In this document: one piece after another, positions 1 to 64,000 of the stretch
Layout of the letters: every line of letters starts with the position of its first letter
Position numbering within the stretch: the first letter of the stretch is position 1
Assembly: GCA_037133755.1 (NCBI GenBank)
Contig: JBAXNN010000001.1
Coordinates: 148,838 to 212,837, forward strand
Source of the DNA: Thermoleophilia bacterium
GTDB lineage: Bacteria; Actinomycetota; Thermoleophilia; Gaiellales; F1-60-MAGs149
DNA length: 64,000 nt
Reading direction: 5' to 3'
Notes under the pieces: model-generated
What the model was told of the DNA's origin: nothing
The model's database searches: none
Seen by the model: the letters and a program-made list of their open reading frames with translations, nothing else
Translations under genes and position numbers: made by a program

Positions 1-1
1 C

Positions 2-544
2 GGTCTGGGCGCCTACAAGGGCAAGGCCCTCGTCAACTCGATCACGTGTGAGGCCGACCGCTACGAGGCCGTCCTCCCCCTGATCAAGGAGCACGGCGCG
101 GCGGTCATCTGCCTGACGAACGGCGAGGAGGGCATCCCGGTTCTGTGGGAGGAGCGCTTCGAGTTCTGCAAGCGCCTCGTCGACATCGTGCACGGCAAGT
201 ACGAGATCCCGATGGAGGACATCGTGATCGACGCGCTCGCCATGCCGATCGGTGCCGAGCCGCAGTCGGCGTACCACTTCTTCAAGACGATCGAGGCCAT
301 CAAGAGCGAGTTCGATCTGAACACCACCTGTGGTGCCTCGAACACGTCGTTCGGCATGCCGAGCCGCCACACGCTCAACGGCACGTTCCTCGCCATGGCG
401 GCAGGCGCCGGCATGACGAGCGCGATCATGGATGCCCGCTCCGAGGAGTGCGTCAAGGCCGTCCGCGGCTCCGACGTGATGCTCGGCAAGGACGAGTACG
501 GCATCACCTGGATCGGCAACTACCGCCCGCCGGCAAAGGTCTAG
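2..544 (+). CDS. Pterin-binding (methyl-THF:corrinoid type) methyltransferase, C-terminal part; 5' end lies outside the window
   Basis: The frame is open from the window edge to TAG at 542-544. The translation (GLGAYKGKALVNSITCEADRYEAVLPLIKEHGAAVICL...CGASNTSFGMPSRHTLNGTFLAMAAGAGMTSAIMD) matches the DHPS-like pterin-binding barrel of MetH/AcsE/MtrH-type enzymes, as recalled from memory. Confidence 0.8.
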   Translation, partial: GLGAYKGKALVNSITCEADRYEAVLPLIKEHGAAVICLTNGEEGIPVLWEERFEFCKRLVDIVHGKYEIPMEDIVIDALAMPIGAEPQSAYHFFKTIEAIKSEFDLNTTCGASNTSFGMPSRHTLNGTFLAMAAGAGMTSAIMDARSEECVKAVRGSDVMLGKDEYGITWIGNYRPPAKV

Positions 545-548
545 GGCG

Positions 549-2432
549 TTGAGCGCCGCGGAGGAGACAGAGGAGGGCGCGGGCACGGGAGCCCCTGCGC
601 GCGTTCGCCTGCAGTTCTCCCCCAGCGGCATCGACGTGAAGGTGCCCGGCGGCGTCACGGTCTTCGACGCGGCGTCGTGGAACGGCATCGCGATCGACTC
701 GACCTGCGGCGGCCACGGCACGTGCCGCAAGTGCAAGGTGCAGATCACCGAGGGCGAGGCGCCCCTGTCGAAGCTCGACAGCCGCGCCTTCTCCCCCGAC
801 GAGCTGCGTGACGGCTGGCGTCTCGCCTGCCGCATCCAGACGGCCGGCGATCTGTCGATCGAGGTGCCGCCGCTGCAGACTCGGCCGAAGGCCGCGACCG
901 TCGGCGTCGGGCGCCAGGTGATCCTGCGTCCGTCGATCGTCAAGCGCTTCCTCCAGCTCGAGGAGGCCACCCTGTCCGATCAGCGCACCGACATCCAGCG
1001 CGTCCTCGACGCCATGGACGACCTCGAGCTGACGACGTCGATCTCCGTGCTGCGCACGCTCGGCAAGGTGCTCCGCTCGTCGAACTGGGAGGTCACTGCC
1101 GTGATCGCCGACAGCGAGCTCATCGCCGTCGAGCCCGGCGACACGACCGGCCGCCGCTTCGCGATCGCGTACGACCTCGGTACCACCACCGTTGTCGCGA
1201 ACCTGCTCGACATCGAGACCGGCACGCCGGTTGCGGTCAAGAGCATGCTCAACAAGCAGCAGCCGTTCGGCGCCGACGTCATCAGCCGCATCAGCGCCAC
1301 GATGATGGATCCCGACGCACTCGCCAAGCTGCGCGACCTCGCCCACGAGACGCTTGCGGAGCTCACCGACGAGGTCCTCGCCGCCGGCGAGATCGACCGC
1401 AACGAGGTCTACGAGATCGTGCTCGCGGGCAACGCGACGATGACGCAGATCGCGCTCGGTATCGATCCCGAGCCGCTCGGCGTCGCGCCGTTCGTGATGA
1501 CCAGCGAGGGCTACGACGGCCTGCGCGCCAGCGACCTCGGCATCTCGATCCACCCGAACGCGCCCGCCACCGTCTTCCCCTCGCTCGGCGCGTACGTCGG
1601 TGGCGACATCACCGCTGGCATCCTCGCGACGGGCCTCGACCGCGATCGCCGCCTGCGCCTGTTCATCGACGTCGGCACCAACTGCGAGATCGCGATCGGC
1701 AACCAGGACCGCATCGTCTCGACCGCCGCGCCCGCTGGCCCCGCCTTCGAGGCCGCGTCGATCCGCCACGGCATGCGTGCCGATGACGGCGCGATCGAGG
1801 TCGTCAAGCTGACCGAGGACGCGATCGAGCTGGGCGTCATTGGCGACGCCGAGCCCGTCGGCATGTGTGGCTCGGGCCTCGTCGACGCGGTCGCCGAGCT
1901 GGTGCGTGTCGGCATGCTCGACTCCTCCGGCAAGTACCTCACCGACGAGGATGCCGCCGAGCGCCTGCCCAACCTGGCCCCCAACCTGATCACCCTCAAC
2001 GGCGAGCGCGTCTTCGTCCTGCACTGGAAGGGCGAGGTCGGCGACGGCGAGAACGCCGTCTACCTGTCGCAGCGCGACGTGCGCGAGCTGCAGTTCGCCA
2101 AGGCCGCGATCGCGACCGGCTGGAAGCTGATGATCGAGGAGCTCGGCATCGACGAGGCCGACATCGCTCAGGTGCTGCTGGCCGGCTCGTTCGGCTCGTA
2201 CCTGTCGGCCGCCAGCGCGATCCGCATCGGCCTCGTGCCGAAGCTGCCGATCCCGCGCATCATCAGCGCCGGCAACGTCGCCGGCGAGGGCGCGAAGATG
2301 GCGATCCTCTCGATCCAGGAGCGCCACGCCGGCGCGGCCCTGATCGACGAGATCGAATACGTCGAGCTGTCCGAGCGCACCGACTTCAACGACCGCTTCA
2401 TCGAGCAGCTCGCCTTCCCGGTAGGCACGTGA
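549..2432 (+). CDS. Corrinoid reductive activase (RACo-like): N-terminal 2Fe-2S ferredoxin domain plus ASKHA/DUF4445 ATPase
   Basis: 627-aa ORF with a TTG start 5 nt after the upstream stop. It has the plant-type ferredoxin motif [12 protein letters not shown], then an actin-fold ATPase region ([39 protein letters not shown]). Confidence 0.8.
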
Positions 2433-3052
2433 GCGACGTTGCCGTCATCACCTGTGGTGTGCTCACGCAGCACGTCGATGCGATCCGTACGCGTCGCGGC
2501 TGGGATGTCTCGGTGCATCCGCTGCCGCCGCTCCTGCACCAGCGCCCCGACCGCATTGCCCCCGCCGTGCAGGAGCTGGCCGAGCAGCTGGCCGAGGACC
2601 ACGACCGTGTTGTCGTGGCCTACGCCGACTGCGGCACGTACGGTGCGCTCGACAGCGTCTGCGAAGAGCTCGGCCTCGAGCGCCTGCGCGGCAGCCACTG
2701 CTACGACGTCTTCGCCGGTCCCGACCGCATCGCGGAGCTCCACGGCAGCCAGCCCGGCAGCTTCCTACTCACCGACGCGCTGATCAAGGGCTTCGATCGG
2801 CTCGTCGTGCAAGAGCTTGGCCTCGACCGGCATCCCGAATTGCGCGACGACTACTTCCGCGAGTACACCCGGGTCGTCTGGCTCGCCCAGGACCCCACCC
2901 CCGCCCTGCGCGAGGGTGCCGCCCGTGCTGCCCAGACCCTGCGTCTGCCGCTCGAGATCATCGAGACCGGCGACCGCGGGCTCGAGGCAGAGCTGGAGCG
3001 GATGATCGACCGAACCCCCACCGGCGCCGGCAGCGCCACCCAAGGAGCGTGA
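2429..3052 (+). CDS. DUF1638-family protein (accessory protein of corrinoid methyltransferase clusters)
   Basis: A GTG at 2429 overlaps the upstream TGA (GTGA). The product starts [17 protein letters not shown] and contains [15 protein letters not shown] and SHCYDVFAG. The part of ORF 1865..3052 upstream of 2429 is Arg-rich and overlaps the RACo gene. Confidence 0.65.
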
Positions 3053-3055
3053 GCA

Positions 3056-5503
3056 ATGGACGCCAAGGCTGACGTCGTCATCATCGGCGCGGGCATCGTC
3101 GGCACGTCTGCCGCCTGGGAGCTCGTCCAGGCCGGCGTGACCAACGTGATCGTGATCGATCAGGGCCCGCTCAGCCACACGGGCGGTTCGTCGTACCACG
3201 CTCCGGGCCTCTGCTTCCAGACCGGCACCAGCCGTCTGCTCTGCACCCTCGCCCAGTGGTCTGCCGAGACGTACCGGACCTACAACACGCCCGAGCGCGA
3301 TGCCTGGGCCGAGGTCGGCAGCATCGAGGTCGCCACCACGCCGGCGCGCGCCCGCGAGCTGGAGCGCCGCCGCAACGCCGCGATGGCCTACGGCCTCGAG
3401 GGCAGCATCATCACGCCCAAGCAGGTTGTCGAGCTGTGCCCGCTGGTCGATGAGAACACGATTCTCGCCGGCTACCACGTGCCGACCGATGGCCTCTGCC
3501 GCGCGGTCACCGTGTGCCACACGCTGCAGGAGTGGTGCCGCCAGGCTGGTGTGCGCTTCTTCGAGTGCACGCGCGTGACGAACGTCCAGATCGAGGGCGG
3601 TCGCGTGCGCGGCGTCGAGACGGTGAGCGGCACGGTCAAGTGCGGCCAGGTGCTCGTAGCCGGCGGCCTCTGGGGCCCCGAGCTGCAGACCATGATCGGC
3701 CGCCCGATTCCGCTGCAGCCCGTCGAGCACGTGTTCGCGTGGGGTGCCCCGATCGAGGGCCTCGAGCGCGGGCCCGTCGAGTCGGTGCTGCCGATGATCC
3801 GCCACCAGGATCGCGACGTCTACTACCGCCAGCGCTGGCAGGGCATGGGCATCGGCTCGTACGCCCACGCCCCGCTGCCGATCGCGATCGACGATCTCGA
3901 GCGCGCCGAGGACGGCCATCAGAACGCGCAGGGGCCGTTTAGCGAGGAGCACTTCGCCGACGCCTGGGACGCCACGCGCACCCTGATGCCGCGCGTCTAC
4001 GACGCCGGCCTCGAGGAGACCTTCAACGGCCACTTCTCGTTCACCATCGACGGCAACCCGCTGCTCGGCGAGTCGTCGTACACCAAGGGCTTGTTCCTGG
4101 CCGAGGCGATCTGGGTGACGCAGGCGGCCGGTTCCGCCCAGGCCGTCGTGCGCCAGATGACCGGCCAGCCCGTCGGCCTCGATCTCGGCGGCGCGCACCC
4201 CGACCGCTTCCAGCCGCACCACGGCGCCCCCGCCTTCGTGCTCGCCCGCGGCAGCCAGCAGTACGCCGAGGTCTACGACATCCTGCATCCGCTCGAGCCC
4301 GCGCTCAACGCGCGTGGCCTGCGCCGCCTCCCCTCGCACGAGTGGGTGTCGGAGCGCGGCGGCTACATGCTCGAGAGCGCCGGTTGGGAGCGCGCGCAGT
4401 GGCTCGACGCGAATGCGAGCCTGCCCGCCCCCGAGCACACGCAGGCGCGTGGCGAGTGGGAGTCGCGGCACTGGTCGCCGACGATCGGCAAGGAGCACGC
4501 GCGCGTGCGCTCGCACGTCGGCCTGTTCGACCTCACGCCGTTCACCAAGCTCGAGGTCGAGGGCTCCGGCGCGTGCGATTGGCTCAACCGCATGTGCACG
4601 TCCGAGCTGGACGTCCCGGTCGGCCGCATCGTCTACACGACGTGCCTCACCCCGCACGGCGGCGTGGTGTTCGACATCACGGTCACCCGCCTGAGCGACA
4701 CGAGCTATCTGATCGTGACCGGCGGCGGCTCCGGCCCGCGCGACGTGGCGTGGCTGCGCAGCCACCTACCCGAGGGAGACGCCGTGCGCCTGCGCGACGT
4801 CACCAGCTCGTACGCCGTCTCCGGCCTGTGGGGCCCGAACGCCCGCAAGGTGCTGCAGCCGCTCGTGCCCGAAGACCTCTCGAACGAGGCCTTCCCGTAC
4901 ATGCGCGCGCAGCGCATCTGGATCGAGCACGTGCCCGCGCTCGCGCTGCGCATCTCCTACGCCGGCGAGCTCGGCTGGGAGCTCTACGTGCCCAGCGAGT
5001 ACGGCAGCTGGGTGTGGGAGCGTCTGCTCGAGGCCGGCCAGGAGCACGGCATCATCGCCGCCGGTGGTGGCGCTTTCGAGTCGCTGCGCATCGAGAAGGG
5101 CTACCGCTTCGCGGGCGTCGACATGCACACCGATTACACGGCCGACCAGTCCGGCCTCGGCTTCGCCGTTAACCTCGGCAAGTCGGCCTTCATCGGCAAG
5201 CAGGCCGTCATCGAGGAGCGCAAGGCGGGTCTCGCCAAGCGCCTCGTGCCGATCCTGCTCGACGATGCCGATGCGGCCCCGCTCGGCGGCGAGCCGATCC
5301 TGATCGACGGCAAGAAGGTCGGTTACGTGACCAGCGCCAACTTCGGCTACACGGTTGGCAAGTCGATCGCGTACGGGTATCTTCCTGCGCAGCAGGCAAC
5401 CCCGGGGACGCGGGCCGCCGTGCGGATCTTCGATCGCGAGATCGAGGGTGCCGTGACAACCGAACCCATTTTCGACCCCGCCGGCGAGCGCATCCGCGCC
5501 TAG
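3056..5503 (+). CDS. FAD-dependent oxidoreductase fused to a GcvT aminomethyltransferase domain (dimethylglycine/sarcosine dehydrogenase- or oxidase-like)
   Basis: 815 aa. It has an N-terminal Rossmann motif (VVIIGAGIVGTSAAWEL) and a C-terminal folate-binding GcvT-like region (GLFDLTPFTKLEVEG, YAGELGWELYVP, RIEKGYR). Confidence 0.85.
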   Translation: MDAKADVVIIGAGIVGTSAAWELVQAGVTNVIVIDQGPLSHTGGSSYHAPGLCFQTGTSRLLCTLAQWSAETYRTYNTPERDAWAEVGSIEVATTPARARELERRRNAAMAYGLEGSIITPKQVVELCPLVDENTILAGYHVPTDGLCRAVTVCHTLQEWCRQAGVRFFECTRVTNVQIEGGRVRGVETVSGTVKCGQVLVAGGLWGPELQTMIGRPIPLQPVEHVFAWGAPIEGLERGPVESVLPMIRHQDRDVYYRQRWQGMGIGSYAHAPLPIAIDDLERAEDGHQNAQGPFSEEHFADAWDATRTLMPRVYDAGLEETFNGHFSFTIDGNPLLGESSYTKGLFLAEAIWVTQAAGSAQAVVRQMTGQPVGLDLGGAHPDRFQPHHGAPAFVLARGSQQYAEVYDILHPLEPALNARGLRRLPSHEWVSERGGYMLESAGWERAQWLDANASLPAPEHTQARGEWESRHWSPTIGKEHARVRSHVGLFDLTPFTKLEVEGSGACDWLNRMCTSELDVPVGRIVYTTCLTPHGGVVFDITVTRLSDTSYLIVTGGGSGPRDVAWLRSHLPEGDAVRLRDVTSSYAVSGLWGPNARKVLQPLVPEDLSNEAFPYMRAQRIWIEHVPALALRISYAGELGWELYVPSEYGSWVWERLLEAGQEHGIIAAGGGAFESLRIEKGYRFAGVDMHTDYTADQSGLGFAVNLGKSAFIGKQAVIEERKAGLAKRLVPILLDDADAAPLGGEPILIDGKKVGYVTSANFGYTVGKSIAYGYLPAQQATPGTRAAVRIFDREIEGAVTTEPIFDPAGERIRA

Positions 5504-5535
5504 CCGTCAACGATTCCCTCCGGAGGAGAACCCCC

Positions 5536-6711
5536 ATGCCCCAGCTCGCAACCGCCCTTGAGCGTCTCGGTACCGAGACCGCCTTCGAGGTCCTCGCCCG
5601 CGCCAAGGCCCTCGAGGCCACCGGCAAGCGCGTCATCCACCTCGAGATCGGCGAGCCCGACTTCGACACCCCGCCCCACATCGTCGAGGCTGCGGCCAAG
5701 GCGCTGAAGGACGGCCAGACGCACTACTGCCCCGCCCCGGGCCTGCCGATCCTGCGCGAGACGTGCGCCAACCATCTGTCCACGCATCGCGGCATCGACG
5801 TGCACCCCGACTCGATCGTCGTCACGCCGGGCGCCAAGCCGTTCCTGTTCTACGGCATCCTCGCCACGTGCAACCCGGGCGATGAGGTCATCTACCCGAA
5901 CCCGGGCTTCCCGATCTACGAGTCGGCGATCCGCTGGGCCGGTGCCACGCCGGTGCCGCTGCCGCTCACCGAGGAGACCGACTTCGCCTTCACGGCCGAC
6001 GACCTCCGGTCCCGCATGACGTCGAAGACGAAGATGGTGATCCTCAACTCGCCGGCCAACCCGACGGGTGGCTACATCTCGAAGCAGCTCAACGCCGAGA
6101 TCGCCAACGTCCTCGCCGACCACGACTGCTGGATCCTGTCGGACGAGGTCTACTCCGAGATGCTGTGGGGCGGCGCCGAGCACGACACGATCGCCGGCCA
6201 CCAGGGTCTCCAGGATCGCACGATCCTGCTCGACGGCTTCTCCAAGACGTTCGCGATGACGGGCTGGCGCCTGGGCTACGCGTCGCTGCCGGAGCCGCTG
6301 CGCGAGCCGATCACCCGCCTGATCATCAACTCGGTGTCCTGCACCGCTCCCGCCACGCAGCTCGCCGGCGTCGCGGCCCTGACCGGCCCCCGCACCGAGA
6401 TCGACGCGATGATGGCCGAGTTCGATCGTCGCCGCGCCGCGGTTGTCGAGGGCCTCAACTCGCTGCCGGGTGTCACGTGCCGCGACCCGAAGGGCGCGTT
6501 CTACGCGTTCCCGAACGTCCAGGGCACGGGCCAGGACGGCAAGATCGTGGCCGACCGTCTGCTGCAGGAGGCCGGCGTTGCCGTGCTGAGCGGCACCGCC
6601 TTCGGTGAGCACGGCGATGGCTACCTGCGCCTCTCCTACGCCAACAGCATGGAGAACATCCAGGAGGCGATCGAGGCGATGCGCGGTCTGCTGGAGGCGA
6701 TGCAGGCATGA
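5536..6711 (+). CDS. Class I/II pyridoxal-phosphate aminotransferase (aspartate aminotransferase-like)
   Basis: 391 aa with an ATG start. Contains the motifs LNSPANPTG and DGFSKTFAMTGWRLGY (PLP-lysine region). Confidence 0.85.
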   Translation: MPQLATALERLGTETAFEVLARAKALEATGKRVIHLEIGEPDFDTPPHIVEAAAKALKDGQTHYCPAPGLPILRETCANHLSTHRGIDVHPDSIVVTPGAKPFLFYGILATCNPGDEVIYPNPGFPIYESAIRWAGATPVPLPLTEETDFAFTADDLRSRMTSKTKMVILNSPANPTGGYISKQLNAEIANVLADHDCWILSDEVYSEMLWGGAEHDTIAGHQGLQDRTILLDGFSKTFAMTGWRLGYASLPEPLREPITRLIINSVSCTAPATQLAGVAALTGPRTEIDAMMAEFDRRRAAVVEGLNSLPGVTCRDPKGAFYAFPNVQGTGQDGKIVADRLLQEAGVAVLSGTAFGEHGDGYLRLSYANSMENIQEAIEAMRGLLEAMQA

Positions 6712-7688
6712 GCGACAAGCCCCGTATCGTCGTCACGCGGCGCATCCCGCAGCCGGCGCTCGATCTGCTCGCCGAGCATGGCGACGTGTGGCTCTCGCCG
6801 CACGATCGTCCGCTCACGCGCGAGGAGATGTTCGACGCCGTCAAGGGCGCCGACGCGATCGTCTGCCTCCTGCATGACACGATCGACGACGCCGTCCTCG
6901 ACGCGGCTGGTCCGCAGCTGAAGGTCATCGCTAACGTGGCGGTGGGCTACAACAACGTCGACACGAAGGCGATCGAGAGCCGCGGCACCGTCTGGTTTAC
7001 GAACACGCCGGGCGTGCTGACGGAGGCGACCGCGGATATCGCGATGTCGCTAATCCTGATGACGACTCGTCGTCTCGGCGAGGGCGAGCGCGTGATCCGC
7101 TCGGAGACCCCGTGGGTGTGGAGCATGTTCTACATGCTCGGCACGGGCATCCAGGGCAAGACGCTTGGCATCGTCGGTCTTGGCCTGATCGGCCAGGCCA
7201 CGGCGCGTCGCGCCAAGGCGTTCGGCATGGAGATCATCTACTCGGGTCGCCGCCAGGCGGATCCCGCGATCGAGGCCGAGCTCGGCGCGAAGTACGTGTC
7301 GTTTGACGAGCTGCTCGAGACGGCCGATGTCGTCTCGCTGCACTGCCCGCTCAACGACGAGACGAAGCACCTGATCAACGCCGACCGCCTGGCGCAGATG
7401 CGCGAGGACGCGTACCTCGTGAACACCACGCGCGGTCCGGTCGTCGACGAGCAGGCGCTCGTCGACGCACTCCGCAAGGGCGAGATCAAGGGCGCCGGCC
7501 TCGACGTGTTCGAGGAGGAGCCGAAGATCAACCCCGGCCTGCTCGACCTCGAGAACGCGGTGCTGATCCCGCACCTCGGCTCGGCCACGATCGAGACCCG
7601 CACCGAGATGGGTCTGCTCGCCGCCGCCAACACGGTCGCGATCCTGAGCGGCGAGGAGCCCCCGAGCCCGGTGGTTCGCGTCAGCTAG
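6708..7688 (+). CDS. D-isomer-specific 2-hydroxyacid dehydrogenase (glyoxylate/hydroxypyruvate reductase-like)
   Basis: 326 aa. Its ATG overlaps the upstream stop (ATGA). Has the NAD-binding motif GIVGLGLIGQATARRA and the catalytic region NTTRGPVVDE...LIPHLGSAT. Confidence 0.85.
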   Translation: MSDKPRIVVTRRIPQPALDLLAEHGDVWLSPHDRPLTREEMFDAVKGADAIVCLLHDTIDDAVLDAAGPQLKVIANVAVGYNNVDTKAIESRGTVWFTNTPGVLTEATADIAMSLILMTTRRLGEGERVIRSETPWVWSMFYMLGTGIQGKTLGIVGLGLIGQATARRAKAFGMEIIYSGRRQADPAIEAELGAKYVSFDELLETADVVSLHCPLNDETKHLINADRLAQMREDAYLVNTTRGPVVDEQALVDALRKGEIKGAGLDVFEEEPKINPGLLDLENAVLIPHLGSATIETRTEMGLLAAANTVAILSGEEPPSPVVRVS

Positions 7689-7700
7689 TCACGAACGAAG

Positions 7701-7746
7701 ACGGCCCCGGACTGGCACTTGCCGGTCCGGGGCCGTTGTCGTTTTC
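7701..7746. terminator. Intrinsic terminator hairpin between convergent genes
   Basis: Perfect 12-bp stem (acggccccggac at 7701-7712, gtccggggccgt at 7725-7736) followed by tgtcgttttc. It lies 13 nt after the stop at 7688. Confidence 0.6.
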
Positions 7747-7815
7747 GGCTGGTGCTCTCTGCCGAGCCGCCTGTCCGTGCGGATCGGCGCGTGACCGCTA
7801 TTGCGGTGTGCGAGG

Positions 7816-10800
7816 TTATCCCACAGACCCGTTACAGGTGACTGATACGGGCGTCGACGCCGACTTGAGACCCCACGAGTTGGTGGCGGTCACATAGATC
7901 GTTTGCTGTTCTCCGGCAATCCAGCCGCAGTACGTCGTGCCGTTGGTGAGCGTGGTGATTACCTGGGTCGTGCCGTAATCCTCCCACCATTGGTAGGACT
8001 GGGTGATGCAGCCCATCTCCCCGGTGTTCTCGCAATAGAAGGTGCAGCCTGATCCGCAATTCGAGGCCACCAACTGGGCGCCGGGGGTGGGGTACGTCGC
8101 GGTCAGCGACGTCGACGTGACCACCGGCGGCGAGCACGCCGGGGGCGGTGTCACCGTCACCGTCCCGTACCCGAACGCGTAGTTATTGCTGACAGTCAGG
8201 GTGATCGTCGCGGTCGGCGATCCACAGACCACGGTGAGGTATCCCGCCGTGGTCAGGCTCCACCCGGTCGGCAGCGTGCTGCCCAAGCCCCACGAGCAGC
8301 CCCCCGCCGGGCAGTTGCTGGCGGCCAGGTTATACGCCGCCGCATTCGGGTTGTTGATCGTGGTCGAGGTGATCACGGGCGTCCCGGGCCATGCCGAGCC
8401 CTGGGTCCACGGCCGTGACAGCAGGTACGCCGCAGGCGGGCTCGACGGGAACATGCCGGTGCTGCACACACTGTTCTGGTTGAGGTAGCCCCCGCCATAC
8501 GTGGAAATGGTCTGCTCGGTGATCGTGTACGTGCCCGAGCCGTTCCACGGCGACGGGGAGTAGAACGTGCCGTTGGCGAGTACCTGACAGCCGAAGGCGA
8601 TGTTCGTACAACCAGCGCCACAGCTTGACGCACCCGTGTTGTAGTTCGACAGCGTACTGCCCGATCCGAGCAGCTGCCACGACGGCGAGCTGGTCGAGCC
8701 GAGGATCGCCCCGTTGACCGTCGTTGAGGTCGTCGAGTTCGAGACGCCACCGTTCGATGCCGTCGTCGTTGACGTGGCACTGGATTGCGTGACCTGGCCT
8801 GCCGACCCGTTGAGCTGGCTGTTGAAGAAGCCGCTGAGCGCCGCCATGTTCGCGGAGCCCGCGGCAAGGACAGCCGTCTTGGCGACCTGAGGCGCGCTCC
8901 ACAGCTGGTACGGCGTCGCCATCGTGCCCTTCTTCAAAGCGTTGTAGCTCGACAGCGTGTTGGTCGGATAGCTGCTCGACAGTGCCGTCGTGCACATCGG
9001 CGTTCCCTTGGTCGAGCCGCCGGAGCCAGTGACCCCAGAGCAGAGACTCGCGACCGTCTGTGGCGTCACATTCGCAGCCGTTGCCGGCGACGACGCCGTA
9101 GCGCCCATCCCGGCCGGCACGGCGCTCACGGCCGAGCCGCTGATCGCATACTTGCTCGCCGCCGTCACCGACGGCGTCCACAGCGCAACCTCGTCGCTGT
9201 ACGTCGTGGAAGGCCAGACATCAGCGATGTTCTGCTGCCACTGACACCAGTTCGTCGCCGTCCCATTGATCGACGACACCGACGGCGTCGACGCGCACTG
9301 CGCCATGTACGCGCTCTGCGTGGCCGCGGCAGGCGTGTTGAGCACGCTCGCCATGTAGTTGAAGTAGTCGTTCGTCATCACGGCCTGCTGATACTCGAGC
9401 GTGCCCCAGTAACTCAGGAACAACTGCATGGCCTGCACCGACGACGGCGCAAGCGCCACCGTGTCGGTCGAGACGTAGTCACCCGCCTCATAGTCCGCGA
9501 CGAGTGACTGCCACGCAGACGTCGAGCCGCCACCCGTGTTGAACAGCATCTCGTTGATCGCGTTCGAACACGTGGTTTCCAACTGCGAGATCGTATTCAT
9601 CGTCAGCGACAACTGCGAGTTCGTCGACGTCGCAGTGACGCTGCCGTCCGCCAAGCCGTAGATCGTCGGCAGGTAGTAGTTGTTCCACGCCGTGGTGATG
9701 GCACCCTCACACGTCGACACCGACGACGTTGAGACCTGCAGCGAGAGCATGTCCACGCTCGTCTGCAGCGCGTGAACCTGGTTCGAAATGCAATCGAGCT
9801 GGTCGGAAATCGCGCTCAACCCCTCGGTCGTCTCCGTCTCACCCGTCGTCGGATCGATCGCGCTATTGACCTCATCAAGCGCGAAGCCCGTCACGCCCTC
9901 GGCCATCGCCGGCATTTCCCCGCCAAGCCCCTCCCCTGTGGCGTAGAGCGAGATCATTGCCGCCGTCGTCTCAACACTGAAGTCCGCAACCGCCGTCAGA
10001 TCGCTCTGCGACGAGCCAGGAGTCGCCGGCGGAGCGAACGTCGACGTGCACGGCGCGCCCGCAGCGGCCGCCAGCGTGGTGCTCGACGACTGGCGCGTCG
10101 ACGGCGCAGTGCTCCGCGCCAACGTGCCCTTCGCCGGCGTGGCCGACTTCTTCTTCGGCTTCATCCGCTGCTTGTACGCGCGGTAGTACTGGCGATGCGG
10201 CATCTGCAACACGCGCGTCCGTAGGCCCTTCACCCGCTCACCCCGCCGCGCAGTACGCGCCAGCATCGAGGAGAACGCGTCATACCCGCCGGCGTTCTTC
10301 ACTGCACGCAGCAGCTGCTGATCGCCCACCACGTACGAGTAGAGCCACAGGCCCTGATTGCTATTCGCCCCGGTGAACCCAAGCGCGCGACGCACCGACG
10401 CCAGGTTCTTGCCAAACCCACCCGTGCGCGCCAGCGGCATCTTCGACGCCGCCGTCGTCGACGGATCAACACGCTGCAACGACAGCGACAGCTCGGGCAC
10501 GATCGTCCTCAACGTCCCGGTAAACGCGCGACCCTGCACACGACCACCCGTCACGGTCACGACAAACGGCGCCGTCTTCGACGGCTCACCCGCCACACGC
10601 AACAGCGTCTGACCATGACGCGACGTCCGCCCCGTACCCATCGTCTCGCCCGACACCGGGTCCGTCACCGTCACCGTGCCACCCACCACGTACCGGAACG
10701 GGCCGGTAAACGCCTGCACCGCGAGGTTCTTCGGCGTACGCGCCCGCGCCGCAGCATCCGTGGAGTCAGCGAGCGCAGAGCTGCACACACACAACACCGC

Positions 10801-10872
10801 AGCCAACACGACGAGAACAACGCCCACACACCGAAAACGGCCAACAAAGTGCGGGGCGATACGAGTGTTCAT
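7816..10872 (-). CDS. Large secreted Ser/Thr-rich protein with a Cys-rich C-terminus, unknown function
   Basis: I prefer the ATG at 10872 (MNTRIAPHFVGRFRCVGVVLVVLAAVLCVCSSALA, signal-peptide-like) over the track start at 10908. The product is 1018 aa with long S/T/A/G-rich low-complexity stretches and many Cys in the last ~200 aa. I recognise no family. Confidence 0.7.
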   Translation of the reverse strand: MNTRIAPHFVGRFRCVGVVLVVLAAVLCVCSSALADSTDAAARARTPKNLAVQAFTGPFRYVVGGTVTVTDPVSGETMGTGRTSRHGQTLLRVAGEPSKTAPFVVTVTGGRVQGRAFTGTLRTIVPELSLSLQRVDPSTTAASKMPLARTGGFGKNLASVRRALGFTGANSNQGLWLYSYVVGDQQLLRAVKNAGGYDAFSSMLARTARRGERVKGLRTRVLQMPHRQYYRAYKQRMKPKKKSATPAKGTLARSTAPSTRQSSSTTLAAAAGAPCTSTFAPPATPGSSQSDLTAVADFSVETTAAMISLYATGEGLGGEMPAMAEGVTGFALDEVNSAIDPTTGETETTEGLSAISDQLDCISNQVHALQTSVDMLSLQVSTSSVSTCEGAITTAWNNYYLPTIYGLADGSVTATSTNSQLSLTMNTISQLETTCSNAINEMLFNTGGGSTSAWQSLVADYEAGDYVSTDTVALAPSSVQAMQLFLSYWGTLEYQQAVMTNDYFNYMASVLNTPAAATQSAYMAQCASTPSVSSINGTATNWCQWQQNIADVWPSTTYSDEVALWTPSVTAASKYAISGSAVSAVPAGMGATASSPATAANVTPQTVASLCSGVTGSGGSTKGTPMCTTALSSSYPTNTLSSYNALKKGTMATPYQLWSAPQVAKTAVLAAGSANMAALSGFFNSQLNGSAGQVTQSSATSTTTASNGGVSNSTTSTTVNGAILGSTSSPSWQLLGSGSTLSNYNTGASSCGAGCTNIAFGCQVLANGTFYSPSPWNGSGTYTITEQTISTYGGGYLNQNSVCSTGMFPSSPPAAYLLSRPWTQGSAWPGTPVITSTTINNPNAAAYNLAASNCPAGGCSWGLGSTLPTGWSLTTAGYLTVVCGSPTATITLTVSNNYAFGYGTVTVTPPPACSPPVVTSTSLTATYPTPGAQLVASNCGSGCTFYCENTGEMGCITQSYQWWEDYGTTQVITTLTNGTTYCGWIAGEQQTIYVTATNSWGLKSASTPVSVTCNGSVG

Positions 10873-11010
10873 CCCCGCATTATCTGCGAAAAACCCGTCA
10901 GAACACAACCACCGCGCACGTGTCTAGGTACCTGCACATGCTGTAGGAAGCGGGATTTCGCGCTGCGTAATCCGCAGGGAAGCGGGAGAGAGATTCTCGG
11001 GCCGAATCGG

Positions 11011-11214
11011 TCAGACTCGCTCATCGCGCACATCGGGTGAGGAACCACCCGGCGCGTCAAGCACGGCTCGCATCCCCAAAAGCTCGATGCGCCCCGGTCC
11101 GGTCACCTCAATCGCGACAACATCGCCTGCGCGGAGACCCGACTGATCCATGACGTCGTCGCAGATCTCAATGCTGAAATCCTTGCTGATTTGCGTGATG
11201 CACATGTGACGCAA
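11011..11214 (-). CDS. Possible small AbrB/SpoVT/MazE-type DNA-binding protein
   Basis: 67-aa ORF (alternative start MCITQ at 11205). The segment ISKDFSIEICDDVMDQSGLRAGDVVAIEVTGPGRIELL resembles a swapped-hairpin AbrB fold. It sits in a visibly lower-GC patch with no adjacent toxin gene. Confidence 0.35.
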   Translation of the reverse strand: MRHMCITQISKDFSIEICDDVMDQSGLRAGDVVAIEVTGPGRIELLGMRAVLDAPGGSSPDVRDERV

Positions 11215-11264
11215 GATACCGGACGATTACGGCTGCCGTTGATCCGGCACGAGAAGCTTCGGCA

Positions 11265-12719
11265 CTACAGATCAAGATGCCGGCGGCCGATCGCAATCGG
11301 CACGAGGGCCAGCAGCACGAGGCCCGCGGCGGCGAGGAACGGCCAGGCGGCGGCAGCGGTGCCCGCGTTGCGGATGGCCTGCTCGAGGCTCGTCTGAAGC
11401 GCGTTCCAGGCGGCGAGCTGCTGCGGGTCGGACGGCGCGTTGGCGAAGACCTCGCTGATGTTGGGAATTCGGCCGTTGGCACCCTGTACGAGACTCCGCA
11501 GCTCGCCGCCGAGCCCGAGACGCGTCGTGATCGGCAGCGGCGAGTCGAGCAGCAGCTGCATGCCCTGCTGCTGCACCTTCTCCTGCTGGACGCCGAGCTG
11601 GTGGGTGAAGAGCGGCGTCAGCGCGACGATGCCGAGCACGAGGCCGAGGTGGCGGAAGCCGAGCGTCCAGCCACCGTGGATGGCCTGGGACGAGCGGCCG
11701 CGCAGCGCGGCGTCGGTGAGCGCCTCGATCGTCAGGCCGATACCGGCGCCGATCGCGATCTGGCCCGGCACGGTCCACCACCACTCCGGCGCGGGTAGGA
11801 GCGCGAGTGAAGTGAGGCCGGCAGCGAGCAGGATCGTGCCGGAGGCAGCGCGGGCGGGCACCGAGCCGACGTCGTTGAACAACCGGGCGGCGACGATCGC
11901 CGAGATCGGCATCACCGTCACGACAAGGGCCGTCGCGATCGGCGTCATCTGCCAGCCCTGGATCAGCAAGAGCACGATCAGGAAGAGCGCGGCGGTGAGC
12001 CCGGCGCTGAGGAGCATCAAGGCGATATTCGCTGCGAAGTGCGGGCGCCCAGCCGGCTCGTACGTGGGGTGGGTGCGGACACGCAGCGTCGGCAGCGCCA
12101 GCAGGATCGCCGGGACCTGGATGAAGAAGATCGCCTCCCAGGAGATCAGCTGCGTCAGCAGGCCACCGAGTGCGGGGCCGAACGCAGCGCCGAGCGCGCC
12201 GGCGGTTGCCCAGATCACCGCGGCGCGGCGCTCTGAGCCTGTCGTAACGGGCAGGATCTCGAGCGCGGCGGTGACGGCCATCGCGCCACCGATCGCCTGC
12301 ACGGCGCGGGCGAAGAGCAGCACTTCGAATGACGGTGCAAGTGCGCACGACAACGACGCAGCGGCGAACACCGCCAGGCCGAGCAGCAGCAAGACGCCGG
12401 GGGCGCGGCGACGCACGACATACGCGACCGGCACGGCGACGAGCGCGAGCACGATGTTGAAGCCCGTCAGCACCCACGCGACCTCGCCGATGGTGAGGCT
12501 GAACCGCGCGAGGATATCCGGCAGTGCGAGGACAACGATCGACGAGTCGCTCAGCACCAGTGCGACGGCGAGCGCGAGGCAGATCGTCTGCAGTCGGTTG
12601 GTGCCTGGACGCGGAATCTCAAGTTCGCGCGGCAGCGGATTGGCCGACACTCCCTGCTCGCCCTGCACCACGGGGCGCAGCTCGCCTCGGCGAGCGGGGA
12701 GGTCGTCGGTCTCGTCCAT
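11265..12719 (-). CDS. MFS transporter (DHA2/EmrB-like, about 14 TM)
   Basis: I prefer the ATG at 12719 (MDETDDLP...) because the upstream part of the 540-aa ORF is not protein-like. There are many hydrophobic segments, and the LALPDILARF and GPALGGLL motifs are typical of drug:H+ antiporters. Confidence 0.8.
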   Translation of the reverse strand: MDETDDLPARRGELRPVVQGEQGVSANPLPRELEIPRPGTNRLQTICLALAVALVLSDSSIVVLALPDILARFSLTIGEVAWVLTGFNIVLALVAVPVAYVVRRRAPGVLLLLGLAVFAAASLSCALAPSFEVLLFARAVQAIGGAMAVTAALEILPVTTGSERRAAVIWATAGALGAAFGPALGGLLTQLISWEAIFFIQVPAILLALPTLRVRTHPTYEPAGRPHFAANIALMLLSAGLTAALFLIVLLLIQGWQMTPIATALVVTVMPISAIVAARLFNDVGSVPARAASGTILLAAGLTSLALLPAPEWWWTVPGQIAIGAGIGLTIEALTDAALRGRSSQAIHGGWTLGFRHLGLVLGIVALTPLFTHQLGVQQEKVQQQGMQLLLDSPLPITTRLGLGGELRSLVQGANGRIPNISEVFANAPSDPQQLAAWNALQTSLEQAIRNAGTAAAAWPFLAAAGLVLLALVPIAIGRRHLDL

Positions 12720-12802
12720 ACGACCAGTGTAGGCAATCCTTGACACCTGTTCGGTTTGGCTGGGTGCCTGCTCGCACTCTGAAGAACTCCTGAGAGTCGG
12801 CC

Positions 12803-12826
12803 TCAGTCGAGCAGGCTCGCCAGCAG
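12803..12826. repeat. 24-bp direct repeat, copy 1 (a duplicate of the otsB 3' end including its stop)
   Basis: tcagtcgagcaggctcgccagcag is identical to 12900-12923. On the minus strand it reads ..LLASLLD*. Confidence 0.9.
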
Positions 12827-12864
12827 AGGACAGAATGGGACCGGCCCCAAATTGACCGCAAAAC

Positions 12865-12894
12865 GGACATTCTGGGGCCGGCCCCAAAATGTCC
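12865..12894 (-). terminator. Hairpin just downstream of otsB
   Basis: 30-bp near-perfect palindrome ggacattctggggcc|ggccccaaaatgtcc with one mismatch. On the minus strand it is followed by gttttg. It lies 6 nt after the otsB stop. Confidence 0.5.
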
Positions 12895-12899
12895 AGGCG

Positions 12900-12923
12900 T
12901 CAGTCGAGCAGGCTCGCCAGCAG
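12900..12923. repeat. 24-bp direct repeat, copy 2 (the genuine otsB 3' end)
   Basis: Identical to 12803-12826. The two copies are 97 bp apart. Confidence 0.9.
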
Positions 12924-13652
12924 GGCGACGAGGCCGTCGGTGCCGTCGACGACGACGTCGGCCGCCTCGAGTAGCTCCTCCGGCGTCTCGTCGGAGCGCA
13001 CGGCGACCTTCACATCCACCACGGCGAAACCGTCAAGGTCGGTGCGGTCGTCGCCAGCGTAGAGCGAGCGGTGCACGCCTGGTCGGGTGAGCAGGAGCTC
13101 CTCGATCGCCGAGCCCTTGTCGACCGGCAGCGGCGGGCGCGCCTCGAGCGACATGCGGCCCCAGCGCGAGACGAGACCGACGGCGTTGAGCAGCGGGATG
13201 GCGCGCAGCTCGAGCAGGGCGCGGGCCGCCGTCGGGTCGGGCGCCTCGCGAAAGTGCACGGTGAGGCTCGCTCCCTTGTCCTCGATCCAACCACCGGCCT
13301 CGGCGACGATCGGCTCGATCGACGCGGACGCGGTGCGCAGATCGAGCAGCCACTCCTCCACCCCGCCCGCCAGGTGCACCTCGCCATCGACGAGCAGCTC
13401 GAGGCCGTGGTTGCCGGCGAAGTGCACGCCGGGCACCGGCACGAGCCGCGCGGCATCAAGCGCGCGGCGGCCGGAAACGCAGCCCACCAGCGCGTAGCGC
13501 TCGACGAGCGCGGCAATCACCGCGAGCGTCTCGGGCGGCACGGCGCTGTGGTCGGGATGCGCCACGATCGGGGCCAGCGTGCCGTCGACGTCGAGCAGAA
13601 TCGCGGAGCTCTCCGGCGCCGTGCGGATTCGAGTCAGCGGATCGGCACCCAT
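12900..13652 (-). CDS. otsB: Trehalose-6-phosphate phosphatase (HAD superfamily)
   Basis: HAD motif I LLDVDGTLAPIV, then GCVSGR and a late YAGDDRTDLDGF motif. I prefer the ATG at 13652 (MGADPL). The track start at 13688 would overlap the divergent gene that begins at 13672. Confidence 0.75.
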   Translation of the reverse strand: MGADPLTRIRTAPESSAILLDVDGTLAPIVAHPDHSAVPPETLAVIAALVERYALVGCVSGRRALDAARLVPVPGVHFAGNHGLELLVDGEVHLAGGVEEWLLDLRTASASIEPIVAEAGGWIEDKGASLTVHFREAPDPTAARALLELRAIPLLNAVGLVSRWGRMSLEARPPLPVDKGSAIEELLLTRPGVHRSLYAGDDRTDLDGFAVVDVKVAVRSDETPEELLEAADVVVDGTDGLVALLASLLD

Positions 13653-13671
13653 CGCTGGATAGGATAGAGGC

Positions 13672-14055
13672 GTGGAGAACGCCAACACCCTCCCGAAGGT
13701 GAGCGTCTACCCGCTGATCGGGATTGGCATCGTGTCGGGCCTGTTCGCCGCCATGTTCGGGATCGGCGGCGGCGTAGTGATCGTGCCGCTCCTGATTCTG
13801 CTCACGCGCATGCCGCCGCGCATCGCCGCCGCAACGTCGCTCGCCACGCTGCTGCTCACGTCGATGATCGGCACCGCACGCTACGCCGGCAGTGGCCACA
13901 TCGACTGGGTCGCCGCGATCGTGATTGGCGTCCCGGCCGTCGTCGGCGTGGTGATCGGCATCTCGTTCCAGAAGCGCCTGCCGGCCGACTGGCTGATCAT
14001 CGCGTTCGGCGTGCTGATCATCGCCATCGGCCTGAAGCTGGTGTTCAAGCTCTGA
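13672..14055 (+). CDS. TSUP (TauE/SafE) family membrane protein, half-size (4 TM)
   Basis: 127 aa, hydrophobic, with the motif GLFAAMFGIGGGVVIVPLL typical of the TSUP repeat unit. Confidence 0.75.
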   Translation: MENANTLPKVSVYPLIGIGIVSGLFAAMFGIGGGVVIVPLLILLTRMPPRIAAATSLATLLLTSMIGTARYAGSGHIDWVAAIVIGVPAVVGVVIGISFQKRLPADWLIIAFGVLIIAIGLKLVFKL

Positions 14056-14465
14056 TGGACATCACCACGACGACCATCTTGATCGCGATCGTGGCCGGCG
14101 TCGGCGCCGGCGTCCTGGCGGGCCTCTTCGGCGTGGGTGGCGGCGTGATCTTCGTGCCCACGCTCGTACTCGTGTTCTCGTTCCACCAGCTCGACGCGCA
14201 GGCCACGTCGCTCGCCGCGATCGTGCCGGTCGCCGCCGTCGGTGCGTGGCGCCAGTCGAACGACGACAACGTCTACTGGCGCGGCGCGATGCTGATGGGC
14301 ATCGGCGCGGCCGTCGGCGTGGTGATCGGCGCGGAGATCGCCACGCGCATTCCCGACGGCACGCTGTCGCAGGTGTTCGGGGCCGTGCTGCTCCTATCGG
14401 GCGGCGAGATGATCGTCAGCGCCAGCCGTCGGTTGAAGGCGAAGCGGGCTAGCGAACCGGAGTGA
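14055..14465 (+). CDS. TSUP (TauE/SafE) family membrane protein, half-size (4 TM)
   Basis: 136 aa. Its ATG overlaps the upstream TGA (TGATG). Has the motif GLFGVGGGVIFVPTLV. Confidence 0.75.
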   Translation: MDITTTTILIAIVAGVGAGVLAGLFGVGGGVIFVPTLVLVFSFHQLDAQATSLAAIVPVAAVGAWRQSNDDNVYWRGAMLMGIGAAVGVVIGAEIATRIPDGTLSQVFGAVLLLSGGEMIVSASRRLKAKRASEPE

Positions 14466-14470
14466 TGTGT

Positions 14471-14571
14471 TGATGTCCCAAAGGGGTCAGACCTTTTTGG
14501 GACATGAGTGACGCTGCCGCTCTAGTGCGAACGTTGAGAATGTCCCAAAAAGGTCTGACCCCTTTGGGACA

Positions 14572-14574
<3 letters not shown>
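14471..14574. repeat. Composite palindromic element (GGGGTCAGACC-core family), locus A
   Basis: Exactly reverse-complementary 35-bp arms: 14471-14505 (tgatgtcccaaaggggtcagacctttttgggacat) and 14540-14574. The spacer is 34 bp. Each arm is itself a hairpin. The element sits between convergent genes and overlaps the acs stop. Confidence 0.85.
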
Positions 14575-16524
<1,950 letters not shown>

Positions 16525-16595
16525 CGTGATCCCTCCTCCCGTGGATTCACCGGAAGGCTACCCCGATTCTGCGACCGCCGTGTACCGTTTCGGGT

Positions 16596-18149
16596 GTGCG
16601 CAACCGCACCGGCATCTTCGCCGTCGTCTTGCTGACGGCGACCCTCTGCGCGCTTGCAGTCGGCTTTGGCGCATCCGCGGCCGATGCGCCGGGCGTTGTG
16701 CCGCAGGGCCGTGCCGCGGGCTTCGTGTTGCAGGTGCGTATTCCGGGCGTTGCCCCCATCACCCATGCGCCCGCGATTTCGCGTGGCGGCTCGGCCAGCG
16801 CCAGCGGCGGCTTCGCCACGCAGCCCGACCCGTCGATCGCCAGTGTCCTCACCTCCGACACGACGGTCAACGTCGAAACGACCGACGTCGCCGCCCGCGG
16901 TGACGCCACCACGCGCGCGGCTGGCGTCACGCTGCTCGACGGCCTCGTCACCGCCACGTCGATCACCTCGCAGTCGGCCGCCCTCGCGGCCACGACGACC
17001 GAGGCCCAGAGCGCGTTGCAATCGACCGTTGACGGCCTCGTCGTCGCCGGCCAGCCCGTTGAGGCGACGCCGAACAAGATCGTCGCGATTACCGGTGTCG
17101 GCGATCTCGTCGTCGAGGAATCGGTCGACGCCGTGCGCGGCCCGCAGGCGGCGCGCACCTTTGCGATCGCACTGCACCTGCGCCTGCGCCAGGAGTACCG
17201 CGGCCTGCCGGCCGGCACCGAGATCATGGTCGGCTATGCCGACAGCGGCGCGGAGGTCCCGGACCCGACCTCGCTGACCAAGCTCGATCCGCTCAATCCC
17301 CTGCCGAGCGCGACCGGTCCGATCTCGCCCGTCATCGGCCTCAACTCGGAGGATCCGCCGCCGGGTGGCTTCACCCAGAACCCGCCGATCACGCAGGAGC
17401 ACGTGGACCAGCTGCTCGACGGCACGTACATGTTCCCCGTGCTGGGTGCGACCGCGAACGACTTCTCCAACGACTTCGGTGCTCCGCGCGCCGATACGGG
17501 CTTCCATCAGGGCATCGATATCTTCGGCGCGGCTGGCACGCCGATCCTCGCGATCAACGACGGCGTGCTGTCGAACGTCGGTTGGAATACCCTCGGCGGC
17601 CGTCGCTTCTGGCTGACGGATCGCTACGGCAACCAGTTCTACTTCGCGCACCTGTCCGGCTTCTCGCCGCTCGCCAAGGAGGGCGCGCAGGTGAAGCGCG
17701 GCGACGTCATCGGGTTCCTCGGCAACAGCGGCGACGCCCAGGGCACGCCGCCGCACCTCCACTTCGAGATGCATCCGGCCGGCGGCTGGGCCGTGCCGCC
17801 GTTCCAGTACATCACCTCGTGGCTCACGGGCGTGCGCCAGCCTGTCGTCGCCACGCCGCTGGCACCGCCGCCGGTCGTTGTGACCGTGCCGGCGCCGACC
17901 ACGACCGCGCCGAAGCCCAAGCCGAGGCCGATCGAGACGTTGCCGGTCACTACACCCGCGCCGACCACGACGCAGGCTCCCGCCCCGGCCCCGGCTCCCG
18001 CACCGCCAGTTACGACGGCCCCGCCCGCCACCACGGCGCCGACGACGACCGCTCCGCCGGCCACGACGGCGCCCACCCCGACCGACACCACGTCGACGGG
18101 CGCCACGACCGCGGCCGTCACGGGCACCGGCACCGTCTTCTCCGGCTAA
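16596..18149 (+). CDS. Secreted M23 family metallopeptidase with a Pro/Thr/Ala-rich C-terminal tail
   Basis: GTG start with a signal-like N-terminus (IFAVVLLTATLCALAVGFGASA). M23 motifs FHQGIDIF and GNSGDAQGTPPHLHFEMHP are present. The C-terminal ~100 aa are a PTTTAP-type low-complexity region. Confidence 0.85.
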   Translation: MRNRTGIFAVVLLTATLCALAVGFGASAADAPGVVPQGRAAGFVLQVRIPGVAPITHAPAISRGGSASASGGFATQPDPSIASVLTSDTTVNVETTDVAARGDATTRAAGVTLLDGLVTATSITSQSAALAATTTEAQSALQSTVDGLVVAGQPVEATPNKIVAITGVGDLVVEESVDAVRGPQAARTFAIALHLRLRQEYRGLPAGTEIMVGYADSGAEVPDPTSLTKLDPLNPLPSATGPISPVIGLNSEDPPPGGFTQNPPITQEHVDQLLDGTYMFPVLGATANDFSNDFGAPRADTGFHQGIDIFGAAGTPILAINDGVLSNVGWNTLGGRRFWLTDRYGNQFYFAHLSGFSPLAKEGAQVKRGDVIGFLGNSGDAQGTPPHLHFEMHPAGGWAVPPFQYITSWLTGVRQPVVATPLAPPPVVVTVPAPTTTAPKPKPRPIETLPVTTPAPTTTQAPAPAPAPAPPVTTAPPATTAPTTTAPPATTAPTPTDTTSTGATTAAVTGTGTVFSG

Positions 18150-18171
18150 CCGCAACAGGTAGCGTTCGGGC

Positions 18172-19233
18172 ATGGATCTCGACGCCGCGCTTGCCGTCCT
18201 CGCCGAGGAGGGCGCACCGAACTACCGCGCCGATCAGGTCCGCCAGGCCGTCAGCCGCGACTTCATCGATTCGTGGGACGAGGCCTCAACGCTGCCGAAG
18301 GCACTGCGCGCCGCGCTCGAGGAGCGCGCGCCGATCCACGAGCTGGTGCTCGAGGAGGAGCAGCGCGCGAAGGACGGCACCGTCAAGGCGCGGTTCTCGA
18401 CGCACGATGGCTTCCCCGCCGAGGCCGTGCTGATGCGCAGCAAGGACCGCTATACCGTGTGCCTCTCGTCGCAGTCGGGCTGCGCTCTCAAGTGCGCGTT
18501 CTGCGCGACGGGCACGATGGGCCTCGGCCGCTCGCTCACGAAGGGCGAGATCTACGAGCAGCTGCTGTGGGCGGCCCGCACGGCACGCAAGAGCGATGCG
18601 CGCATCCGCAACGTCGTGATGATGGGCATGGGCGAGCCGCTGCAGAACCTCGACAACGTGCTCGGCTTCTGCCATCTCGCCAACGATCCCGACGGCTTCG
18701 GCCTCGGCGCGCGCTCGATCGCGATCTCGACGGCCGGCTGGCTGCCGGGGATCGACGCGCTGATCGAGGAGCCGATGCAGGTGAAGCTCGCGATCTCGTT
18801 GCACGCGCCCGACGACGTGCTGCGCACGGAGCTGATGCCCGTCAACAAGCGCTATCCGATTGCCGAGCTGATGAAGACCCTCAAGCGCTACCGCACGGAG
18901 ACGCGTCGCCGGGTCTACGTGGAGTACCTGCTGCTCGATCAGGTCAACGATCGCGTCGAGCAGGCCGAGCGCCTTGCCGACCTCCTGCACGAGCATCTGC
19001 CCGGCGGGCACCATGTGAATCTCATCTGGTACAACCCGACCGGCTCAGGCCTCAACGCCTCGGCGCCGGAGCGCGTCGAGCGCTTCCAGGCGATCCTCGA
19101 GAAGCGCCGCATTCCGTTCACCCTGCGCCGCTCGAAGGGCTCCGACATCGACGCCGCCTGCGGCCAGCTGGCGGTGAAGGGCGCCGCGGCTGCGGCGCGC
19201 GCAGCAAAGCGCGCGGAGCGCGAGACGGCATGA
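18172..19233 (+). CDS. rlmN: 23S rRNA/tRNA (adenine-C2)-methyltransferase, radical SAM
   Basis: 353 aa. Contains the radical-SAM cluster motif CALKCAFCATG, GMGEPLQN, and the late Cys in DIDAACGQL. Confidence 0.9.
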   Translation: MDLDAALAVLAEEGAPNYRADQVRQAVSRDFIDSWDEASTLPKALRAALEERAPIHELVLEEEQRAKDGTVKARFSTHDGFPAEAVLMRSKDRYTVCLSSQSGCALKCAFCATGTMGLGRSLTKGEIYEQLLWAARTARKSDARIRNVVMMGMGEPLQNLDNVLGFCHLANDPDGFGLGARSIAISTAGWLPGIDALIEEPMQVKLAISLHAPDDVLRTELMPVNKRYPIAELMKTLKRYRTETRRRVYVEYLLLDQVNDRVEQAERLADLLHEHLPGGHHVNLIWYNPTGSGLNASAPERVERFQAILEKRRIPFTLRRSKGSDIDAACGQLAVKGAAAAARAAKRAERETA

Positions 19234-20087
19234 GCTGGGACGCCGTCGCGTGGGCCCGCTCGACGGGCATCGAGGCAGGTACGCCGAACACCGTGCCGCC
19301 CCCGCCGCCCATGCCCGATGGTGGTGTGATCGCGATCGAGCGCGAGGCGTGGCTGGCCCGCGTGCAGCCGACGGCTGCGATCGGCACGATCGAGCTCGAG
19401 CTGCGCGCCGCGGGTTGGACACTCGGCCCGCTGCCGGAAGACTCCGAGCGCATGCCCGTCGTCTCCGCAATCGCGACCGACCAGTCGTCGCTGGCCGGCT
19501 CGGGCGCGGGTTTCACGACGCGCCGCTACGACGAGTCGTCGCAGGGCCTGCGCCTGCGCATCCGCCCCATGCCCGCCGCCCAGGCCGGCTGTGCGGTGCT
19601 GCTGCCCGACTTCACCCGCGGCCTCGAGGCGCTGCGGCAGCTGGGCCAGCGCGGCCACCTGCCCGACGAGGCGATCCTGCTCGATCGCAACGCCATCGAC
19701 CTGTGGCTCAGTGCCGCGGAGATCGGCGAGTCGACCGCGCCGCTCCTGCGCCCCGAGGATTCGCTGCTCCTGATGATCGGCACGGGCCCGTCGGGCACGG
19801 CCGCCGAGCGCATGGCGCGCGCCGCCGCATCGCTGACCGACCTCGGCGCCGAGACACTCGGCCAGGACGTCGCCCAGGCGTGGGCGGCCACGCGTGATCG
19901 CGTCGTCACGGCCGCCCCCACGCTGCTCGGCGCGGGCTACGACTTCGAGCGCCGCGAGGCGCGCCGCTCGTGGAGCGAGCCGGTCGTCGATCCGCGCCAG
20001 GAGGGCTCGTGGGTCGGGCTCGAGGCGACGGGTGCCGACGCCCATTCGGTGCTGCTGCGCGCGCGTCGGCTGTCGGCCGCGGCCTAG
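19230..20087 (+). CDS. Hypothetical protein, translationally coupled to rlmN
   Basis: The ATG at 19230 overlaps the rlmN TGA (ATGA). Only the last 285 aa of track ORF 18273..20087 are free of overlap with rlmN and protein-like (MSWDAVAWARSTGIE...). I recognise no family. Confidence 0.55.
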   Translation: MSWDAVAWARSTGIEAGTPNTVPPPPPMPDGGVIAIEREAWLARVQPTAAIGTIELELRAAGWTLGPLPEDSERMPVVSAIATDQSSLAGSGAGFTTRRYDESSQGLRLRIRPMPAAQAGCAVLLPDFTRGLEALRQLGQRGHLPDEAILLDRNAIDLWLSAAEIGESTAPLLRPEDSLLLMIGTGPSGTAAERMARAAASLTDLGAETLGQDVAQAWAATRDRVVTAAPTLLGAGYDFERREARRSWSEPVVDPRQEGSWVGLEATGADAHSVLLRARRLSAAA

Positions 20088-20107
20088 TTCTCCGCGATAC
20101 TTCGGAC

Positions 20108-20572
20108 ATGCCCATCTTCGAGCGTTCCATCGAGATCGATGCCCCGATTCAGTCCGTCTACGACTTCCACCTCGACACGCGCAACGCTGCGCGCATCGCG
20201 TCGGAGGGCCAGGAGTTCGTCTCCATCACGGGCGACTTCCCGCTCGCGCTCGGCGGCGAGGTCGAGCTGAAGGTCAAGATGAAGCCCCTGCCGGGCACGC
20301 AGACGTGGGTCGTGCGCGTGACCGAGCTGGCCGAGCCGATCCTCGTGGTCGACGAGATGCTGAAGGGCCCGTTCGCGAAGTTCCGCCACGAGCACCGCTT
20401 CGCCCCGACCGACAGCGGCGGCACGCTCCTGACCGACCACATCGAGTGGCAGCTCCCCGGCGGCATCGCCGCCAAGGCGATCGAGCCGATCGCGAAGGCG
20501 CAGCTCGAGAAGTCGTTCGCGGAGCGCCAGGCCGCCACGAAGGCGATCCTGGAGGCCGACGCGCGGGCCTAG
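20108..20572 (+). CDS. SRPBCC (START/polyketide cyclase-like) family protein
   Basis: The ATG at 20108 gives MPIFERSIEIDAPIQSVYDFHLD...GPFAKFRHEHRF, typical of the SRPBCC/CoxG-like ligand-binding fold. The upstream part of the ORF is Arg-rich. Confidence 0.7.
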   Translation: MPIFERSIEIDAPIQSVYDFHLDTRNAARIASEGQEFVSITGDFPLALGGEVELKVKMKPLPGTQTWVVRVTELAEPILVVDEMLKGPFAKFRHEHRFAPTDSGGTLLTDHIEWQLPGGIAAKAIEPIAKAQLEKSFAERQAATKAILEADARA

Positions 20573-20595
20573 CCCCAACGGCACGCAGCCGCGCT

Positions 20596-20628
20596 CCGGG
20601 AGAGGCGGCCGCGGCCAGCCTCTCCCGG
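20596..20628. terminator. Hairpin between convergent genes
   Basis: Perfect 11-bp stem (ccgggagaggc at 20596-20606, gcctctcccgg at 20618-20628) followed by tt. Confidence 0.5.
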
Positions 20629-20676
20629 TTGCACGACGCTGCGCACCATCACGTCGCGTGGGTCGACGTCATGCCG

Positions 20677-21504
20677 CTACTGGTGGTACGTCAGCGGCGT
20701 GGCCAGCGCCGGCGGCATCCCAGGCTGCGTGTAGGGCTCGAGGAGCAGAGGGTCACCAAAGAATTGGTTGTATTGGCCAGCGAGGTGGCAGTCATCGGGG
20801 TTACCGTAGGACTGCGCGGCCGGCAGGGTATCCCGGTGAACCTGACCGCCAACGGTGAGGACGGGTTCGTTTGCTCCCCCCTTGACTAGGGCGCCCTCTG
20901 CGGGGGTGACCTGCCCTGCCCCTTGGTTGAGGTACGCCTGGCCGCTGCAGTCTCCTGTCGTGTACAAGATCCAAGCACTACTAAGCTCACTGGCAGTGGC
21001 GCTGGGTTGAGCCAGTCCCGATGATGCATTGATTTTCCAAACGGCGCCATCCACCAGACGGTAGAAATCCCCGCTCACGACGGGGCTCCCCGGCGTCGGC
21101 GCGGGAAGCCACATGACACCGCTGACCGTGTTCCCGTTGGCGTCGCGGACGGTGACGCCACCGCTCGAGCCACCCGAGCCACTCGCTCCGGCCGGACCCG
21201 CCGGTCCCGCGGGACCCGCCGGACCCGCGGGACCCGCCGGACCCGCGGGGCCTTGCGCCCCGTCCTTGCCGTCAAGCCCCTTCAGGGCTCCCTTGCTCAG
21301 ATCGGAGACCTCGATCGCGCCGCTCGCGATGTCACCCGAGCCGATGGCCCCGTCCTTGATATCGGACGACTGCACCGCGCCCTCCCTGATCTGCGCAGAC
21401 CCGACCGAGTTGGGCGCCAGGGCGACGGCGGCGTAGCCCGTCCCTCCCAGCGCAACGAACAATGCGAGTGTGGCGATGACGGTCGCCGCCGAAGGTTTCT
21501 TCAT
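20677..21504 (-). CDS. Secreted collagen-like repeat protein (CLP1)
   Basis: The ATG at 21504 gives MKKPSAATVIATLALFVALGGTGYAAVA (signal peptide). Next come DI..GA decapeptide-like repeats, then a G-X-Y tract GKDGAQ(GPA)7GAS, then a ~165-aa C-terminal domain. Confidence 0.8.
   Translation of the reverse strand: MKKPSAATVIATLALFVALGGTGYAAVALAPNSVGSAQIREGAVQSSDIKDGAIGSGDIASGAIEVSDLSKGALKGLDGKDGAQGPAGPAGPAGPAGPAGPAGPAGASGSGGSSGGVTVRDANGNTVSGVMWLPAPTPGSPVVSGDFYRLVDGAVWKINASSGLAQPSATASELSSAWILYTTGDCSGQAYLNQGAGQVTPAEGALVKGGANEPVLTVGGQVHRDTLPAAQSYGNPDDCHLAGQYNQFFGDPLLLEPYTQPGMPPALATPLTYHQ
21175..21273 (-). repeat. Collagen-like G-X-Y tract encoded by 9-bp GGNCCCGCS tandem repeats
   Basis: ggacccgccggtcccgcgggacccgccggacccgcgggacccgccggacccgcgggg on the top strand encodes (GPA)n. 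Confidence 0.85.
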
Positions 21505-21544
21505 GCGCGCCACCGTACGCCAGCCCTCAAGCCGGTTGAACGCC

Positions 21545-21597
21545 CTGTATGGGTACCCCTATCGCCCGCGGCGCATCTGTATAGGTACCCCTATCGC
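21545..21597. promoter_or_regulatory. Cassette-1 direct repeats (candidate response-regulator operator)
   Basis: ctgtatgggtacccctatcgc (21545-21565) and ctgtataggtacccctatcgc (21577-21597) are 20/21 identical with a 32-bp period. They lie in the CLP1/RR1 divergent region. Confidence 0.6.
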
Positions 21598-21606
21598 GAC
21601 GTGACC

Positions 21607-21612
21607 TAGACT
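21607..21612 (+). promoter_or_regulatory. Candidate -10 box TAGACT for RR1 (near-leaderless)
   Basis: The TAGACT hexamer end is 10 nt before the GTG at 21622. All four paralogous regulators share this geometry. Confidence 0.5.
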
Positions 21613-21621
21613 GGACACACC

Positions 21622-22269
21622 GTGCTTCGCCTCCTCCTACTCGAAGACGAGGACCTGCTGCGACTCACGCTCGCCACGGCCCTGCCGGACGAGTCGATGG
21701 AGGTCGTCGGCGCGTATGGCGATGCCAAGAGCGCGATCGCGGCGGGTACGGAAACCGCGTTCGACGTGCTCGTCACCGACCTCGACTTGGCGCAGGGCCA
21801 AGGGCCGAACGGCATCGTGGTCGCCAACGTGCTGCGCCGCACGAAGCCGGAGATCGGCGTCGTGCTGCTGACGTCGTATGCGGATCCGCGCCTGGTCGGC
21901 ACGAAGCTCGACCAGCTCCCCGAGCGCACCGAGTACGTGCGCAAGCACGCGATCCGCGACATCGACACGCTGCGCGCCGCGATCCGTCGCGCAGCGCTGG
22001 GCGCGAATCAGCCGGAGGCGCTGGCGATCGAGGCGAACCTCACCGACACGCAGGTCGAGACCATGCGCCTCGTCGCGCAGGGCCTGAGCAACGCGGAGAT
22101 CGCGCGGCAGCGCGTCGTTACTGAGGGCGCCGTCGAGGTGTCGCTTCGCAGGATCGCCCGCAATCTCGGCTACAGCAACGACTCGACGCGGAACATCCGC
22201 GCGCTGATCGTGCGCGCGTACTTCGAGATGGCCGGGGCCAGTGGTGCCCAGCACAGGCAACCGTCCTAG
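21622..22269 (+). CDS. Response regulator, receiver plus LuxR/NarL-type HTH (RR1)
   Basis: 215 aa starting VLRLLLLEDEDLL, with the acceptor Asp in DVLVTDLDL, LLTSY, and the C-terminal HTH LTDTQVETMRLVAQGLSNAEIARQRVVTEGAVEVSLRRIARNLG. Confidence 0.9.
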   Translation: MLRLLLLEDEDLLRLTLATALPDESMEVVGAYGDAKSAIAAGTETAFDVLVTDLDLAQGQGPNGIVVANVLRRTKPEIGVVLLTSYADPRLVGTKLDQLPERTEYVRKHAIRDIDTLRAAIRRAALGANQPEALAIEANLTDTQVETMRLVAQGLSNAEIARQRVVTEGAVEVSLRRIARNLGYSNDSTRNIRALIVRAYFEMAGASGAQHRQPS

Positions 22270-23956
22270 CGCGCGCGACCTGCTCGGTGGCCGCTGGGCG
22301 ATCTCGCTGCGCGGCTGGCTGATCTTCTCCGCCGTCGTGCTGGTGATCGGGCCGCTCGGCCTCCGAGCCCAGCTGAAGGTGCCCACGCAGACGATCGTGG
22401 TGGTCGCACTCGCGGGGTGGCTGCTGATGACTCTCCTCTACGCGGCCGCCCACCTCACCGTCTTCCGCAACCGCCGCACCGCACCCGTGCACGTCGCGTG
22501 GCTGATCGTGCTCGGCCTCGCCGTCGGTATCGCCCGCACGGGCGTGGCGCTCGCCGTGCCCGCGAGCCGCGACGTGCTCGGCGGCGGCTGGGTGGCGGTG
22601 CTGACAGGCGCGCTGTGCTTCGTCCCGGTCTCCGTCCTCGTGGCGGTGCTGGTGACGTACCTGATCGCCGTCGTCGACTGGTACGCCGCCGAGCGTGCGC
22701 GACTGCTGCGCTTCGAGATCGACGCCGAGGCCGCGCGACTGCGCGCCGTCGGTGCGCTCAATGCCGCGCGCGCCGTCATCACCACACGAATCCAGACGGC
22801 GCTCGAAGACCAGCTGAGCGGACTCGAGCAGGCCGCCATGGCCGACGGTGCAGACGACCGGCTGTCCGACGCGCTGCTCGACACGGCCGCCGGCTACGTT
22901 CGGCCGGAGAGCCATCGGCTCTGGCAGGAGCGCGACCCCGCGCTGCGACGCGGCAGCCTCGCGGACCTCGAGCACGCGAGCCTTGCCGCGCCACTGCCGA
23001 TCGCGCTGCCCTTCGCGCTGTGGGCCGCGATCGTCATGCCCGCTGCGGCGGTGCACTTCGGCGGTCTCCGTTGGATCCCCAGTGCGCTGGCGTTGCTCGT
23101 CGCCATGGCGGTGCTCTATCCGCTGGGCCGGGCGGCTGTCCGCCGCTACGCCCCCGCTCCGCGTTACATGCGCGCGCGCCTGATCGCCCTCGTCGCCATG
23201 GCAACCGCGGGCGCCGCAAACGCCGGCACCGCCGCCCTGCTCGGCTCGCAGACCGCCACCCCGCTGCAGCAGGCGCTGCCGGCGGTCTTCATCGTCATCA
23301 TCACCGTCGTGGTCAGCTGGGCGCAGGCCGCCCTCCGCACGGAGGACGCGCGCTTGCGCTCCCTGCGGTCGCTCGCTGAGGAGGCCGACTTCGAGCGCCT
23401 CGCCCTCGAAGCCGCGACCGAGCAGATGCAGCGCGAGCTCGCGCTCTACCTCCACGGCACCGTGCAGGCCGGCCTCGTGGCCTCGGCCTACTCGATCCAG
23501 GACGCGGTGAACCGCGGCGACACCGTGGCGCTCGAGGCCGCGATCGCCGACGCCCGCGCCTCGATCGCGCGCGTCGGGCAGGACGCCGGCGAGCCGACGG
23601 TGCACGACCTCGTCTCCCTGCGCGCGGCGATCACCGAGCGCTGGGACGGCGCCATCGCCATCACGTGGGCTCTCCCGGCCACCGAGCCGGAACCCGCGAT
23701 CATCACCCGCATCGACAACGTGCTTCAGGAGTGCCTTGCCAACGCGTCGATCCACGGAGCCGCCAGCGAGGCGACCGTGCGCATCACGGTCGAGGACGAC
23801 TGCGCGATCGTGGAGGTGACGGACAACGGCACCGGTCCTGGCAATGGCAAGCCGGGCCTCGGCAGCGCCGTCCTCAACGAGGCGACCGGCGGCCAGTGGA
23901 CGATCGCGTCGGTGCCGACCGGTGGTGCGCAGGTGCGTGCCGTCGTGCCCAAGTGA
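22241..23956 (+). CDS. Membrane sensor histidine kinase, 8 predicted TM, HisKA_3-like DHp plus HATPase (HK1)
   Basis: The GTG at 22241 overlaps RR1 by 29 nt. There are four N-terminal TM segments, a ~110-aa helical soluble insert, and four more TM segments. Then come the H-box LALYLHGTVQAGL, the N-box ECLANASIHG, DNGTG and GLGSAVL. Confidence 0.8.
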   Translation: MVPSTGNRPSARDLLGGRWAISLRGWLIFSAVVLVIGPLGLRAQLKVPTQTIVVVALAGWLLMTLLYAAAHLTVFRNRRTAPVHVAWLIVLGLAVGIARTGVALAVPASRDVLGGGWVAVLTGALCFVPVSVLVAVLVTYLIAVVDWYAAERARLLRFEIDAEAARLRAVGALNAARAVITTRIQTALEDQLSGLEQAAMADGADDRLSDALLDTAAGYVRPESHRLWQERDPALRRGSLADLEHASLAAPLPIALPFALWAAIVMPAAAVHFGGLRWIPSALALLVAMAVLYPLGRAAVRRYAPAPRYMRARLIALVAMATAGAANAGTAALLGSQTATPLQQALPAVFIVIITVVVSWAQAALRTEDARLRSLRSLAEEADFERLALEAATEQMQRELALYLHGTVQAGLVASAYSIQDAVNRGDTVALEAAIADARASIARVGQDAGEPTVHDLVSLRAAITERWDGAIAITWALPATEPEPAIITRIDNVLQECLANASIHGAASEATVRITVEDDCAIVEVTDNGTGPGNGKPGLGSAVLNEATGGQWTIASVPTGGAQVRAVVPK

Positions 23957-23982
23957 CACGACGGCCGTCGTGAAGGCGACGC

Positions 23983-24012
23983 GCGGCGCGACGGGTAGTC
24001 CCGCCGCGCCGC
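23983..24012. terminator. GC-rich hairpin between convergent HK1 and the giant gene
   Basis: gcggcgcgacggg / tagt / cccgccgcgccgc forms a 13-bp stem with one mismatch. A 16-bp palindrome cacgacggccgtcgtg also lies at 23957-23972. Confidence 0.45.
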
Positions 24013-24024
24013 TGGTCGGTCCGT

Positions 24025-27000
24025 CTACCCGACCTTGATCTTGATCGTGCGCACGATGCTCGTGCCGTTCTTGCGCTTGACCTTCATCTTCACCTTGTAG
24101 GTGCCGGGCTTCGACGCCACGAGCTTGCCGTTGACGAGGGTCAGGCCAGCCGGCAGGGCGTCGGCCATGTACTCGACCTTCGACGTCGGGCGCACCCAGA
24201 TGTTCGCGCCGCGCAGGAGGTCTGCACCAGCAGCCGGCGTGGCGGCGTCCAGGATGGCCTCACCGCGCGTCTCACCGACGGTGATGCCCGGCGCCGGCGA
24301 GAACACCGGCGGCGTCTCGACAGACGGGGTCGTCGCAGGCGGTGTCACGACCGGCGAGGCCGGCGACGGCACACGAATCGACGACTCGCTCAGAATCGCC
24401 AGCGCGTCAATTCGGTTCGAACCTGTCACGCGCACCCGCAGGTACCGACCGGCATCCGCGGCAGCCACGGTGTAGCTGCTTGTCGCAGCACCACTGCCCG
24501 AAGCGGTCTCCCACGTCGAACCATCCGCCGACGACTGCCACGCGTAGGCGTAGTCCGTCGCGAAGTCCCACGTGCCTGTCGACGCGGTCAATGTCGAGCC
24601 GATCCCAATCGTGCCCGAGACGACCGGCACAGCCGACGACGTCGGCGCGGGAATCGCGACCTGCGCCGTTGCCGCCGAGAACGCCTCTGCTGAGGCAGCC
24701 GCATTGGTGGCCGTCACCTTCACGCGCAGGTACTTGTTGTCGTCGGTCAGATCCACGACGTACTCCGCCGTATCTCCACCCTCACCGAGCGCAGCCGTCC
24801 AGCCATCCTGACCATTGGACGACACCTGCCACTCATACGCGTACCCCGCGTCAGTATCCGGCGCATTCGACCACGTACCTTGCGAGGCCGTCAGCGTCTC
24901 GCCAACCGTCGCCGTGCCCGAATTCTGCGGCGCATCCGCACCGCCCGCATTCATCGGCGGAGCAGGCACCGTCACGACCGAGCTGTACGCCGCATCCGAC
25001 CACGTCGCGCCGTTATGGGCAATGACACGGACCTTCAGATCCTTGCCGCCATACGACTCCGGCACCACGTACTCCGCGGTCGTCCCCGAAGCACCCGTGG
25101 CAGCCGTCCACGTGTCAGCACCACGGTTCGACACCAGCCAGCGATACGTATAGCGCTCCGGCGTATTAGTCCACTGACCGCTCGTCGCACTCACCGTGTT
25201 GCCAATCCCGACGTCGCCCGTCAGCTCCGGAGCACTACCGAACAGGATGGGCAACGCACCAACCGGAGTGCCTGGAATCGCCGCGAGGCTGTAATCGAGA
25301 GAGTTCACGGTCGCTAGACGGGCAGAGCTGGTGCCATCCAGCGACGCGATACCGACGCCGCTGTTCGCACCGTCTTGGATGACGTAATAGATGCCATTCT
25401 GGTCCACACCGATCCCGCCGTTGCCGTTCCCGGCATTCGAGCCGGCAGGGTTCGCGATGAACGACGGCTGCACATCGGAGCCAGTGACATCAGCACGTCC
25501 GATGGCAGCGTTGTTGTAGTAGGTCCAGTACACGTGGTCGCCATCGACCGCAATGCCTGCGACCCCAGCCGGCAGGCTGTCGACGAAGGTCTGACCCGTA
25601 CCGCCGGTGATTGGTGCCCGGCCGATTGCGCTGCCTGAGCCGGGGCCTCGGTGGTAGTAGATGTAGTGGGCGTCGCGCGCGAAGAAATGCATCGCGGTGT
25701 ACGTATTCGTGTCGATGAAGGTCGGGTCGTGCTCACTGCCGTCGATCTTCATCCGATGGATATACGTGTGACCGTTCACCCCGTTGTCGGTGAAGTAGAT
25801 GTACTGATCGTCAATGAGCACCCCGAAGAAATTCTGCGCTCCAGCGCTATAGATGCTGGCCGGCGCCGTGCTGCCATTGGCGGGAGCCACATAGATGTCG
25901 CCGCTGCAGCCCCAGACGTTGGTCGTGCCGTTGGAGGAAAAGCCCCAACCACCCGGATTCGCGTATGGCTGCAACGACGCACCATCAGCCATCAGTGATG
26001 CGCTCTTGACGTAGAGATGAGACAGCGTCGATAGTGCCGCCACCAGCGTGCTAGCGCTCGAGGCCGTGGCCGTGTTGCCGTTGAAGGCTGTGACCGTCAC
26101 GCGTACGTACTGGCCCACGTCGCCGGTCTGCGTGACATACCCGGCCGTGGCATTGCCAGGGCCCGTCGCGCTCACCCACGTCCCGAGAGCACCCGACGGC
26201 GACAACTGCCACTGGTAGGTGTACGTGATGTTCCCTGTGGACTCCGTCCACGCACCAGGCGTCGCAATCCTGAAGAGGCCGTTGAGCCTCACCGTCGGCG
26301 CGGTGTCGTTCACCGGCGCCGGTGGTGCGGCCACCACGACAGTCGCCGCCGAGTAGGCGGTCGTCAGCAGACCACCGGCCGCCCCGGCACGCACCTTGAG
26401 CCGTACCGTCTTGCCGATATCGGAGATGCCAGGCGCATAGGTGGCCTGGCCATTCGTGCCGGGAGCGGCCGACCACGTTGCGCCGCTATCGCTTGAGACT
26501 TGCCACACGTAGAACACCTGGGACGGCGTGGCCGACCACGTGCCGTCACCCGCCGTCAGCGTCTGCCCCACCGCAGGTGTCCCGCTGATCGTGGGCTGCG
26601 CACTGTTCGTGAGCGCAGCACCCAGTGGCGGCAGCGGGGTCCCGCCGCTGACATGCACCCGCGAGCGATTCGTCAAGTAGGTCATATCGGCGATTCCCGT
26701 CACAAGCGTCGGGTTGACGTCGGTACCGTCGAGCTTTGCGCTGCCAATCTGCCCACCGCTCCAATCGCGTGCCGCCCAGTACAGCCGGCTGCCCGTGGCA
26801 GTGATACCCCAGACCGTGCGCGAGTTCTGCGTGTCCAGCCACGTGTTGTTCTGATCGGTACCGTCGAGCTTGGCACGGCCGATGCGGTTGGAGTAGCTGG
26901 TGCTGACCCAGTACAGATAGGTGCCATCGGTGGTGATGCCGCGAACATCGCCCGTGTTGTTGACGAGCACCTGCGACGAGCCACCATCGATCGCTGTGCG

Positions 27001-28623
27001 GTAGATGGCATTGCCACCAAACGAGTACAGCCAGTTGGCATCGCCGGTCATGGCATGCCCCCACAGCACGCCGCTGCCGTCGGCGAAGTGCCGGATGTTG
27101 TGCTGGCCATCCACGTCGACTCGACCGATCCAGGTGTTCACCGAGCAGTTGTAATACAGGTACTCATCTGTGACGTACAAACTGCCAAGGCCGTAGTAGT
27201 TGCCGTCGTTACCCCGAACCGTGGAGCAGAGGGTGTCAACGAGCTCCGTTGCCGAGCCGGTTCCGTCGATGCTCTTCTGACAGATCTTGTCTGCATCCTG
27301 ACGCCCATAGAACATGGTGCTGTTCCATCCGAACGCGTCTTCTCTCGAACATGTGGTGCTGATGCTGTCGTCGCGACCGCCGGGAATCGCCACGCCCGTG
27401 GTGTCATTGATCCATGTAGAGCCCACCGCAGTGTTACCCGCCCAGTAGAGCGTCGTCGAGGGCAGCGGCGTCAGCGCAGCGATCGTCTGCGCCGACGAGT
27501 GCGCCGACGTCAGCACGCCGCCCGTCGCGCCCGCGCGCACCAGCACGCGAAGCTGTTTGCCGACATCGCCGCGCTTGGGCGCGTAGCTGCTCGTTGTCGC
27601 GTCAGCTCCTGCTCCGTTGGACCACGTGGATCCGCTGTCTGCCGACACCTGCCACTGGTAGTACACATCGTCAGGCGTGGCCGACCACGTTCCCGCATCG
27701 GCAGTGACGATCTCGCCCACCTGCACCGTGCCTGTTATCGCAGGCGCCGCGGAGAGGGTGAGCGCCGGACCGAGGGGCACCTTCGGCGTGCCCCCGATGA
27801 TCGAGATCTGATGGTTCTGGCCCGTTGCCGTGATGCCGGTGATCAGCGTCGGCTGCACATTCGTGCCGTTGAGGTTCGCCTTGCCGACCGTGCCTGGGAA
27901 GCGCGACGTCCAGAAGATGCTGCTGCCGTCGACCTCGACTCCCCAGACCTGGGCGGTCGACTGCGTGTCGAGCCAGGTGTGGTCGATACCGGTGCCGTCG
28001 AGGTTGGCGCGGTGGATGAAGCGGGAGTCAAACCCCGACCAGTAGATGTGCTGGCCGTCGACCGCGATCCCGCGCATGTCGAACCCGGCGTTGACGTTGT
28101 ACGTCGGGTCGATAGGTCCGCCGCTCTCAGGATTGACCCGGCGAATGCCCGCATAGCTATACCCGATGTACAGCCAATTCGCATCCGTGGTGAGGCTGTA
28201 GGGATAGTTGCCGTCCACGCCCCACGCGAAGTGCGGGTTGTTGTGGGTGCCGTCGAGGTTCGCTCGGCCGATCCACTTGCTGCGGACGCACGTGTAGAAG
28301 ATGTGCGAAGCAGATGCGGTGAAGCCCGCGATGCCGCACTGCGTATTCGCAACTGTTCGGTTCACGTTGCCGCCCGTCAGGTCCTGGGTGCAGATGTAGT
28401 TGCCACTCGTGCCGTACAGCGTGGTGGCGTCGGCGAAGAACGCGTACTCCGCCAGGCAGTTGGTGCTGACCGAGAAGTTGACGTTCGTGCCGTCCGTCGA
28501 CGCGGTGCCGATGCTCGAGTCGGCGCCCCAGTACAGGGACCCTGCTCGCGCCTGAGCCGAGAAAGTGCCGAACAGCGCGACAAGGAAAATGGCGATGACG
28601 GTCGCCGCCGAAGGCTTCTTCAT
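24025..28623 (-). CDS. Giant secreted protein: three YWTD/LDL-receptor-class-B-like beta-propeller regions alternating with Ig-like domains, plus a conserved C-terminal domain
   Basis: The ATG at 28623 gives MKKPSAATVIAIFLVALFGTFSAQARA, for 1532 aa. Recurrent blade motifs include LYWG/IYWS/IFWT/LYWA and IGRANLDGT/IGRAKLDGT/IGSAKLDGT. There are repeated ~90-aa modules of the type G.WS..P....Y.WQ.S.D.G..W......Y......D.G..LRV.V.A. Confidence 0.85.
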   Translation of the reverse strand: MKKPSAATVIAIFLVALFGTFSAQARAGSLYWGADSSIGTASTDGTNVNFSVSTNCLAEYAFFADATTLYGTSGNYICTQDLTGGNVNRTVANTQCGIAGFTASASHIFYTCVRSKWIGRANLDGTHNNPHFAWGVDGNYPYSLTTDANWLYIGYSYAGIRRVNPESGGPIDPTYNVNAGFDMRGIAVDGQHIYWSGFDSRFIHRANLDGTGIDHTWLDTQSTAQVWGVEVDGSSIFWTSRFPGTVGKANLNGTNVQPTLITGITATGQNHQISIIGGTPKVPLGPALTLSAAPAITGTVQVGEIVTADAGTWSATPDDVYYQWQVSADSGSTWSNGAGADATTSSYAPKRGDVGKQLRVLVRAGATGGVLTSAHSSAQTIAALTPLPSTTLYWAGNTAVGSTWINDTTGVAIPGGRDDSISTTCSREDAFGWNSTMFYGRQDADKICQKSIDGTGSATELVDTLCSTVRGNDGNYYGLGSLYVTDEYLYYNCSVNTWIGRVDVDGQHNIRHFADGSGVLWGHAMTGDANWLYSFGGNAIYRTAIDGGSSQVLVNNTGDVRGITTDGTYLYWVSTSYSNRIGRAKLDGTDQNNTWLDTQNSRTVWGITATGSRLYWAARDWSGGQIGSAKLDGTDVNPTLVTGIADMTYLTNRSRVHVSGGTPLPPLGAALTNSAQPTISGTPAVGQTLTAGDGTWSATPSQVFYVWQVSSDSGATWSAAPGTNGQATYAPGISDIGKTVRLKVRAGAAGGLLTTAYSAATVVVAAPPAPVNDTAPTVRLNGLFRIATPGAWTESTGNITYTYQWQLSPSGALGTWVSATGPGNATAGYVTQTGDVGQYVRVTVTAFNGNTATASSASTLVAALSTLSHLYVKSASLMADGASLQPYANPGGWGFSSNGTTNVWGCSGDIYVAPANGSTAPASIYSAGAQNFFGVLIDDQYIYFTDNGVNGHTYIHRMKIDGSEHDPTFIDTNTYTAMHFFARDAHYIYYHRGPGSGSAIGRAPITGGTGQTFVDSLPAGVAGIAVDGDHVYWTYYNNAAIGRADVTGSDVQPSFIANPAGSNAGNGNGGIGVDQNGIYYVIQDGANSGVGIASLDGTSSARLATVNSLDYSLAAIPGTPVGALPILFGSAPELTGDVGIGNTVSATSGQWTNTPERYTYRWLVSNRGADTWTAATGASGTTAEYVVPESYGGKDLKVRVIAHNGATWSDAAYSSVVTVPAPPMNAGGADAPQNSGTATVGETLTASQGTWSNAPDTDAGYAYEWQVSSNGQDGWTAALGEGGDTAEYVVDLTDDNKYLRVKVTATNAAASAEAFSAATAQVAIPAPTSSAVPVVSGTIGIGSTLTASTGTWDFATDYAYAWQSSADGSTWETASGSGAATSSYTVAAADAGRYLRVRVTGSNRIDALAILSESSIRVPSPASPVVTPPATTPSVETPPVFSPAPGITVGETRGEAILDAATPAAGADLLRGANIWVRPTSKVEYMADALPAGLTLVNGKLVASKPGTYKVKMKVKRKNGTSIVRTIKIKVG

Positions 28624-28663
28624 GCAAACCAACGTACGCGCGCGCTATAAGCCGCACGCGAAG

Positions 28664-28715
28664 GTGTCGTACTTACCGCCCCACTACCAACCGCAAGTGT
28701 CGTACTTCCCGCCCC
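28664..28715. promoter_or_regulatory. Cassette-2-type direct repeats upstream of the giant gene
   Basis: gtgtcgtacttaccgcccc (28664-28682) and gtgtcgtacttcccgcccc (28697-28715), period 33 bp. They are part of a 125-nt block (28591-28715) that matches 30767-30891 with 8 mismatches. Confidence 0.6.
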
Positions 28716-28792
28716 TCGGCGCGGCTCCAGGGCGTAGGCGCGCCGCGGTGCCGCGCTACGGGTAGCGCGTCCCGGAGGTCGCCCGCGCCGGC

Positions 28793-30799
28793 TCAGCCGG
28801 TGACGCCCGGCAGAGCCGGCGGGGGCGACACCACGACGGTGCGTGTCGTCGTGCGCGCAGTGCCACCGGTCGGCGTGAAGGTCGTCGTGACGACCACGGC
28901 ACGGCGCGTGGCGACGGCCTCGAGGTGGCAGATCAGCGTCACGGTCGTCGCGCGGGTCACCGTCTCGGTCGCAGTGCAGGCCGCACGCCGCGCCGATGAC
29001 ACCCGGCGATACACGCCACGCTGCGTGACACGACCAGCCGAAGGGAGGCGGATGCTGGTGATGATCGACGTACCGACGGTCCGCGACGACAGAGCACGAA
29101 ACCGATTCGACGGCGGCGTCGGAGCGGCAGCGGTCGCCGTCGGCGTGGATGCGGTGGTCGCCGCCGCCGCGCCGGGAGTCGTCGGAGCCGCGCTATCGAC
29201 GGTGAACGTCGCCGTCGCACTGGTCGCACCGGTGATCGTCACGCTGCACGTCGTCGAGGTACCCGTACAGGCTCCGCTCCAGCCCGCGAACGTCGAACCG
29301 CTGGCCGGCGTGGCCGTGAGCGTCACCGTGCTCGACAGCGTGAACGAGGCACTGCAGGTTGCCCCGCAGCTGATCCCGGCCAGTGACGAGACCACCGAGC
29401 CACTGCCGCTACCGGCAGTGGAAACGATGAGCAAGGCGCTCGTCGGGGCAGCGCGGGTGACGGCCTGGATCAACCCCGAGCCCACTTCGCCCCAGACAAC
29501 GGTCGTGGCTCCGTCAGGCGCGACGGCGATCTGAGGGTACCGGGCGTCCAGTCCCGCAGCGGAGAGGTCCGCAGGGGGATCAGCCACAGGATCGGGCCAG
29601 CTACCGCCTGCAGGGCGCGTTGCGGCCTGGACGGTGTGCGCCGAGTAGACATCTTCGTGCGCCCACACGACCGTTGTTGACCCGTCAAACGCGATCGCGA
29701 TCTGGGGGTTTTGGGCATCCTCAAGCGTCACGTAGAGCTCGGACGATGTGCCCCAGGTGTTCGACCCGGCAGGGCGGGTAGCAGCCTGGATGGAGTTGAC
29801 CGCGAAGCCGTCAGTGTTGTGCCACACGACCGTTGCGGACCCATCGGACGCGATCGCGAGCTTGGGGTATCGGGCATCCTCACCCATCGCAGAGAGGACG
29901 GCCGGTATGCCCCAGGTGTTCGACCCGGCGGGGCGGGTGGCAGCCTGAATGGAGTTAACCGAGAGGCCGTCTTGGCGCTGCCACACGACCGTGGCGGTTC
30001 CGTCGGATGCGATCGCGATCTGGGGGTTCTGCGCATCCTCACCCGTCGCGGAGAGGACGGCCGGTGCGCCCCAGGTGTTCGATCCGGCAGGGCGGGTGGC
30101 AGCCTGGATGGAGTACCCCGAGGGGCCCTCGGAGTGCTGCCACACGACCGTTGCGGACCCATCGGACGCGATTGCGATCTCGGAGTAGAAGGAGATCTCG
30201 CCCACCACGGAGAGGTTCACGGGAGTGTCAACCGCAGGGTCGGGCCAGCTGCCCCCTGCGGGGCGCGTTGCGGCCTGGATGACGTAGCCGCCGGAGCCGT
30301 CGTCGGCGTACCACACGGCAGTTGCGGCGCCGTCGGCCGCAATAGCGATCTGGGGTAGATAGGCAAACGTACTCACCATGGAGATTTCCACGGGAGGACC
30401 CCAGGTGTTCGAGCCGGCGGGGCGGGTAGCAGCACAGATGCGGTCGTCGCTTGCCCAGATGGCCGTGGCCGATCCGTCGGCCGCAATAGCGATCTGGGGG
30501 TATGTGTTGTTCTGCCCCGTCACCGAGAGGACGTCCAACGTGCCCCACGTATTCGATCCGGCAGGGCGCGTGGCGGCCTGGATGATGTAGTTCGTGCCGT
30601 CGAAGTGGGACCAGACTGCCGTGGCGGCTCCATCGGGCGCGACGGCGATCTGCTGACTGCTATTCCCAGTCGTCGCGGCAACGTCAACGGGCGCACCCCA
30701 CGTGACTGCCTCGGCCGACGACGACGACGCGAGGACGACGGCCATCGACACGGCGAATGCGAGTGCGGCGATGACGGTCGCCGCCGAAGGCTTCTTCAT
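28793..30799 (-). CDS. Secreted repeat protein (7-8 units of ~48-53 aa, beta-propeller-like), Ig-like GWSGAC-type domain, PAT linker, Cys-containing C-terminal domain ending in VTG
   Basis: The ATG at 30799 gives MKKPSAATVIAALAFAVSMAVVLASSSSAEA. The unit is IQAATRPAGSNTWG.P..LS..G..A..PQIAIA.DG.ATVVW. The three central units are 159-bp DNA repeats (ccccaggtgt at 29751, 29910 and 30069). Confidence 0.8.
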   Translation of the reverse strand: MKKPSAATVIAALAFAVSMAVVLASSSSAEAVTWGAPVDVAATTGNSSQQIAVAPDGAATAVWSHFDGTNYIIQAATRPAGSNTWGTLDVLSVTGQNNTYPQIAIAADGSATAIWASDDRICAATRPAGSNTWGPPVEISMVSTFAYLPQIAIAADGAATAVWYADDGSGGYVIQAATRPAGGSWPDPAVDTPVNLSVVGEISFYSEIAIASDGSATVVWQHSEGPSGYSIQAATRPAGSNTWGAPAVLSATGEDAQNPQIAIASDGTATVVWQRQDGLSVNSIQAATRPAGSNTWGIPAVLSAMGEDARYPKLAIASDGSATVVWHNTDGFAVNSIQAATRPAGSNTWGTSSELYVTLEDAQNPQIAIAFDGSTTVVWAHEDVYSAHTVQAATRPAGGSWPDPVADPPADLSAAGLDARYPQIAVAPDGATTVVWGEVGSGLIQAVTRAAPTSALLIVSTAGSGSGSVVSSLAGISCGATCSASFTLSSTVTLTATPASGSTFAGWSGACTGTSTTCSVTITGATSATATFTVDSAAPTTPGAAAATTASTPTATAAAPTPPSNRFRALSSRTVGTSIITSIRLPSAGRVTQRGVYRRVSSARRAACTATETVTRATTVTLICHLEAVATRRAVVVTTTFTPTGGTARTTTRTVVVSPPPALPGVTG

Positions 30800-30839
30800 G
30801 CGCGCCAACGTACGCGCGCGCTATAAGCCGCACGCGAAG

Positions 30840-30891
30840 GTGTCGTACTTCCCGCCCCACCAGCAGCCGCAAGTGTCGTACTTACCGCCCC
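30840..30891. promoter_or_regulatory. Cassette-2 direct repeats (candidate RR2 operator)
   Basis: gtgtcgtacttcccgcccc (30840-30858) and gtgtcgtacttaccgcccc (30873-30891) are 18/19 identical with a 33-bp period. Confidence 0.6.
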
Positions 30892-30913
30892 CCGTCGTGC
30901 TCTGGGTTGGTCG

Positions 30914-30919
30914 TAGACT
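30914..30919 (+). promoter_or_regulatory. Candidate -10 box TAGACT for RR2
   Basis: The hexamer end is 10 nt before the ATG at 30929, the same geometry as the other three cassettes. Confidence 0.5.
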
Positions 30920-30928
30920 GCTCGCATG

Positions 30929-31576
30929 ATGCTGCGCGTGCTGCTGATCGAGGACGAGGACCTCCTTCGCCTCGCCCTTGCCTCCATGCTGCCCGACGAG
31001 ACGATCGAGGTCGTCGGGGCGTTCGCGGATGGCGCGAGCGCCGTGGAGGCCGCGAAGACGACCGATTTCGACGTGCTCGTCACCGACCTCGACCTGGGGA
31101 ACGAGCAGGCGCCGAACGGCATCGTTGTCGCCAACGTCCTGCGTCGCACAAAGCCCGACATCGGCATCGTGCTGCTGACGTCGTATGCGGATCCGCGGCT
31201 CGTCGGCGCCAAGCTCAACCAAGTGCCCGACCGCACTGAGTACATCCGCAAGCAGTCGGTGCGGGACATGGACGCGCTGCGCGCCGCGATTCGCCGCGCG
31301 GCATACGCCCACACCGACGTGATGACGCCGCTGCCCGAGGTCGAATTGACCGATGGGCAGATCGAGACGATGCGACTCGTCGCGCAAGGGCTCACCAACA
31401 GCGAGATCGCGCGCCAGCGCGTCGTGTCGGAGCGCACCGTCGAGAAGTCGATCCAGCGGATCGCACAGGTGCTCGGCGCGACCGGGGACTCGACGACCAA
31501 CACGCGCGTGCTGCTCGTGCGCGCGTACTTCGAGCTCGCCGGGGGCAAGGGTGCCCAAGACAAGCTCCCGTCCTAG
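30929..31576 (+). CDS. Response regulator, receiver plus LuxR/NarL-type HTH (RR2)
   Basis: MLRVLLIEDEDLL..DVLVTDLDL..LTDGQIETMRLVAQGLTNSEIARQRVVSERTVEKSIQRIAQVLG. I prefer the second ATG (30929) over 30926, by alignment with the paralogs and the -10 spacing. Confidence 0.9.
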   Translation: MLRVLLIEDEDLLRLALASMLPDETIEVVGAFADGASAVEAAKTTDFDVLVTDLDLGNEQAPNGIVVANVLRRTKPDIGIVLLTSYADPRLVGAKLNQVPDRTEYIRKQSVRDMDALRAAIRRAAYAHTDVMTPLPEVELTDGQIETMRLVAQGLTNSEIARQRVVSERTVEKSIQRIAQVLGATGDSTTNTRVLLVRAYFELAGGKGAQDKLPS

Positions 31577-33260
31577 CGCGCGCGAGCTGCTGGGTGGCCG
31601 CTGGGCGATCTCGGTCCGCGGCTGGCTGATCCTCTCTGTCGTCACCGTGATCAGCGCGATCGGGATCCGAGCGCAGTTGGGCGTCTCGACGCCGGCCGCG
31701 GCAGCGTTCACGCTCGCGTTCTGGCTGCTGGCGACAGCCATGTTCGTGGCTGCGCACCTGACCATCTTCCGTAACCGCCGCACCAAGCCCGTCCACATCG
31801 CGTGGCTGATCGCGTTCGCCATCAGCATTGGGATCGTGCGCGTGGCCGTGGCGTTTGCCGTCCCCGAGATCCGTGCCGCGCTGGGCGATGGCTGGCCGGG
31901 CGCATTCACAGCCGTCGTCTCCTTCGTCCCGGGCACAGTGCTGCTCGTCGTGCTGGTCGCGTACCTCCTCGCCGTGACCGACTGGTACGCCTCCGAGCGC
32001 ATACGGCTTCTGCACTTCGAGATCGACGCCGAAGCCGCGCGCCTGCGTGCCATCGGCGCGCTCAATGCCGCGCGCTCGGTGATCACCACCCGCATTCAAA
32101 CAGCGCTCGAGGGCCAGCTGAGCGAACTCGAACGCGCCGCCAAGGTCGATGACGCCGACGTGCGCCTCTCCGACGTGCTCCTCGACACCGCCGTCGGGTA
32201 CGTGCGCCCCGAGAGCCACCGGCTCTGGCAGGAGCGCGATCCCGCCCTGCGCCGCGGCACCCTTGCCGACGTCGAACGAGCGAGCCTCTCCGCCCCCCTG
32301 CCGATCGCGCTGCCCTTCGCGCTGTGGGCGGTCGTCATCGTCCCCGTGGCCATGGTGCGCTTCGGCGCCGGACACGGAATGTTGAGCGCACTCGCCGTGC
32401 TGACCGCCATGGCCGTGCTCTATCCGCTCGGTCGCGCTGCCGTCCGCCGCTACACGCCCGCACCACGCTATATCCGCGCGCGCCTGCTCACGCTCGTGTT
32501 CATGGCGGGCGCCGCCCTCGCCGGACCAGGCACGACGCTGCTGGGTGGGGCGAACACCACGCTGCAGCTGCAGCAGATCATGGCCGCCTTGATGATCGTC
32601 GTCGCGACGATCGCCGTCAGCTGGGCCCAGGCCGCACTCCGCGCGCAGGATGCGCGTCTGCGCTCCCTGCGCTCCCATGCCGAGGAGGCCGACTTCGAGC
32701 GCCTCGCGCTCGAGGCCGCGACCGAGCAGATGCAGCGCGAGCTCGCGCTCTATCTCCACGGCACGGTGCAGGCCGGCCTCGTGGCGTCGGCGTACTCGAT
32801 CCAGGACGCCGCCAATCGCGGCGACTCCGAGGCGCTCGAGACGGCGATCGCCGACGCCCGCTCCGCCATCGCGCAGCTGGGCAATGACGACGAGCGCGCG
32901 GCGATGGTCGACTTCGCCGAGCTGTCGCAGCGGTTTGACGCGAAGTGGCGCGGCATGATCGCGATCACCTGGGAGCTGCCAGGCGAGGCGACGACCGACG
33001 TGGCGCTGCAGCGCGTCAGCGACGTGGTGCAGGAGTGCCTCGCCAACGCCACGATCCACGGTGCCGCGACGGAGGCGACCGTGCGCGTCGTCGTCGAGGA
33101 CGACAGCGCGATCGTCGAGGTCACCGACGACGGCACCGGTGTCGGTGACGGCAAGCCCGGCCTCGGCAGCGCCGTCCTCAACGAGGCGACGGGCGGCCGA
33201 TGGACGATCGCGTCGATGCCGACCGGTGGCGCGCAGGTGCGCGCCGTCGTGCCGGTCTAG
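31551..33260 (+). CDS. Membrane sensor histidine kinase paralog (HK2)
   Basis: The GTG at 31551 (VPKTSSRPSARELLGGRWAIS) aligns with the starts of the other three kinases and overlaps RR2 by 26 nt. The longer track ORF from 31353 runs through RR2 in another frame. Architecture and H/N/G boxes match HK1. Confidence 0.8.
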   Translation: MPKTSSRPSARELLGGRWAISVRGWLILSVVTVISAIGIRAQLGVSTPAAAAFTLAFWLLATAMFVAAHLTIFRNRRTKPVHIAWLIAFAISIGIVRVAVAFAVPEIRAALGDGWPGAFTAVVSFVPGTVLLVVLVAYLLAVTDWYASERIRLLHFEIDAEAARLRAIGALNAARSVITTRIQTALEGQLSELERAAKVDDADVRLSDVLLDTAVGYVRPESHRLWQERDPALRRGTLADVERASLSAPLPIALPFALWAVVIVPVAMVRFGAGHGMLSALAVLTAMAVLYPLGRAAVRRYTPAPRYIRARLLTLVFMAGAALAGPGTTLLGGANTTLQLQQIMAALMIVVATIAVSWAQAALRAQDARLRSLRSHAEEADFERLALEAATEQMQRELALYLHGTVQAGLVASAYSIQDAANRGDSEALETAIADARSAIAQLGNDDERAAMVDFAELSQRFDAKWRGMIAITWELPGEATTDVALQRVSDVVQECLANATIHGAATEATVRVVVEDDSAIVEVTDDGTGVGDGKPGLGSAVLNEATGGRWTIASMPTGGAQVRAVVPV

Positions 33261-35425
33261 CCGACCTTGATCTTGATCGTCCGCAGCTTGGTCGTACCGT
33301 TGGCGCGCTTGACCTTCACCTGCACCTTGTAGGTACCGGGTACCGTCGCGACGAGCTTGCCATTGACGACCTTGAGGCCCGCCGGCAACGCATCGGGCAC
33401 GTACTCGACCTTGGACGTCGAGCGGACCCAGATGTTCGCACCGCGGAGGAGATCCGCGCCTGCAGCCGGCACGGCTGCGGCTAGATTCGCCTCACCACGC
33501 GTCTCGCCGACGGTGATGCCCGGCGCCGGCGAGAACACCTGGGGTGTCTCCGGCGAAGGCTCTGCCACCGGCGTGACGACTGGTGCGACCGGCGCAGCCG
33601 GTGTCGGCACGCGAATCGACGAAGCGCTCGTGGATTCCTGCGAGTCGACGCGATTCGTACCCGTTACGCGCACACGCAGGTACCGGCCCGCGTCCGCTGC
33701 GGCGACGATGTAGGTGTTCGTCGCGGCACCCGTGCCGGGAGCCGTCTGCCACGTTGAGCCGTCCACAGACGATTCCCATGCGTAGGCGTAACCCGTGGCG
33801 AAATCCCACGTGCCCGTCGAGGCCGTCAGCGTGGAGCCGATCGTGACCGTGCCCGTGATCGCCGGCACCTCCGTCGGCGACGGCGGGAGGATGTCGACAA
33901 GCGTCTGCGTGTACGCCGTCGCGACGTTTGAGCCGCCGTCGTTCGTTGCCGTCACCTGCGCCCGCAGGTACTTGTTGTCGTCGGTCATGTCCACGTCGTA
34001 CGTCGCCGAATCCGCGCCGTCACCGAGCGCGGGCTCCCACGTATCCGGAGCCCCGGAGGCCGACACCTGCCACGCATACGCGTACGCCGTTGGCTGCTGC
34101 TGCGATGCCCATGAACCTGTATCGACCGACAGCGTTTCGCCGACCTGGACCGTGCCCGTCAGCTGTGGCGTGACGCTGCTGACCGGCGCCACCGGCAGCA
34201 CCGCATTGGTCGCCATCGAGTACCCGACCGTGGCGCCGCCGTCGTTGGTCGCCGTCACCTTGACGCGCAGGAACTGGGCGTACTCGGCGGCAGCCGGGTA
34301 GTAGCTCGCCGTCGCGGTGCCCGTGCCCGCACCTGTCACCCAGCCGGACTCGCCGTTCGGCGATACCTGCCAGAGGTAGGTATACCCGCTGGCGTCGGCC
34401 GGCGGATTCATCCACGTCCCGGTCCCTGCCGAGAGCACCACATCAACCTTGGGCGTGCCGGTGATCGCCGGCGCCACCGTGTTGATCGGCGACGGTAGCG
34501 GCAGCAGCTTGGCCGTACCGCCAACGACCTTCAGCTGCGCGTGCTCGTTGCTCGAGGAGATACCAGCGCCGGTGATCAGACTCGAGTTCGCGTTGGCACC
34601 GCTGAGATCGGCGCGGCCGATCGCACCGCCGCCACTACGCCGCGCCCAGTAGATCGAGCTGCCGGTCACCGTCACACCGAACGTGTCCGAGCCGGAGCTG
34701 AGCCACGAAGCATTCGAGCCGGTGCCATTGAGTTTCGCCCGCCCGATGGTCGTACCGTTGTTGATGGCCCAGTAGACGTGCCGGCCATCGACGTCGATGC
34801 TGCGCACATCGCCGACACACAGGCTGAAGTTCGGATCGACGCCACTCCCGTCGATGTGGTAACGCTGCATGCAGCTGTACACGCCCGTGTTCCCCACGTA
34901 CAGCCAGTCATCACCCGCCGCGATCGCAGTCGTGTAACTGTCGTTCGGACCTGCGGGCGTCGCCGTGAAGTTCAAGATCGGATTCGTGCCCGCGACATCC
35001 ACCCTGCCGAGCCGGCTCGTGTTCATGCACGCCCAGTAGACGTATAGATCCGTCGCGTAGATGCCGCCGACCCCCAGGCCCCCACACCCGGTGGCGACGA
35101 GCGTCGACGAGCTGCCCGTGCCATCGAGCCGCATCTGGCAGATGTCGCTGTTGGAACGGCTGTAGTACATGGTGCTGTTCGCAGACCAGCTCCAGTCGCC
35201 GTTGCAGCCGGTGCTGACCGCATTGTTCGGGCTGCCCGATAGCACGCCCGTGGCGTCATCGATCTCCTGCGTGCCGACCGACGAGTTGCCCGCCCAGTAG
35301 ATGGAGGCCGCCGATGCCTGTGCGACTGAGCATGTGAGCAGTCCGCACAGAGCGAGGACGCCCACGAGGACAGGGCGGTGAAGCCGTGGGCGGAGAACGG
35401 CAGAGAACGACAAGAAACGCGGCAT
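33257..35425 (-). CDS. Secreted YWTD-propeller/Ig-like mosaic protein (paralog of the giant protein) with the same C-terminal domain
   Basis: 722 aa with signal-like MPRFLSFSAVLRPRLHRPVLVGVLALCGLLTCSVAQASA. Contains IYWAGNSS, VYWAC, IGRAKLNGT and IGRADLSG blades and four Ig-like modules. The last ~95 aa align with the giant protein C-terminus (PQVFSPAPGITVGETRGEA...IKIKVG). Confidence 0.85.
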   Translation of the reverse strand: MPRFLSFSAVLRPRLHRPVLVGVLALCGLLTCSVAQASAASIYWAGNSSVGTQEIDDATGVLSGSPNNAVSTGCNGDWSWSANSTMYYSRSNSDICQMRLDGTGSSSTLVATGCGGLGVGGIYATDLYVYWACMNTSRLGRVDVAGTNPILNFTATPAGPNDSYTTAIAAGDDWLYVGNTGVYSCMQRYHIDGSGVDPNFSLCVGDVRSIDVDGRHVYWAINNGTTIGRAKLNGTGSNASWLSSGSDTFGVTVTGSSIYWARRSGGGAIGRADLSGANANSSLITGAGISSSNEHAQLKVVGGTAKLLPLPSPINTVAPAITGTPKVDVVLSAGTGTWMNPPADASGYTYLWQVSPNGESGWVTGAGTGTATASYYPAAAEYAQFLRVKVTATNDGGATVGYSMATNAVLPVAPVSSVTPQLTGTVQVGETLSVDTGSWASQQQPTAYAYAWQVSASGAPDTWEPALGDGADSATYDVDMTDDNKYLRAQVTATNDGGSNVATAYTQTLVDILPPSPTEVPAITGTVTIGSTLTASTGTWDFATGYAYAWESSVDGSTWQTAPGTGAATNTYIVAAADAGRYLRVRVTGTNRVDSQESTSASSIRVPTPAAPVAPVVTPVAEPSPETPQVFSPAPGITVGETRGEANLAAAVPAAGADLLRGANIWVRSTSKVEYVPDALPAGLKVVNGKLVATVPGTYKVQVKVKRANGTTKLRTIKIKVG

Positions 35426-35465
35426 TCGTCCACGCTAAGCCACGTCCCGCATCTGCTGACCGACC

Positions 35466-35515
35466 TGTCGTACTGCCCGTATCGCGCCTCGAGCGTGTGT
35501 CGTACTGCCCGTATC
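35466..35515. promoter_or_regulatory. Cassette-3 direct repeats (candidate RR3 operator)
   Basis: tgtcgtactgcccgtatc at 35466-35483 and 35498-35515, 18/18 identical, 32-bp period. Confidence 0.6.
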
Positions 35516-35526
35516 TGTCACTGACC

Positions 35527-35532
35527 TAGACT
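35527..35532 (+). promoter_or_regulatory. Candidate -10 box TAGACT for RR3
   Basis: The hexamer end is 10 nt before the ATG at 35542. Confidence 0.5.
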
Positions 35533-35541
35533 GGCTCCACG

Positions 35542-36189
35542 ATGCTGCGCGTGCTTCTACTCGAGGACGAAGCCCTGCTGCTGATGATGCTCGCGTCCAC
35601 GCTGCCCGACGAGACGATGACCGTCGTCGGCGCATTCGAGGACGCCAAGAGCGCGGTTGCCGCGGCGGCCGAGACGCCGTTCGACGTGCTCGTCACCGAC
35701 CTCAACCTGACCGCCGGTCTCGGCCCGAACGGCATCGTCGTCGCCAACGTCATCCGGCGCGCGCATCCGGAGGCCGGCATCGTGATGCTCACGTCCTATG
35801 CCGATCCGCGGCTCGTCGGCGCGAAGCTCGAGCAGGTGCCCGACCGAACGGAGTACGTCCGCAAACACGACGTGCGCGACATCGAGGTGCTGCGTGCCGT
35901 GATTCGCCGGGCCGCCTACGGCTCCCTCGATCGCCTGGCCGACCTGCCGGCGATCGAACTCACCGACACGCAGGTCGAGACGATGCGACTTGTCGCCCAG
36001 GGCCTCAGCAATGCCGAGATTGCACGGCTGCGCGTCGTGTCCGAGCGCGCCGTCGAGCAGACGGTCAACCGGATCGCCCGCAGCCTTGGCTGCGGCAACG
36101 ACTCGAGCGTCAACTCGCGGGCGCAGATCGTCCGCGCGTACTACGAGCTGACTGGCAGCGGCGGTGCCCACAACTCTCTCTCGTCCTAG
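35542..36189 (+). CDS. Response regulator, receiver plus LuxR/NarL-type HTH (RR3)
   Basis: MLRVLLLEDEALL..DVLVTDLNL..LTDTQVETMRLVAQGLSNAEIARLRVVSERAVEQTVNRIARSLG. Confidence 0.9.
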   Translation: MLRVLLLEDEALLLMMLASTLPDETMTVVGAFEDAKSAVAAAAETPFDVLVTDLNLTAGLGPNGIVVANVIRRAHPEAGIVMLTSYADPRLVGAKLEQVPDRTEYVRKHDVRDIEVLRAVIRRAAYGSLDRLADLPAIELTDTQVETMRLVAQGLSNAEIARLRVVSERAVEQTVNRIARSLGCGNDSSVNSRAQIVRAYYELTGSGGAHNSLSS

Positions 36190-37873
36190 CACCCGCGAAC
36201 TGCTTGGCGGGCGCTGGGCGATCTCGCTGCGCGGCTGGGTGATCAGTTCGGTTCTCTTGCTGATCGCGCCGCTGCTCTCGTTCCGTGCTCTGCCGCACAC
36301 AACACCCGGGGCGCAACTGGAAATCGGGGTCGCGCAATGGGCGCTGATCTCGGTGCTCATGCTCGTCTTTCACCTCACCGTGTTCCGCCGCAGACGGCTT
36401 GCGCCGGTGGCGATCGGTGTGGTGATCGCCTTCGCCTCGGTGCTGGGCCTCGCACGTGTGGTCGCGGTCTACGTCGTTCAGCGTGCCCAGCCCAGTCCGC
36501 CACTGGCGGCGATTGACCTGGTCCACGTCGCCATCGCGATGGTGCCCGCCACGATCGTGATCTTCCTGATGATCATCTACCTGCTCGCCATCGAGGACTG
36601 GTACGCGACAGAGCGCGAGCGCCTACTGCGCTTCGAGGTCGACGCCGAGGCCGCCCGCCTGCGTGCGCTCGGCGCGCTCGACGCCACGCGCGCCGTCGTC
36701 ACCGCGCGCATCCGCGAGGATCTCGAGAGCCAGCTCGCGGGCCTCGACTCGTCCGGCGATGCACGGCTGCAGTTGTCCGACACCGTGCTCGACGCCGCTG
36801 CCACATACGTCCGCCCCGAGAGCCATGCGCTGTGGACGCAGCGGGAGACACCGTCGCGCCGCAGCAGCTTCCGCGAACTCGAGCGCGCCAGCCTCTCCGA
36901 CCCGCTGCCGCTGCTCATGCCCTTCGTGCTGTGGGCCGTGAGCGCCGGTCCGTTCGCAGTCATCCGCACCGATATCACCCGCACCTCGCTCGCGGTCGTC
37001 GCCGTACTCGTCGGCATGCTGATCGCGTACCCGCTTGGCCGTCGAGCGATCCGCCGCTACGCACCCGCGCCGCACTTCGGCCGCGCCCGTGCTCTCGCCG
37101 TCGCCGCGATGCTGATCGCCGGTCTGCCGACCATTGCGCTCAATCGCTTCAATCCGCGCTTCGAGACGATCAACGGCCTGCTTCTGGCGGTCGTGAGCGT
37201 CACGATGATCGTCCTGTTCACGATCATCGTCAGCTGGGCGCTGGCGGGCCAGCGCGTGCAGAGCGAGCGCCTGCGCGCCCTACGGTCACAGGCGGAGGAG
37301 GCGGAGTTTCAGCGCCTCGCCCTCGAAGCAGCCACCGAGCAGATGCAGCGCGACCTCGCGCTCTACCTCCACGGCACCGTGCAGGCCGGCCTGGTCGCCT
37401 CGGCCTACGCCATGCAAGACGCGGCTTCCCGCGGCGATGAGGTTGCGCTCGAGCACGCGATCGCCGACGCTCGTGCTGCCACTGCTCGGGTGAGCGACGA
37501 GCCTCCCACGCTCGCCGGCCCCGACCTCGCCTCGGTGCGCGCCGAGATCGACGAGACCTGGCAGGGCATGCTCACAATCCGCTGGATCCTGCCCGACGTG
37601 GAGCTCGCCGTGCCCGTCGTCGATCGGCTCGGCAACGTCGTGCGCGAGTGCCTCTCCAACGCATCGATCCACGGCGCCGCAACCGAGGCGACCGTGCGGA
37701 TCGTCGTCGAAGACGATTGCGTGATCGTAGAGGTCACCGATAACGGCAGCGGCCTCGGCGACGGCAAGCCCGGCCTCGGCAGCGCCGTGCTCAACGAGGC
37801 GACGCGCAGCCAATGGTCGATCGCGACGGTACCGACCGGTGGTGCGCAGGTGCGCGCCGTCGTGCCGGTCTGA
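36164..37873 (+). CDS. Membrane sensor histidine kinase paralog (HK3)
   Basis: The GTG at 36164 overlaps RR3 by 26 nt. It has the same TM/insert/TM layout, the H-box LALYLHGTVQAGL, and the C-terminal HATPase (ECLSNASIHG, DNGSG, GLGSAVL). Confidence 0.8.
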   Translation: MPTTLSRPSTRELLGGRWAISLRGWVISSVLLLIAPLLSFRALPHTTPGAQLEIGVAQWALISVLMLVFHLTVFRRRRLAPVAIGVVIAFASVLGLARVVAVYVVQRAQPSPPLAAIDLVHVAIAMVPATIVIFLMIIYLLAIEDWYATERERLLRFEVDAEAARLRALGALDATRAVVTARIREDLESQLAGLDSSGDARLQLSDTVLDAAATYVRPESHALWTQRETPSRRSSFRELERASLSDPLPLLMPFVLWAVSAGPFAVIRTDITRTSLAVVAVLVGMLIAYPLGRRAIRRYAPAPHFGRARALAVAAMLIAGLPTIALNRFNPRFETINGLLLAVVSVTMIVLFTIIVSWALAGQRVQSERLRALRSQAEEAEFQRLALEAATEQMQRDLALYLHGTVQAGLVASAYAMQDAASRGDEVALEHAIADARAATARVSDEPPTLAGPDLASVRAEIDETWQGMLTIRWILPDVELAVPVVDRLGNVVRECLSNASIHGAATEATVRIVVEDDCVIVEVTDNGSGLGDGKPGLGSAVLNEATRSQWSIATVPTGGAQVRAVVPV

Positions 37874-37900
37874 CTACGGCGATTGCCGGGCCAGGACGCG

Positions 37901-37940
37901 CAGGTGCCGGAGAGGTCCCGCAGGACCTCTCCGGCACCTG
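37901..37940. terminator. Strong bidirectional hairpin between HK3 and CLP2
   Basis: Perfect 18-bp stem (caggtgccggagaggtcc at 37901-37918, ggacctctccggcacctg at 37923-37940) with a 4-nt loop. Confidence 0.7.
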
Positions 37941-37943
37941 CAA

Positions 37944-38828
37944 TTACGACCGGTCGTACGTGAACGGACCGTGGAGCGGGCTGGGGGTACTCACCGGCGT
38001 GAGCTGCAGCACATCCATGTCCGCATTGGCCCTATTTGCCCACATCCACCTGCCGCTAGCGCTGTTCGTGCAGACGACCGGATCGCTCAGATGGGATGGG
38101 TCTGAGTCGTATCCGGACACCGGGTGGCCAGCGACGTGATGGACCGTCGTGCCGCTCACTCTGTAACTCTGACGATCATTGTAGTCAGCCCGAAGACCGT
38201 CGCCGACACGCTCGGCGGGGAATTCCCCGGAGGCGGTCTTTTGGACGTACGCGGGACCGGAGCAGTCATCAGAGAGAAAGAAAATGACCTCCCGAACAAT
38301 TCTGAACCCCTGCGAGCCATCCGAAACGACAAGCAACGTGTCGCCATTCACGGTGCGGTAGAAGGAGCTGACCGCGCCGGTCCAAGGATTGGCATCGGGT
38401 GCCGGTAGGGGCAACACACCGCTGACCACATTGCCATCCGCATCGCGGATCGTTACGCCACCGCCACCACCGGAGCTGCTGCCGGCCGGACCGGCAGGGC
38501 CCTGAGCGCCGGTCGCACCCTTGGGGCCGGCGGGACCCGCCGGACCCTGCGCGCCGTCCTTGCCGTCGAGCCCGTTCATCGCGCCCTTGCTGAGGTCGGA
38601 GACCTGGATGGAACCGGCCTTGATGTCGTCGCCGCCGATCGCGCCGTTGGCGATGTCGTCCGAGCTGACGGCACCATCCTTGATGTCGGACGACTGCACC
38701 GCACCGTCCTTGATCTGCGCGGAGCCGACCGAGTTGGGCGCCAGGGCGACGGCGGCGTAGCCCGTCCCTCCCAGCGCAACGAATAGTGCGAGTGTGGCGA
38801 TAACGGTCGCCGCCGAAGGCTTCTTCAT
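37944..38828 (-). CDS. Secreted collagen-like repeat protein (CLP2)
   Basis: 294 aa. The first 53 aa are almost identical to CLP1 (2 substitutions). The G-X-Y tract is GKDGAQGPAGPAGPKGATGAQGPAGPAG (DNA about 38475-38567). The C-terminal domain is divergent. Confidence 0.8.
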   Translation of the reverse strand: MKKPSAATVIATLALFVALGGTGYAAVALAPNSVGSAQIKDGAVQSSDIKDGAVSSDDIANGAIGGDDIKAGSIQVSDLSKGAMNGLDGKDGAQGPAGPAGPKGATGAQGPAGPAGSSSGGGGGVTIRDADGNVVSGVLPLPAPDANPWTGAVSSFYRTVNGDTLLVVSDGSQGFRIVREVIFFLSDDCSGPAYVQKTASGEFPAERVGDGLRADYNDRQSYRVSGTTVHHVAGHPVSGYDSDPSHLSDPVVCTNSASGRWMWANRANADMDVLQLTPVSTPSPLHGPFTYDRS

Positions 38829-38868
38829 GCGTCCACGCTATGCCAGCCCGCAGGGCGGTTCATCGTCG

Positions 38869-38918
38869 TGTGAGGATTCCCGTAGGTGGTTTCCCACAAC
38901 TGTCGTGTTTACCGTAGA
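38869..38918. promoter_or_regulatory. Cassette-4 repeats (one good site plus a degenerate upstream copy)
   Basis: tgtcgtgtttaccgtaga lies at 38901-38918. The copy 32 bp upstream (38869-38886) conserves only the 3' half (t.ccgtag). Confidence 0.4.
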
Positions 38919-38929
38919 CGGCGGTGAAC

Positions 38930-38935
38930 TACACT
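38930..38935 (+). promoter_or_regulatory. Candidate -10 box TACACT for RR4
   Basis: The hexamer end is 10 nt before the ATG at 38945. Confidence 0.45.
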
Positions 38936-38944
38936 CGCCACACG

Positions 38945-39592
38945 ATGCTCCGCGTGCTCCTGCTCGAGGACGAAACCCTGCTGCGCCTCACCCTCGCGTC
39001 GACGCTGCCCGACGAGACGATGACCGTCGTCGGCGCGTTCGAGGACGCCAAGAGCGCGGTCGCCGCGGCCGCCGAGACGCCGTTCGACGTGCTCGTCACC
39101 GACCTCAACCTCACCACCGGCTCGGGGCCGAATGGCATCGCCGTCGCCACGGTGGTGCGCCGTCGGTTTCCCGAGGTGGGCATCGTGCTGCTCACCTCCT
39201 ATGCCGATCCCCGTCTCGTCGGCGCGAAGCTCTCGCAGGTGCCCGACCGCACCGAGTACATGCGCAAGCAGGACGTCCGCGACATCGAGATGCTGCGCTC
39301 GGTGATCCGCCGCGCCGCCTTCGGCTCGGTCGATCGCCTGACCGACCTGCCGGCCGTCGACCTAACCGATGTGCAGATCGAGACGATGCGGCTGATCGCA
39401 CAGGGGCTCAACAACGCGGAGATCGCGCGCCAGCGCGTCGTGACGGAGCGCGCCGTCGAGCAGTCGATCAACCGGATCGTGCGCAGTCTCGGCTATGACA
39501 ACGACTCGAGCCTCAACCGGCGGGCGCTGATCATCCGCGCGTACTACGAGCTGACCGGTAGCGGCAATGCCCCTAACGCGACCTCGTCCTAG
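38945..39592 (+). CDS. Response regulator, receiver plus LuxR/NarL-type HTH (RR4)
   Basis: I prefer the ATG at 38945 (MLRVLLLEDETLL) over the track GTG at 38924, by paralog alignment. HTH is LTDVQIETMRLIAQGLNNAEIARQRVVTERAVEQSINRIVRSLG. Confidence 0.9.
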   Translation: MLRVLLLEDETLLRLTLASTLPDETMTVVGAFEDAKSAVAAAAETPFDVLVTDLNLTTGSGPNGIAVATVVRRRFPEVGIVLLTSYADPRLVGAKLSQVPDRTEYMRKQDVRDIEMLRSVIRRAAFGSVDRLTDLPAVDLTDVQIETMRLIAQGLNNAEIARQRVVTERAVEQSINRIVRSLGYDNDSSLNRRALIIRAYYELTGSGNAPNATSS

Positions 39593-41279
39593 CACCCGCG
39601 CCCTACTGGGCGGGCGCTGGGCGATGTCGATCCGCGCGTGGGTGATCGGCTCGGTGATCGTGCTCGTCGCGCCGCTCATCTGGCTGCGGGCACTGCCGGA
39701 GATGACGACCGGAGAGCTCCTGCAGATCACGATCGCCCAGTGGCTGGCGATCTCGGTGCTGGCGCTGGCGAGCAACTTCACGATCTTCCGTCGCCGCCGC
39801 GTCGAGCCGGTGGCGCTCGGGTGGGTCGTCGGGTTCGCGGTCGTGCTGGGGTTCTCCCGCGTCGTTGTCGTCTTCGCCGTGCAACGCGTCCAGCCCGGGC
39901 CGCCGCTGACGTTGCCGGAGCTGCTCAACGTGGCAATCGCGAGCGTCCCCGCCACGGTCGTCGCCTATCTGCTGACCGTCTACCTCCTCGCCATCACGGA
40001 CTGGTATGCGACCGAACGCGAGCGTCTGCTCCGGGCGGACCTCGAGGCGGAGGCCGCCCGACTGCGCGCGATCGGCGCCCTCGACGCGACCCGTACGGTC
40101 GTGACGACCCGGATCCGCGAGAACCTCGAGAATCAACTGGCCGGACTCGACGCCGCCTCCGCGAGCGAGCACCTCGAACTCTCGGACAGGGTGCTCGATG
40201 CCGCCGAGTACGTACGCCCCGAGAGCCAGGCGCTCTGGTCGGAGCAGCAGTCGCCGTCGCGGCGCGGGAGCCTGCGCGACCTCGAGCGCGCCAGTCTCGC
40301 AGCGCCGCTCCCGCTTCTCGTGCCCTACGCGCTGTGGATCGCCAGCGCTGTGCCGTTCACCGCCATCCGCGCAGGCCTGACGCACACGCTCCTCGCCGCG
40401 GCTGCCGTGCTCGCCGGCATGGTGATCGCCTACCCGGTAGGTCGTCGCGCGATTCGCCGTTTCGCACCCGCGCCGCACTTCGCCCGTGCCCGGCTGCTCA
40501 CGCTCGTGACCATGCTGATCGCCAGCCTCCCCGTGCTCGAGCTCAGCCGCCACCTCAACGGCGGTGACGCCCAGACCGTCAGCACCCAGCGCGCGTTGGT
40601 GAGCATCGGGATGATCGTCGCGTTCACGATCATCGCCAGCTGGGTGCAGGCGGGCCTGCGCGCACAAGGCGAGCGCCTGCGAGAGCTGCGCTCGCACGCC
40701 GAGGAGGCCGACTTCCAGCGGCTCGCGCTGCAGGCGGCGACCGAGCAGATGCAACGCGACCTCGCGCTCTATCTCCACAGCACGGTCCAGGCCGGTCTCG
40801 TCGCCTCGGCCTACGCGATGCAGGATGCGGCCGCACGCGGCGATGACAGCGCGCTCGAGCAGGCGATCATCGAGGCACGCATCGCCGCCGCCCGCGTCGG
40901 TGAGCACGCACCAGCGCCCGCCGAGCGCGAGCTGTCCGCGATGCGCGCGTCGATCGACGAGACGTGGCAGGGCCTGCTCGAGGTCGACTGGACGCTACCC
41001 ACGGGCGCGCTCGAAGCGCAGCAGCTGGAGCGCGTCAGCAACGTCGTCCAGGAGTGCCTCGCCAACGCGTTGATCCACGGCGCCGCATCGGAAGCGACCG
41101 TGCGCATCCGCATCGAGGACGACAGCGCGATCGTGGAGCTCACCGACAACGGCCGCGGCGTCGGCGACGGCAAGCCCGGCCTCGGCAGCGCCGTCTTCAA
41201 CGAGGCCACGGGCGGCCAGTGGACGATCGCGTCGGTGCCGACCGGTGGCGCGCAGGTGCGCGCCGTCGTGCCGGTCTAG
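39567..41279 (+). CDS. Membrane sensor histidine kinase paralog (HK4)
   Basis: The ATG at 39567 overlaps RR4 by 26 nt. Has the H-box LALYLHSTVQAGL and HATPase motifs (ECLANALIHG, DNGRG, GLGSAVF). Confidence 0.8.
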   Translation: MPLTRPRPSTRALLGGRWAMSIRAWVIGSVIVLVAPLIWLRALPEMTTGELLQITIAQWLAISVLALASNFTIFRRRRVEPVALGWVVGFAVVLGFSRVVVVFAVQRVQPGPPLTLPELLNVAIASVPATVVAYLLTVYLLAITDWYATERERLLRADLEAEAARLRAIGALDATRTVVTTRIRENLENQLAGLDAASASEHLELSDRVLDAAEYVRPESQALWSEQQSPSRRGSLRDLERASLAAPLPLLVPYALWIASAVPFTAIRAGLTHTLLAAAAVLAGMVIAYPVGRRAIRRFAPAPHFARARLLTLVTMLIASLPVLELSRHLNGGDAQTVSTQRALVSIGMIVAFTIIASWVQAGLRAQGERLRELRSHAEEADFQRLALQAATEQMQRDLALYLHSTVQAGLVASAYAMQDAAARGDDSALEQAIIEARIAAARVGEHAPAPAERELSAMRASIDETWQGLLEVDWTLPTGALEAQQLERVSNVVQECLANALIHGAASEATVRIRIEDDSAIVELTDNGRGVGDGKPGLGSAVFNEATGGQWTIASVPTGGAQVRAVVPV

Positions 41280-42103
41280 CCCAGGAAGTCGAGTTGCACG
41301 GGGCTCGGCAGCAGGCCGGCCTCCGCACCGCGCTCGAGCAAGGCGGCGACGGCCTTGCGACCCTGCTCGCCGTAATCGAGCGTGAGGTCGTTCACGTACA
41401 TCGCAACGAAGCGGTCGTTGAGCTCCGGCGCGATGCCGCGGCCGTACTCGATCGCGTAGGCCAGGGCTTCCTCGCGGTGCTCGAGGCCCACGGCCACGGC
41501 CTCCTTGAGAACGGCGGAGAGATCGAGCGCGCGGTCCTCCGGCACGTCGCGACGCATCGCGACCGCACCAAGCGGCAGGGGCATGCCGGTCTCGCCCTCC
41601 CACCACGCGCCGAGATCGAGCACGCGCTTGAAACCCTCCTGCTCCCACGTCAGCTGGCCCTCGTGGATCACCACGCCGGCTGCGACGTCGCCCGAGGCGA
41701 CGGCGTCCATGATCGCCTCGAAGTCGAGCTGCACCGGCTCGAAGGTCGGTAGCGCCAGACGGGCGGTGAGGAAGGCGGTGGTCTGCGGACCGGGGACGGC
41801 GACGCGCTTGCCAGCGAGGTCGGCCGGCACGAGGTCGGTCTTGGCGACGACGACCGGGCCGTAGCCCTCGCCGAGCGAGGCGCCGTGGCCGAGCAGGCGG
41901 TACACGTCCTGCACACCCGGGTACGCGCCGACGGACATGGCGGTCGCCTCGAGGCGACCTTCACCCGCCCACACGTTGAGCGTCTGGATATCGGCCGGCA
42001 CGAGCTCGATCTCGAAGCCGCGCAGGTCGAGCGCGCGCTCGGCAATCGCCCACACCATGAAGGCGTCATCGGGATCCGGGCTATGTCCGACGCGTACGTG
42101 CAC
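41276..42103 (-). CDS. MqnA/MqnD/SBP-fold family protein (futalosine-pathway-like)
   Basis: 275 aa starting MHVRVGHSPDPDDAFMVWAI, as in the VitK2-biosynthesis (MqnA/MqnD) family. The assignment is from memory of that N-terminal motif. Confidence 0.55.
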   Translation of the reverse strand: MHVRVGHSPDPDDAFMVWAIAERALDLRGFEIELVPADIQTLNVWAGEGRLEATAMSVGAYPGVQDVYRLLGHGASLGEGYGPVVVAKTDLVPADLAGKRVAVPGPQTTAFLTARLALPTFEPVQLDFEAIMDAVASGDVAAGVVIHEGQLTWEQEGFKRVLDLGAWWEGETGMPLPLGAVAMRRDVPEDRALDLSAVLKEAVAVGLEHREEALAYAIEYGRGIAPELNDRFVAMYVNDLTLDYGEQGRKAVAALLERGAEAGLLPSPVQLDFLG

Positions 42104-42199
42104 GAGGTCTCCAGCGGTCGATGTGGTGCGAGCCTACCAATGGTCTGTTTCGCCCACGCCGTGCGCATGGACGGGTAGCGCTGGGCTAGGCTTTCGGCA

Positions 42200-42442
42200 A
42201 TGAGCGATCACGACGTCATCCCGCCCAGCCCCCAGCACCGCGACGAGGAGATCCTGCAGCACGTGCTGCGCGAGGTCCACGCCGGCCGGCCGCTCGATCA
42301 GGTTATGCAGGACCACTACGTCGTCGAGCGCCAAGAGGCCGGCTCGCACGAGAAGGTGCTGGACCATCCTGAGGTCGCCGAAGTCGTCGGCGACGAGATC
42401 ATCGCGCAGATGCGCGCGATGCTCGACGGCCTCGAGTCCTAG
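42200..42442 (+). CDS. Small acidic hypothetical protein
   Basis: 80-aa ORF with an ATG start, high GC3 and protein-like composition. I recognise no family. Confidence 0.5.
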   Translation: MSDHDVIPPSPQHRDEEILQHVLREVHAGRPLDQVMQDHYVVERQEAGSHEKVLDHPEVAEVVGDEIIAQMRAMLDGLES

Positions 42443-43314
42443 AGCGCGGCACGCGCCAGGGCGAGCAGCCCCGGCGTCGAATCGATCAGCTTCGCGACGA
42501 CGAGATCGTCGGGCTTCACGCGCGCATCGACCGCGCCGGTGATGACGTCGCGCAGCGGCGTGACCTCCTGCCAGTCGAGGTGGCCCTCCTCGACGCACTC
42601 GCGCAGGTCGTCGGCGATCACGCGCGCCACCATCGGCGCATCGCACGTGACGAAGGCGGCGTCGGCGAGCAGGCGGTAGTCGAGCTCGCGGCGGCCGCGA
42701 CGGTCGGCACCCAAGGCGAGGATGGAGGCACCCGGCGCGACCCAGTCGGCGCGCAGCGCCGGGTCGCGGGCATTGGTGGCCGTCACGATGAGTGACGCAT
42801 CGCGCACGGCGGTGGCGGCATCTCCCACGATCTTGCCGAGCGCCGCGGCCTCGGCGGCGGCGGCCGGGTCGGGGTCGTGGATCGTGATCTTCGCGAGATC
42901 GAGCGCCTGGCCGAGCTCCTCGATCGTGCGCCGCGCCAGCGGGCCAGCGCCAAGCACGCCCAGCGTGACCGGCCCCTCCCCCATCAGCCGCGGGGCGAGC
43001 AGGCCGGCGGTCGCGGCGACGGCGGCGACTGCTGGTGTGTCTGTGCGGAAGGCGCCGATCGTCGCACCCTCCGGATCGATGATCGTGCACGTGCGCGACG
43101 ACGAGCGGCGCCCGCCGGCGGTGATGAGCACCGCGCGATAGCCGTCGGCGTCGATCGTGGTCGTGACGCCCGTCCAGCCGTCGCCACGCAGCATCACCTG
43201 CGGCGCGGGCAGGTCGTCGAAGTCGTCGGGCTCCACACGCAGCGCGGCATCGATGATCGTGCGCACCTGCGCGGGCTTGAGCCGCGCGATTGCCTTCTGC
43301 AGATCGACGGCCAC
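42439..43314 (-). CDS. Ornithine cyclodeaminase/mu-crystallin family NAD-binding protein
   Basis: Has the Rossmann motif LGVLGAGPLARRTIEEL and family-like TATNARDP...PGASILALGAD. I propose the GTG at 43314 (VAVDLQKAI...), because the track's upstream 32 aa are Arg/Gly-rich. The start is uncertain. Confidence 0.6.
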   Translation of the reverse strand: MAVDLQKAIARLKPAQVRTIIDAALRVEPDDFDDLPAPQVMLRGDGWTGVTTTIDADGYRAVLITAGGRRSSSRTCTIIDPEGATIGAFRTDTPAVAAVAATAGLLAPRLMGEGPVTLGVLGAGPLARRTIEELGQALDLAKITIHDPDPAAAAEAAALGKIVGDAATAVRDASLIVTATNARDPALRADWVAPGASILALGADRRGRRELDYRLLADAAFVTCDAPMVARVIADDLRECVEEGHLDWQEVTPLRDVITGAVDARVKPDDLVVAKLIDSTPGLLALARAAL

Positions 43315-43316
43315 CG

Positions 43317-43715
43317 CTACTCCATCGCGCGATGCAGGGCGACCACGGCAAGGGCCTCGACCGCCAACACCGCATCGCCGCGCAGATCCTCGACGACCGC
43401 AGCGGTGCACGGGCAGGTGTTGGGCACCACGCCGGCGAGCTCGGCGAGCGCACCCTGCAACGCATCGCCGTAGCCGTCTTCCATCAGGCCCGACGCCGTC
43501 TCCAGCGCGGCGCGCGAACCCGCATCCGACGACTCCTTGGGGTTGCCCTCCGCCGCCGCAAGCAGCAGGCCGCGTCGCGTCACCGCGTTGAGTTCGTCCT
43601 CGTCGATCGCCAGCGCGTCGAAGACGAGGTCGATCAGCACGGGCGCAGCCGCAGCCGTGCGGTCTTCGGGAGCGAGACCGACGAGCGCCTCCTCGATGGC
43701 AAACAGCGCCTCCAT
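43317..43715 (-). CDS. Hypothetical protein
   Basis: I prefer the ATG at 43715 (MEALFAIEEALVGL...). The longer track ORF would run into palindromic repeat locus B. 132 aa, acidic and Ala-rich. Confidence 0.45.
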   Translation of the reverse strand: MEALFAIEEALVGLAPEDRTAAAAPVLIDLVFDALAIDEDELNAVTRRGLLLAAAEGNPKESSDAGSRAALETASGLMEDGYGDALQGALAELAGVVPNTCPCTAAVVEDLRGDAVLAVEALAVVALHRAME

Positions 43716-43820
43716 GCGGGGCAGCGTAGCCGGGTTCGGCTTGCGGATCTGCCTACGGCCTGCACGGCGATCTGAGCGTGGCAGGAGTGGCAGTGAAGGT
43801 GCTTCGGAGCGGTGATCCAG

Positions 43821-43930
43821 TGTGGATGCTCCAAAGGGGTCAGACCCGTATGGAGCATGTGCGCGGATCACGGCAAACCGATGACGCCACTAATGCTCCA
43901 TACGGGTCTGACCCCTTTGGAGCATCCACA
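43821..43930. repeat. Composite palindromic element (GGGGTCAGACC-core family), locus B
   Basis: Exactly reverse-complementary 38-bp arms: 43821-43858 (tgtggatgctccaaaggggtcagacccgtatggagcat) and 43893-43930. The spacer is 34 bp, the same length as at locus A. Confidence 0.85.
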
Positions 43931-43976
43931 CCTGACTGACGACCGGCTGCGTCGTTCTGGCTCAGAGGCTGAACGC

Positions 43977-44708
43977 CTAGCGAAGCCCGAGCGCGGTGCG
44001 CAGCGCGCGGGTCTGGCGGCGAGCCACCTCGAGCACCGTGCCGTTCTTGTCGGACAAGCGCACCTGCACGCGGCCCTCGCCGACCGGCTCGAGCGCCGCG
44101 ACGAGTGTGAGGTTGACGATCTGCGAGCGATGGATGCGCATGAACGTGCTGGGCAGCAGGTCTTCGAGCGCGCGGAGCGAGCGGGGCGAGCCAAGCACGC
44201 GGCCGTCGGCGAGGGCGATGCGCGAGCGGTCGCGGTCGGCCTCGGCGTACGCCACCTCGGCCGGGTCGACGAGCAGTGTCTCCTCGCCGTCGCCATCGAC
44301 GGGGATGCGCGCTTCCATGGCGGCGCCTGGCGCAGTGCCCGCGCGGATCGCCGCGACGCGGCGGACGGTGGTGAGCAGGCGGTCCTCGCGCACCGGCTTG
44401 AGCAGGTAGTCGACGGCCTCGACCGAGAACGCCTGGATCGCGCGATCGTCGTGCGCGGTGACGAACACGACGGTCGGGCGGTGCGGCAGATCGGCCAGCG
44501 TCTTGGCCAGCTCGATACCGCCCTTCCCCCCGGGCATGGAGATGTCGAGGAAGACAACGTCGTACGCCATGCGCTCGGCGAGCACGAGCGCCTCGCGCGC
44601 GCTCGCGGCCTCGCCCGCCACCTCGATGCCGTCGATGCCAGTGAGGAGATGACGCAACTCGCCGCGCGCCGGTGCCTCGTCGTCGACGATCAGCGCGAGC
44701 AGACTCAT
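43977..44708 (-). CDS. LytR/AlgR-family response regulator (receiver plus LytTR DNA-binding domain)
   Basis: 243 aa. Contains ALIVDDEAPAR, DVVFLDISMP, and the C-terminal LytTR region FMRIHRSQIVNL. Confidence 0.9.
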   Translation of the reverse strand: MSLLALIVDDEAPARGELRHLLTGIDGIEVAGEAASAREALVLAERMAYDVVFLDISMPGGKGGIELAKTLADLPHRPTVVFVTAHDDRAIQAFSVEAVDYLLKPVREDRLLTTVRRVAAIRAGTAPGAAMEARIPVDGDGEETLLVDPAEVAYAEADRDRSRIALADGRVLGSPRSLRALEDLLPSTFMRIHRSQIVNLTLVAALEPVGEGRVQVRLSDKNGTVLEVARRQTRALRTALGLR

Positions 44709-46105
44709 GCCGCCACCTCGACGTTGGCTGGCGGTTCAATCGGCACGAGGATGCTGATCGACGTGCCGAGCACCGGCGCGCTCGCGATGCGCAGCCGGCC
44801 TTCCTCGCCGTAGTACGCCTGAATGCGGCGGTGGACCGACGCGAGGCCGAGCCCTGCTGCGCCACTGCCGTAGCCCGGCTCGAGCACGCGCTCGGCATCT
44901 TCTTGTGCGATGCCGCGCCCGTTGTCGCGCACGATCACGCGCAGGCGACCGAAGCGCACGTCGGCGCGCACCACCACGCGCAGCGGCTGGTCGGTCTTGC
45001 CGTGCTTGATCGCGTTCTCGACGAGCGGCTGCACGAGGAACGGCGGCACCATCACCTCGTTGGCGGCTGCGCTGATACGGCGGTCGATCACGAGCGCCTG
45101 GCCGAAGCGCGCCTGCTCGAGCTCGAGGTACGCCTCGACGTGACGCATCTCGTCGGCGAACGAGACGAACTGCGACGGCTGGCGCAGCGTCGAACGGCAG
45201 TACTCGGCGAACGTGGTGATCAGGTGCCGCGCCTCGTCGGGCTGCGTGCGGATGAACGCGGCGATCGTGTTGAGCGCGTTGAAGAGGAAGTGCGGCTCGA
45301 TCTGCGCCTGCAGCGCCGCGAGCTCGGCGGAGGCGCTGGCACGGGCGTGCACCTCGACCTCGCCGGCGGCGAGCGCGTTCGAGACGAGGCCGCACAGCGA
45401 CTCCATGACCGCGCGCTCCTGGTCGGAGATCTCGAGCGCACCCTCGGAGAACGCGATGATCGAGCCGACGGCGCGGCCGCGCACGATCAGCGGGCCGACG
45501 ACGGCCGAGCGCAGCGGGCACGTCGAGGTGCAGCCATGGCGCCAGCCCGCGGGCAGACGCGCGACGCGCTCCTCGTCCATCGCCTGCACCGCGCCGGGCG
45601 GAGCGGCCGTGCCCGCGCCGTGGTGGTCGGCGGCCAGGCCAACGTGCGCGAGCACCTGGCCGCGATCCGACACCGCGAGGGCGGCGTACCCAAGCCGCTC
45701 CTGAGCCTCACGGGCCAGCAACTGAGCAGCCGCAGGCGTGAGCCCCTCACGCAGCACCGGCGTGGTGATCGCCACGATCTCGAGAATCGCCGCGGCCGGA
45801 CCACCGCCCAGCACGCTGCCATCGCGCATCGACGAGCGCACCAGACCGAGGAAGAGCACGAGCAGAAAGGTCGTGATCGCGACGACAGGCACGACGGCCA
45901 CGGCGCGGACGTCCCAGCGCGAGAACGCCTCGAGCGCGAGTCCAACGAGGCCGGCCTGAAAGAGGCCGATGATCGCCGCCGCCAGCATCGGCCCGCGCAA
46001 ATCGGCCCAATGGCGGCGCCCGGCGCGCGCCGAACGGCCCCGCTGGCTCGAGATCCACGTAAACGGCGCGTCGCGCCGCTGCTCGTCGGGGTCGGGAAGC
46101 TCCAC
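44705..46105 (-). CDS. LytS/YehU-type sensor histidine kinase
   Basis: The C-terminal part of track ORF 44705..47857 has PHFLFNALNTIAAFI (His_kinase H-box), QPLVENAIKHG and DNGRGI. Possible starts are GTG 46105 or ATG 45988. The stop overlaps the regulator start (ATGA). Confidence 0.8.
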   Translation of the reverse strand: MELPDPDEQRRDAPFTWISSQRGRSARAGRRHWADLRGPMLAAAIIGLFQAGLVGLALEAFSRWDVRAVAVVPVVAITTFLLVLFLGLVRSSMRDGSVLGGGPAAAILEIVAITTPVLREGLTPAAAQLLAREAQERLGYAALAVSDRGQVLAHVGLAADHHGAGTAAPPGAVQAMDEERVARLPAGWRHGCTSTCPLRSAVVGPLIVRGRAVGSIIAFSEGALEISDQERAVMESLCGLVSNALAAGEVEVHARASASAELAALQAQIEPHFLFNALNTIAAFIRTQPDEARHLITTFAEYCRSTLRQPSQFVSFADEMRHVEAYLELEQARFGQALVIDRRISAAANEVMVPPFLVQPLVENAIKHGKTDQPLRVVVRADVRFGRLRVIVRDNGRGIAQEDAERVLEPGYGSGAAGLGLASVHRRIQAYYGEEGRLRIASAPVLGTSISILVPIEPPANVEVAA

Positions 46106-46183
46106 TGCGCTTGATGCTACCCGGGTGCGAGCGGGATCGCAGTGGGGGACGCAGACGACGGGTATCATGGGCTGCCGGTAGCA

Positions 46184-48040
46184 ATGGCCCAATCCCCGCC
46201 TGCCCGCACCCCTCTGAAGCCCGGCTCCGGCCCCGGCCCGCGCACGGTTTATCGTGCCGCGCCTCGGCGTGCCCGCAAGAGCACTCGCAACCGTCGCATC
46301 GCCGTGCTGGTGATCCTCGTGCTGGTCGCACTTGTGATCGTCCGCGGCCTCACGATGCAGGGCAACGTCGCGCCGGGTGTATCGGTCAACGGCGTTGACA
46401 TCGGCGGCCTGTCGCCCGACGACGCCAAGCAGAAGTTGAAGGACCAACTCGTCCCGCAGCTCAACAAGAACGTGACCGTCACGCTCGACTCGCAGTCCGC
46501 GCCGATGAACCCCGCCGAGCTCGATACGCGCATCGACGTGACGCGCACCGTCGACCGCGCCATGCAGACCGGCCGCCTGCAATCGCTGCTCCTGCCGCTC
46601 GTCTACTCGTCCGAGATGACACCGACGATCGCCACGCCGGCGCGCCCGCGCATCCCCGCGAACCTGCGAATGATCGCGGAGCCCGCGCACAACGCCACCG
46701 TCCGCATCGCCAACGGCAAGACGACGATCTCCCCCGCGCGCGACGGCCACTCGATCTCGCCGCGCGCGATCCTGCTCGCGACCGCCACGGCCGCCCTCGC
46801 CGGCGAGCGCAAGCTCGTGCTCAAGTCGACGGTCACGCAGCCGGCGATCTCCACCGCGGCGGCCAAGGAGGCGGCGAGCCAAGCCGTCGAGCTTGCGTCC
46901 GCACCCGTCGCACTCAACGCCGACGGCAATCGCGTCGGCGCGCTCTCCACCGCCACGCTCCAGAACGCCGTCATGGTGCGCAACGTCGACGGCAAGGCAA
47001 CCATCACGTTCTCGCCGAAAATCCTCGCGCCCGCCATCACCGAGGCGCTCGGGGCGAAGGTACGCGAGCCGCAGAACGCCATGTGGGGCACCAATGGCCA
47101 GCGCGCGTGGGTCGAGCCCGCCAAGGACGGCATTGGCTTCGACCCCGACAAGGCCGCCGACGCCGTACGCGCGGCCGCAGTCGGCGGCGGCGCGCGCCAA
47201 GCCGATATCGAGCTGACGCACATCGCTCCCAAGCGCTCCACCGCCGACGCCGAGAACCTTGGCATCACCACGAAGATCGCCGGCGCCGTGACCGAGCTCG
47301 GCGACTCGTCGGAGAACCGCATCCACAACGTGGCGTTGATGGCCGAGATCCTCGACAACCGGCTCGTCATGCCCGGCCAGGAGTTCTCGTTCAACGACGC
47401 CGTCGGCCCGCGCACCCCCGAGCGCGGCTTCCTCGAGGGGTCGGCGATCGTCGACGGCCTGATGATCCCGTCGATCGGTGGTGGTGTCTGCCAGGTCGCG
47501 ACCACGCTGTTTGACGCCGTGTTCTACGCGGGCCTGCAGGTCGACGAGCGCCACAACCACGACCTCTACATCTCGCACTACCCGCTCGGCATGGACGCCA
47601 CCGTGTCGTGGGATGACCTCGACTTCCGCTTCACCAACGACCTCTCGCACCCGGTCCTGATCCGCGCCACGGCCGACGCCAGCACGATGATCGTCAACCT
47701 CTACTCGGCACCCGACGGGCGCACCGTCGAGTCGACCACGTCGAATCGCTACGCCGTCGAGAAGCCGAAGAAGCGCTACATCATCGACAAGTACGCCGCC
47801 CCCGGCCAGGTCGCCAAGTACGTCGACGGGCAGGAGGGCTTCTCCGTTGACGTCCACCGCATCGTCAAGAAGGACGGCGAGGTGCTGTCCGACAACACCT
47901 TCGTCTCGACGTACGTGCCGCAGCCCGACACCTACCTCGCGGCACCCGACGCGAACCTGCCCGGCGACACCGACATCCAGCAGCCGCCGTACGGATGGGT
48001 CAGCCCGAACGACCCGACCGGCACCCCCTCGACCGGGTAG
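46184..48040 (+). CDS. VanW-domain membrane-anchored protein
   Basis: The ATG at 46184 is preferred (the track start at 46142 is also possible). Has a TM anchor IAVLVILVLVALVIV and the VanW core FSFNDAVGPRTPERGF..GGGVCQVATTLF. Confidence 0.85.
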   Translation: MAQSPPARTPLKPGSGPGPRTVYRAAPRRARKSTRNRRIAVLVILVLVALVIVRGLTMQGNVAPGVSVNGVDIGGLSPDDAKQKLKDQLVPQLNKNVTVTLDSQSAPMNPAELDTRIDVTRTVDRAMQTGRLQSLLLPLVYSSEMTPTIATPARPRIPANLRMIAEPAHNATVRIANGKTTISPARDGHSISPRAILLATATAALAGERKLVLKSTVTQPAISTAAAKEAASQAVELASAPVALNADGNRVGALSTATLQNAVMVRNVDGKATITFSPKILAPAITEALGAKVREPQNAMWGTNGQRAWVEPAKDGIGFDPDKAADAVRAAAVGGGARQADIELTHIAPKRSTADAENLGITTKIAGAVTELGDSSENRIHNVALMAEILDNRLVMPGQEFSFNDAVGPRTPERGFLEGSAIVDGLMIPSIGGGVCQVATTLFDAVFYAGLQVDERHNHDLYISHYPLGMDATVSWDDLDFRFTNDLSHPVLIRATADASTMIVNLYSAPDGRTVESTTSNRYAVEKPKKRYIIDKYAAPGQVAKYVDGQEGFSVDVHRIVKKDGEVLSDNTFVSTYVPQPDTYLAAPDANLPGDTDIQQPPYGWVSPNDPTGTPSTG

Positions 48041-48043
48041 GGC

Positions 48044-49048
48044 CTAGGCGACCGGACCGGTCGACTCGCGCACGACGAGCGACGGCGCGATCACGACGCG
48101 ATGCTCGCCCCGCTCGCCCGCGAGGTGATCGACGAGGAACCCGACGGCAGCGCGCGCGGTGCGGTCGATGCTCCAGTTGACGCTCGTCAGCGGTGGCGAG
48201 ACGAGACGCGAGAGCGGATGGTCGTCGAAGCCGACGATCGAGACGTCGCCGGGGACAGACAGGCCCAGTTCGCGGCAGCCATGCAGAACGCCGTAGGCGA
48301 TCGAGTCGGACAGGCAGAAGATCGCGGTGGGGCGGTCGGGGCGATCGAGTACCTCGAGCGCCAGTGGACGCGAACCGTCGAGCGAGTAGGCGCAGGGCAC
48401 GAGCTCGCACTCGAGTCCGAGCGTCGCGGCCTGCTCGCGCACCGCGCGCTCTGTGGGACGATCCGGCGACGACGCAACCGCCCAGGACAGCACGGCGATG
48501 CGCTGGTGCCCAAGTGCGTGCAGATGGCGGAGCACCTCGCCCACGCCGGACGTCTGGTCGAACGCGACCTCGCCGGCGAGCTCGGCCCCGGGTAGGCGGC
48601 CGGCAATCGTGACGGTCGGCGTGCGCGCCGTCAGCTGCGCCCAGTCTCCCCCGGCCGGACCGATCGGCGCAACCAGGAGGCCGTCGACGCGCTGCGCAGC
48701 GAGGCGTGCGGCGAGCGTGAGTTCCTCGGCCGGGTCGCCATCGGCGTCGGCCAGGATCGTGTGGAGTCCATGCGTGCGCAGCTCGCGCTGTACCGCGTGG
48801 GCAAGCGTCTGCTGCCAGAAGTCGGCGAGGCTGCCGACCAACAGGCCGATCGTGCCGGTGCGGCCGCCGCGCAAGGCGCGCGCCACCGGATCGGCGCTGT
48901 AGCCGAGCTCGTCGGCGACGGCCTGCACCCGCTCGATCGTGGCCGGCGAGACGCGCTCGCCGCGCAGCGCATACGAAACCGCGGTCACGGAGAGGCCCGT
49001 TTCCTCCGCAATCTGCTTGATCGTCGGGCGTTTCGGCGAGGCAGCCAT
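48044..49048 (-). CDS. LacI-family transcriptional regulator
   Basis: The ATG at 49048 gives MAASPKRPTIKQIAEETGLSVTAVSYALRG (LacI HTH), followed by a periplasmic-binding-protein-like effector domain. Confidence 0.9.
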   Translation of the reverse strand: MAASPKRPTIKQIAEETGLSVTAVSYALRGERVSPATIERVQAVADELGYSADPVARALRGGRTGTIGLLVGSLADFWQQTLAHAVQRELRTHGLHTILADADGDPAEELTLAARLAAQRVDGLLVAPIGPAGGDWAQLTARTPTVTIAGRLPGAELAGEVAFDQTSGVGEVLRHLHALGHQRIAVLSWAVASSPDRPTERAVREQAATLGLECELVPCAYSLDGSRPLALEVLDRPDRPTAIFCLSDSIAYGVLHGCRELGLSVPGDVSIVGFDDHPLSRLVSPPLTSVNWSIDRTARAAVGFLVDHLAGERGEHRVVIAPSLVVRESTGPVA

Positions 49049-49151
49049 GGGTGGAGCGTACCGCCACCCTCGCGCCACGGCTATTGACAGGACGCAGAGC
49101 ACGCGTCACACTCCGCGAAGAACCCCATGAACACACAGGTGTTTCGTTTCA

Positions 49152-49165
49152 GTGAATCGATACAC
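49152..49165. promoter_or_regulatory. Candidate LacI-family operator
   Basis: GTGAATCGATACAC is a 14-bp palindrome with a central CG and one mismatched pair. It lies 24 nt upstream of the cupin gene start, in the divergent region shared with the LacI gene. Confidence 0.35.
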
Positions 49166-49188
49166 CGGTAGAGCGCAGGAGTCCATCT

Positions 49189-49686
49189 GTGAGCACGCCG
49201 CCCACCTCGATCACCACCCCCCTCAGCAGCGCAGAATGCGCCGCGAAGGCACGCGAGCATGCCGCCAACGAGGCGACGTGGCGCCCGCACGTCAAGCACG
49301 AGCCAGACACGCGCCACTTCCACCGCCTTGAGCACAACGACGCGTACGAGACGTACGTCATCTCGTGGATGGACGACCACGACACGGGCTTCCACGATCA
49401 CGACGTCTCCTGCGGTGGCGTGCACGTGATCGAGGGCGGCATCTTCGAGGAGCGCCTCGGCTTTGGCACCGACCATCTCGAGCGCCTCGTCGGTCCCGGC
49501 GAGACGATCGAGTTCGCGCCGTCGTACATCCACCGCTTCCGCCCGACGGACGGTATCCCCACCGTCACGATCCACGTCTACTCGCCTCCGCTGCGCACGA
49601 TGGGTGCGTACCACCGGGCCCCGGATGGCGCTCTGATCCGCACGCCGATCGACGGCGACGAGGAGCTCGTCAACCTCGACGCCTAG
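49189..49686 (+). CDS. Cysteine dioxygenase type I-like cupin
   Basis: 165 aa with a GTG start. Contains YVISWMDDHDTGFHDHDVSCGGVHVIEGGIFEE...IHRF, a cupin metal-binding pattern. Confidence 0.6.
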   Translation: MSTPPTSITTPLSSAECAAKAREHAANEATWRPHVKHEPDTRHFHRLEHNDAYETYVISWMDDHDTGFHDHDVSCGGVHVIEGGIFEERLGFGTDHLERLVGPGETIEFAPSYIHRFRPTDGIPTVTIHVYSPPLRTMGAYHRAPDGALIRTPIDGDEELVNLDA

Positions 49687-49781
49687 GTCGCGGCCGCACC
49701 GCTCCCCACCCGAGACCGCTCTCCCCTGCACTCCGGTCTCGTGGCGGGCGAGCCGTGGCGCGCGCTGCGAGAATTCGACGC

Positions 49782-50180
49782 GTGCAGCCCGAGCAGATCG
49801 CCGCTGGCCTCCTCGATGCCAGCCTCCCCCAGCCTGAGTGGACGCACCGCGGCCACATCACCGCGGCGCACGTGCTGATCTCGGCGCACGGGGCAGAGGA
49901 GACGCTCGCTCTCTGTCGCGAGCGCATCCCGCTCCTCAACGACGCGCACGGCGTCGAGAACTCCGACACCGGTGGGTACCACGACACCCTGACGGTCTTC
50001 TATGTCGCCGCCGTCGCGGACGCCGTGGCGCGCGGACTGACGATCGACGAGACAGTGGCCGAGCTCGGCCGCGACGTAGCGCTGCGGTGGTGGAGCGAGC
50101 CGGTGCTGATGAGCACCGAGGCGCGCCGGGCCTTCGTGGCGCCCGACGTCGCGGTGCCGCCGTTCGCCCTATCGCCCTAG
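49782..50180 (+). CDS. Hypothetical protein
   Basis: The GTG at 49782 gives VQPEQIAAGLLDASLPQPEW.... The upstream part of ORF 49365..50180 overlaps the cupin gene and is Arg-rich. Confidence 0.45.
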   Translation: MQPEQIAAGLLDASLPQPEWTHRGHITAAHVLISAHGAEETLALCRERIPLLNDAHGVENSDTGGYHDTLTVFYVAAVADAVARGLTIDETVAELGRDVALRWWSEPVLMSTEARRAFVAPDVAVPPFALSP

Positions 50181-50190
50181 TCGGCAATCA

Positions 50191-50223
50191 ACGTCCTAAA
50201 GAGGTCTGACCCCCTTAGGAAGT
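50191..50223. repeat. Single hairpin unit of the GGGGTCAGACC-core family, locus C
   Basis: acgtcctaaagaggtctgacccccttaggaagt. Its reverse complement carries GGGGGTCAGACC flanked by the pairing arms tcctaa/ttagga. It lies 11 nt after the stop at 50180. Confidence 0.7.
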
Positions 50224-50410
50224 TGAGAGACCGTCACTCGCTTCGTCGTGCCGGCAGAGGCGCGCGTGAGGAGTGCGTACTAATGGTGTACGCCGCAGGC
50301 GGGCACCAGAAGTGCGCACTCAGCACGTACGCCGGCAACATTGAGCACGCTAGGAAGTGAGCTGGATCCGACCAGGGCGTACGTGCCAAGTGCGAACGAG
50401 TGACGCCCGC

Positions 50411-52144
50411 CTAGCCGCGCTTGCGGAGCTTCTGGATCTGCGGCCAGGTGCGCGTGTTGACGATGTCGGCCTTCGATGCCCAACCGCGGCGCGCGGTGTC
50501 GACGCCGTAGCGGAGGACGTCGAGGCCGCCCGTGTTGTGCGCGTCGCTCGAGATGCAGAGCTTCACGCCCGCGTTGATCGCGGCGCGCGCGTGCTCGGGG
50601 CGCAGGTCGAGGCGCTTCGGGTTCGCATTGATCTCGAGGAAGGTGCCGGTGCGGGCGCAGGCGGCGATCAGCGCCTCGACGTCGACGTCGTATGGCTCGC
50701 GGCCGTCGAGCAGCCGCCCGGTCGGGTGCGCGATCACGTCGACGTGCGGATGCTCGATCGCGGCGACCATGCTCGCCGTCAACTGCTCACGGTTCTGGCC
50801 GCGCACGCCATGAGCCGAGGCGACGACCCAGTCGAGCTCGGCCAGCACCTCGTCGGGCAGATCGAGCGCGCCGCCCGGCAGGATGTCGACCTCGATGCCG
50901 GTGAGCAGGTGGAAGCCCTTGGCCTCGAGCCCCTTGGCGGCCTTCTGCACGCGCTTGGCGTTCGCGAGCGTCTCGGCCGGATCGAGACCGATGCCCATGC
51001 CGACCGCCTTCGAGTGGTCGGTGACCGCGTAGTACGTGAGCCCGCGTTCCATCGCGGCCTGCGCCATCTCGGTCGGCGTCGCCTTGCCGTCAGACGCATC
51101 GGAGTGGCCGTGCAGATCGCCCTTGATGTCCTTCAGCTCGACGAGCTTCGGCAGCGTGCCGTCGGCCGCGGCCTCGAGCTCCCCCTGGTTCTCGCGCAGC
51201 TCGGGCGGAATCCACGCGAGGCCAAGGCGCTTGTAGACGTCGGCCTCCTTCGCGCACGGTTCGGGCTCGCCGCCATCGATCGGCGCGAAGCCGTGCTCGG
51301 ACAGACTCAAACCCTGATCGCGGGCGCGCTCGCGCAGCGCAACGTTGTGCGCCTTCGAGCCGGTGAAGTGCTGGAGCAGCGAACCCCACTGCGTCGGGTG
51401 GATGACGCGCAGGTCGACCTGCATGCCGTCGTGCAACACGACCGAAGCCTTGGCGTCGCCCAGCGCAATCACGTCCTGCACTCCCGGGTGCTCGGCGAAC
51501 CGCTGCAGCAGCGGACCGGGATCGTCGGACGAGGCGACGAGGTCGACGTCGCCGACGACCTCCTTGCGGCGCCGCAGCGAACCGGCGATCTCGGCCTCAC
51601 GGCACCCCGTCTCGGCGCGCAGCGCGTCGACCAGCATCTCCGCACGGTCGAGCGCGTGGTCGAGCAGGATCACGTGCTTGCGCGGCCCGCCACCGGCGTT
51701 GAGCGCATCGAGGATCGTCTGCTCTTTCTTGGCACCGAGACCCTTGAGCTCGCGCAACTGGCCCGCCTCGCACGCGGCCTTGAGCGCGTCGGGCGAGTCG
51801 ATACCGAGCTCGGCATAGAGGCGCTTGGCGGTCTTCGGACCGACGCCTGGCACTCCCATCATCTCAACGAGACCATCCGGGTACTTCTCGCGCAGCTTCT
51901 CGAGCGCCTGCAGCGTGCCGGTCTCGCGGTACTCATCAACCTTGGCCGCGATCGTCGCGCCGATACCGGGGAGGTCGGTGAGGCGCCCCTCCTCCGCCAT
52001 GCGCTCGACCGATTCGGCCGTGCTGCGGAACTGGTCGGCCGCGCGGCGGTACGCGATCACCTTGTGGACGATCGCGCCGTCCAGTTCCGACAGGCTCGCG
52101 AGGAGGTCGAAGAGGTCGGCGACCTCGCCGTTCTTCACCGCCAT
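50411..52144 (-). CDS. polX: DNA polymerase X family protein with a C-terminal PHP phosphoesterase domain
   Basis: The ATG at 52144 gives MAVKNGEVADLFDLLASL. Contains HhH motifs (LPGIGATIAAK, VPGVGPKTAKRLY), the pol-beta core GSLRRRKEVVGDVDLV, and the PHP region DLHGHSDASDG...ISSDAHN. Confidence 0.9.
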   Translation of the reverse strand: MAVKNGEVADLFDLLASLSELDGAIVHKVIAYRRAADQFRSTAESVERMAEEGRLTDLPGIGATIAAKVDEYRETGTLQALEKLREKYPDGLVEMMGVPGVGPKTAKRLYAELGIDSPDALKAACEAGQLRELKGLGAKKEQTILDALNAGGGPRKHVILLDHALDRAEMLVDALRAETGCREAEIAGSLRRRKEVVGDVDLVASSDDPGPLLQRFAEHPGVQDVIALGDAKASVVLHDGMQVDLRVIHPTQWGSLLQHFTGSKAHNVALRERARDQGLSLSEHGFAPIDGGEPEPCAKEADVYKRLGLAWIPPELRENQGELEAAADGTLPKLVELKDIKGDLHGHSDASDGKATPTEMAQAAMERGLTYYAVTDHSKAVGMGIGLDPAETLANAKRVQKAAKGLEAKGFHLLTGIEVDILPGGALDLPDEVLAELDWVVASAHGVRGQNREQLTASMVAAIEHPHVDVIAHPTGRLLDGREPYDVDVEALIAACARTGTFLEINANPKRLDLRPEHARAAINAGVKLCISSDAHNTGGLDVLRYGVDTARRGWASKADIVNTRTWPQIQKLRKRG

Positions 52145-52252
52145 GGTCGACTCCGCCGCGCGCGCATGCCCGCAACGTCGCACACCCGGAGGACGCCCGC
52201 AAGCAGCCACCAGTGCGCTGCCACTCAGGAACGTGCGGCATGATCCGTCCGG

Positions 52253-53008
52253 ATGAGCACTGCCGCCACCGAGCGATTCGTCGTCTGCGTGCCGACGTAC
52301 AACGAGCGCGAGAACCTCGAGCGCATGATCGAGGCGATCGCGGTTGCGCGCGAGCGCGCAACGATCCCCGGCGACGTGCTCGTGATCGACGACGGCTCGC
52401 CCGACGGCACCGGCGAGATCGCCGACCGCCTGGCCACCCAGCACGACTGGGTGCACGTGCTGCACCGCACCGCCAAGGAAGGTCTCGGGCGCGCGTACCT
52501 GGCCGGCTTCCGCTGGGCCCTCGACCAGGGGTACGACTACATCTGCGAAATGGACTGCGACTTCTCGCACGACCCGGGCCGCCTACCCGACCTCGTCGCC
52601 ACTGCCCAGCGTGGCGCCGACCTCGTGATCGGGTCGCGCTACACGCGCGGCGGCGGCGTGCGCGACTGGTCGCTCGGTCGGCGCGCGATCTCGCGCGGCG
52701 GCTGCCTCTACGCGCAGGCCTTCCTGCAGCTCGGCGTCCGCGACCTGACTGGCGGTTTCAAGTGCTTTCGTCGCGCCGTCCTCGAGGCGATCGACCTCGG
52801 CGATGTGACGGCCGAGGGCTACGCCTTCCAGATCGAGATGACGTATCGAACCTCGCTGCTCGGCTTCCGCATCGAAGAGGTGCCGATCACCTTCACCGAT
52901 CGCGTCGCCGGGGGTTCGAAGATGTCGCGCCGCATCGTTGCCGAGGCTTCGTGGCGCGTGCCGTCGCTCCGCGTCCGCGCGTTGCGGCACGAATTGCCGA
53001 AGCGCTGA
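52253..53008 (+). CDS. Polyprenol-phosphate mannosyltransferase (GT2, Ppm1/DPM1-like)
   Basis: 251 aa. Contains VCVPTYNERENL, VIDDGSPDGT and EMDCDFSHDP. Confidence 0.85.
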   Translation: MSTAATERFVVCVPTYNERENLERMIEAIAVARERATIPGDVLVIDDGSPDGTGEIADRLATQHDWVHVLHRTAKEGLGRAYLAGFRWALDQGYDYICEMDCDFSHDPGRLPDLVATAQRGADLVIGSRYTRGGGVRDWSLGRRAISRGGCLYAQAFLQLGVRDLTGGFKCFRRAVLEAIDLGDVTAEGYAFQIEMTYRTSLLGFRIEEVPITFTDRVAGGSKMSRRIVAEASWRVPSLRVRALRHELPKR

Positions 53009-53065
53009 AGCCCGGCTTACGGAACAGCCGCAGCTCACAGGTGTGCCCTGTTGTAGCGTGAGGCG

Positions 53066-54553
53066 GTGCGCACCGGAACGCTCATTGGTCTGATCGTCGT
53101 CGCCGTCGTTGGCGTCGTCGCGATCGGTGGCGTGCTCGTCGCTCGCGCGTACGCGGAGCGCCCGGTCGTCGAGTCCGTCTCGCCCGCACCAGGCTCGACC
53201 ATCAACGGGACAACGCCCCTGCGTATCGTTCTGCGCTCTGCCGATCAGGCCACGTCCGCCACGATCAGCGTGGACGGCGCCGACGTCTCTGCTCAGGCCG
53301 AGCGCACGTCCAGCGGGTACGTGTTGCCGATGCCAAAGCTGGTCGATGGGCCGCACCGCGTGTCCGTCGTCGTCACCTCCTCGGACCTGATCGACGACAC
53401 CGCCACGTACGACTGGACCTTCACCGCCGATGGCACCGCACCGCAGTTGACCGCCACCACGGCCGGCGGCTGGGCCACGAGCGCCGAGATCAAGGGTGTC
53501 TCCGAGCCCGGCTCGACGATCACCGCCACGTGGCAGGACGGGCAAGTTTCGACCACCACGGACGCTGACGGCCACTTCTCGCTGGTCCCTGGCATTGCCG
53601 ACGGCATCACCCCGCTCACGCTGATCGCCGCCGATGCCGCAGGCAACGAGACGCGCGCCGGCCACACGATGCGCGTCGATACGGGCCGCCCGAGCGTGCG
53701 CCTCGGTGGCATCGACGGCTGGGTGACCGACACCGATCGCCCGAAGGTCTATGCGTTCGTCGACTCGGCCAGCCCGACGAAGGTCGTGGCGAAGGTCAAT
53801 GGCCAAGACGCGAAGGTGACGACCATGTCGATCGGCTACACGATCGAGACCAGCAAGTTGCCCCAGGGCACGTCCAAGGTCGAGCTGTTCATCACGAACG
53901 CAACGGGCAAGACGGCGACGCGCACCACGGAGATCAACGTCGACTCGACCGAGAAACTGACCAACGATCTGACGCTCGCCCCCGGCGCCAAGGGCGACGA
54001 CGTCGCCAACCTGACGCGCCGCCTGCGGCTGGCGAAGATGTGGAAGGGCAAGCTCAGCTGGGAGTACAACAAGAAGGTCGAGCAGGCCGTCCGCACCTAC
54101 CAGCGCAAGGAGGGCCTGCCCGAGGACGGCATCGCTCGCCCCGCATTGATCAGCGCCACGGGCGGCAAGATTGTCGTCATCCAGAGCAAGTTCGTCCTCA
54201 ACCTCTACCTCGACGGCAAGTTCTTCAAGCAGTACCCGGTCGCGGTCGGCCAGTCGGCCTACCCCACGCCAACGGGCAGCTTCGTCGTGACGGAGATGAT
54301 CAAGAACCCAACGTGGACGCCGCCAAACTCGCCGTGGGCTGCGGGTCTTGAGGCGATTCCGCCCGGCGCGAGCAATCCTCTCGGCACACGCTGGATCGGC
54401 ACGTCTGCCTCGCTCGTGGGCATTCACGGCACGCCACAGGATTGGACGATCGGGTCGGCGGCCTCCCACGGCTGCGTGCGCATGCACATCTCCGACGTGG
54501 AGGACCTCTACACCCACGTCGCGGTCGGCATGCCGGTCGAGATCAAGCCGTAA
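53066..54553 (+). CDS. L,D-transpeptidase (YkuD) with Ig-like repeats and a peptidoglycan-binding domain
   Basis: GTG start with a TM/signal (LIGLIVVAVVGVVAIGGVLVA). Has a PG_binding_1-like region (VRTYQRKEGLPEDGI) and the catalytic GIHGT...SHGCVRM. Confidence 0.85.
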   Translation: MRTGTLIGLIVVAVVGVVAIGGVLVARAYAERPVVESVSPAPGSTINGTTPLRIVLRSADQATSATISVDGADVSAQAERTSSGYVLPMPKLVDGPHRVSVVVTSSDLIDDTATYDWTFTADGTAPQLTATTAGGWATSAEIKGVSEPGSTITATWQDGQVSTTTDADGHFSLVPGIADGITPLTLIAADAAGNETRAGHTMRVDTGRPSVRLGGIDGWVTDTDRPKVYAFVDSASPTKVVAKVNGQDAKVTTMSIGYTIETSKLPQGTSKVELFITNATGKTATRTTEINVDSTEKLTNDLTLAPGAKGDDVANLTRRLRLAKMWKGKLSWEYNKKVEQAVRTYQRKEGLPEDGIARPALISATGGKIVVIQSKFVLNLYLDGKFFKQYPVAVGQSAYPTPTGSFVVTEMIKNPTWTPPNSPWAAGLEAIPPGASNPLGTRWIGTSASLVGIHGTPQDWTIGSAASHGCVRMHISDVEDLYTHVAVGMPVEIKP

Positions 54554-54568
54554 CCGACGCGCCCCGCG

Positions 54569-55540
54569 TCAGGCCAGGTGGTCCCAGCCGCGCAGCGCCT
54601 CGTCGGCGCCCGCGCCGGTGAAGCGCACACCCGCCGGGCCGTCTTCGACGCGGCCGATCACCGTCAGGGGCACGCCGCAGGCGTCGACGGCCTCGGGCGG
54701 CATCGCCGTCACGAGCTCGTAGTCCTCGCCGCCGGTGGCGGCGTAGGCGCCCGGTGCACGGCGCAGCGTCTGGGCGATCAGGCGCACGTCCTCGTGCAGC
54801 GGCAGCGCGTCGAGATCGACCACGAGCGAGACGCCACTGCGTTGCGCCAGCCGCGGCAGGTCGGTGGCCAGGCCGTCGGACACATCCATCATCGCGTGCA
54901 CGTGCGGTGCGAGGAGCGCGCCGTCGGTCAGGCGCGGGTGCGGGCGGCGGTGGCGCTCGATGCACTCGTCGGCACCGGGCAGATCGCGCAGCGTCGCGTC
55001 GAGCAGCGCAGCCAGGCCGGCGGCCGATTCGCCGAGTGTGCCTGTGACGGCGATCACGTCGCCCGGGCGAGCACCGTCGCGACCCGGCGGATCGATGCTG
55101 GCGCGGCCAAGCACGCTGATCGACAGCGCCAGGCCCGAGCCGCGCGCGACGTCGCCGCCGACGATCGGACAGTCGTACAGCCGGGAGCACACCTCAAGGC
55201 CGCTGTAGATCGGCTCCAGCGAGGTCGCGTCGCCCTCGCCGATCACGATCGAGACCAGCGCGGCCAGCGGCAACGCGCCCATCGCCGCGATATCGGAGAG
55301 GTTGACGGCCAGCGCCTTCCAGCCGACATCGGCGGGGCTCGACAGATCGCGGCGAAAGTGGACGCCATCGACCTGCGCATCGACGGTCCAGACGAGATCG
55401 GGCGACAGCACCGCGGCGTCGTCACCCATGCCGCGTGGGATCCCGGGCGTGTCGCGGCCGACGATCACCGCGAGACCGGCCATCAGCGCGTCCTCGTCGG
55501 CATGCGCCGTGCCCTCTCCCCATCCCGGCTGGTCTGCCAT
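54569..55540 (-). CDS. thiL: Thiamine-monophosphate kinase
   Basis: The ATG at 55540 is preferred. Contains GDDAAVL, VDGVHF, GWKALAVNLSDIAAMGA and the AIR-synthase-like fold motifs GGDV and GEDYELV. Confidence 0.8.
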   Translation of the reverse strand: MADQPGWGEGTAHADEDALMAGLAVIVGRDTPGIPRGMGDDAAVLSPDLVWTVDAQVDGVHFRRDLSSPADVGWKALAVNLSDIAAMGALPLAALVSIVIGEGDATSLEPIYSGLEVCSRLYDCPIVGGDVARGSGLALSISVLGRASIDPPGRDGARPGDVIAVTGTLGESAAGLAALLDATLRDLPGADECIERHRRPHPRLTDGALLAPHVHAMMDVSDGLATDLPRLAQRSGVSLVVDLDALPLHEDVRLIAQTLRRAPGAYAATGGEDYELVTAMPPEAVDACGVPLTVIGRVEDGPAGVRFTGAGADEALRGWDHLA

Positions 55541-55566
55541 GTGCGGGATCGTAGCCCGGTCGGCGA

Positions 55567-56154
55567 TCAGGCCGCGGGGTCGGGCCGCCACGACGCGCTC
55601 CACGCGGCGTCGTCTGTGCGGTAGGTGCGATCGGCACGGTCGCGCGTGGCTTCGCGGGCGAACGTCACCTGCTCCTGCGCGGCCCAGCGGTCCCAGTGGT
55701 CGAGGTACACCTCACCGTCGCGAGCGATGGCGCGGGCGTAACGCTCCTCGGTCTCGGCCTCGAGCCAGATCAGCAGGCTGATGAACGGCGCCGCCGCGCG
55801 CGAGCCGGCACCGACACCTTCGATCACCAGCAGCGGCTCCGTCATGAGCGGCTCGCGCTCGCGTTCGCGCATCTCGAGCCAGTCCCAGCACCGGATGGTC
55901 GCCTGTTCGCCGCGCGACAGCGGCTCGAGGACGTCGTCGACGAGTCGCTGGGCGCCCTCGTCGAGCCCGTCCCAACCGGGATACATGTCCTCGAGACGCA
56001 GCAGGCCCGCGCCGCTCGCCTCGGCGAGTCTCGTTGCGAAGGTCGACTTGCCGCTGCCCGACGGGCCGTCGATCACGACCACCGTCGTCGCACCCGCCCG
56101 CGGCTGGAGCTGCCGTACCTCCTGCGCGAGTGCTGCGAGGTCGGCGGCGTCCAT
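55567..56154 (-). CDS. P-loop NTPase (uridine kinase/AAA-like)
   Basis: 195 aa with the Walker A motif IDGPSGSGKST. The specific function is unclear. Confidence 0.6.
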   Translation of the reverse strand: MDAADLAALAQEVRQLQPRAGATTVVVIDGPSGSGKSTFATRLAEASGAGLLRLEDMYPGWDGLDEGAQRLVDDVLEPLSRGEQATIRCWDWLEMREREREPLMTEPLLVIEGVGAGSRAAAPFISLLIWLEAETEERYARAIARDGEVYLDHWDRWAAQEQVTFAREATRDRADRTYRTDDAAWSASWRPDPAA

Positions 56155-57233
56155 CAGCCCTTCGGCAGGTAGTCGTTCGTCCAGGCCTGCGACCAGTCGG
56201 GCTTGGCGGTGAGCGCCTTGCCGTCGGCGTCGGTCAGCAGCTTGTTGGCGTAGAGGAAGTCGTAGAACGTCGAGACCATCGGGCCGTCGATCGTGCCAAT
56301 CGCGCCGGCGGCGCTCGTGTAGTACCCGTCCTTGGCCAGCAGCTCCGCACTCTGCTTCACGACTGCGGGGTTCTTGAGCGTCTGTGGGTTGGCGTCGAGC
56401 AGGATCTGCGCCGCCTCGTCAGGATGCTCGGCCGCGTAGGCGTACCCCTGCTGGGTCGCGGCGAGGAAGCGCCTGGCGACGTCGGGGTTCGCCGTGAGCC
56501 ACGCGTTGCTCGCGATGATCGTGCTGGAGTAGCTCTCCGGGTAGCCGTAGTCGGCGGGGTCGAAGTACTTCATCGGCTTGCCGTTGACGGCCGCCTCGAC
56601 CCCCTCCCACGTCGAGGCCGAGATCGTGAAGTCGGCGCGGCCGTTGTAGACCGCGTCGTAGGCCGCGGTGTCGAGCACGACCTTCTTGAAGTCGCCCTTG
56701 CCGCCGTCGGCCTTGATCACCGTCGCGACCTCGGACTCCTCGCTCGGCGTGCCGAAGCCCGCGTACGTCTTGCCGTCGAGGTCCTTCGGGGTTGTGATGC
56801 TCGGGTCGTCGGCGCGATAGGCGAGCAGGTACTGCTGCTTGCCGATGTTCGCGAAGACCTGCACGACGTCGAGGCCCGCGGCGCGCGCGAAGGCGATGCC
56901 GTTCGAGTACGAGAAGCCGAACTGCGCGTCGCCGTTCGACACGAGCGTCTCGGGCGAAGTCGAGGCGTAGGGCAGCAGCCTCACCGTGAGGTCCTGATCC
57001 TTGTAGTAGCCCAGCTGCTGCGCCACGTAGACGCCGATGTGGTTCGTGTTCGGCGTCCAGTCGAGCGCGACCTTGACCTCGGCCGGTTGGGCCGGCACCG
57101 TCATCGGCTCCCCCGCCGTAGGCGTGCCCGACGACGAGCCGCTGCCACCACACGCCGCGAGTGCCGCGACGACAAGAACCACGACGACTCCGAATCCATA
57201 CCGACGGAGGATGGAGGCGAGCGAGGTAGTCAT
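56154..57233 (-). CDS. ABC transporter substrate-binding lipoprotein, NMT1/THI5-like
   Basis: The ATG at 57233 is preferred. Has the lipobox LAACGG and KVALDWTPNTNHIGVYVAQQLGYYK, typical of NMT1/THI5 (HMP/thiamine-precursor or aliphatic sulfonate) binders. Confidence 0.75.
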   Translation of the reverse strand: MTTSLASILRRYGFGVVVVLVVAALAACGGSGSSSGTPTAGEPMTVPAQPAEVKVALDWTPNTNHIGVYVAQQLGYYKDQDLTVRLLPYASTSPETLVSNGDAQFGFSYSNGIAFARAAGLDVVQVFANIGKQQYLLAYRADDPSITTPKDLDGKTYAGFGTPSEESEVATVIKADGGKGDFKKVVLDTAAYDAVYNGRADFTISASTWEGVEAAVNGKPMKYFDPADYGYPESYSSTIIASNAWLTANPDVARRFLAATQQGYAYAAEHPDEAAQILLDANPQTLKNPAVVKQSAELLAKDGYYTSAAGAIGTIDGPMVSTFYDFLYANKLLTDADGKALTAKPDWSQAWTNDYLPKG

Positions 57234-57300
57234 CGTGATGAGCCCTTCTGCGCGAGCGCGCGGGTGTCGGCAACGTGCCGAGGGACGATACCGTTCCTCC

Positions 57301-58071
57301 ATGCGCCGCACCGCTCGCCTCGTGCTCCCACCGCTCGTCGTCGTGGTACTGCTCGGCGTGATCTGGCAGCTCTACGCACTGCACGGCTCGTTGGGCAACG
57401 ACGTGCTGCCGTCGCTGACCCGCGTCCTCAGCGCCGGGTGGGACGACCGCGCCTCGCTGTGGGACAACACGCTGCCGACGCTGCGCGAGGTGCTGATCGG
57501 CTTCGCGGTCTCCGTCGTCTTCGCCTTCGCGATCTCGATCTTGCTCGACGCCTCGGGGCTCGCCCGCCGCTCCGTGATGCCGGTGCTGATCGGCAGCCAG
57601 ACGATCCCGCTGGTCGTGCTCGCGCCGCTCGTGGTGATCTGGTTCGGCTTCGGTCTCACGCCGAAGATCCTGCTCGTCGCGCTGGTGACGTTCTTTCCGA
57701 TCGTGGTTGGCCTGCTCGACGGCTACGCCTCGAGCGAGCGTGATGGCGTGACGCTGCTGCGCACGATGGGCGCGAGCTGGTTCACCGTCTTTCGGCTCGT
57801 GCGGTTCCCCTCGGCGCTGCCGGGCTTCTTCACGGGACTGCGCATCGCGATCACGTACGCCGTCGTCGCGGCGATCTTCGCCGAGTACGCGGGTGCCGAG
57901 TCGGGCCTCGGCGTCTACATCCAAGGGGCGAGCAATTCGTTCCGCACCGACCTCGTGCTGGCGGCGGTGCTCGTCTCGGCGGTGCTCACACTCGCGCTCT
58001 ATGCCGCGACGTTCATCGTGCAGCGCCTGACGATCCCGTGGTACGCCGACGCGCGGAGGGTCGAGCAGTGA
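57301..58071 (+). CDS. ABC transporter permease (NitT/TauT family)
   Basis: The ATG at 57301 gives MRRTARLVLPPLVVVVLLGV. The product is 256 aa with about 6 TM and an EAA-like loop. Confidence 0.8.
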   Translation: MRRTARLVLPPLVVVVLLGVIWQLYALHGSLGNDVLPSLTRVLSAGWDDRASLWDNTLPTLREVLIGFAVSVVFAFAISILLDASGLARRSVMPVLIGSQTIPLVVLAPLVVIWFGFGLTPKILLVALVTFFPIVVGLLDGYASSERDGVTLLRTMGASWFTVFRLVRFPSALPGFFTGLRIAITYAVVAAIFAEYAGAESGLGVYIQGASNSFRTDLVLAAVLVSAVLTLALYAATFIVQRLTIPWYADARRVEQ

Positions 58072-58829
58072 GCACCCCGGCAATCGAGGTGCGCGGCCTG
58101 TCGAAGGCCTTCGACGACCTGCAGGTGCTCGACGATCTGTCGCTACACGTCGAGCGCGGCGAGTTCGTCTCGATCCTCGGCCCGAGCGGCTGCGGCAAGT
58201 CGACGATCCTCGCAGTCCTCAACGGCACCGAGCCGGCCGACGGTGGCGAGCTGCTGCTCGATGACCAGCCGCTCGATCGCAGCGCGAACCCCTTCGCCTG
58301 GATGCCCCAGCGCGACGTGCTCTTCCCGTGGCGCACCGTCGAGCAGAACGTCGCGCTCGGCGGCGAGGTCGCGGGCGGGCTGAGCAAGCGCGCGGCGCGC
58401 GAGCAGGCCCGGGCACTGCTGCCCACGTTCGGCCTCGGTGAGTTCGGCGAGATGCAGCCGTACCAGCTGTCGGGCGGCATGCGTCAGCGCGCCGCGCTCG
58501 CGCGCACCGTCGCCCAGGGCCGCGACATCCTCTTACTCGACGAGCCGTTCGGCGCGCTCGACGCGCTCACCCGTACCGAGCTCCAGCTCTGGCTCGAGCA
58601 GATTTGGGAGCGCGAGCGCTGGACCGTCGTGCTGATCACCCACGATGTACGCGAGGCCGTGCTCTTGTCGGATCGCGTCTACGTGATGGGGCCGCGCGCA
58701 ACGGGCATCACCCTCGAGCTCGAGATCCCACTGCCGCGCCCGCGCACGATCGACCTGATCGGCGATGCCACCGCCGCCGCGCTCGAACGCGAGCTCCTGC
58801 AGGCCTTGCACGCCGGCCGCACGGCCTAG
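58068..58829 (+). CDS. ABC transporter ATP-binding protein
   Basis: The GTG at 58068 overlaps the permease TGA. Contains Walker A GPSGCGKST, the signature LSGGMRQR, and Walker B ILLLDEPF. Confidence 0.85.
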   Translation: MSTPAIEVRGLSKAFDDLQVLDDLSLHVERGEFVSILGPSGCGKSTILAVLNGTEPADGGELLLDDQPLDRSANPFAWMPQRDVLFPWRTVEQNVALGGEVAGGLSKRAAREQARALLPTFGLGEFGEMQPYQLSGGMRQRAALARTVAQGRDILLLDEPFGALDALTRTELQLWLEQIWERERWTVVLITHDVREAVLLSDRVYVMGPRATGITLELEIPLPRPRTIDLIGDATAAALERELLQALHAGRTA

Positions 58830-58873
58830 CCTCGGCTGCTTGGTACCCTGCTCCGACCTGCTGGTACCGCGCC

Positions 58874-59719
58874 ATGAGCAACCTTCACCCCACCTCTGTC
58901 GTCTATCCCGGCTCGGCCGGGTCGTATACGTCTGAGGCAGCGGATCGGCTCTATCCCGAGATCGAGGCTACGTCAGCTGGCTCGTTCGCCGACGTCTACG
59001 CCGCGGTCGGAGACAACTCGGCAGAGATTGGCGTGCTGCCGATCGAGAACACGCTGGCCGGCATCGTGGCCGACACGTGCGATCTGATCGCGGACGGCTC
59101 GCGGCCGATCGTGGCCGAGACCATTATCCACATTCCGCACTGCCTCGCCGGCGTGCCGCGCGCGACGACGGCCGGCATCACGACGATCCACTCGCACCCC
59201 GTCGCGCTCGCGCAGTGCCGCACGTTCCTCAACGGCCATTACGAGCAGCGCGCCGCCAGCACCACGGCAGACGCCGCGCGCATCGTGGCCGAGCTCGGCG
59301 ACCCCACCTGCGCCGCGATCGCCTCGCCTGCCGCCGCCAAGCGGTACGGCCTCGAGGTGCTCGAGCACGACATCTCGGACCACCCCGAGAACATGACGCG
59401 CTTCATCGCCGTGGCCCGCGAGCCGCTGCCGTACAGCGAGGGCACCGCGTGGAAGACCGCGCTGCGCGTCGTGACCGGCCACCAGCCGGGCGCGCTGCAC
59501 GACGCGATCGAGCCGCTGCGCTACCACGGCGTCAACATGCAGAGCCTGCACTCGCGCCCGATCCCGGGCGAGCCGTGGCGCTACCAGTTTTTGATCGACA
59601 TCGAGGGCCATCGCGACGATCCGCGCATCGAGCGCGCGCTCGCCGATGTCACCAGCCGCTCGGCGCTGGTCGTCTTGCTCGGCTCGTTCCCCGCCGCGAC
59701 GCATCCCGACGCGCCATGA
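58874..59719 (+). CDS. pheA: Prephenate dehydratase
   Basis: The ATG at 58874 is preferred. Contains IGVLPIENTLAGIV, ENMTRFIAV (TRF motif), and a C-terminal ACT domain (GALHDAIEPL...ESRP-like SRPIPGEPWRYQFLIDIEGH). Confidence 0.85.
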   Translation: MSNLHPTSVVYPGSAGSYTSEAADRLYPEIEATSAGSFADVYAAVGDNSAEIGVLPIENTLAGIVADTCDLIADGSRPIVAETIIHIPHCLAGVPRATTAGITTIHSHPVALAQCRTFLNGHYEQRAASTTADAARIVAELGDPTCAAIASPAAAKRYGLEVLEHDISDHPENMTRFIAVAREPLPYSEGTAWKTALRVVTGHQPGALHDAIEPLRYHGVNMQSLHSRPIPGEPWRYQFLIDIEGHRDDPRIERALADVTSRSALVVLLGSFPAATHPDAP

Positions 59720-61977
59720 GCCCGCGGGCGTCGTGGGATACGGCGCTCGAGTTTGGTGCGCCACCCGATGATCGCCTCGTCTTCCGCGGCGAGCAGCCTG
59801 CCTCGGCCGGAATCTCCGCACCGCTGCCGGCCGATCTGCCGCCGGCGCTGACGGCCGCGCTCGAGCGCAACGGCATCACCTCGCTATGGGCGCATCAGGC
59901 CGAGGCGATCGCCCTCGCGCGCCAGGGCAACCACGTGGGCATCACCTCGGGCACGGCCAGCGGCAAGACGCTGGCGTACACCGTGCCGGTGCTCGAGACG
60001 CTGCTGACGGAGTCGCACGCCCGCGCGCTCTACCTCTCGCCCACCAAGGCGCTGGCGCAGGATCAGGCGCGCCGTCTGCACGCGCTCGGCCTCGGCCGCG
60101 ACCTGCGCGTCTCGCTCGTCGACGGCGATGGCGACACGGGCAGCCGCCGCCTGGCGCGGGCTGAGTCGAACCTCGTCCTCAGCAACCCCGACATGGTCCA
60201 CGTCGGCATCTGCCCGCACCACCACCGCTGGGACGAGTGGCTGTCGGGCCTCAGCGCGATCATCATCGACGAGGCGCACGTCTACCGCGGGGTGTTCGGC
60301 AGCCATGTCGCGCACGTGATCCGCCGGCTGCGCCGCTGCGCCGCGCTCTACGGCGCCTCGCCGCAGCTGCTGCTCGCGTCGGCCACCGTCGGCAACCCGC
60401 ACGAGGCGTTCAGCGCGTTGACGGGCGTGGACGTGACGATCGTCGACGACGACGGCGCGCCGAGCCCCGGCCGCGACGTCGCGCTGTGGAACCCGACGCT
60501 GCTCGACGAGGCGACGGGCCAGCGCGCCTCGCGCATCCACGAGACCGTCAACCTCGTCGCCCAGCTGGTGTGCGACGACCAGCGCGTCATCTGCTTCGCG
60601 CCCGGCCGGCAGCTCGTCGAGCTGATCCTGCGCGGCGTGCGGGAGGAGCTCACACGGCGTAAGCCCGCGCTGGCCGAGCGGGTGGAGCCGTACCGCGCCG
60701 GCTATCCGCCCGAAGTGCGCCGCCAGATCGAGCAGCGCCTCGCGGGCGGCGACCTGCGCGCGGTGATCGCCACCAACGCGCTCGAGCTCGGCATCGACAT
60801 CGGCGATCTCGACTGCGCGGTCGTGGTGGGCTTCCCCGGCTCGGTCGCGGCGCTGCGCCAAGAGTGGGGCCGCGCCGGCCGCCGCCAACGCGGGCTCGGC
60901 GTCCTCGTGCTCGGCGATGACGCACTCGACCAGTGGTTCGCACGGCACCCACAGGCGCTGCTCGATCGCCCGGTCGAGGCGATCGCCCTCGATCCGCATA
61001 ACCCCGAGATCCGCATCGCGCACCTGGCGTGCGCGGCAGCTGAGGCCGCCGTCGGTCCGCGCGACGAAAGCATCCTCGGCGTGCACATCACCGAAGACGC
61101 CGAGGCGATGGTGCAGCTCAACCCCGACGACTTCGCGATGACGCCCGCGGGCCTGATCTGGACTGGGCTCGACGACCCGGCCATGCGCGTGTCGCTGCGC
61201 AGCTCGGGCTCGGAGGTCGTGACGATCGTCGACAGCGAGTCGGGCCGTGTGCTCGGCGACGTCGAGCAGGACCGTGCGCCGCGCAGCGTGCACCCGGGCG
61301 CCGTGCACCTCAACCTTGGCGAGCGCTACCTCGTCACCGAGCTCGACCTCAACGAGGGCACCGCTCTGGTCGAGCCCTTCCGCGGCGACTGGTTCACCGT
61401 GCCGCGCGCCGACTCAACGGTGGCCCTCGACGAGCCGGAGGCCGAGGAGTGGCTGGGCAACTGGCGCTGCCACCTCGGCGAGGCCGAGGTCGCCACGCGC
61501 GTGACGGGCTACCAGCGCCGCCGCACCGACGACCTCTCGGTGATCGACAGCCGCACGCTCGACCTGCCCGAGCGCCGCTACCGCAGCGCGGCCCTGTGGA
61601 TGACCCGCCCACCGACCGACGACGAGCCCACGCTCGGCGGCCTGCACGCGATCGAGCACCTGCTCGCCGCCGCCCTCCCCCTCGCCGTCCCGAGCGACGC
61701 CGGCGACATCGCGGGCTTCTCCACGATTTTGCACCCCGACACCCTCTCGCCAACGATCATCCTCCACGAGACCCGCCCAGGCGGCGCAGGCATCGTGCGC
61801 ACGGCCTTCCCCGCCCTGGCGCGCATCGCCGAGGCAGCGCAGTCGATCGTCGCCGATTGCCCGTGCGAGTCGGGCTGCCCCGCGTGCATCCAGAGCTTCT
61901 CCTGCCCGAGCCTCAACGAGCCGCTCGACAAGGCGATGGCGCTCGTGCTGCTCGGCGAGCTGGTGCAGATCGCCTAG
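59716..61977 (+). CDS. DEAD/DEAH-box helicase with a C-terminal DUF1998 zinc domain (MrfA/YprA-like)
   Basis: The ATG at 59716 overlaps the pheA TGA. Contains TSGTASGKT (motif I), IIDEAHVY (DEAH) and SATVGNP. The C-terminal cluster is CPCESGCPACIQSFSC. Confidence 0.85.
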   Translation: MSPRASWDTALEFGAPPDDRLVFRGEQPASAGISAPLPADLPPALTAALERNGITSLWAHQAEAIALARQGNHVGITSGTASGKTLAYTVPVLETLLTESHARALYLSPTKALAQDQARRLHALGLGRDLRVSLVDGDGDTGSRRLARAESNLVLSNPDMVHVGICPHHHRWDEWLSGLSAIIIDEAHVYRGVFGSHVAHVIRRLRRCAALYGASPQLLLASATVGNPHEAFSALTGVDVTIVDDDGAPSPGRDVALWNPTLLDEATGQRASRIHETVNLVAQLVCDDQRVICFAPGRQLVELILRGVREELTRRKPALAERVEPYRAGYPPEVRRQIEQRLAGGDLRAVIATNALELGIDIGDLDCAVVVGFPGSVAALRQEWGRAGRRQRGLGVLVLGDDALDQWFARHPQALLDRPVEAIALDPHNPEIRIAHLACAAAEAAVGPRDESILGVHITEDAEAMVQLNPDDFAMTPAGLIWTGLDDPAMRVSLRSSGSEVVTIVDSESGRVLGDVEQDRAPRSVHPGAVHLNLGERYLVTELDLNEGTALVEPFRGDWFTVPRADSTVALDEPEAEEWLGNWRCHLGEAEVATRVTGYQRRRTDDLSVIDSRTLDLPERRYRSAALWMTRPPTDDEPTLGGLHAIEHLLAAALPLAVPSDAGDIAGFSTILHPDTLSPTIILHETRPGGAGIVRTAFPALARIAEAAQSIVADCPCESGCPACIQSFSCPSLNEPLDKAMALVLLGELVQIA

Positions 61978-62055
61978 CTCGCCGCATTCTGTAACGAAAA
62001 TCACCACTTCGTGTGGTGCTACCCGGACATGGAGACCGATTTTTAGCGTTACGGC

Positions 62056-62084
62056 TTGACCACAGGTGCTAGCGAACGAATACT
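62056..62084 (+). promoter_or_regulatory. Candidate promoter giving a leaderless transcript
   Basis: TTGACC (62056-62061), a 17-nt spacer, then AATACT (62079-62084). The ATG at 62091 is 6 nt downstream, with no Shine-Dalgarno sequence. Confidence 0.45.
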
Positions 62085-62090
62085 CGTCCA

Positions 62091-63875
62091 ATGCGATCCG
62101 CTAAGACTACCGCTCTGCGCACATTGCTCCTGCTCGGCGCCGTGCTCACCGCGAATCTCTGCCTCGTGTCCACCGCACTCGGGGCCGTCGTGACCATTGA
62201 CGGCGTCACCTACACGACGAGCAACACCACGGCCAGCGTCACCGGCTACACCGGCGCGCTACCCACCAACGTCACCATCCCCAGCACGATCAGCTCCGGG
62301 GGCACGGTGTACACCGTCACCAGTGTCGGCGGCTGGGCATTCAGCAATGCCACCGGCCTGCGCAGCATCGTCCTCCCCAACACCGTCACCAGCATCGGCA
62401 ACTCCGGGTTTGATGGAGCGAGCAACCTGCAGAGCATCACCGTTCCCGACGGTGTCTCCAGCATCGGCACCTACGCGTTCTCCGGCACGGGCAGCCTGAC
62501 CAGCTTCACGATCCCCAGCAGTCTCACCAGCATTAGCCGCGGCATGTTCCAAGGGTCTGGTCTCACCGGCATCACCATCCCCAGCACCGTCACCAGCATC
62601 GGCAGCTATGTGTTCAACGGCACCAACGGGCTGACCCACATCACCATCCCCAGCAGTGTCACGAGTCTCGGCGACTGGACCTTCTTCTACTCGTCCCATC
62701 TCACGCGCCTGGAGTTCCTCGGCGACCAGCCGTGCACGTGCAGCAACAGCCTGCTCAACGGCACGCAGGCAACGGTCTACCGGTTCGCGAACGCCAGCGG
62801 CTGGCCGGCGATCGGCTCGACATGGAACGGCAAGCCGCAGGCGTATCTCGTGCTGCCGAGCGCGGCACCCACCGCGGTGGCCGGTGATACGTCGGCCACG
62901 ATCACCGTGACCCCGCCCGCCTCCGGCCCGACGCCTGACACGTACACCGTGGCCGCCGTCAGCGACGGGTCGAAGACCTGCACCGTCACCGCGCCCGCGA
63001 CCAGCTGCGTCGTCAGCGGCCTCACCAACGGCACGAGCTACACCTTCACCGCCGTCGCCAATACGGCTTCGCCGGTGGCGAGCTCGGTCGCGTCGGGTGC
63101 GTCGAACGCCGTCACTCCGCAGTTGTCCGCGCCGAACGCCCCCGGGACACCGACCGCCATCGCCGGCGACGCGCAGGCGACGGTCACTGTGACCGCAGGG
63201 GTGGGCAGCGCACCCGACACGTACCTCGTCACCGCCGTTCAGGACAACACGAAGACGTGTACCGTGACCGTGCCAGCAACCAGCTGCACCATCACCGGCC
63301 TCACCAACGGCACCAGCTACACCTTCACCGCCACCGCTACCAACCTCGCCGGCACCTCAGGTGCATCAAGCGCATCCGCGGCGATCTCCCCGACCGCAGC
63401 CGTCGTGCCGCCGACCCGGAGCGAGTCCAGTGGAACCTCGTCCAGCACTGCGCCGGCTCCCGCCCCGACCACAGCACTCACGTCTGCATCGTCGGCGATC
63501 CTGCGGCTCACGAGCACTCGGGTGACGCCGGACGGCACCGCGGTCATCACCACCTTCACCGCGCCCAGCGCAGGCAGCGTCCACCACGTCGGCACGATCC
63601 GCACCGGCCGTCGCAACGCGCGCGCCGCAACGATCACGGTCTGCACCTACGACCAGGCCATCAACGCGGCAGGCGTCACGCACGTCACCTGCAACCTCAA
63701 CAACGCCGGTCGCCGTCTGCGCACACAACAGGCGCTCGTCATCACGCTGACCACGACGTACACGCCCATCAGCGGCACGCCGCTGGTGTCGACCAAGAGC
63801 ATCCGCCTACCGCGGACGAACGTCGCCAAGGCCCCGGCTCAGACCAGCACCGTGCCGAGTAGCGTCACGGGCTGA
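62091..63875 (+). CDS. Secreted BspA-type leucine-rich-repeat protein with two FN3-like domains and a Cys-containing C-terminal domain ending in VTG
   Basis: Signal LRTLLLLGAVLTANLCLVSTALGA. There are ~23-aa LRR units (IPSTVTSIGSYVFNGTNGLTHITIPSSVTSLG). FN3-like modules follow (PTAVAGDTSATITVTPP...GLTNGTSYTFTAVA, two copies). The C-terminal ~130 aa align with the tail of the 28793..30799 protein. Confidence 0.85.
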   Translation: MRSAKTTALRTLLLLGAVLTANLCLVSTALGAVVTIDGVTYTTSNTTASVTGYTGALPTNVTIPSTISSGGTVYTVTSVGGWAFSNATGLRSIVLPNTVTSIGNSGFDGASNLQSITVPDGVSSIGTYAFSGTGSLTSFTIPSSLTSISRGMFQGSGLTGITIPSTVTSIGSYVFNGTNGLTHITIPSSVTSLGDWTFFYSSHLTRLEFLGDQPCTCSNSLLNGTQATVYRFANASGWPAIGSTWNGKPQAYLVLPSAAPTAVAGDTSATITVTPPASGPTPDTYTVAAVSDGSKTCTVTAPATSCVVSGLTNGTSYTFTAVANTASPVASSVASGASNAVTPQLSAPNAPGTPTAIAGDAQATVTVTAGVGSAPDTYLVTAVQDNTKTCTVTVPATSCTITGLTNGTSYTFTATATNLAGTSGASSASAAISPTAAVVPPTRSESSGTSSSTAPAPAPTTALTSASSAILRLTSTRVTPDGTAVITTFTAPSAGSVHHVGTIRTGRRNARAATITVCTYDQAINAAGVTHVTCNLNNAGRRLRTQQALVITLTTTYTPISGTPLVSTKSIRLPRTNVAKAPAQTSTVPSSVTG

Positions 63876-63881
63876 GTCGGA

Positions 63882-64000
63882 CTACCAGGCGCCGGCCCAC
63901 GACTCGCGGCGCGGGTCGGCCCACGCAGACACGAGGCCCGTGGTGAGGTCGATCTCGGAGGCACAGATGCTGCCGAAGAGGCTGTCGCCCGGCTTCTCGT
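63882..64000 (-). CDS. 3' end of a gene continuing beyond the window (possibly gamma-glutamyltransferase-like)
   Basis: The minus-strand frame reads ...EKPGDSLFGSICASEIDLTTGLVSAWADPRRESWAGAW*, with the stop at 63882-63884. The ADPRR..A.G ending resembles GGT C-termini. The fragment is very short, so the call is weak. Confidence 0.3.
   Translation of the reverse strand, partial: EKPGDSLFGSICASEIDLTTGLVSAWADPRRESWAGAW

Follow-up and report, generated by a model that had tools for sequence, protein, structure and literature searches.

Inverted doublets of a 33-nt palindrome in a Thermoleophilia genome as probable REPINs with a putative link to RAYT-like transposases

Palindromic units and their gene context

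The window analysed here is a 64-kb (64,000-nt) stretch of DNA from a Thermoleophilia bacterium, in which a palindromic unit of 33 nt occurs five times at three intergenic sites. Four of the copies form two perfect inverted doublets, at 14471-14574 and at 43820-43931, and the fifth, at 50191-50223, is a decayed singlet. The doublets are named REPIN A and REPIN B below and the singlet is named C, in keeping with the reading that we consider probable. A central A is the point of symmetry in each unit, 0-2 positions per unit depart from Watson-Crick pairing, and the core GGGGTCAGACC has five exact matches in the window. With one mismatch allowed, the core is matched six times against an expectation of 1.6, and a count of six was reached in 0 of 100 shuffled sequences. 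A covariance model based on 41 related units recovers exactly the five window copies, with E values from 1e-10 to 1e-17, and its best match in the window beyond these five reaches only E = 0.2. The five units had been proposed in an earlier note on this DNA, and their coordinates and sequences are all confirmed.

REPIN A (14471-14574) is an inverted doublet with arms at 14471-14505 and 14540-14574, which are perfect over 35 nt in the output of the repeat finder and 100% complementary, and with a 34-nt spacer (14506-14539) that would form the loop of a long hairpin. Its left unit, A1 (14473-14505, plus strand), is an imperfect palindrome centred on A14489, carries the core GGGGTCAGACC at 14483-14493 and scores 62.2 bits (E = 1e-17) with the covariance model; the right unit, A2 (14540-14572, minus strand), is the exact reverse complement of A1 and scores 60.4 bits. 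REPIN B (43820-43931) is likewise an inverted doublet, 112 nt long, with 100% complementary arms at 43820-43858 and 43893-43931 that are perfect over 39 nt, GTGTGG foot included, and with a 34-nt spacer at 43859-43892. Unit B1 (43826-43858, plus strand; 57.9 bits) belongs to the ATGCTCC...GGAGCAT subtype, and unit B2 (43893-43925, minus strand; 58.3 bits) is its exact reverse complement. The spacer of exactly 34 nt that had been noted at both loci is thus also what the repeat finder reports. The doublets described earlier as super-palindromes of 104-110 bp are real, and A does measure 104 nt, but B extends to 112 nt with its 39-nt arms. The spacers of REPINs A and B are mutually unrelated in sequence. 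Directly before the palindrome, the consensus of the 5' flank is GTG(T/C)GG; B has GTGTGG at this position, and A has GTGTTG and GCGCTG. Singlet C (50191-50223, minus strand) is degenerate, with one stem mismatch and a covariance-model score of 40.8 bits, and by comparison with the units of related genomes it is nearer to the Solirubrobacterales-type unit (TTCCTAAAGGGGTCAGACCCCTTTAGGAA).

REPIN A occupies the gap of a convergent gene pair, formed by a TauE-like gene (stop codon at 14463-14465) and a minus-strand acetyl-CoA-synthetase-like gene, the stop codon of which (14572-14574) falls within the right arm of the element. REPIN B follows a gene for a LytTR response regulator (43977-44708, minus strand) at a distance of 45 nt on the downstream side. 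Singlet C is found 10 nt past the stop of a plus-strand ORF (49365-50180), and the 3' end of a PolX-like gene lies on its opposite side. All three loci are found within 6-45 nt of a stop codon, and the gene context previously described for A, B and C is correct.

Related elements, their symmetry and their turnover

A pattern derived from the three unit variants was scanned over 185,579 species genomes and returned at least 111 loci. Among the matches listed, about 60 belong to Thermoleophilia, comprising Gaiellales, Solirubrobacterales and Thermoleophilaceae MAGs, and the isolates represented are Solirubrobacter phytolaccae and S. deserti. Further copies of the unit are present in at least four related genomes. 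Two subtypes can be distinguished. The Gaiellales subtype, GTGTGG-ATGTCCCAAAGGGGTCAGACCCTTTTGGGACAT, to which A and B belong, occurs nearly always as inverted doublets, and the Solirubrobacterales subtype, ACCTAAAGGGGTCAGACCCCTTTAGGT, which C resembles, occurs mostly as singlets or clusters. The 17 doublets among the matches listed have one orientation throughout, GGGGTCAGACC ... GGTCTGACCCC, and spacers of 31-40 nt with a mode of 34; in ten of them the units are perfectly complementary. The master unit ATGTCCCAAAGGGGTCAGACCCTTTTGGGACAT is common to two Gaiellales MAGs, and the ATGCTCC form is found in a MAG from Lake Pavin. Outside this class, the AAAGGGGTCAGACCCCTTT palindrome also appears, among the matches listed, in Planctomycetota, Lachnospiraceae, candidate phyla and Proteobacteria; in the Planctomycetota case it lies inside a CTAC...GTAG-tagged palindrome of 43 nt with many copies in one MAG. 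The core had been called invariant, which holds for all five units of the window but not for repeats reached through the transposase protein, where the variants GGGGCCWGGCCCC and GGGGACTGTCCCC occur; among the retrieved genomes the invariance of the core is in part a circular result, since the scan pattern demanded it. BLAST searches of plasmids and phages with doublet A gave zero matches, and the doublet-type unit is absent from the IMG/VR viral contigs, in which seven distant relatives of the transposase described below were found. In the full-text literature, the matches to the 11- and 13-mer cores were confined to primers and viral sequences with no relation to the family.

The placement 3' of genes that the earlier note reported for the window extends to the relatives. 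Among the matches listed, the Gaiellales-type elements have the 3' end of a gene toward the element on 31 of 36 callable flanks, a bias that is approximate, given that the flanking genes were called with a crude classifier of codon-position GC (GC3), and that includes non-independent loci (L021 and L071 are one locus, and window A is orthologous to a locus in the Lake Pavin MAG, L096). Gaps between divergent genes hold none of the 26 doublet-type elements among the matches listed. The Solirubrobacterales-type elements in the same set are less biased to gene 3' ends (42 vs 24). This 3'-end bias fits insertions that survive where promoters stay intact, and it equally fits a function at the 3' end.

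Both doublets are predicted to fold into very stable structures. Each strand of either doublet, taken as RNA or as DNA, gives one long hairpin, with z-scores of -12 to -16 for REPIN A and of -12 to -17 for the two doublets together, and as DNA the two strands fold equally well. For REPIN B, the predicted energy of the single-stranded DNA hairpin is -60.8 kcal/mol (z = -17). As RNA, the predicted hairpins of the doublets reach -80 to -87 kcal/mol, and the hairpin predicted for singlet C is weak, at -10 kcal/mol. Across 41 distinct Gaiellales-type units, 93.7% of the cells in the unit stem are paired, both sides of the stem change in 7 of 15 pairs, and the observed score was matched by 0 of 500 shuffles; the covariation of the unit hairpin far exceeds both the shuffled and the slid controls. 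Pairing between the two arms, analysed in 15 doublets, is tighter: 96.1% of the cells are paired, compared with 91.6% for the within-unit hairpins of the doublets, 18 of 39 pairs are compensatory, G-U pairs are almost missing, and one-sided variation is seen in zero pairs. Mutations that break the stem of a unit are mirrored in its partner arm, as with CGTA in window B and TTTA in L019, and therefore the Watson-Crick symmetry of the whole doublet is maintained at the DNA level. The maintained feature is this DNA-level symmetry of the doublet and not a G-U-tolerant RNA helix. The covariation that had been put forward as an argument for a selected hairpin is thus borne out in the larger sample, but it is strongest between the arms of a doublet, not within a unit.

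Comparison with close relatives points to replacement of whole elements. The window aligns with the Lake Pavin MAG (L096, labelled "Actinomycetota") at 88-91% identity over 8 kb and with a Gaiellales MAG (L065) at 86% identity over 1.6 kb, which marks the host as Gaiellales-like. At the site in L096 that is orthologous to A, the flanking coding sequence is 90-97% identical and a doublet is present; its spacer is only about 38% identical, and both of its arms are of the other subtype (ATGCTCC/GGAGCAT), with each arm difference mirrored in the partner arm. Point mutation in place is implausible as the source of this swap, which could plausibly be explained by replacement with another member of the family. 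The spacer of REPIN B is homologous to that of a REPIN in another Gaiellales genome (L007), with an alignment score of 13 against a null maximum of 9, and the flanks of these two elements are unrelated, the sites being non-orthologous. Weak homology also connects the spacer of REPIN A with those of other REPINs, and about 9 of 16 spacers share a weak CGGCAGNCCGACA-like consensus. Furthermore, a REP is located downstream of the L065 orthologue of gene 54569-55603, and the window has none at that place. The swap in L096, the sharing of spacers and this difference in presence are indirect evidence that the doublet turns over as a unit. An inversion switch was considered and rejected: the apparent spacer "inversions" correspond to insertion in either orientation, the arms being symmetric.

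Transposase genes beside the same core

A link to a transposase was found in relatives of the host. In L050, a Solirubrobacteraceae MAG, two copies of the motif enclose a frameshifted ORF, and the protein reconstructed from it is a Y1 transposase that matches Pfam PF01797 with 43.5 bits (cut-off 23) and the NCBIfam model "REP-associated tyrosine transposase" with 77 bits (cut-off 80). Six proteins scored against this model (NF047646, REP_Tyr_transpos) gave full-length matches of 60.6-77.2 bits, below the 80-bit equivalog cut-off; by these profile scores, the associated proteins are RAYT-like, not curated equivalogs. Homologues of the transposase number 2,288 at E <= 1e-10, and many of the sources label them RayT. 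Among solved structures, the sole match to the transposase profile is E. coli TnpA-REP bound to REP (4ER8).

Palindromes of the form GGGGTCWGACCCC stand on both sides of a Y1_Tnp gene in L050, L062 (Solirubrobacter deserti) and L113, and on one side in L115-L118, L120, L144, L189 and L190, with several copies of the motif upstream of the transposase gene in L115. Palindromes that share the core GGGGTC(A/T)GACCCC directly adjoin a RAYT-like Y1 (HUH) transposase gene in the sister order Solirubrobacterales and in numerous metagenomic lineages, often overlapping its stop codon, and the related cores GGGGCCWGGCCCC, GGCCCAGGGCC and GGGGACTGTCCCC are found near other members of the transposase family. 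REP-encoded C-termini (...PKGV*, KGVRPL, KGSDPL) occur in 17 of the best 120 of the 2,288 homologues, and C-termini encoded by variant cores occur in about as many again of these best 120. A set of 80 metagenomic transposase loci was retrieved through the protein alone, 78 of them with usable flanks. About 44 of these 78 loci are bracketed by inverted repeats beginning (A/T)GGGGTCAG(G/A)(T/C)CTT. The terminal repeats of the TIRYT or "TIRtron" elements described by Di Nocera et al. in 2013 have the motif GGGGWSAS (PMC3733652), which the unit core GGGGTCAG fits exactly. A recognition motif of a widespread RAYT/TIRYT clade, and not a universal host signal, would explain the recurrence of the core across phyla.

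Neither the 64-kb window nor about 150 kb of Gaiellales-type loci contain a Y1 transposase gene, in none of the 90 transposase loci inspected does a transposase gene have the doublet subtype (ATGTCCC/ATGCTCC arms) beside it, and doublet-type REP peptides were found at the C-terminus of none of the best 120 homologues. For the doublets, the link to a transposase is therefore drawn through the core that they share with its flanking repeats and through the sister lineages. Of the subclasses in Table 1 of PMC6006769, the one closest to the signature of the transposases, NHMH / FQ / YIxxNP, is subclass 2.1 (Bertels Group 1), and from these motifs we infer that they belong to it. Subclass 2.1 was listed without REPs in the 2018 survey (PMC6006769), and the flanks of subclass 2.1 or Group 1 genes are described as weakly repeated (PMC5581495).

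Interpretation and comparison with known elements

REPINs were defined by Bertels and Rainey as inverted REP doublets with a spacer that is constrained in length and diverse in sequence (PMC3337134). We consider it probable that the units of the window are REP palindromes and the inverted doublets REPINs, which a RAYT encoded beyond the window would mobilise in the form of a single-stranded DNA hairpin. Of the options listed in the earlier note, the REP/MITE-like one is supported, as palindromes with the same core flank RAYT-like Y1 genes and the doublets have the anatomy of REPINs. The element is of a known kind in a new example, and no new system is proposed.

In the mechanism that we envisage, a single-copy transposase of the RAYT/TIRYT clade, encoded elsewhere in the genome, would bind the REP hairpins, and the GGGGTCAG(ACC) core would be the recognition motif common to the ends and the REPs of HUH Y1 transposases of the RAYT/TIRYT type. 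Single-stranded DNA would be cut and rejoined via a phosphotyrosine intermediate, as by the TnpA of IS200/IS605 and by E. coli TnpA-REP, and the outcome would be the excision and re-insertion of entire doublets. Copies would persist mainly where they do the least damage, in the short non-coding stretches that follow genes, singlet C would be a decaying remnant, and any influence on transcript 3' ends would be secondary. We infer by analogy with these systems that such a transposase exists in this genome, that it acts on these doublets and that it uses this chemistry. A more specific proposal is put forward only tentatively, as one that may well turn out otherwise: the doublets could form, in an actinomycetotal order, a REPIN population that persists by vertical descent and is driven by a Group 1 / subclass 2.1 / TIRYT-type transposase, with the GGGGTCAG core conserved across phyla and with master sequences shared between species.

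The closest counterparts are the REPIN-RAYT systems (GI-GIII) of Pseudomonas fluorescens SBW25 and the REP/BIME elements of E. coli. As in these, the doublets consist of inverted imperfect palindromes around a length-constrained and diverse spacer, form near-perfect hairpins, are extragenic, and are conserved as doublets while singlets decay. The foot of the SBW25 and E. coli REPs is GT(A/G)G-like, and here GTGTGG precedes the palindrome in most copies, though not at A. REPs with the same core also flank a Y1 HUH transposase gene, in this case in sister lineages. The host, in contrast, is a member of Thermoleophilia, an actinomycetotal class, and not of Proteobacteria, and the transposase clade scores below the curated cut-off for RAYTs. 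The term "Actinobacteria" is absent from the surveys PMC3733652, PMC5581495 and PMC6006769.

Two further groups of elements share part of these features. TIRtrons with their TIRYT transposases have the GGGGWSAS motif in common with the core GGGGTCAG, and most of the transposase genes retrieved here are bracketed by such repeats; the terminal repeats of TIRYT elements can be self-complementary and form dimers, clusters and moderately abundant families (PMC3733652). Unlike in TIRtrons, the motif here occupies the apex of a complete 33-nt palindrome, which has spread in the form of free-standing doublets, and the window units do not bracket a transposase gene, bracketing being seen only in homologous loci elsewhere. 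With IS200/IS605 elements there is likeness in the HUH Y1 superfamily (PF01797), sub-terminal hairpins, single-stranded DNA movement and the lack of a target-site duplication. The elements described here differ from IS200/IS605 in carrying no transposase or tnpB gene and in being symmetric doublets without distinct left and right ends, and among the solved structures the protein profile has a match in TnpA-REP but in no TnpA of the IS608 type.

An alternative that we regard as unlikely is that the doublets are mainly host RNA elements, acting in 3' UTRs as bidirectional terminators or attenuators or as exonuclease barriers, with repetition reflecting shared function and not mobility. Like intrinsic terminators, the elements are stable G+C-containing hairpins directly downstream of a stop codon, a position that all three window loci share and toward which the flanks of the relatives are biased; the high predicted stability of the RNA hairpins and the finding that a second species has kept a doublet at the orthologous site are also in agreement with such a role, and E. 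coli REPs have secondary effects of this sort (PMC3337134). However, intrinsic terminators differ from these elements, which have a stem of 35-39 bp, a loop of 34 nt and a sequence conserved across loci and genomes. No T-run follows the hairpin at either doublet, and the bidirectional terminator suggested in the earlier note is unsupported in its canonical form; promoter and terminator scans at A and B gave no canonical site that overlaps the elements. The compensation within doublets, nearly pure Watson-Crick and equivalent on both strands, is unusual for a selected RNA helix. In addition, at the orthologous site the whole element has been replaced and not conserved, one spacer lineage spans non-orthologous sites, and an identical core flanks the transposase genes. 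No Rfam family was found at the gathering threshold across the whole window, and the response at relaxed thresholds was limited to generic long-hairpin models for microRNA precursors, which we rejected as an artefact of any long perfect hairpin.

Several observations count against the REPIN reading itself. They include the lack of a Y1 transposase gene in the window and the Gaiellales-type loci, the lack of the doublet subtype beside the 90 transposase loci, the profile scores below the equivalog cut-off and the partly circular invariance of the core. The sample consists of three loci in 64 kb, and the 3'-end bias, together with the doublet that is kept at the orthologous site, would also fit a host function.

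A role of the units as duplex DNA sites, at which a dimeric host protein recognises GGGGTC-N-GACC, is very unlikely; such a protein could be a regulator, nucleoid-associated, or similar to gyrase or IHF. The REP/BIME elements of E. coli do bind gyrase and IHF. A palindromic core that is invariant in five of five copies and conserved over deep phylogenetic distances would suit such a protein, but the covariation reaches 15-20 bp past the core and across arms that are 34 nt apart, neither of which a simple operator needs. The promoter-side gaps between divergent genes, moreover, are avoided (0 of 26 doublet-type elements), and the conserved protein that is found beside the motif is a single-strand-specific HUH transposase. 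The free-standing double-stranded binding site raised in the earlier note is therefore not needed as an explanation.

The size of the doublets (104-112 nt), their perfect terminal inverted repeats, intergenic location and multiple copies are MITE-like, but an origin as classical MITEs of a DDE-transposase insertion sequence, with the 35-39-nt arms as terminal inverted repeats, is hardly credible: target-site duplications are absent (flanks GATGTGT/GCGCCCC at A and GATCCA/CTGACT at B), each arm is itself palindromic, which is typical of REPs and unlike DDE-type ends, searches of the window, plasmids, phages and viral contigs gave no insertion sequence with such ends, and the motif instead marks the ends of Y1 transposase genes. 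The ends of the Tn3 family (GGGGTCTGAC...) resemble the unit, but the GGGG of the unit is central and not at the outer end. A CRISPR-like reading of the 33-nt repeat and the 34-nt spacer was rejected, the repeats being inverted, not direct, and just two per locus.

To our knowledge, nearly all work on REPINs and RAYT transposases concerns Pseudomonas and enterobacteria. Uncultivated Thermoleophilia from fresh water and soil, if they carry a REPIN family, would offer a distant comparison for the persistence of intragenomic sequence populations, and a comparison point for the evolution of transposase recognition motifs. If the tentative proposal of a Group 1-driven actinomycetotal population is true, REPIN-RAYT systems extend far past Proteobacteria, and the family would provide an example of a terminal repeat becoming a self-complementary REP. 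The current understanding of how REP elements work is unchanged by the finding, and its interest is modest, mainly for specialists in mobile elements, and otherwise ordinary. In practical terms, REPINs resemble structured RNAs in motif screens, give rise to spurious small ORFs and spurious protein C-termini, and fragment metagenomic assemblies. An example of the latter is provided by two public contigs carrying the response-regulator gene of the window, both of which terminate at REPIN B.

Transposase genes flanked by REP units

Among the 120 best of 2,288 homologues of the RAYT-like Y1 transposase that was found beside REP units with the same core, the gene's own 3' REP encodes the C-terminus of the protein in about one third. 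The resulting terminal peptides include PKGV followed directly by the stop codon, as well as KGVRPL, KGSDPL, KGARPL, KGAWPL, and KGPGPL, and in the same set of 120 the stop codon is often the TGA within GGGGTCTGACCCC. At the other end of the gene, many RAYT-like loci belonging to various lineages (L112-L121, L123, and L135) share a conserved GGGG(G)CGAG(G/A) box, which lies between the 5' REP and the ATG, approximately 20-45 nt before the start codon of the transposase. This box could be a promoter element, a leader element, or a piece of the transposase recognition site.

Copies of the core and REP clusters

Among the matches listed, a 43-nt perfect palindrome, CTACTGTCACCTAAAGGGGTCAGACCCCTTTAGGTGACAGTAG, was found on many contigs of a single Planctomycetota MAG (loci L008, L048, L069, L090, L093, L099, L103, and L107). 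Its core is identical to that of the REP units in the window, and, like classical REPs, it carries GTAG tags at its ends. REP clusters also arise via local duplication, as shown by locus L072 (positions 30-225), where a REP of the Gaiellales type, the subtype seen at REPINs A and B, is repeated together with a 41-nt spacer as three tandem direct repeats with a period of 74 nt.

Surroundings of the REP loci in the window

Two public metagenomic contigs (L196 and L197) carry the response-regulator gene located at 43977-44708 of the window, and both end 8-71 nt past this gene, where the inverted REP pair REPIN B (43820-43931) sits in the window; REPIN B apparently breaks short-read assemblies. 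Four paralogous cassettes with 60-90% DNA identity are also present in the window, at approximately 21.2-24.3, 30.9-33.5, 35.5-37.9, and 38.5-41.3 kb, each with a NarL/LuxR-type response-regulator gene (~215 aa) followed by a ~570-aa gene without a match in Pfam. Interspersed with them on the opposite strand are very large repeat-containing genes, such as that at 24025-28632 with DUF5050.

A second hairpin-rich element, which is non-coding, about 155 nt long, and unrelated to REP, lies at 50258-50412 between the REP singlet C (50191-50223) and a PolX-like gene, and contains an inverted repeat with arms at 50297-50333 and 50376-50412. An Rfam search of this element returned nothing beyond generic hairpin matches. 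The element could represent a further mobile repeat of small size or else encode an sRNA; a counterpart with 80-94% identity occurs in a non-syntenic context in a Gaiellales MAG (L004, positions 428-590).

Follow-up and report, generated by a model that had tools for sequence, protein, structure and literature searches.

A shared 33-nt gene start as the probable coding end of a promoter-plus-start module beside tandem two-component cassettes

Four genes of the window (the whole stretch of 64,000 nt that was analysed) open with nearly the same 33 nucleotides. Rather than standing alone, this 33-mer forms the coding end of a compact promoter-plus-start module. The module lies where a NarL-type two-component cassette has been amplified in tandem to four copies. 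From sequence comparison, we assign a probability of about 0.68 to the reading that the module comes from a family of collagen-like surface proteins (CLP), was copied or fused to two other genes (referred to as B and Y), and is the source of the shared 33-mer. Such gene rewiring by recombination is a tidy explanation with precedents, and does not overturn current understanding.

Leader copies, their genes and the adjoining cassettes

The 64-kb window was searched with GGCGATRACGGTCGCCGCCGAAGGYTTCTTCAT, allowing up to three mismatches. Exactly four matches were obtained, with zero in 100 dinucleotide-preserving shuffles of the window. Read on the minus strand, each copy takes the form ATGAAGAA(A/G)CCTTCGGCGGCGACCGT(C/T)ATCGCC and opens an ORF starting MKKPSAATVIA. 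The copies are:

21472..21504, minus strand: leader copy A, codons 1-11 (MKKPSAATVIA) of the collagen-like gene CLP1
28591..28623, minus strand: leader copy Y, codons 1-11 of a 1532-aa YWTD/DUF5050-Ig protein, at the 3' end of a 131-nt module shared by Y and B
30767..30799, minus strand: leader copy B, codons 1-11 of a 668-aa protein with 53-aa repeats
38796..38828, minus strand: leader copy D, codons 1-11 of the collagen-like gene CLP2

The genes that carry the leader, and one relative of Y that does not, are:

20677..21504, minus strand: CLP1, 275 aa, G-P-A collagen-like repeats
24025..28623, minus strand: Y, 1532 aa, YWTD and DUF5050/LDL-receptor-B propellers with Ig-like domains
28793..30799, minus strand: B, 668 aa, repeats offset by 159 nt (53 aa) and an InlB-B-like domain
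33257..35425, minus strand: a 722-aa protein paralogous to Y and targeted by cassette C; its promoter is laid out like the others, and it has a leader of its own, MPRFLSF...
37944..38828, minus strand: CLP2, 294 aa, collagen-like

A sequence-only reading had placed the string at these four sites, as the first 11 codons of four unrelated secreted genes. Sites and codons are as it stated, but CLP1 and CLP2 are paralogues, which leaves three unrelated gene classes. It had also taken the shared part to be a 33-nt start cassette. While the leader is indeed shared, the conserved island crosses the ATG and runs from approximately -20 to +33 in every pair of copies (further upstream for Y and B); in B, weak similarity continues past the leader to about codon 15-20. 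With the codon usage of the locus, two independent encodings of the leader peptide are predicted to differ at 4.9 of 10 codons. The window copies differ from each other at 0-2, which rules out codon bias as the cause of the identity and points to copying instead.

The CLP1 protein contains a Gly-X-Y triplet run (GAQGPAGPAGPAGPAGPAGPAGPAG). The Pfam Collagen model scores the CLPs at 24.3 bits, under its cut-off of 27.2, and NCBIfam Scl- and Lcl-like matches are far under theirs; CLP1 and CLP2 are collagen-like in composition, and membership of the Scl or Lcl family is not claimed. The B protein is identical to P0017 (WCN97_00825), a Thermoleophilia MAG protein. By inspection, the N-termini of Y (MKK...IFLVALFGTFSAQA|RA) and B (MKK...VVLASSSSAEA|VT) may both follow a Sec-type pattern, each with a candidate AxA-type cleavage site. 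The bodies of Y and B are unrelated to each other, and the remainder of the Y signal peptide aligns with that of the 722-aa paralogue.

Self-BLAST and Pfam identify four tandem paralogous NarL/LuxR-type two-component cassettes in the window, each divergent from one secreted-protein gene:

21622..23956, plus strand: cassette A, NarL/LuxR-type response regulator 21622-22269 and histidine kinase ~22241-23956, divergent from CLP1
30926..33260, plus strand: cassette B, response regulator 30926-31576 and kinase ~31551-33260, divergent from B
35542..37873, plus strand: cassette C, response regulator 35542-36189 and kinase 36164-37873, divergent from the 722-aa gene
38924..41279, plus strand: cassette D, response regulator 38924/38945-39592 and kinase 39567-41279, divergent from CLP2

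All four regulators match PF00072 (receiver) and PF00196 (GerE/LuxR HTH). HATPase_c scores 25.7 bits against the kinase, slightly below the 26.4 cut-off, and NCBIfam MadR- and NarL-like matches fall far below their cut-offs. Three related loci (L002, L004 and L006) have a single cassette between corresponding flanks, as opposed to four in the window. With diverged operators and three kinds of target, the locus provides a natural series for paralogue insulation in two-component systems, as well as for promoter capture and short-tract gene conversion.

Promoter geometry and putative leaderless starts

All target promoters contain two 18-19-nt direct repeats, at approximately -91..-73 and -59..-41, with a period of 32-33 bp. 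The proximal repeat is followed by 26-27 nt, a TAnnnT(GG) hexamer, a further 6-7 nt and the ATG. The repeats are probably response-regulator binding sites. In 4/5 window promoters they recur with this period at a fixed position; those of cassette D are degenerate. The putative operators are:

21545..21597, minus strand: cassette A operator, two direct repeats GATAGGGGTACC(T/C)ATACAG, 32 bp apart, at -59..-41 and -91..-73
28659..28715, minus strand: Y operator, two direct repeats GGGGCGG(G/T)AAGTACGACAC, 33 bp apart, a copy of the B operator
30830..30891, minus strand: cassette B operator, two direct repeats GGGGCGG(T/G)AAGTACGACAC, 33 bp apart
35465..35515, minus strand: cassette C operator, two identical repeats GATACGGGCAGTACGACA, 32 bp apart, upstream of the 722-aa gene (no MKKPSAATVIA)
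38868..38918, minus strand: cassette D operator, degenerate repeats TCTACGGTAAACACGACAG and CCTACGGGAATCCTCACAC, seen by alignment and missed by the repeat search

In the five window targets, the hexamer occupies -13..-8 or -12..-7:

21512..21517, minus strand: -10-like hexamer of CLP1, TACGGT, 7 nt before the ATG
28631-28636, minus strand: -10-like hexamer of Y, TACGTT
30807-30812, minus strand: -10-like hexamer of B, TACGTT
35432-35437, minus strand: -10-like hexamer of the 722-aa gene, TAGCGT
38835-38840, minus strand: -10-like hexamer of CLP2, TAGCGT

Beyond the window, the geometry was followed in nine further genes from eight loci. TAnnnT(GG) is found 6-7 nt ahead of the ATG in 11/11 leader-bearing genes and also at the gene at 187 in locus L007; its position is kept in every leader-bearing gene of L001-L008 and L010. 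Of the window's 137 ORFs, 11 have a TAnnnT at a distance of 5-12 nt from their first start codon, with counts of 0-1 at other offsets. In Actinobacteria, the -10 consensus is TAnnnT and has its centre 7-12 bp ahead of the transcription start (Cortes et al. 2013, PMC3898074). We infer from this geometry that the hexamer is a -10 box and that transcription begins at the ATG or no more than ~1-3 nt from it, so that the mRNAs would be leaderless.

The 6-7 nt spacers between hexamer and ATG (GGCGCGC, GGTTTGC, GGACGC and others) contain no GGAG, GAGG or AGGA. Initiation led by a Shine-Dalgarno (SD) sequence is ruled out: the conserved GG that follows the hexamer varies in spacing and context and does not represent an SD. 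An alternative GTG/TTG start at -9 is likewise rejected because it falls out of frame in copies with a 6-nt spacer, which leaves the ATG as the start codon. The leaderless mRNA raised by the sequence-only reading thus stands as an inference from the TAnnnT spacing and the missing SD. The family is not uniformly leaderless, as one CLP in locus L009 has a UTR of ~25 nt containing AGGAG; in that locus the hexamer is 38 nt from the repeat rather than 26-27 nt. A sigma-70 consensus scan found none of the module promoters; actinobacterial promoters that depend on an activator are expected to escape such a scan, and the result carries no information.

Origin of the leader, with probable gene conversion and fusion to B and Y

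MKKPSAATVIA opens a longer N-terminal motif, ..PS[A/P]A[T/L]VI[A/S]x[L/I]ALFVALGGT[G/S]YAA, that is widespread among protein representatives. This family was seen by exhaustive search of the representatives; a word-index search with the CLP N-terminus gave 16 distant matches only. When a degenerate peptide-level pattern was run against genome and metagenome collections, 9/9 matches were CLP genes next to regulator/kinase pairs. These nine external copies come from other metagenomes or MAGs, the genome-collection scan being without the source MAG. In the distant homologue L010, MRTPSAATVIATLALF is encoded with CCG TCC GCC GCC behind TATCAT-6nt-ATG: the leader peptide is retained with 4/8 codons recoded, which argues for constraint at the peptide level. 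On these comparisons, the signal/anchor motif that MKKPSAATVIA opens is native to the CLP family. The present small sample suggests that differences within the leader track orthology rather than the genome of residence.

A generic signal peptide is ruled out. Had the leader been generic, it should be ubiquitous on secreted proteins; among the proteins compared it is not. It is absent from other exported proteins of the same locus type (that of 722 aa encoded at 35425 and that encoded at 187 in L007), from the best 119 homologues of B and from 113 homologues of Y, and the copies found in other genomes are all on collagen-like genes.

The promoter and start of B are orthologous to those of a CLP gene in the close relative L005. 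There, a B-type promoter (5 mismatches over 132 nt, 96% identity) precedes a leader with 0/33 differences, and is followed by a CLP body. Y and B in turn share a longer stretch:

28591..28721, minus strand: promoter-plus-leader module, 131 nt, 92% identical to 30767-30897

The two cease to be alike at +34 on one side and immediately beyond the distal repeat on the upstream side; mismatches number 10/98 ahead of the leader, 0/33 within it and 8/12 directly past it. Since the leader is native to CLPs and absent from B and Y homologues, and the B-type promoter of L005 drives a CLP, B and Y are chimeras, in which the CLP module was copied or fused onto two non-CLP secreted-protein genes. In the alignments, the Y junction falls at +33/34 and the B junction between +33 and +46, and it is in this lineage only that the module is joined to non-CLP genes. 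In L009, a CLP directly precedes a rep53 or YWTD gene, an arrangement from which such fusions might arise by in-frame deletion. Both fusions end at the same nucleotide (+33), which simple descent does not predict. Copying, as proposed by the sequence-only reading, is thus borne out by the Y/B and B/L005 identities and the leader-free homologues.

The first 53 codons of CLP1 and CLP2 differ by two residue changes only (R40K and E41D), as had been noted before, and the first 159 nt by 12. Synonymous divergence (pS) is far from uniform along the pair: 0.24 in codons 1-11 and 0.11 in codons 12-30 (0.15 over 1-30), then 0.35 in codons 31-80 and 0.6-0.76 beyond, against a regulator baseline of 0.40 (0.31-0.44). 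The low-divergence tract on the CLP1 side is:

21345..21524, minus strand: approximately -20 to +160, partner 38669-38848

From +34 to +159, CLP1 differs from CLP2 at 10/126 positions and from L004b at 23/126. In contrast, the regulator and kinase of cassette A are 77-81% identical to the L004/L006/L008 type and 70% to cassette D. The CLP1 5' end is therefore nearer to the CLP2 type than to the CLPs beside its nearest regulator and kinase relatives, an incongruence seen in difference counts among few taxa. Together with the pS gradient, this indicates that CLP1 and CLP2 exchanged approximately -20 to +90 (up to +160) by gene conversion, in agreement with the mosaic evolution earlier suggested for the pair.

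With no 5' UTR, a promoter transplant would have to bring the start codon along, and joining two genes in frame within the n/h region of the signal peptide, which is tolerant, would be the natural route for rewiring. B may have come under the cassette B regulator through fusion to the module, while Y may have stayed, or been duplicated, under the same regulator; both would have retained an N-terminus fit for export. That the 33 nt are nearly identical would then reflect shared descent and recency (B/L005 96%, Y/B 92%), amino-acid constraint on the conserved N-terminal motif, and a modest additional constraint on synonymous sites of the kind usual at mRNA 5' ends. For regulons that grow with leaderless mRNAs, rewiring thus amounts to in-frame fusion to the first codons of another gene, which the N-terminus of a signal peptide tolerates.

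Alternative explanations and known systems

The conserved start might instead reflect the peptide, with the first 11 residues acting as a specialised, lineage-specific targeting or sorting signal (cf. YSIRK, KxYKxGKxW) that selection maintains on all four proteins, and the nucleotide identity arising as a by-product. Exactly these 11 residues are retained in both fusions, they belong to a deeply conserved N-terminal motif of very many proteins, and L010 keeps them despite recoding. However, B and Y have only the first third of the motif, without ALFVALGGTxYAA, their homologues carry ordinary, unrelated signal peptides, and the 722-aa Y paralogue has another leader in the same locus. The ..ALFVALGGTxYAA region matches no domain model in Pfam or NCBIfam, no sorting machinery was identified, and co-transfer of the promoter is left unexplained; we consider a sorting signal unlikely.

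Alternatively, +1..+33 could function as a nucleic-acid element: an RNA hairpin, an sRNA or RNA-binding protein site, an enhancer of leaderless translation, or an operator or recombination hot spot at the palindrome GGCGA-N6-TCGCC (+18..+33). Among nine CLP genes, 6/10 leader codons are invariant, including the rare CCT, compared with 7/42 in codons 12-53 (p = 0.01), and pairwise codon differences at the synonymous level are 0.18 in the leader and 0.35 downstream. This invariance hints at a possible nucleotide-level constraint beyond our present explanation. In addition, two small hairpins are predicted, whose loops or terminal pairs contain the variable sites (+9, +12, +18 and +27), and the end of the palindrome coincides with both fusion junctions. 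Against this, fold energies of seven 5' segments lie at z -1.4 to +0.7 relative to shuffles, zero compensatory changes are seen and 9/9 departing cells break pairs. An RNA structure made of the GAAG-N4-CUUC and GGCGA-N6-UCGCC hairpins is accordingly rejected; it shows no covariation and is broken in L002, L003, L004b and L010, the last of which retains the peptide and loses both hairpins. The window gave no Rfam match and no complementary stretch of at least 12 nt (one 12-mer was found on the sense strand, by chance), and the earlier suggestion of a regulatory RNA target or structure did not hold up on these counts. The 33-mer is also absent from two targets of identical promoter geometry (the 722-aa gene of cassette C and L007 187), and the 0/33 mismatches between Y and B are what ~10% neutral divergence with fixed amino acids would yield. 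A nucleic-acid element is thus quite improbable. A broader reading, in which the first 33 nt are a discrete unit required by leaderless regulator-dependent genes (for 70S initiation, mRNA stability, or as the +18..+33 operator/recombination palindrome) or the minimal recognition part of a very widespread, hitherto undescribed N-terminal sorting signal, would explain both why the two fusions keep exactly 33 nt and why synonymous variation is halved, and is judged rather improbable.

Ongoing concerted evolution would account for the shared start through repeated short-tract conversion among paralogous starts, without selection on the segment. A conversion tract is evident for CLP1/CLP2, upstream homology is available in the paralogous promoters and the Y/B module is 92% identical. 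Nevertheless, the leader is equally conserved between species and within the genome (0-4 differences) while its flanks are ~20% different, CLP2 has a T at +27 in common with its orthologue L007a where the other three window copies have C, and the 10% difference just upstream argues against recent conversion between Y and B. This makes concerted evolution very improbable. The 131-nt module could also be viewed as a small, MITE-like mobile element inserting upstream of genes, as nearly alike upstream regions before non-homologous genes, which is what Y and B display, are the working definition of putative mobile promoters (PMC3488235). Yet the full module occurs only twice in 64 kb, as local copies within one amplified locus; its ends are without terminal repeats, inverted or otherwise, and no transposase was found nearby in the window. 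One copy is in its ancestral place beside its own regulator gene, and homologous modules elsewhere are all fixed in two-component cassettes. We find a mobile element scarcely credible.

The promoter-plus-start module resembles, in part, several described systems. The 'upstream homology box' family of Borrelia burgdorferi (ospE/ospF/elp, Erp) is reportedly associated with OspE/F-like leader peptides (Marconi 1996; Akins 1999; both listed in PMC10016077). Its members are lipoproteins with a lipobox, encoded on cp32 prophage plasmids with SD-led mRNAs, and recombination is accepted as their origin. As there, a near-identical upstream region and leader-coding start precede unrelated or strongly diverged mature parts; unlike there, the window genes are chromosomal, with candidate Sec-type signals, a putative dedicated two-component operator per module and a start codon that abuts the putative -10 box. 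The vlp and vsp genes of Mycoplasma are tandem lipoprotein paralogues with a conserved 5' region and signal peptide, phase-varied by promoter repeats or site-specific inversion. The tandem paralogues with conserved promoter and leader and divergent mature regions are common to both systems, whereas neither promoter-repeat nor inversion phase variation was seen in the window. In the YSIRK-G/S and KxYKxGKxW signal-peptide motifs, it is the protein sequence that is conserved, in many genes and species, while synonymous sites vary freely. Here too, an N-terminal peptide motif is found on proteins with different mature parts, but outside the CLPs its carriers are two genes of a single genome, and their identity is at the DNA level, promoter included.

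Putative mobile promoters are alike promoter regions ahead of non-homologous genes within a genome (Matus-Garcia, Nijveen, van Passel, NAR 2012, PMC3488235; PMC3575422). Reuse of one promoter before Y and B, with regulation rewired, is similar to such propagation; in contrast, what is reused here extends into the gene as far as codon 11, and the window shows no sign of mobility beyond local duplication or fusion within one amplified locus. Finally, actinobacterial leaderless genes have a TANNNT hexamer a few bases before the ATG and no SD (Cortes et al. 2013, PMC3898074; Zheng et al. 2011, PMC3160421). Known leaderless initiation needs only a 5' AUG, so that it does not by itself explain the 33-nt conservation, while the TANNNT near an ATG without SD is shared with the genes described here and is frequent in this genome's window. 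In annotation, the start codons of these genes belong at the conserved ATG, and not at upstream in-frame GTG or TTG codons.

Leader copies and the genes that carry them

The degenerate 33-mer matched the window exactly four times, and was not found in any of 100 shuffles. On the minus strand each copy of this leader reads ATGAAGAA(A/G)CCTTCGGCGGCGACCGT(C/T)ATCGCC and opens an ORF starting MKKPSAATVIA. All four positions at which the sequence-only reading had placed it, as the first 11 codons of four genes, were recovered.

Leader copies (located by pattern search) and genes
21472-21504, minus strand: leader copy
28591-28623, minus strand: leader copy
30767-30799, minus strand: leader copy
38796-38828, minus strand: leader copy
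20677-21504, minus strand: CLP1, collagen-like, paralogue of CLP2
37944-38828, minus strand: CLP2, collagen-like, paralogue of CLP1
24025-28623, minus strand: Y, 1532 aa, DUF5050/LDL-receptor-B propellers and Ig-like repeats
28793-30799, minus strand: B, 668 aa, 53-aa repeats and an InlB-B-like domain

A Thermoleophilia MAG encodes an identical copy of protein B, WCN97_00825. Given the codon usage of the locus, two independent encodings of KKPSAATVIA are expected to differ at 4.9 of 10 codons, whereas among the window copies only 0-2 codons differ. Copying therefore accounts for the identity, which had been one of the earlier suggestions. For the overall explanation, in which a module comprising the promoter and start of a collagen-like (CLP) gene was copied and fused onto B and Y, we put the probability at about 0.7.

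Two-component cassettes and promoter layout

Self-comparison of the window reveals four paralogous units (~21.6-23.9, 30.9-33.3, 35.5-37.9 and 38.9-41.3 kb) with a mutual identity of 70-77%. Each of these cassettes (A-D) codes for a histidine kinase and for a response regulator that combines receiver and GerE/LuxR domains, and lies beside a secreted-protein gene.

Secreted-protein genes divergent from the regulator
Cassette A: CLP1
Cassette B: B
Cassette C: 722-aa paralogue of Y
Cassette D: CLP2

Y, downstream of B, lacks a regulator of its own. The ~830-nt 3' ends of Y and the 722-aa gene (24023-24848 and 33255-34089) are 76% identical and terminate in ...KIKVG, a C-terminal module that also closes two genes (at 3468 and 5116) of the related locus L007. 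Related contigs were drawn from Thermoleophilia and Actinobacteria MAGs and from metagenome contigs. Three of these (L002, L004 and L006) contain one cassette each, compared with four tandem NarL-type cassettes at 21600-41300 in the window, and their flanks match the window at ~14.7-20.6 kb and 40.6-43.7 kb; an approximately four-fold amplification has therefore occurred in the window lineage. L007 contains one cassette 96.5% identical to cassette D plus a second, whose collagen-like gene has a promoter and 5' 180 nt identical to counterparts in L004, L006 and L008, loci whose match to the window is otherwise only ~78%. Either L007 represents a true recombinant genome or its metagenome assembly is chimeric. 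Between the cassette C kinase gene and the convergent CLP2, a 42-nt near-perfect palindrome (37900-37941, 95%) probably acts as a terminator in both directions.

Each of the window's five target promoters has two 18-19-nt direct repeats with a period of 32-33 bp (~-91 to -73 and ~-59 to -41, with +1 the A of ATG), degenerate in the case of cassette D. A gap of 26-27 nt separates the repeats from a TAnnnT hexamer (TACGGT, TACGTT or TAGCGT) followed by GG, with 6-7 nt in total between hexamer and ATG. This layout is common to all genes with the leader that were retrieved from other genomes, and is also seen in a YWTD-type gene of L007 with a different N-terminus. Between hexamer and ATG the sequence varies among copies and includes no Shine-Dalgarno motif. 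An upstream in-frame GTG/TTG at -9 was considered as the start; in copies with a 6-nt spacer it falls out of frame, and the conserved ATG is therefore the start codon. In Mycobacterium tuberculosis, TANNNT is the -10 consensus, located 7-12 bp upstream of mapped transcription starts, and leaderless transcripts are abundant (PMC3898074). Across 137 long ORFs of the window, TAnnnT occurs 5-12 nt before the first start codon in 11, compared with 0-1 at other offsets. From this geometry it is plausible that the mRNAs of the module genes are leaderless or nearly so, and we infer that the direct repeats are putative operators of the regulators.

The regulator genes (starts 30926, 35542, 38924 and 21622) in turn have a TA(G/C)ACT hexamer 6-9 nt before the start codon, with the distal repeat ending ~11 nt upstream of it. 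Both divergent genes may thus be leaderless and have a common putative operator, which, if true, would permit autoregulation. The putative operators have diverged, with a palindromic TAGGGGTACC(T/C)ATA type in cassette A and an ACGG(G/T)nAGTACGACA type in B, Y, C and D, and the amplified cassettes resemble a naturally occurring case of paralogue insulation.

Origin of the module and its fusion to B and Y

Outside the window, a peptide-level degenerate pattern with all third positions free was searched against a genome collection and metagenome contigs. It matched five sites in three collection MAGs and four metagenome contigs, and all nine are collagen-like genes adjoining regulator/kinase pairs. 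The L007 orthologue of CLP2 begins MKNPSAATVIA. Searched exhaustively with HMMER, the CLP N-terminus matched 13,390 representative clusters (50% identity) at E<=1e-3, many of them through the GAVxxxDIxDG repeats that follow the N-terminal motif, and CLP residues 4-26 fell within a widespread motif, ..PS(A/P)A(T/L)VI(A/S)x(L/I)ALFVALGGT(G/S)YAA. Motif and repeats occupy the ~80 N-terminal residues of CLP1 (21259-21504) and CLP2 (38553-38828), and the family has no match in Pfam or NCBIfam; some of its representatives are giants of 2-4.7 kaa in which 13-42 repeat stretches matched. In L010, a distant member, MRTPSAATVIATLALF is encoded with CCG TCC GCC GCC behind TATCAT-6nt-ATG, the peptide being conserved and the codons drifted. 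The leader was found in none of the 119 best B homologues and none of 113 homologues of Y residues 1-420, which have ordinary, family-typical signal peptides; the cassette C paralogue of Y starts MPRFLSF... The collagen-like family is the native setting of the leader; on B and Y it is secondary. A diverged relative (7/33 nt different) starts a 547-aa non-collagen secreted protein of L007 (3473-5116, MQKLSPVRVIATLTLL), in an operon-internal, non-leaderless setting, 4 nt past the preceding gene's stop codon and without a promoter of its own.

A B-type start is seen in L005, a metagenome contig that differs from the B promoter at 5 of 132 nt and from its leader at 0/33. Downstream of the leader L005 continues as a collagen-like gene, with 3/12 mismatches to B at +34 to +45 and 17/30 beyond. 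B is therefore chimeric, a CLP promoter and start joined to a 53-aa-repeat body between +33 and ~+46. Y has a 131-nt copy of the B module, 92% identical, comprising both repeats, hexamer and ATG to +33; mismatches number 10/98 upstream, 0/33 in the leader and 8/12 directly after it. Past the leader, the Y signal peptide (IFLVALFGTFSAQARA) aligns with the equivalent stretch of the 722-aa paralogue.

We propose that shared DNA reaches into the ORF as a result of the promoter bordering directly on the start codon: promoter capture would have to take the start codon along, and the junction would then fall in frame, inside the N-terminus. In L009 a CLP, the closest B homologue (53% identity) and a CLP-like gene lie head to tail, each with a repeat-bearing promoter, and, hypothetically, a simple in-frame deletion in such an arrangement could yield B. 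This row (600-4750) also includes a response regulator; the spacing from repeat to TAnnnTGG is 38 nt, versus 26-27 nt elsewhere. The L009 CLP at 836 has a ~25-nt 5' UTR with AGGAG, so leadered versions of related promoters exist.

Probable conversion at CLP1/CLP2 and constraint on the leader

The first 53 codons of CLP1 and CLP2 differ at two residues (12 of 159 nt) and the C-terminal domains are barely alignable, in line with the two amino-acid changes and the strong C-terminal divergence noted in the sequence-only reading. Synonymous-difference proportions are not uniform: 0.24 over codons 1-11 and 0.11 over 12-30, rising to 0.35 (31-53), 0.36 (54-80) and 0.61-0.76 beyond codon 80. The four regulator paralogues give 0.31-0.44. 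Over +34 to +159, CLP1 has 10/126 differences from CLP2 and 11/126 from the L007 gene L007a, compared with 20-23/126 from all other CLPs, including those on the regulator/kinase genes closest to cassette A. This incongruence between CLP1 and its own cassette indicates a putative conversion or recombination tract from ~-20 to +90 that tails off by +160 to +250 and predates the split from the L007 lineage. Together with the synonymous gradient and the chimerism of B and Y, it backs the earlier suggestion of copying, conversion and mosaic genes.

In sliding comparisons the cassettes are 75-80% identical over the regulator genes; identity dips to ~40-55% in the intergenic region and peaks at 90-96% from ~-20 to +35, returning to background after ~+35 in the A/B and B/D comparisons. 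The 33-mer is the coding half of this island. We consider it improbable that the 11 codons form a functional element needed in its own right or a minimal sorting signal. Across nine CLP genes, the rate of synonymous codon differences per comparison is 0.18 over codons 2-11 versus 0.35 over codons 12-53, invariant codons number 6/10 versus 7/42 (Fisher p = 0.01), and CCT, a rare codon used for 10% of prolines, is retained in 10 of 11 leader copies; this is a modest excess of constraint, of a kind common at the 5' ends of genes. Against a specific element, the 0/33 mismatches between Y and B are close to the expectation of 10% neutral divergence once amino acids are fixed, and two targets with the same promoter geometry lack the segment. 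Both fusions end at +33, the exact end of an imperfect palindrome GGCGA-N6-TCGCC, which simple descent would not predict. The regulatory-RNA role also raised for the 33-mer gained no support: predicted folds are no better than those of shuffles, two small hairpins show no compensatory change (9/9 departures break pairs) and are both destroyed in L010, where the peptide is kept, no Rfam family matched, and the 64-kb window contains no complementary sequence of 12 nt or more.

Copying and fusion of the CLP module finds its closest analogues in promoter propagation and putative mobile promoters (PMC3488235), and in the Borrelia 'upstream homology box' families, paralogues with a common upstream region and leader peptide but different mature proteins (works cited in PMC10016077). 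Like mobile promoters the module is reused, but no mobility was seen beyond local duplication and fusion. In contrast to both systems, the shared unit carries the putative operator of a dedicated two-component system and its start is apparently leaderless.

Long inverted repeats or palindromes were also found at 43820-43931 (112 nt, 86%), 14471-14574 (104 nt, 83%) and 7694-7743 (50 nt, 84%). Internal DNA repeats at 62311-62672 and 62866-63332 (offsets ~69, 135 and 280 nt, identity 66-75%) probably represent a repeat-containing gene.

Follow-up and report, generated by a model that had tools for sequence, protein, structure and literature searches.

In an actinobacterial genome of the class Thermoleophilia, two 21-nt direct repeats lie between a response regulator gene (RR1) and the divergently transcribed gene of a predicted secreted collagen-like protein (CLP1). 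We consider that these repeats are, with near certainty, the operator pair of RR1, through which the regulator would activate the divergent gene and probably positively autoregulate its own operon, composed of RR1 and the histidine kinase gene HK1. The assignment comes from comparison of about 20 distinct control regions, four in the window (the whole 64-kb stretch of DNA analyzed in this work) and about 15 from freshwater Thermoleophilia-like relatives. The arrangement is of a known kind, in which a two-component regulator controls its own operon and a divergent target via phased upstream sites.

Genes of cassette 1

RR1 (21622..22269, plus strand) encodes a protein of 215 amino acids with a receiver domain (Pfam Response_reg, 39.4 bits against a cutoff of 30.2) and a GerE/LuxR-type helix-turn-helix domain (Pfam GerE, 33.5 bits against a cutoff of 23.5). 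Its GTG codon at 21622 is the earliest in-frame start available and aligns with the N-terminus of all homologues. The receiver residues E8, D9, D53, T84 and K108 are invariant in 10 homologues; the phospho-acceptor pocket appears to be intact, with all receiver residues needed for phosphorylation retained. The closest solved relatives in PDB, all with full-length alignments, are VraR (the best match, E = 1.6e-9), DevR/DosR (only E = 3e-6), DesR and RcsB. The best curated NCBIfam match is the family of MadR, an envelope-defence regulator of Enterococcus; the score of 61.2 bits is far under the equivalog cutoff of 300, and membership in this family was rejected, so that RR1 belongs to no named equivalog.

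The second gene of the operon, HK1 (22241..23956, plus strand), overlaps the end of RR1 and encodes a histidine-kinase-like protein of 571 amino acids with two hydrophobic blocks, an H-box-like segment LALYLHGTVQAGL at about residue 402 and, at the C-terminus, a HATPase_c domain, the match to which is borderline (25.7 bits against a cutoff of 26.4). No HisKA_3 domain was detected in HK1 by the Pfam search, and weak NCBIfam matches were to MctS, UhpB and NarX. On the other side of the intergenic region, CLP1 (20677..21504, minus strand) encodes a protein of 275 amino acids, predicted to be secreted or membrane-anchored, with the N-terminus MKKPSAATVIATLALFVALGGTGYAA as a signal or anchor sequence and with GPA (GPAGPAGPA) collagen repeats.

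Direct repeats and promoters in the RR1/CLP1 intergenic region

Candidate operator site 1, CTGTATGGGTACCCCTATCGC (21545..21565, plus strand), is distal to RR1 and proximal to CLP1; it is the top match of the positional weight matrix (PWM) described below and is kept in orthologues. Candidate site 2, CTGTATAGGTACCCCTATCGC (21577..21597, plus strand), is proximal to RR1 and occupies the -35/spacer region of its promoter. The two repeats start 32 nt apart and are identical at 20 of 21 positions, the single mismatch being G/A at position 7. They are separated by an 11-nt spacer, CCGCGGCGCAT (21566..21576), of which the length is conserved and the sequence is not. A search of the 64 kb for the 21-mer pattern, with up to three mismatches allowed, found two places against 0.00 expected from 100 shuffles, so the repeat pair does not arise by chance; at the same threshold, no further RR1-type targets were found in the window beyond these two repeats.

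Site 2 is connected by a 9-nt linker, GACGTGACC (21598..21606, plus strand), to the candidate -10 box TAGACT of the RR1-HK1 operon (21607..21612, plus strand). The cassettes of the 29-nt geometry described below share the (G)TGACC-like sequence of the linker, and the invariant columns of the linker alignment are G104, C106, T108, C111 and C112. Another 9 nt, GGACACACC, without a Shine-Dalgarno sequence, separate TAGACT from the GTG codon of RR1. In the opposite direction, the ATG codon of CLP1 (21504, minus strand) lies 41 nt from the start of site 1 and is preceded at 7 nt by the candidate -10 box TACGGT (21512..21517, minus strand; ACCGTA on the plus strand). Each start codon is thus preceded by a TAnnnT box at 6-9 nt, and neither transcript appears to have more than a very short leader, if any.

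The transcription start sites (TSSs) used here were derived from the -10 boxes only, and the TSS of RR1 was assumed to lie 7 nt after its -10 box. On this scale, site 2 is centred at about -32.5 from the predicted RR1 TSS, spanning -42 to -22, and at about -82 from CLP1, and the centre of site 1 falls at about -64.5 from the RR1 TSS and about -50.5 from the ATG/TSS of CLP1. A consensus scan of positions 21350-21750 revealed no TTGACA-like -35 element paired with a -10 element and no full sigma-70-type promoter, and a terminator search of the same interval found none. An RNA element was also considered and dropped, as an Rfam scan of positions 20500-22500 with E <= 1 gave no match and the repeats are upstream of both predicted TSSs.

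The coordinates of the repeats, their one-base difference and the 32-nt spacing, first proposed in a sequence-only reading of this DNA, were all confirmed to the base. The same is true of the distance of 9 nt between the end of site 2 and TAGACT and of the 41 nt between the upstream copy and the CLP1 ATG codon. The placement of site 2 where a -35 element would sit, with no TTGACA-like hexamer, agrees with the consensus scan, and the proposal of a near-leaderless regulator promoter is supported by the predicted leader of at most 9 nt.

Paralogous cassettes and conserved geometry

A tblastn search with RR1, combined with reading of the intergenic regions, identified four paralogous cassettes in the window, each with the same order of genes: a secreted protein on the minus strand, a LuxR/NarL-type response regulator and a histidine kinase. 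The additional cassettes occupy positions 28793-33260, 33257-37873 and 37944-41279. Each intergenic region contains two oriented sites of about 21 nt on the strand of the regulator, together with TAGACT or TACACT. In the cassette at about 30.9 kb, the control region (30840..30919, plus strand) is flanked by CLP4 (28793-30799, minus strand) and RR4 (30926/30929-31576) and contains sites at 30840-30860 and 30873-30893, with TAGACT at 30914-30919, 40 nt after the TGT of the second site. The control region at about 35.5 kb (35465..35532, plus strand), between the gene of a 722-aa protein (33257-35425, minus strand) and RR2 (35542-36189), has sites at 35465-35485 and 35497-35517 and TAGACT at 35527-35532. 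At about 38.9 kb (38868..38935, plus strand), the sites are at 38868-38888 and 38900-38920 and TACACT is at 38930-38935; the flanking genes are CLP3 (37944-38828, minus strand) and RR3 (38945-39592). The sequence of the sites is not the same in all cassettes: it is CTGTATGGGTACCCCTATCGC in cassette 1, GTGTCGTACTTCCCGCCCCAC at about 30.9 kb, CTGTCGTACTGCCCGTATCGC at about 35.5 kb and CTGTCGTGTTTACCGTAGACG at about 38.9 kb.

Relatives were collected by one scan of species-representative genomes and one of metagenome contigs, which returned about 25 loci encoding regulators 47-99% identical to RR1. All of them are from uncultured sources, either lake metagenomes or metagenome-assembled genomes labelled Thermoleophilia, Gaiellales or "actinobacterium"; removal of duplicates left the distinct control regions counted above. 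Among the C1-type orthologues, i.e. those of cassette 1 with regulators 84-99% identical to RR1, the repeats, the 9-nt linker and the -10 box are conserved, and the 11-nt spacer and the flanks are not. By this comparison of sequences, the repeats are phylogenetic footprints, and the positions of the sites are kept across regulators that are 67-99% identical, while the spacers have diverged.

The distances in these regions fall into few classes. In 15 non-identical cassettes, the -10 box follows the TGT of the proximal site at a distance of 29 nt. In the other four (the cassette at about 30.9 kb and loci L006, L007 and L020), this distance is 39-40 nt, i.e. longer by one helical turn; TAGACT, TACACT or TAAACT is found at the same position in 19 cassettes. 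The spacing from site to site is usually 32 nt (range 30-33). From the ATG codon of the divergent gene to the TGT of the nearest site there are 41-42 nt in about 19 cases, the value being 42 when the spacer between box and ATG is 7 nt. The divergent genes, paralogues and orthologues alike, have a TAnnnT box, mostly TAGCGT, 6-7 nt before the ATG codon. All 14 of the cassettes that have a divergent gene show the resulting pattern CAT-N6/7-ANNNTA, as do the orphan sites described below. Unlike these fixed site distances, the stretch from the -10 box of the regulator gene to its start codon varies between 6 and 9 nt, which indicates that insertions and deletions do occur where they are tolerated. 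In the 50%-identical relatives L009 and L023, inspected by eye, a degenerate proximal site (TGC.../TAT...) stands 29 nt before TACAGT.

Site pairs without a downstream regulator gene

Four site pairs are not followed by a regulator gene: one in the window (28664/28697) and one each in L004 (1865/1897), L006 (269/301) and L007 (1535/1567). The pair in the window, GTGTCGTACTTACCGCCCCAC and GTGTCGTACTTCCCGCCCCTC (28664..28717, plus strand; 33 nt apart), lies 42 nt from the leaderless ATG codon at 28623 (minus strand) of a gene encoding a 1532-aa DUF5050/Ig-like protein. Every such orphan pair is situated 41-42 nt from the leaderless ATG codon of another secreted protein, and its subtype is that found at the regulator of the neighbouring cassette. 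The two-site module is primarily an upstream element of secreted-protein promoters, centred at about -50/-82, and the orphan pairs are situated entirely upstream of the core promoters. Steric repression from these positions is implausible, and this is the strongest argument for the regulator as an activator.

Site subtypes and the probable cognate regulator

All sites fit the pattern sTGT-N8-CC-N7, in which T2, G3, T4, C13 and C14 never vary and T10, T16, A17 and C19 hardly do. The conserved unit of the C1 type is CTGTAnnGsTAsCCCTAyCGC. GGTACC, which the sequence-only reading took for a palindromic core, is indeed present in both repeats (21552-21557 and 21584-21589) and is not a conserved determinant: the orthologues have GGTAGC, GCTACC, GCTAGC, GATACC or GGTGCC instead. 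Since the two S positions of the conserved unit vary independently, the perfect 6-bp palindrome is incidental, and its role as the key determinant was rejected.

A PWM was built from 40 sites and scanned over 116 kb of related loci. Its matches were found only in the intergenic control regions, always on the regulator strand and nearly always in pairs with a spacing of 32 nt. Weak single matches in the window, intergenic at 10920-10940 and 62011-62031 and within open reading frames at 26322 and 30417 (minus strand), have no partner 32 nt away and no conserved geometry, and were dismissed as chance occurrences.

The symmetry of the individual site was examined as well. Dyad symmetry about T10/A11 is modest, amounting to 60% of pairs in the C1 type (type I), to less in the other types and to 37-60% overall, and TA steps within the site show a 6/12-nt periodicity. 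At an offset of 11, the self-similarity within sites (0.12) does not reach the mean of the shuffled control (0.25); an arrangement in 11-bp tandem units like that of the pho and afs boxes was rejected by this analysis, which revealed no 11-nt periodicity. The modest symmetry counts against the proposed binding by a LuxR-type regulator, the dimers of which usually bind inverted repeats. Judged from the sequences, symmetry and periodicity suit a dimer site that is asymmetric better than tandem units of the OmpR-like kind.

Each of the four or five site subtypes has its counterpart in one variant of the recognition helix of the adjacent regulator. In seven cassettes, the helix GAVEVSLRR (..TEGAVEVSLRRIARNLG) accompanies the site TGTA..G.TA.CCCTA.CGC; this group includes a regulator 98.6% identical to RR1 that stands beside a different divergent gene. 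The helix RAVEMSLYR (..TERAVEMSLYRIARNLG) goes with TGTAGAG.TA.CCGTA.CGC, the helix RAVEQ[ST][IV]NR (..ERAVEQ(S/T)(I/V)NRI.RSLG) with TGTCGT...CCGTA, and the helix RTVEKSIQR (..TERTVEKSIQRIAQ.LG) with TGTCGTACT.CCCGCC. In the HMMER alignment, residues 169, 173 and 176, which vary, are paired with K179, N183 and S186 of DevR, and the invariant E172 of RR1 with K182. K179 and N183 of DevR presumably contact bases in the DosR-DNA structure. For K182 of DevR, contact with DNA is documented (cited in PMC3177182). The co-variation of helix and site spans only four or five coherent clades; it is suggestive and does not amount to statistically independent evidence, and shared ancestry could contribute to it. 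As the site subtype co-varies with the adjacent recognition helix, the evidence points to the cognate adjacent regulator as the binder of its own site pair.

A different binder is improbable in our estimate: a global factor that recognizes the shared TGT-N8-CC core, or a promoter element associated with a sigma factor. The core of T2, G3, T4, C13 and C14 is indeed common to all subtypes, and the distal site of the cassette at about 38.9 kb (C3) starts with TGTGA, like a CRP half-site. However, the second half-site (TCACA) is absent, so that a CRP-like TGTGA-N6-TCACA site was rejected, and the sites, with both -10 boxes downstream of them, are not placed as a single promoter element would be. 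The sites are also restricted to these cassettes and to their orphan target genes. A single global binder is hard to reconcile with four distinct subtypes in one genome, each of which is found with the matching regulator and tracks its recognition helix.

Proposed mechanism and the sign of autoregulation

The mechanism that we propose for the cognate regulator is as follows. Each site would probably bind one RR1 dimer; the sites are three helical turns (32 bp) apart, so that the dimers would be on the same face of the DNA and might bind cooperatively. HK1 would phosphorylate RR1, and RR1~P would occupy both sites and recruit RNA polymerase to both back-to-back promoters, which have a -10 box and no recognizable -35 element. 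CLP1 would be activated from the upstream positions at about -50/-82. At the RR1-HK1 operon, with the sites at about -32/-64, the proximal site would stand in for the -35 region. In this way, the surface protein would be switched on and its own two-component system amplified by positive autoregulation.

Of the activator-dependent, autoregulated divergent promoter pair proposed earlier, the structural elements are supported by the comparison, namely the footprints, the fixed distances and the orphan pairs, and the sign is deduced. The same sites and the same binder are compatible with an opposite sign at one of the two promoters, in a LysR-like manner: bound at site 2, RR1 would occlude its own promoter, resulting in negative autoregulation, and CLP1 would still be activated. 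Site 2 extends over the -35/spacer region of the promoter of RR1, and the interval from -42 to -22 is also one where repressors classically bind. The strong and highly conserved TAGACT box might give basal transcription without a -35 element; actinobacterial promoters often have no recognizable -35, so its absence here is no proof of activator dependence. The orphan pairs, which serve secreted-protein genes without any regulator promoter, are likewise in line with such autorepression.

Against this stands the exactness of the geometry. The distance from site 2 to the -10 box is exactly 29 nt in the 15 cassettes, and the only alternative is longer by 10 or 11 nt, which keeps the helical face. 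Such exactness is expected of a stereospecific contact with RNA polymerase, not of simple occlusion. In the four cassettes of the longer geometry, moreover, the proximal site has its centre at -42.5 or -43.5, and at -52 to -32 it hardly reaches into the core promoter. Two-component systems more commonly regulate themselves positively, which also counts against autorepression. Activators bound at -29.5 to -33 have precedents (PMC10936776). The exact distance, the one-turn-only alternative and the lack of a -35-like hexamer thus favour contact with RNA polymerase over repression. We favour positive autoregulation, which we regard as the likelier sign, over autorepression combined with divergent activation, which we hold to be unlikely.

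Comparison with known regulatory systems

The closest parallel is DevR/DosR of Mycobacterium tuberculosis, also a NarL/LuxR-type regulator in an actinobacterium, with the loci tgs1-Rv3131, narK2-Rv1738 and Rv3134c-devRS. There, two or more boxes of about 20 bp share one helical face in the intergenic regions of divergent genes, the proximal box overlaps the -35 element and the own operon is a target (PMC3177182), as we propose for RR1. DevR boxes at -42.5 and -63.5, in the same helical phase, activate divergent promoters and the own operon; binding to the secondary site is lost when the boxes are moved apart by an insertion of 5 or 15 bp, and the +5 bp variant retains about 9% of the wild-type promoter activity (PMC3177182). 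The differences are several. Dev boxes are adjacent, 21 bp from centre to centre, whereas 32 bp separate the centres of the sites described here, which leaves between them an 11-bp gap that is not conserved. The proximal site is at about -32.5 in most cassettes and at about -42.5/-43.5 in only four. Dev boxes are clear palindromes with GGGACT half-sites, in contrast to the oriented, weakly dyad-symmetric sites of the cassettes, and the regulators have an invariant Glu in place of K182. The predicted leaderless transcripts in both directions also depart from the DevR paradigm.

The placement of site 2 resembles that of the afs box of SARP/AfsR regulators in Streptomyces and of the pho box of PhoB. 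PhoB binds its pho box as a comparable activator of the kind whose direct-repeat site replaces the -35 element. In these systems, a site of about 21-22 bp ends 8-10 bp before the -10 box and takes the place of the -35 element, with further repeat units at integral helical turns upstream; in 15 cassettes, the linker between the proximal site and the -10 box is likewise 9 nt long. In SARP direct repeats, the 3' unit is 8 bp from the -10 box, and the afs box, centred at -29.5, is a docking point for sigma region 4, a mode termed "sigma adaptation" (PMC10936776). Unlike RR1 with its GerE/LuxR helix-turn-helix, SARP and PhoB are OmpR-type winged-helix proteins that bind 11-bp tandem units.

VraSR/LiaFSR systems share with the cassettes a regulator, VraR, that is the closest solved relative of RR1, and membrane-embedded kinases without a large extracellular domain. 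Operons of the VraSR/LiaFSR type are autoregulated via sites upstream of and overlapping the -35 element. The sequence identity is low, however, no LiaF-like partner is present here, and in the kinases of the cassettes the hydrophobic segments form two separate blocks and Pfam recognizes no HisKA_3 domain; the target here, encoded divergently, is a secreted protein of the collagen-like or beta-propeller kind, and the operator sequences are unrelated. In HbpS-SenS-SenR of Streptomyces, a secreted protein is likewise encoded beside a kinase and a regulator, with regulatory elements in the intergenic region that they share (PMC4991794). The genes stand in another order there (hbpS / senS-senR), and the secreted proteins have no homology. 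In the cassettes, there is no sign that the secreted protein signals to the kinase. A literature search revealed no relevant description of such a system in Thermoleophilia.

As a whole, the cassettes constitute a clean natural series of about 20 variants with base-exact geometry, in which the operator and the recognition helix both change. This series provides hypotheses about which residues of LuxR-type helices read which operator positions, how paralogous two-component systems avoid cross-talk at the level of DNA, and whether a LuxR-type regulator can activate leaderless actinobacterial promoters from a position that replaces the -35 element. It is also a first regulatory annotation for a freshwater Thermoleophilia/Gaiellales-like lineage without cultured close relatives, in which each system is linked to a specific secreted collagen-like, beta-propeller or Ig-repeat protein. 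More tentatively, and with rather low probability, the cassettes may be mutually insulated modules of a kinase, a LuxR-type regulator and a surface protein, in which duplication was followed by co-diversification of the helix (residues 169, 173 and 176) and the 20-bp oriented operator. Activation would then proceed from -32.5 in place of the -35 element, as in the "sigma adaptation" of SARP/PafBC, and of the leaderless divergent gene from -50.5. If this is true, the cassettes would represent a natural "specificity code" series for recognition of DNA by LuxR-type helix-turn-helix domains and the first description, in Actinobacteria, of a NarL-family regulator that activates in place of the -35 element.

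Duplication and possible gene conversion among the cassettes

The cassettes have been duplicated within the genome, and the repeats might accordingly have no regulatory role, being leftovers of local duplication or recombination or mobile-element sites of cassette spread. A sign of gene conversion in L004, described below, also belongs to this side. We find such an origin hardly credible, given that the positions of the sites are kept across the 67-99% identical regulators while the spacers diverged, and that they keep a constant register with the two -10 boxes. The sites are not accompanied by a transposase, an integrase or terminal inverted repeats, and the region has no Rfam match. In L004, a 53-bp segment with the site pair is identical at two loci, the flanks of which differ, which suggests gene conversion. 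The repeats in the window, identical at 20 of 21 positions against about 15 of 21 in the orthologues, may partly reflect local gene conversion, not selection.

Organization of the paralogous cassettes

In total, four paralogous cassettes are present in the window (20677-23956, 28793-33260, 33257-37873 and 37944-41279), each comprising genes for a secreted protein, a LuxR-type response regulator and a kinase of ~570 amino acids. The four regulators share 66-72% pairwise identity, and three of the cassettes follow closely on one another, head to tail, from 28.8 to 41.3 kb. The cluster is embedded in ordinary chromosome, since its flanking genes have housekeeping functions: a MqnA-like protein of menaquinone biosynthesis by the futalosine pathway (41276-42103, minus strand) and a radical-SAM/RlmN-like enzyme (18172-19233, plus strand).

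The kinases (22241-23956, encoding HK1 of cassette 1; 31551-33260; 36164-37873; 39567-41279) are oddly built: two hydrophobic blocks, at approximately residues 18-151 and 246-367 in HK1, are set apart by a charged, coiled-coil-like segment. In Pfam searches, their HATPase_c match was borderline and neither a HisKA nor a HisKA_3 domain was detected.

An apparent shared promoter module of the secreted-protein genes

Four secreted proteins of the window have in common a near-identical N-terminal start, MKKPSAATVIA..., encoded on the minus strand at 21427-21504, 28546-28623, 30722-30799 and 38751-38828; between CLP1, the collagen-like protein of cassette 1, and CLP3, the secreted protein of another cassette, the first ~26 residues are all identical (MKKPSAATVIATLALFVALGGTGYAA). 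The mature parts of these four proteins are unrelated, being collagen-like, InlB-B-repeat/BNR-like, or DUF5050 beta-propellers with Ig-like repeats. One control region is itself duplicated: the segment 28623-28717, which precedes the gene for a 1532-aa DUF5050/Ig-repeat protein (24025-28623, minus strand), repeats the leaderless promoter and both operator sites present at 30799-30893. The two copies cease to resemble each other immediately past the second operator site, and downstream of the 28623-28717 copy there is neither a regulator gene nor a TAGACT box, a -10 element of the regulator promoters. The 5' end and promoter of the four secreted-protein genes look like a common module that has been spread by recombination.

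In the related contig L004, two loci (1865-1917 and 2915-2967) carry an identical 53-bp segment that comprises the two operator sites with the spacer between them, although the promoter DNA flanking it differs, which suggests gene conversion between control regions. In a metagenome contig (L012, region 699-834), the encoded regulator is 98.6% identical to RR1, the cassette 1 regulator, and the divergent gene product is MHPSHTRLPVV... rather than the collagen-like MKKPSAA... protein.

Operator variants and the regulator

The L012 operator sites differ from those of the window only at unconserved positions, and are spaced by 33 rather than 32 nt. Locus L015 (2741-2956) shows a variant architecture, with a strong AGGAG Shine-Dalgarno sequence in the leader of the divergent gene and a site pair located 58 nt upstream of one lone proximal site, which retains the 29-nt distance to a TACACT box. 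Two weak, solitary intergenic matches to the operator PWM in the window (10920-10940 and 62011-62031; 13-14 bits) are probably due to chance, because neither shows the conserved promoter geometry or a partner site at a distance of 32 nt.

Residue E172 of RR1 (codon 22135-22137) aligns with the DNA-contacting K182 of DevR, the NarL-family regulator of M. tuberculosis, and the equivalent position is an invariant glutamate across the RR1 regulator family. A glutamate at a base- or phosphate-contacting position is unusual, and the invariant E172 may be linked to the operator's invariant CC.
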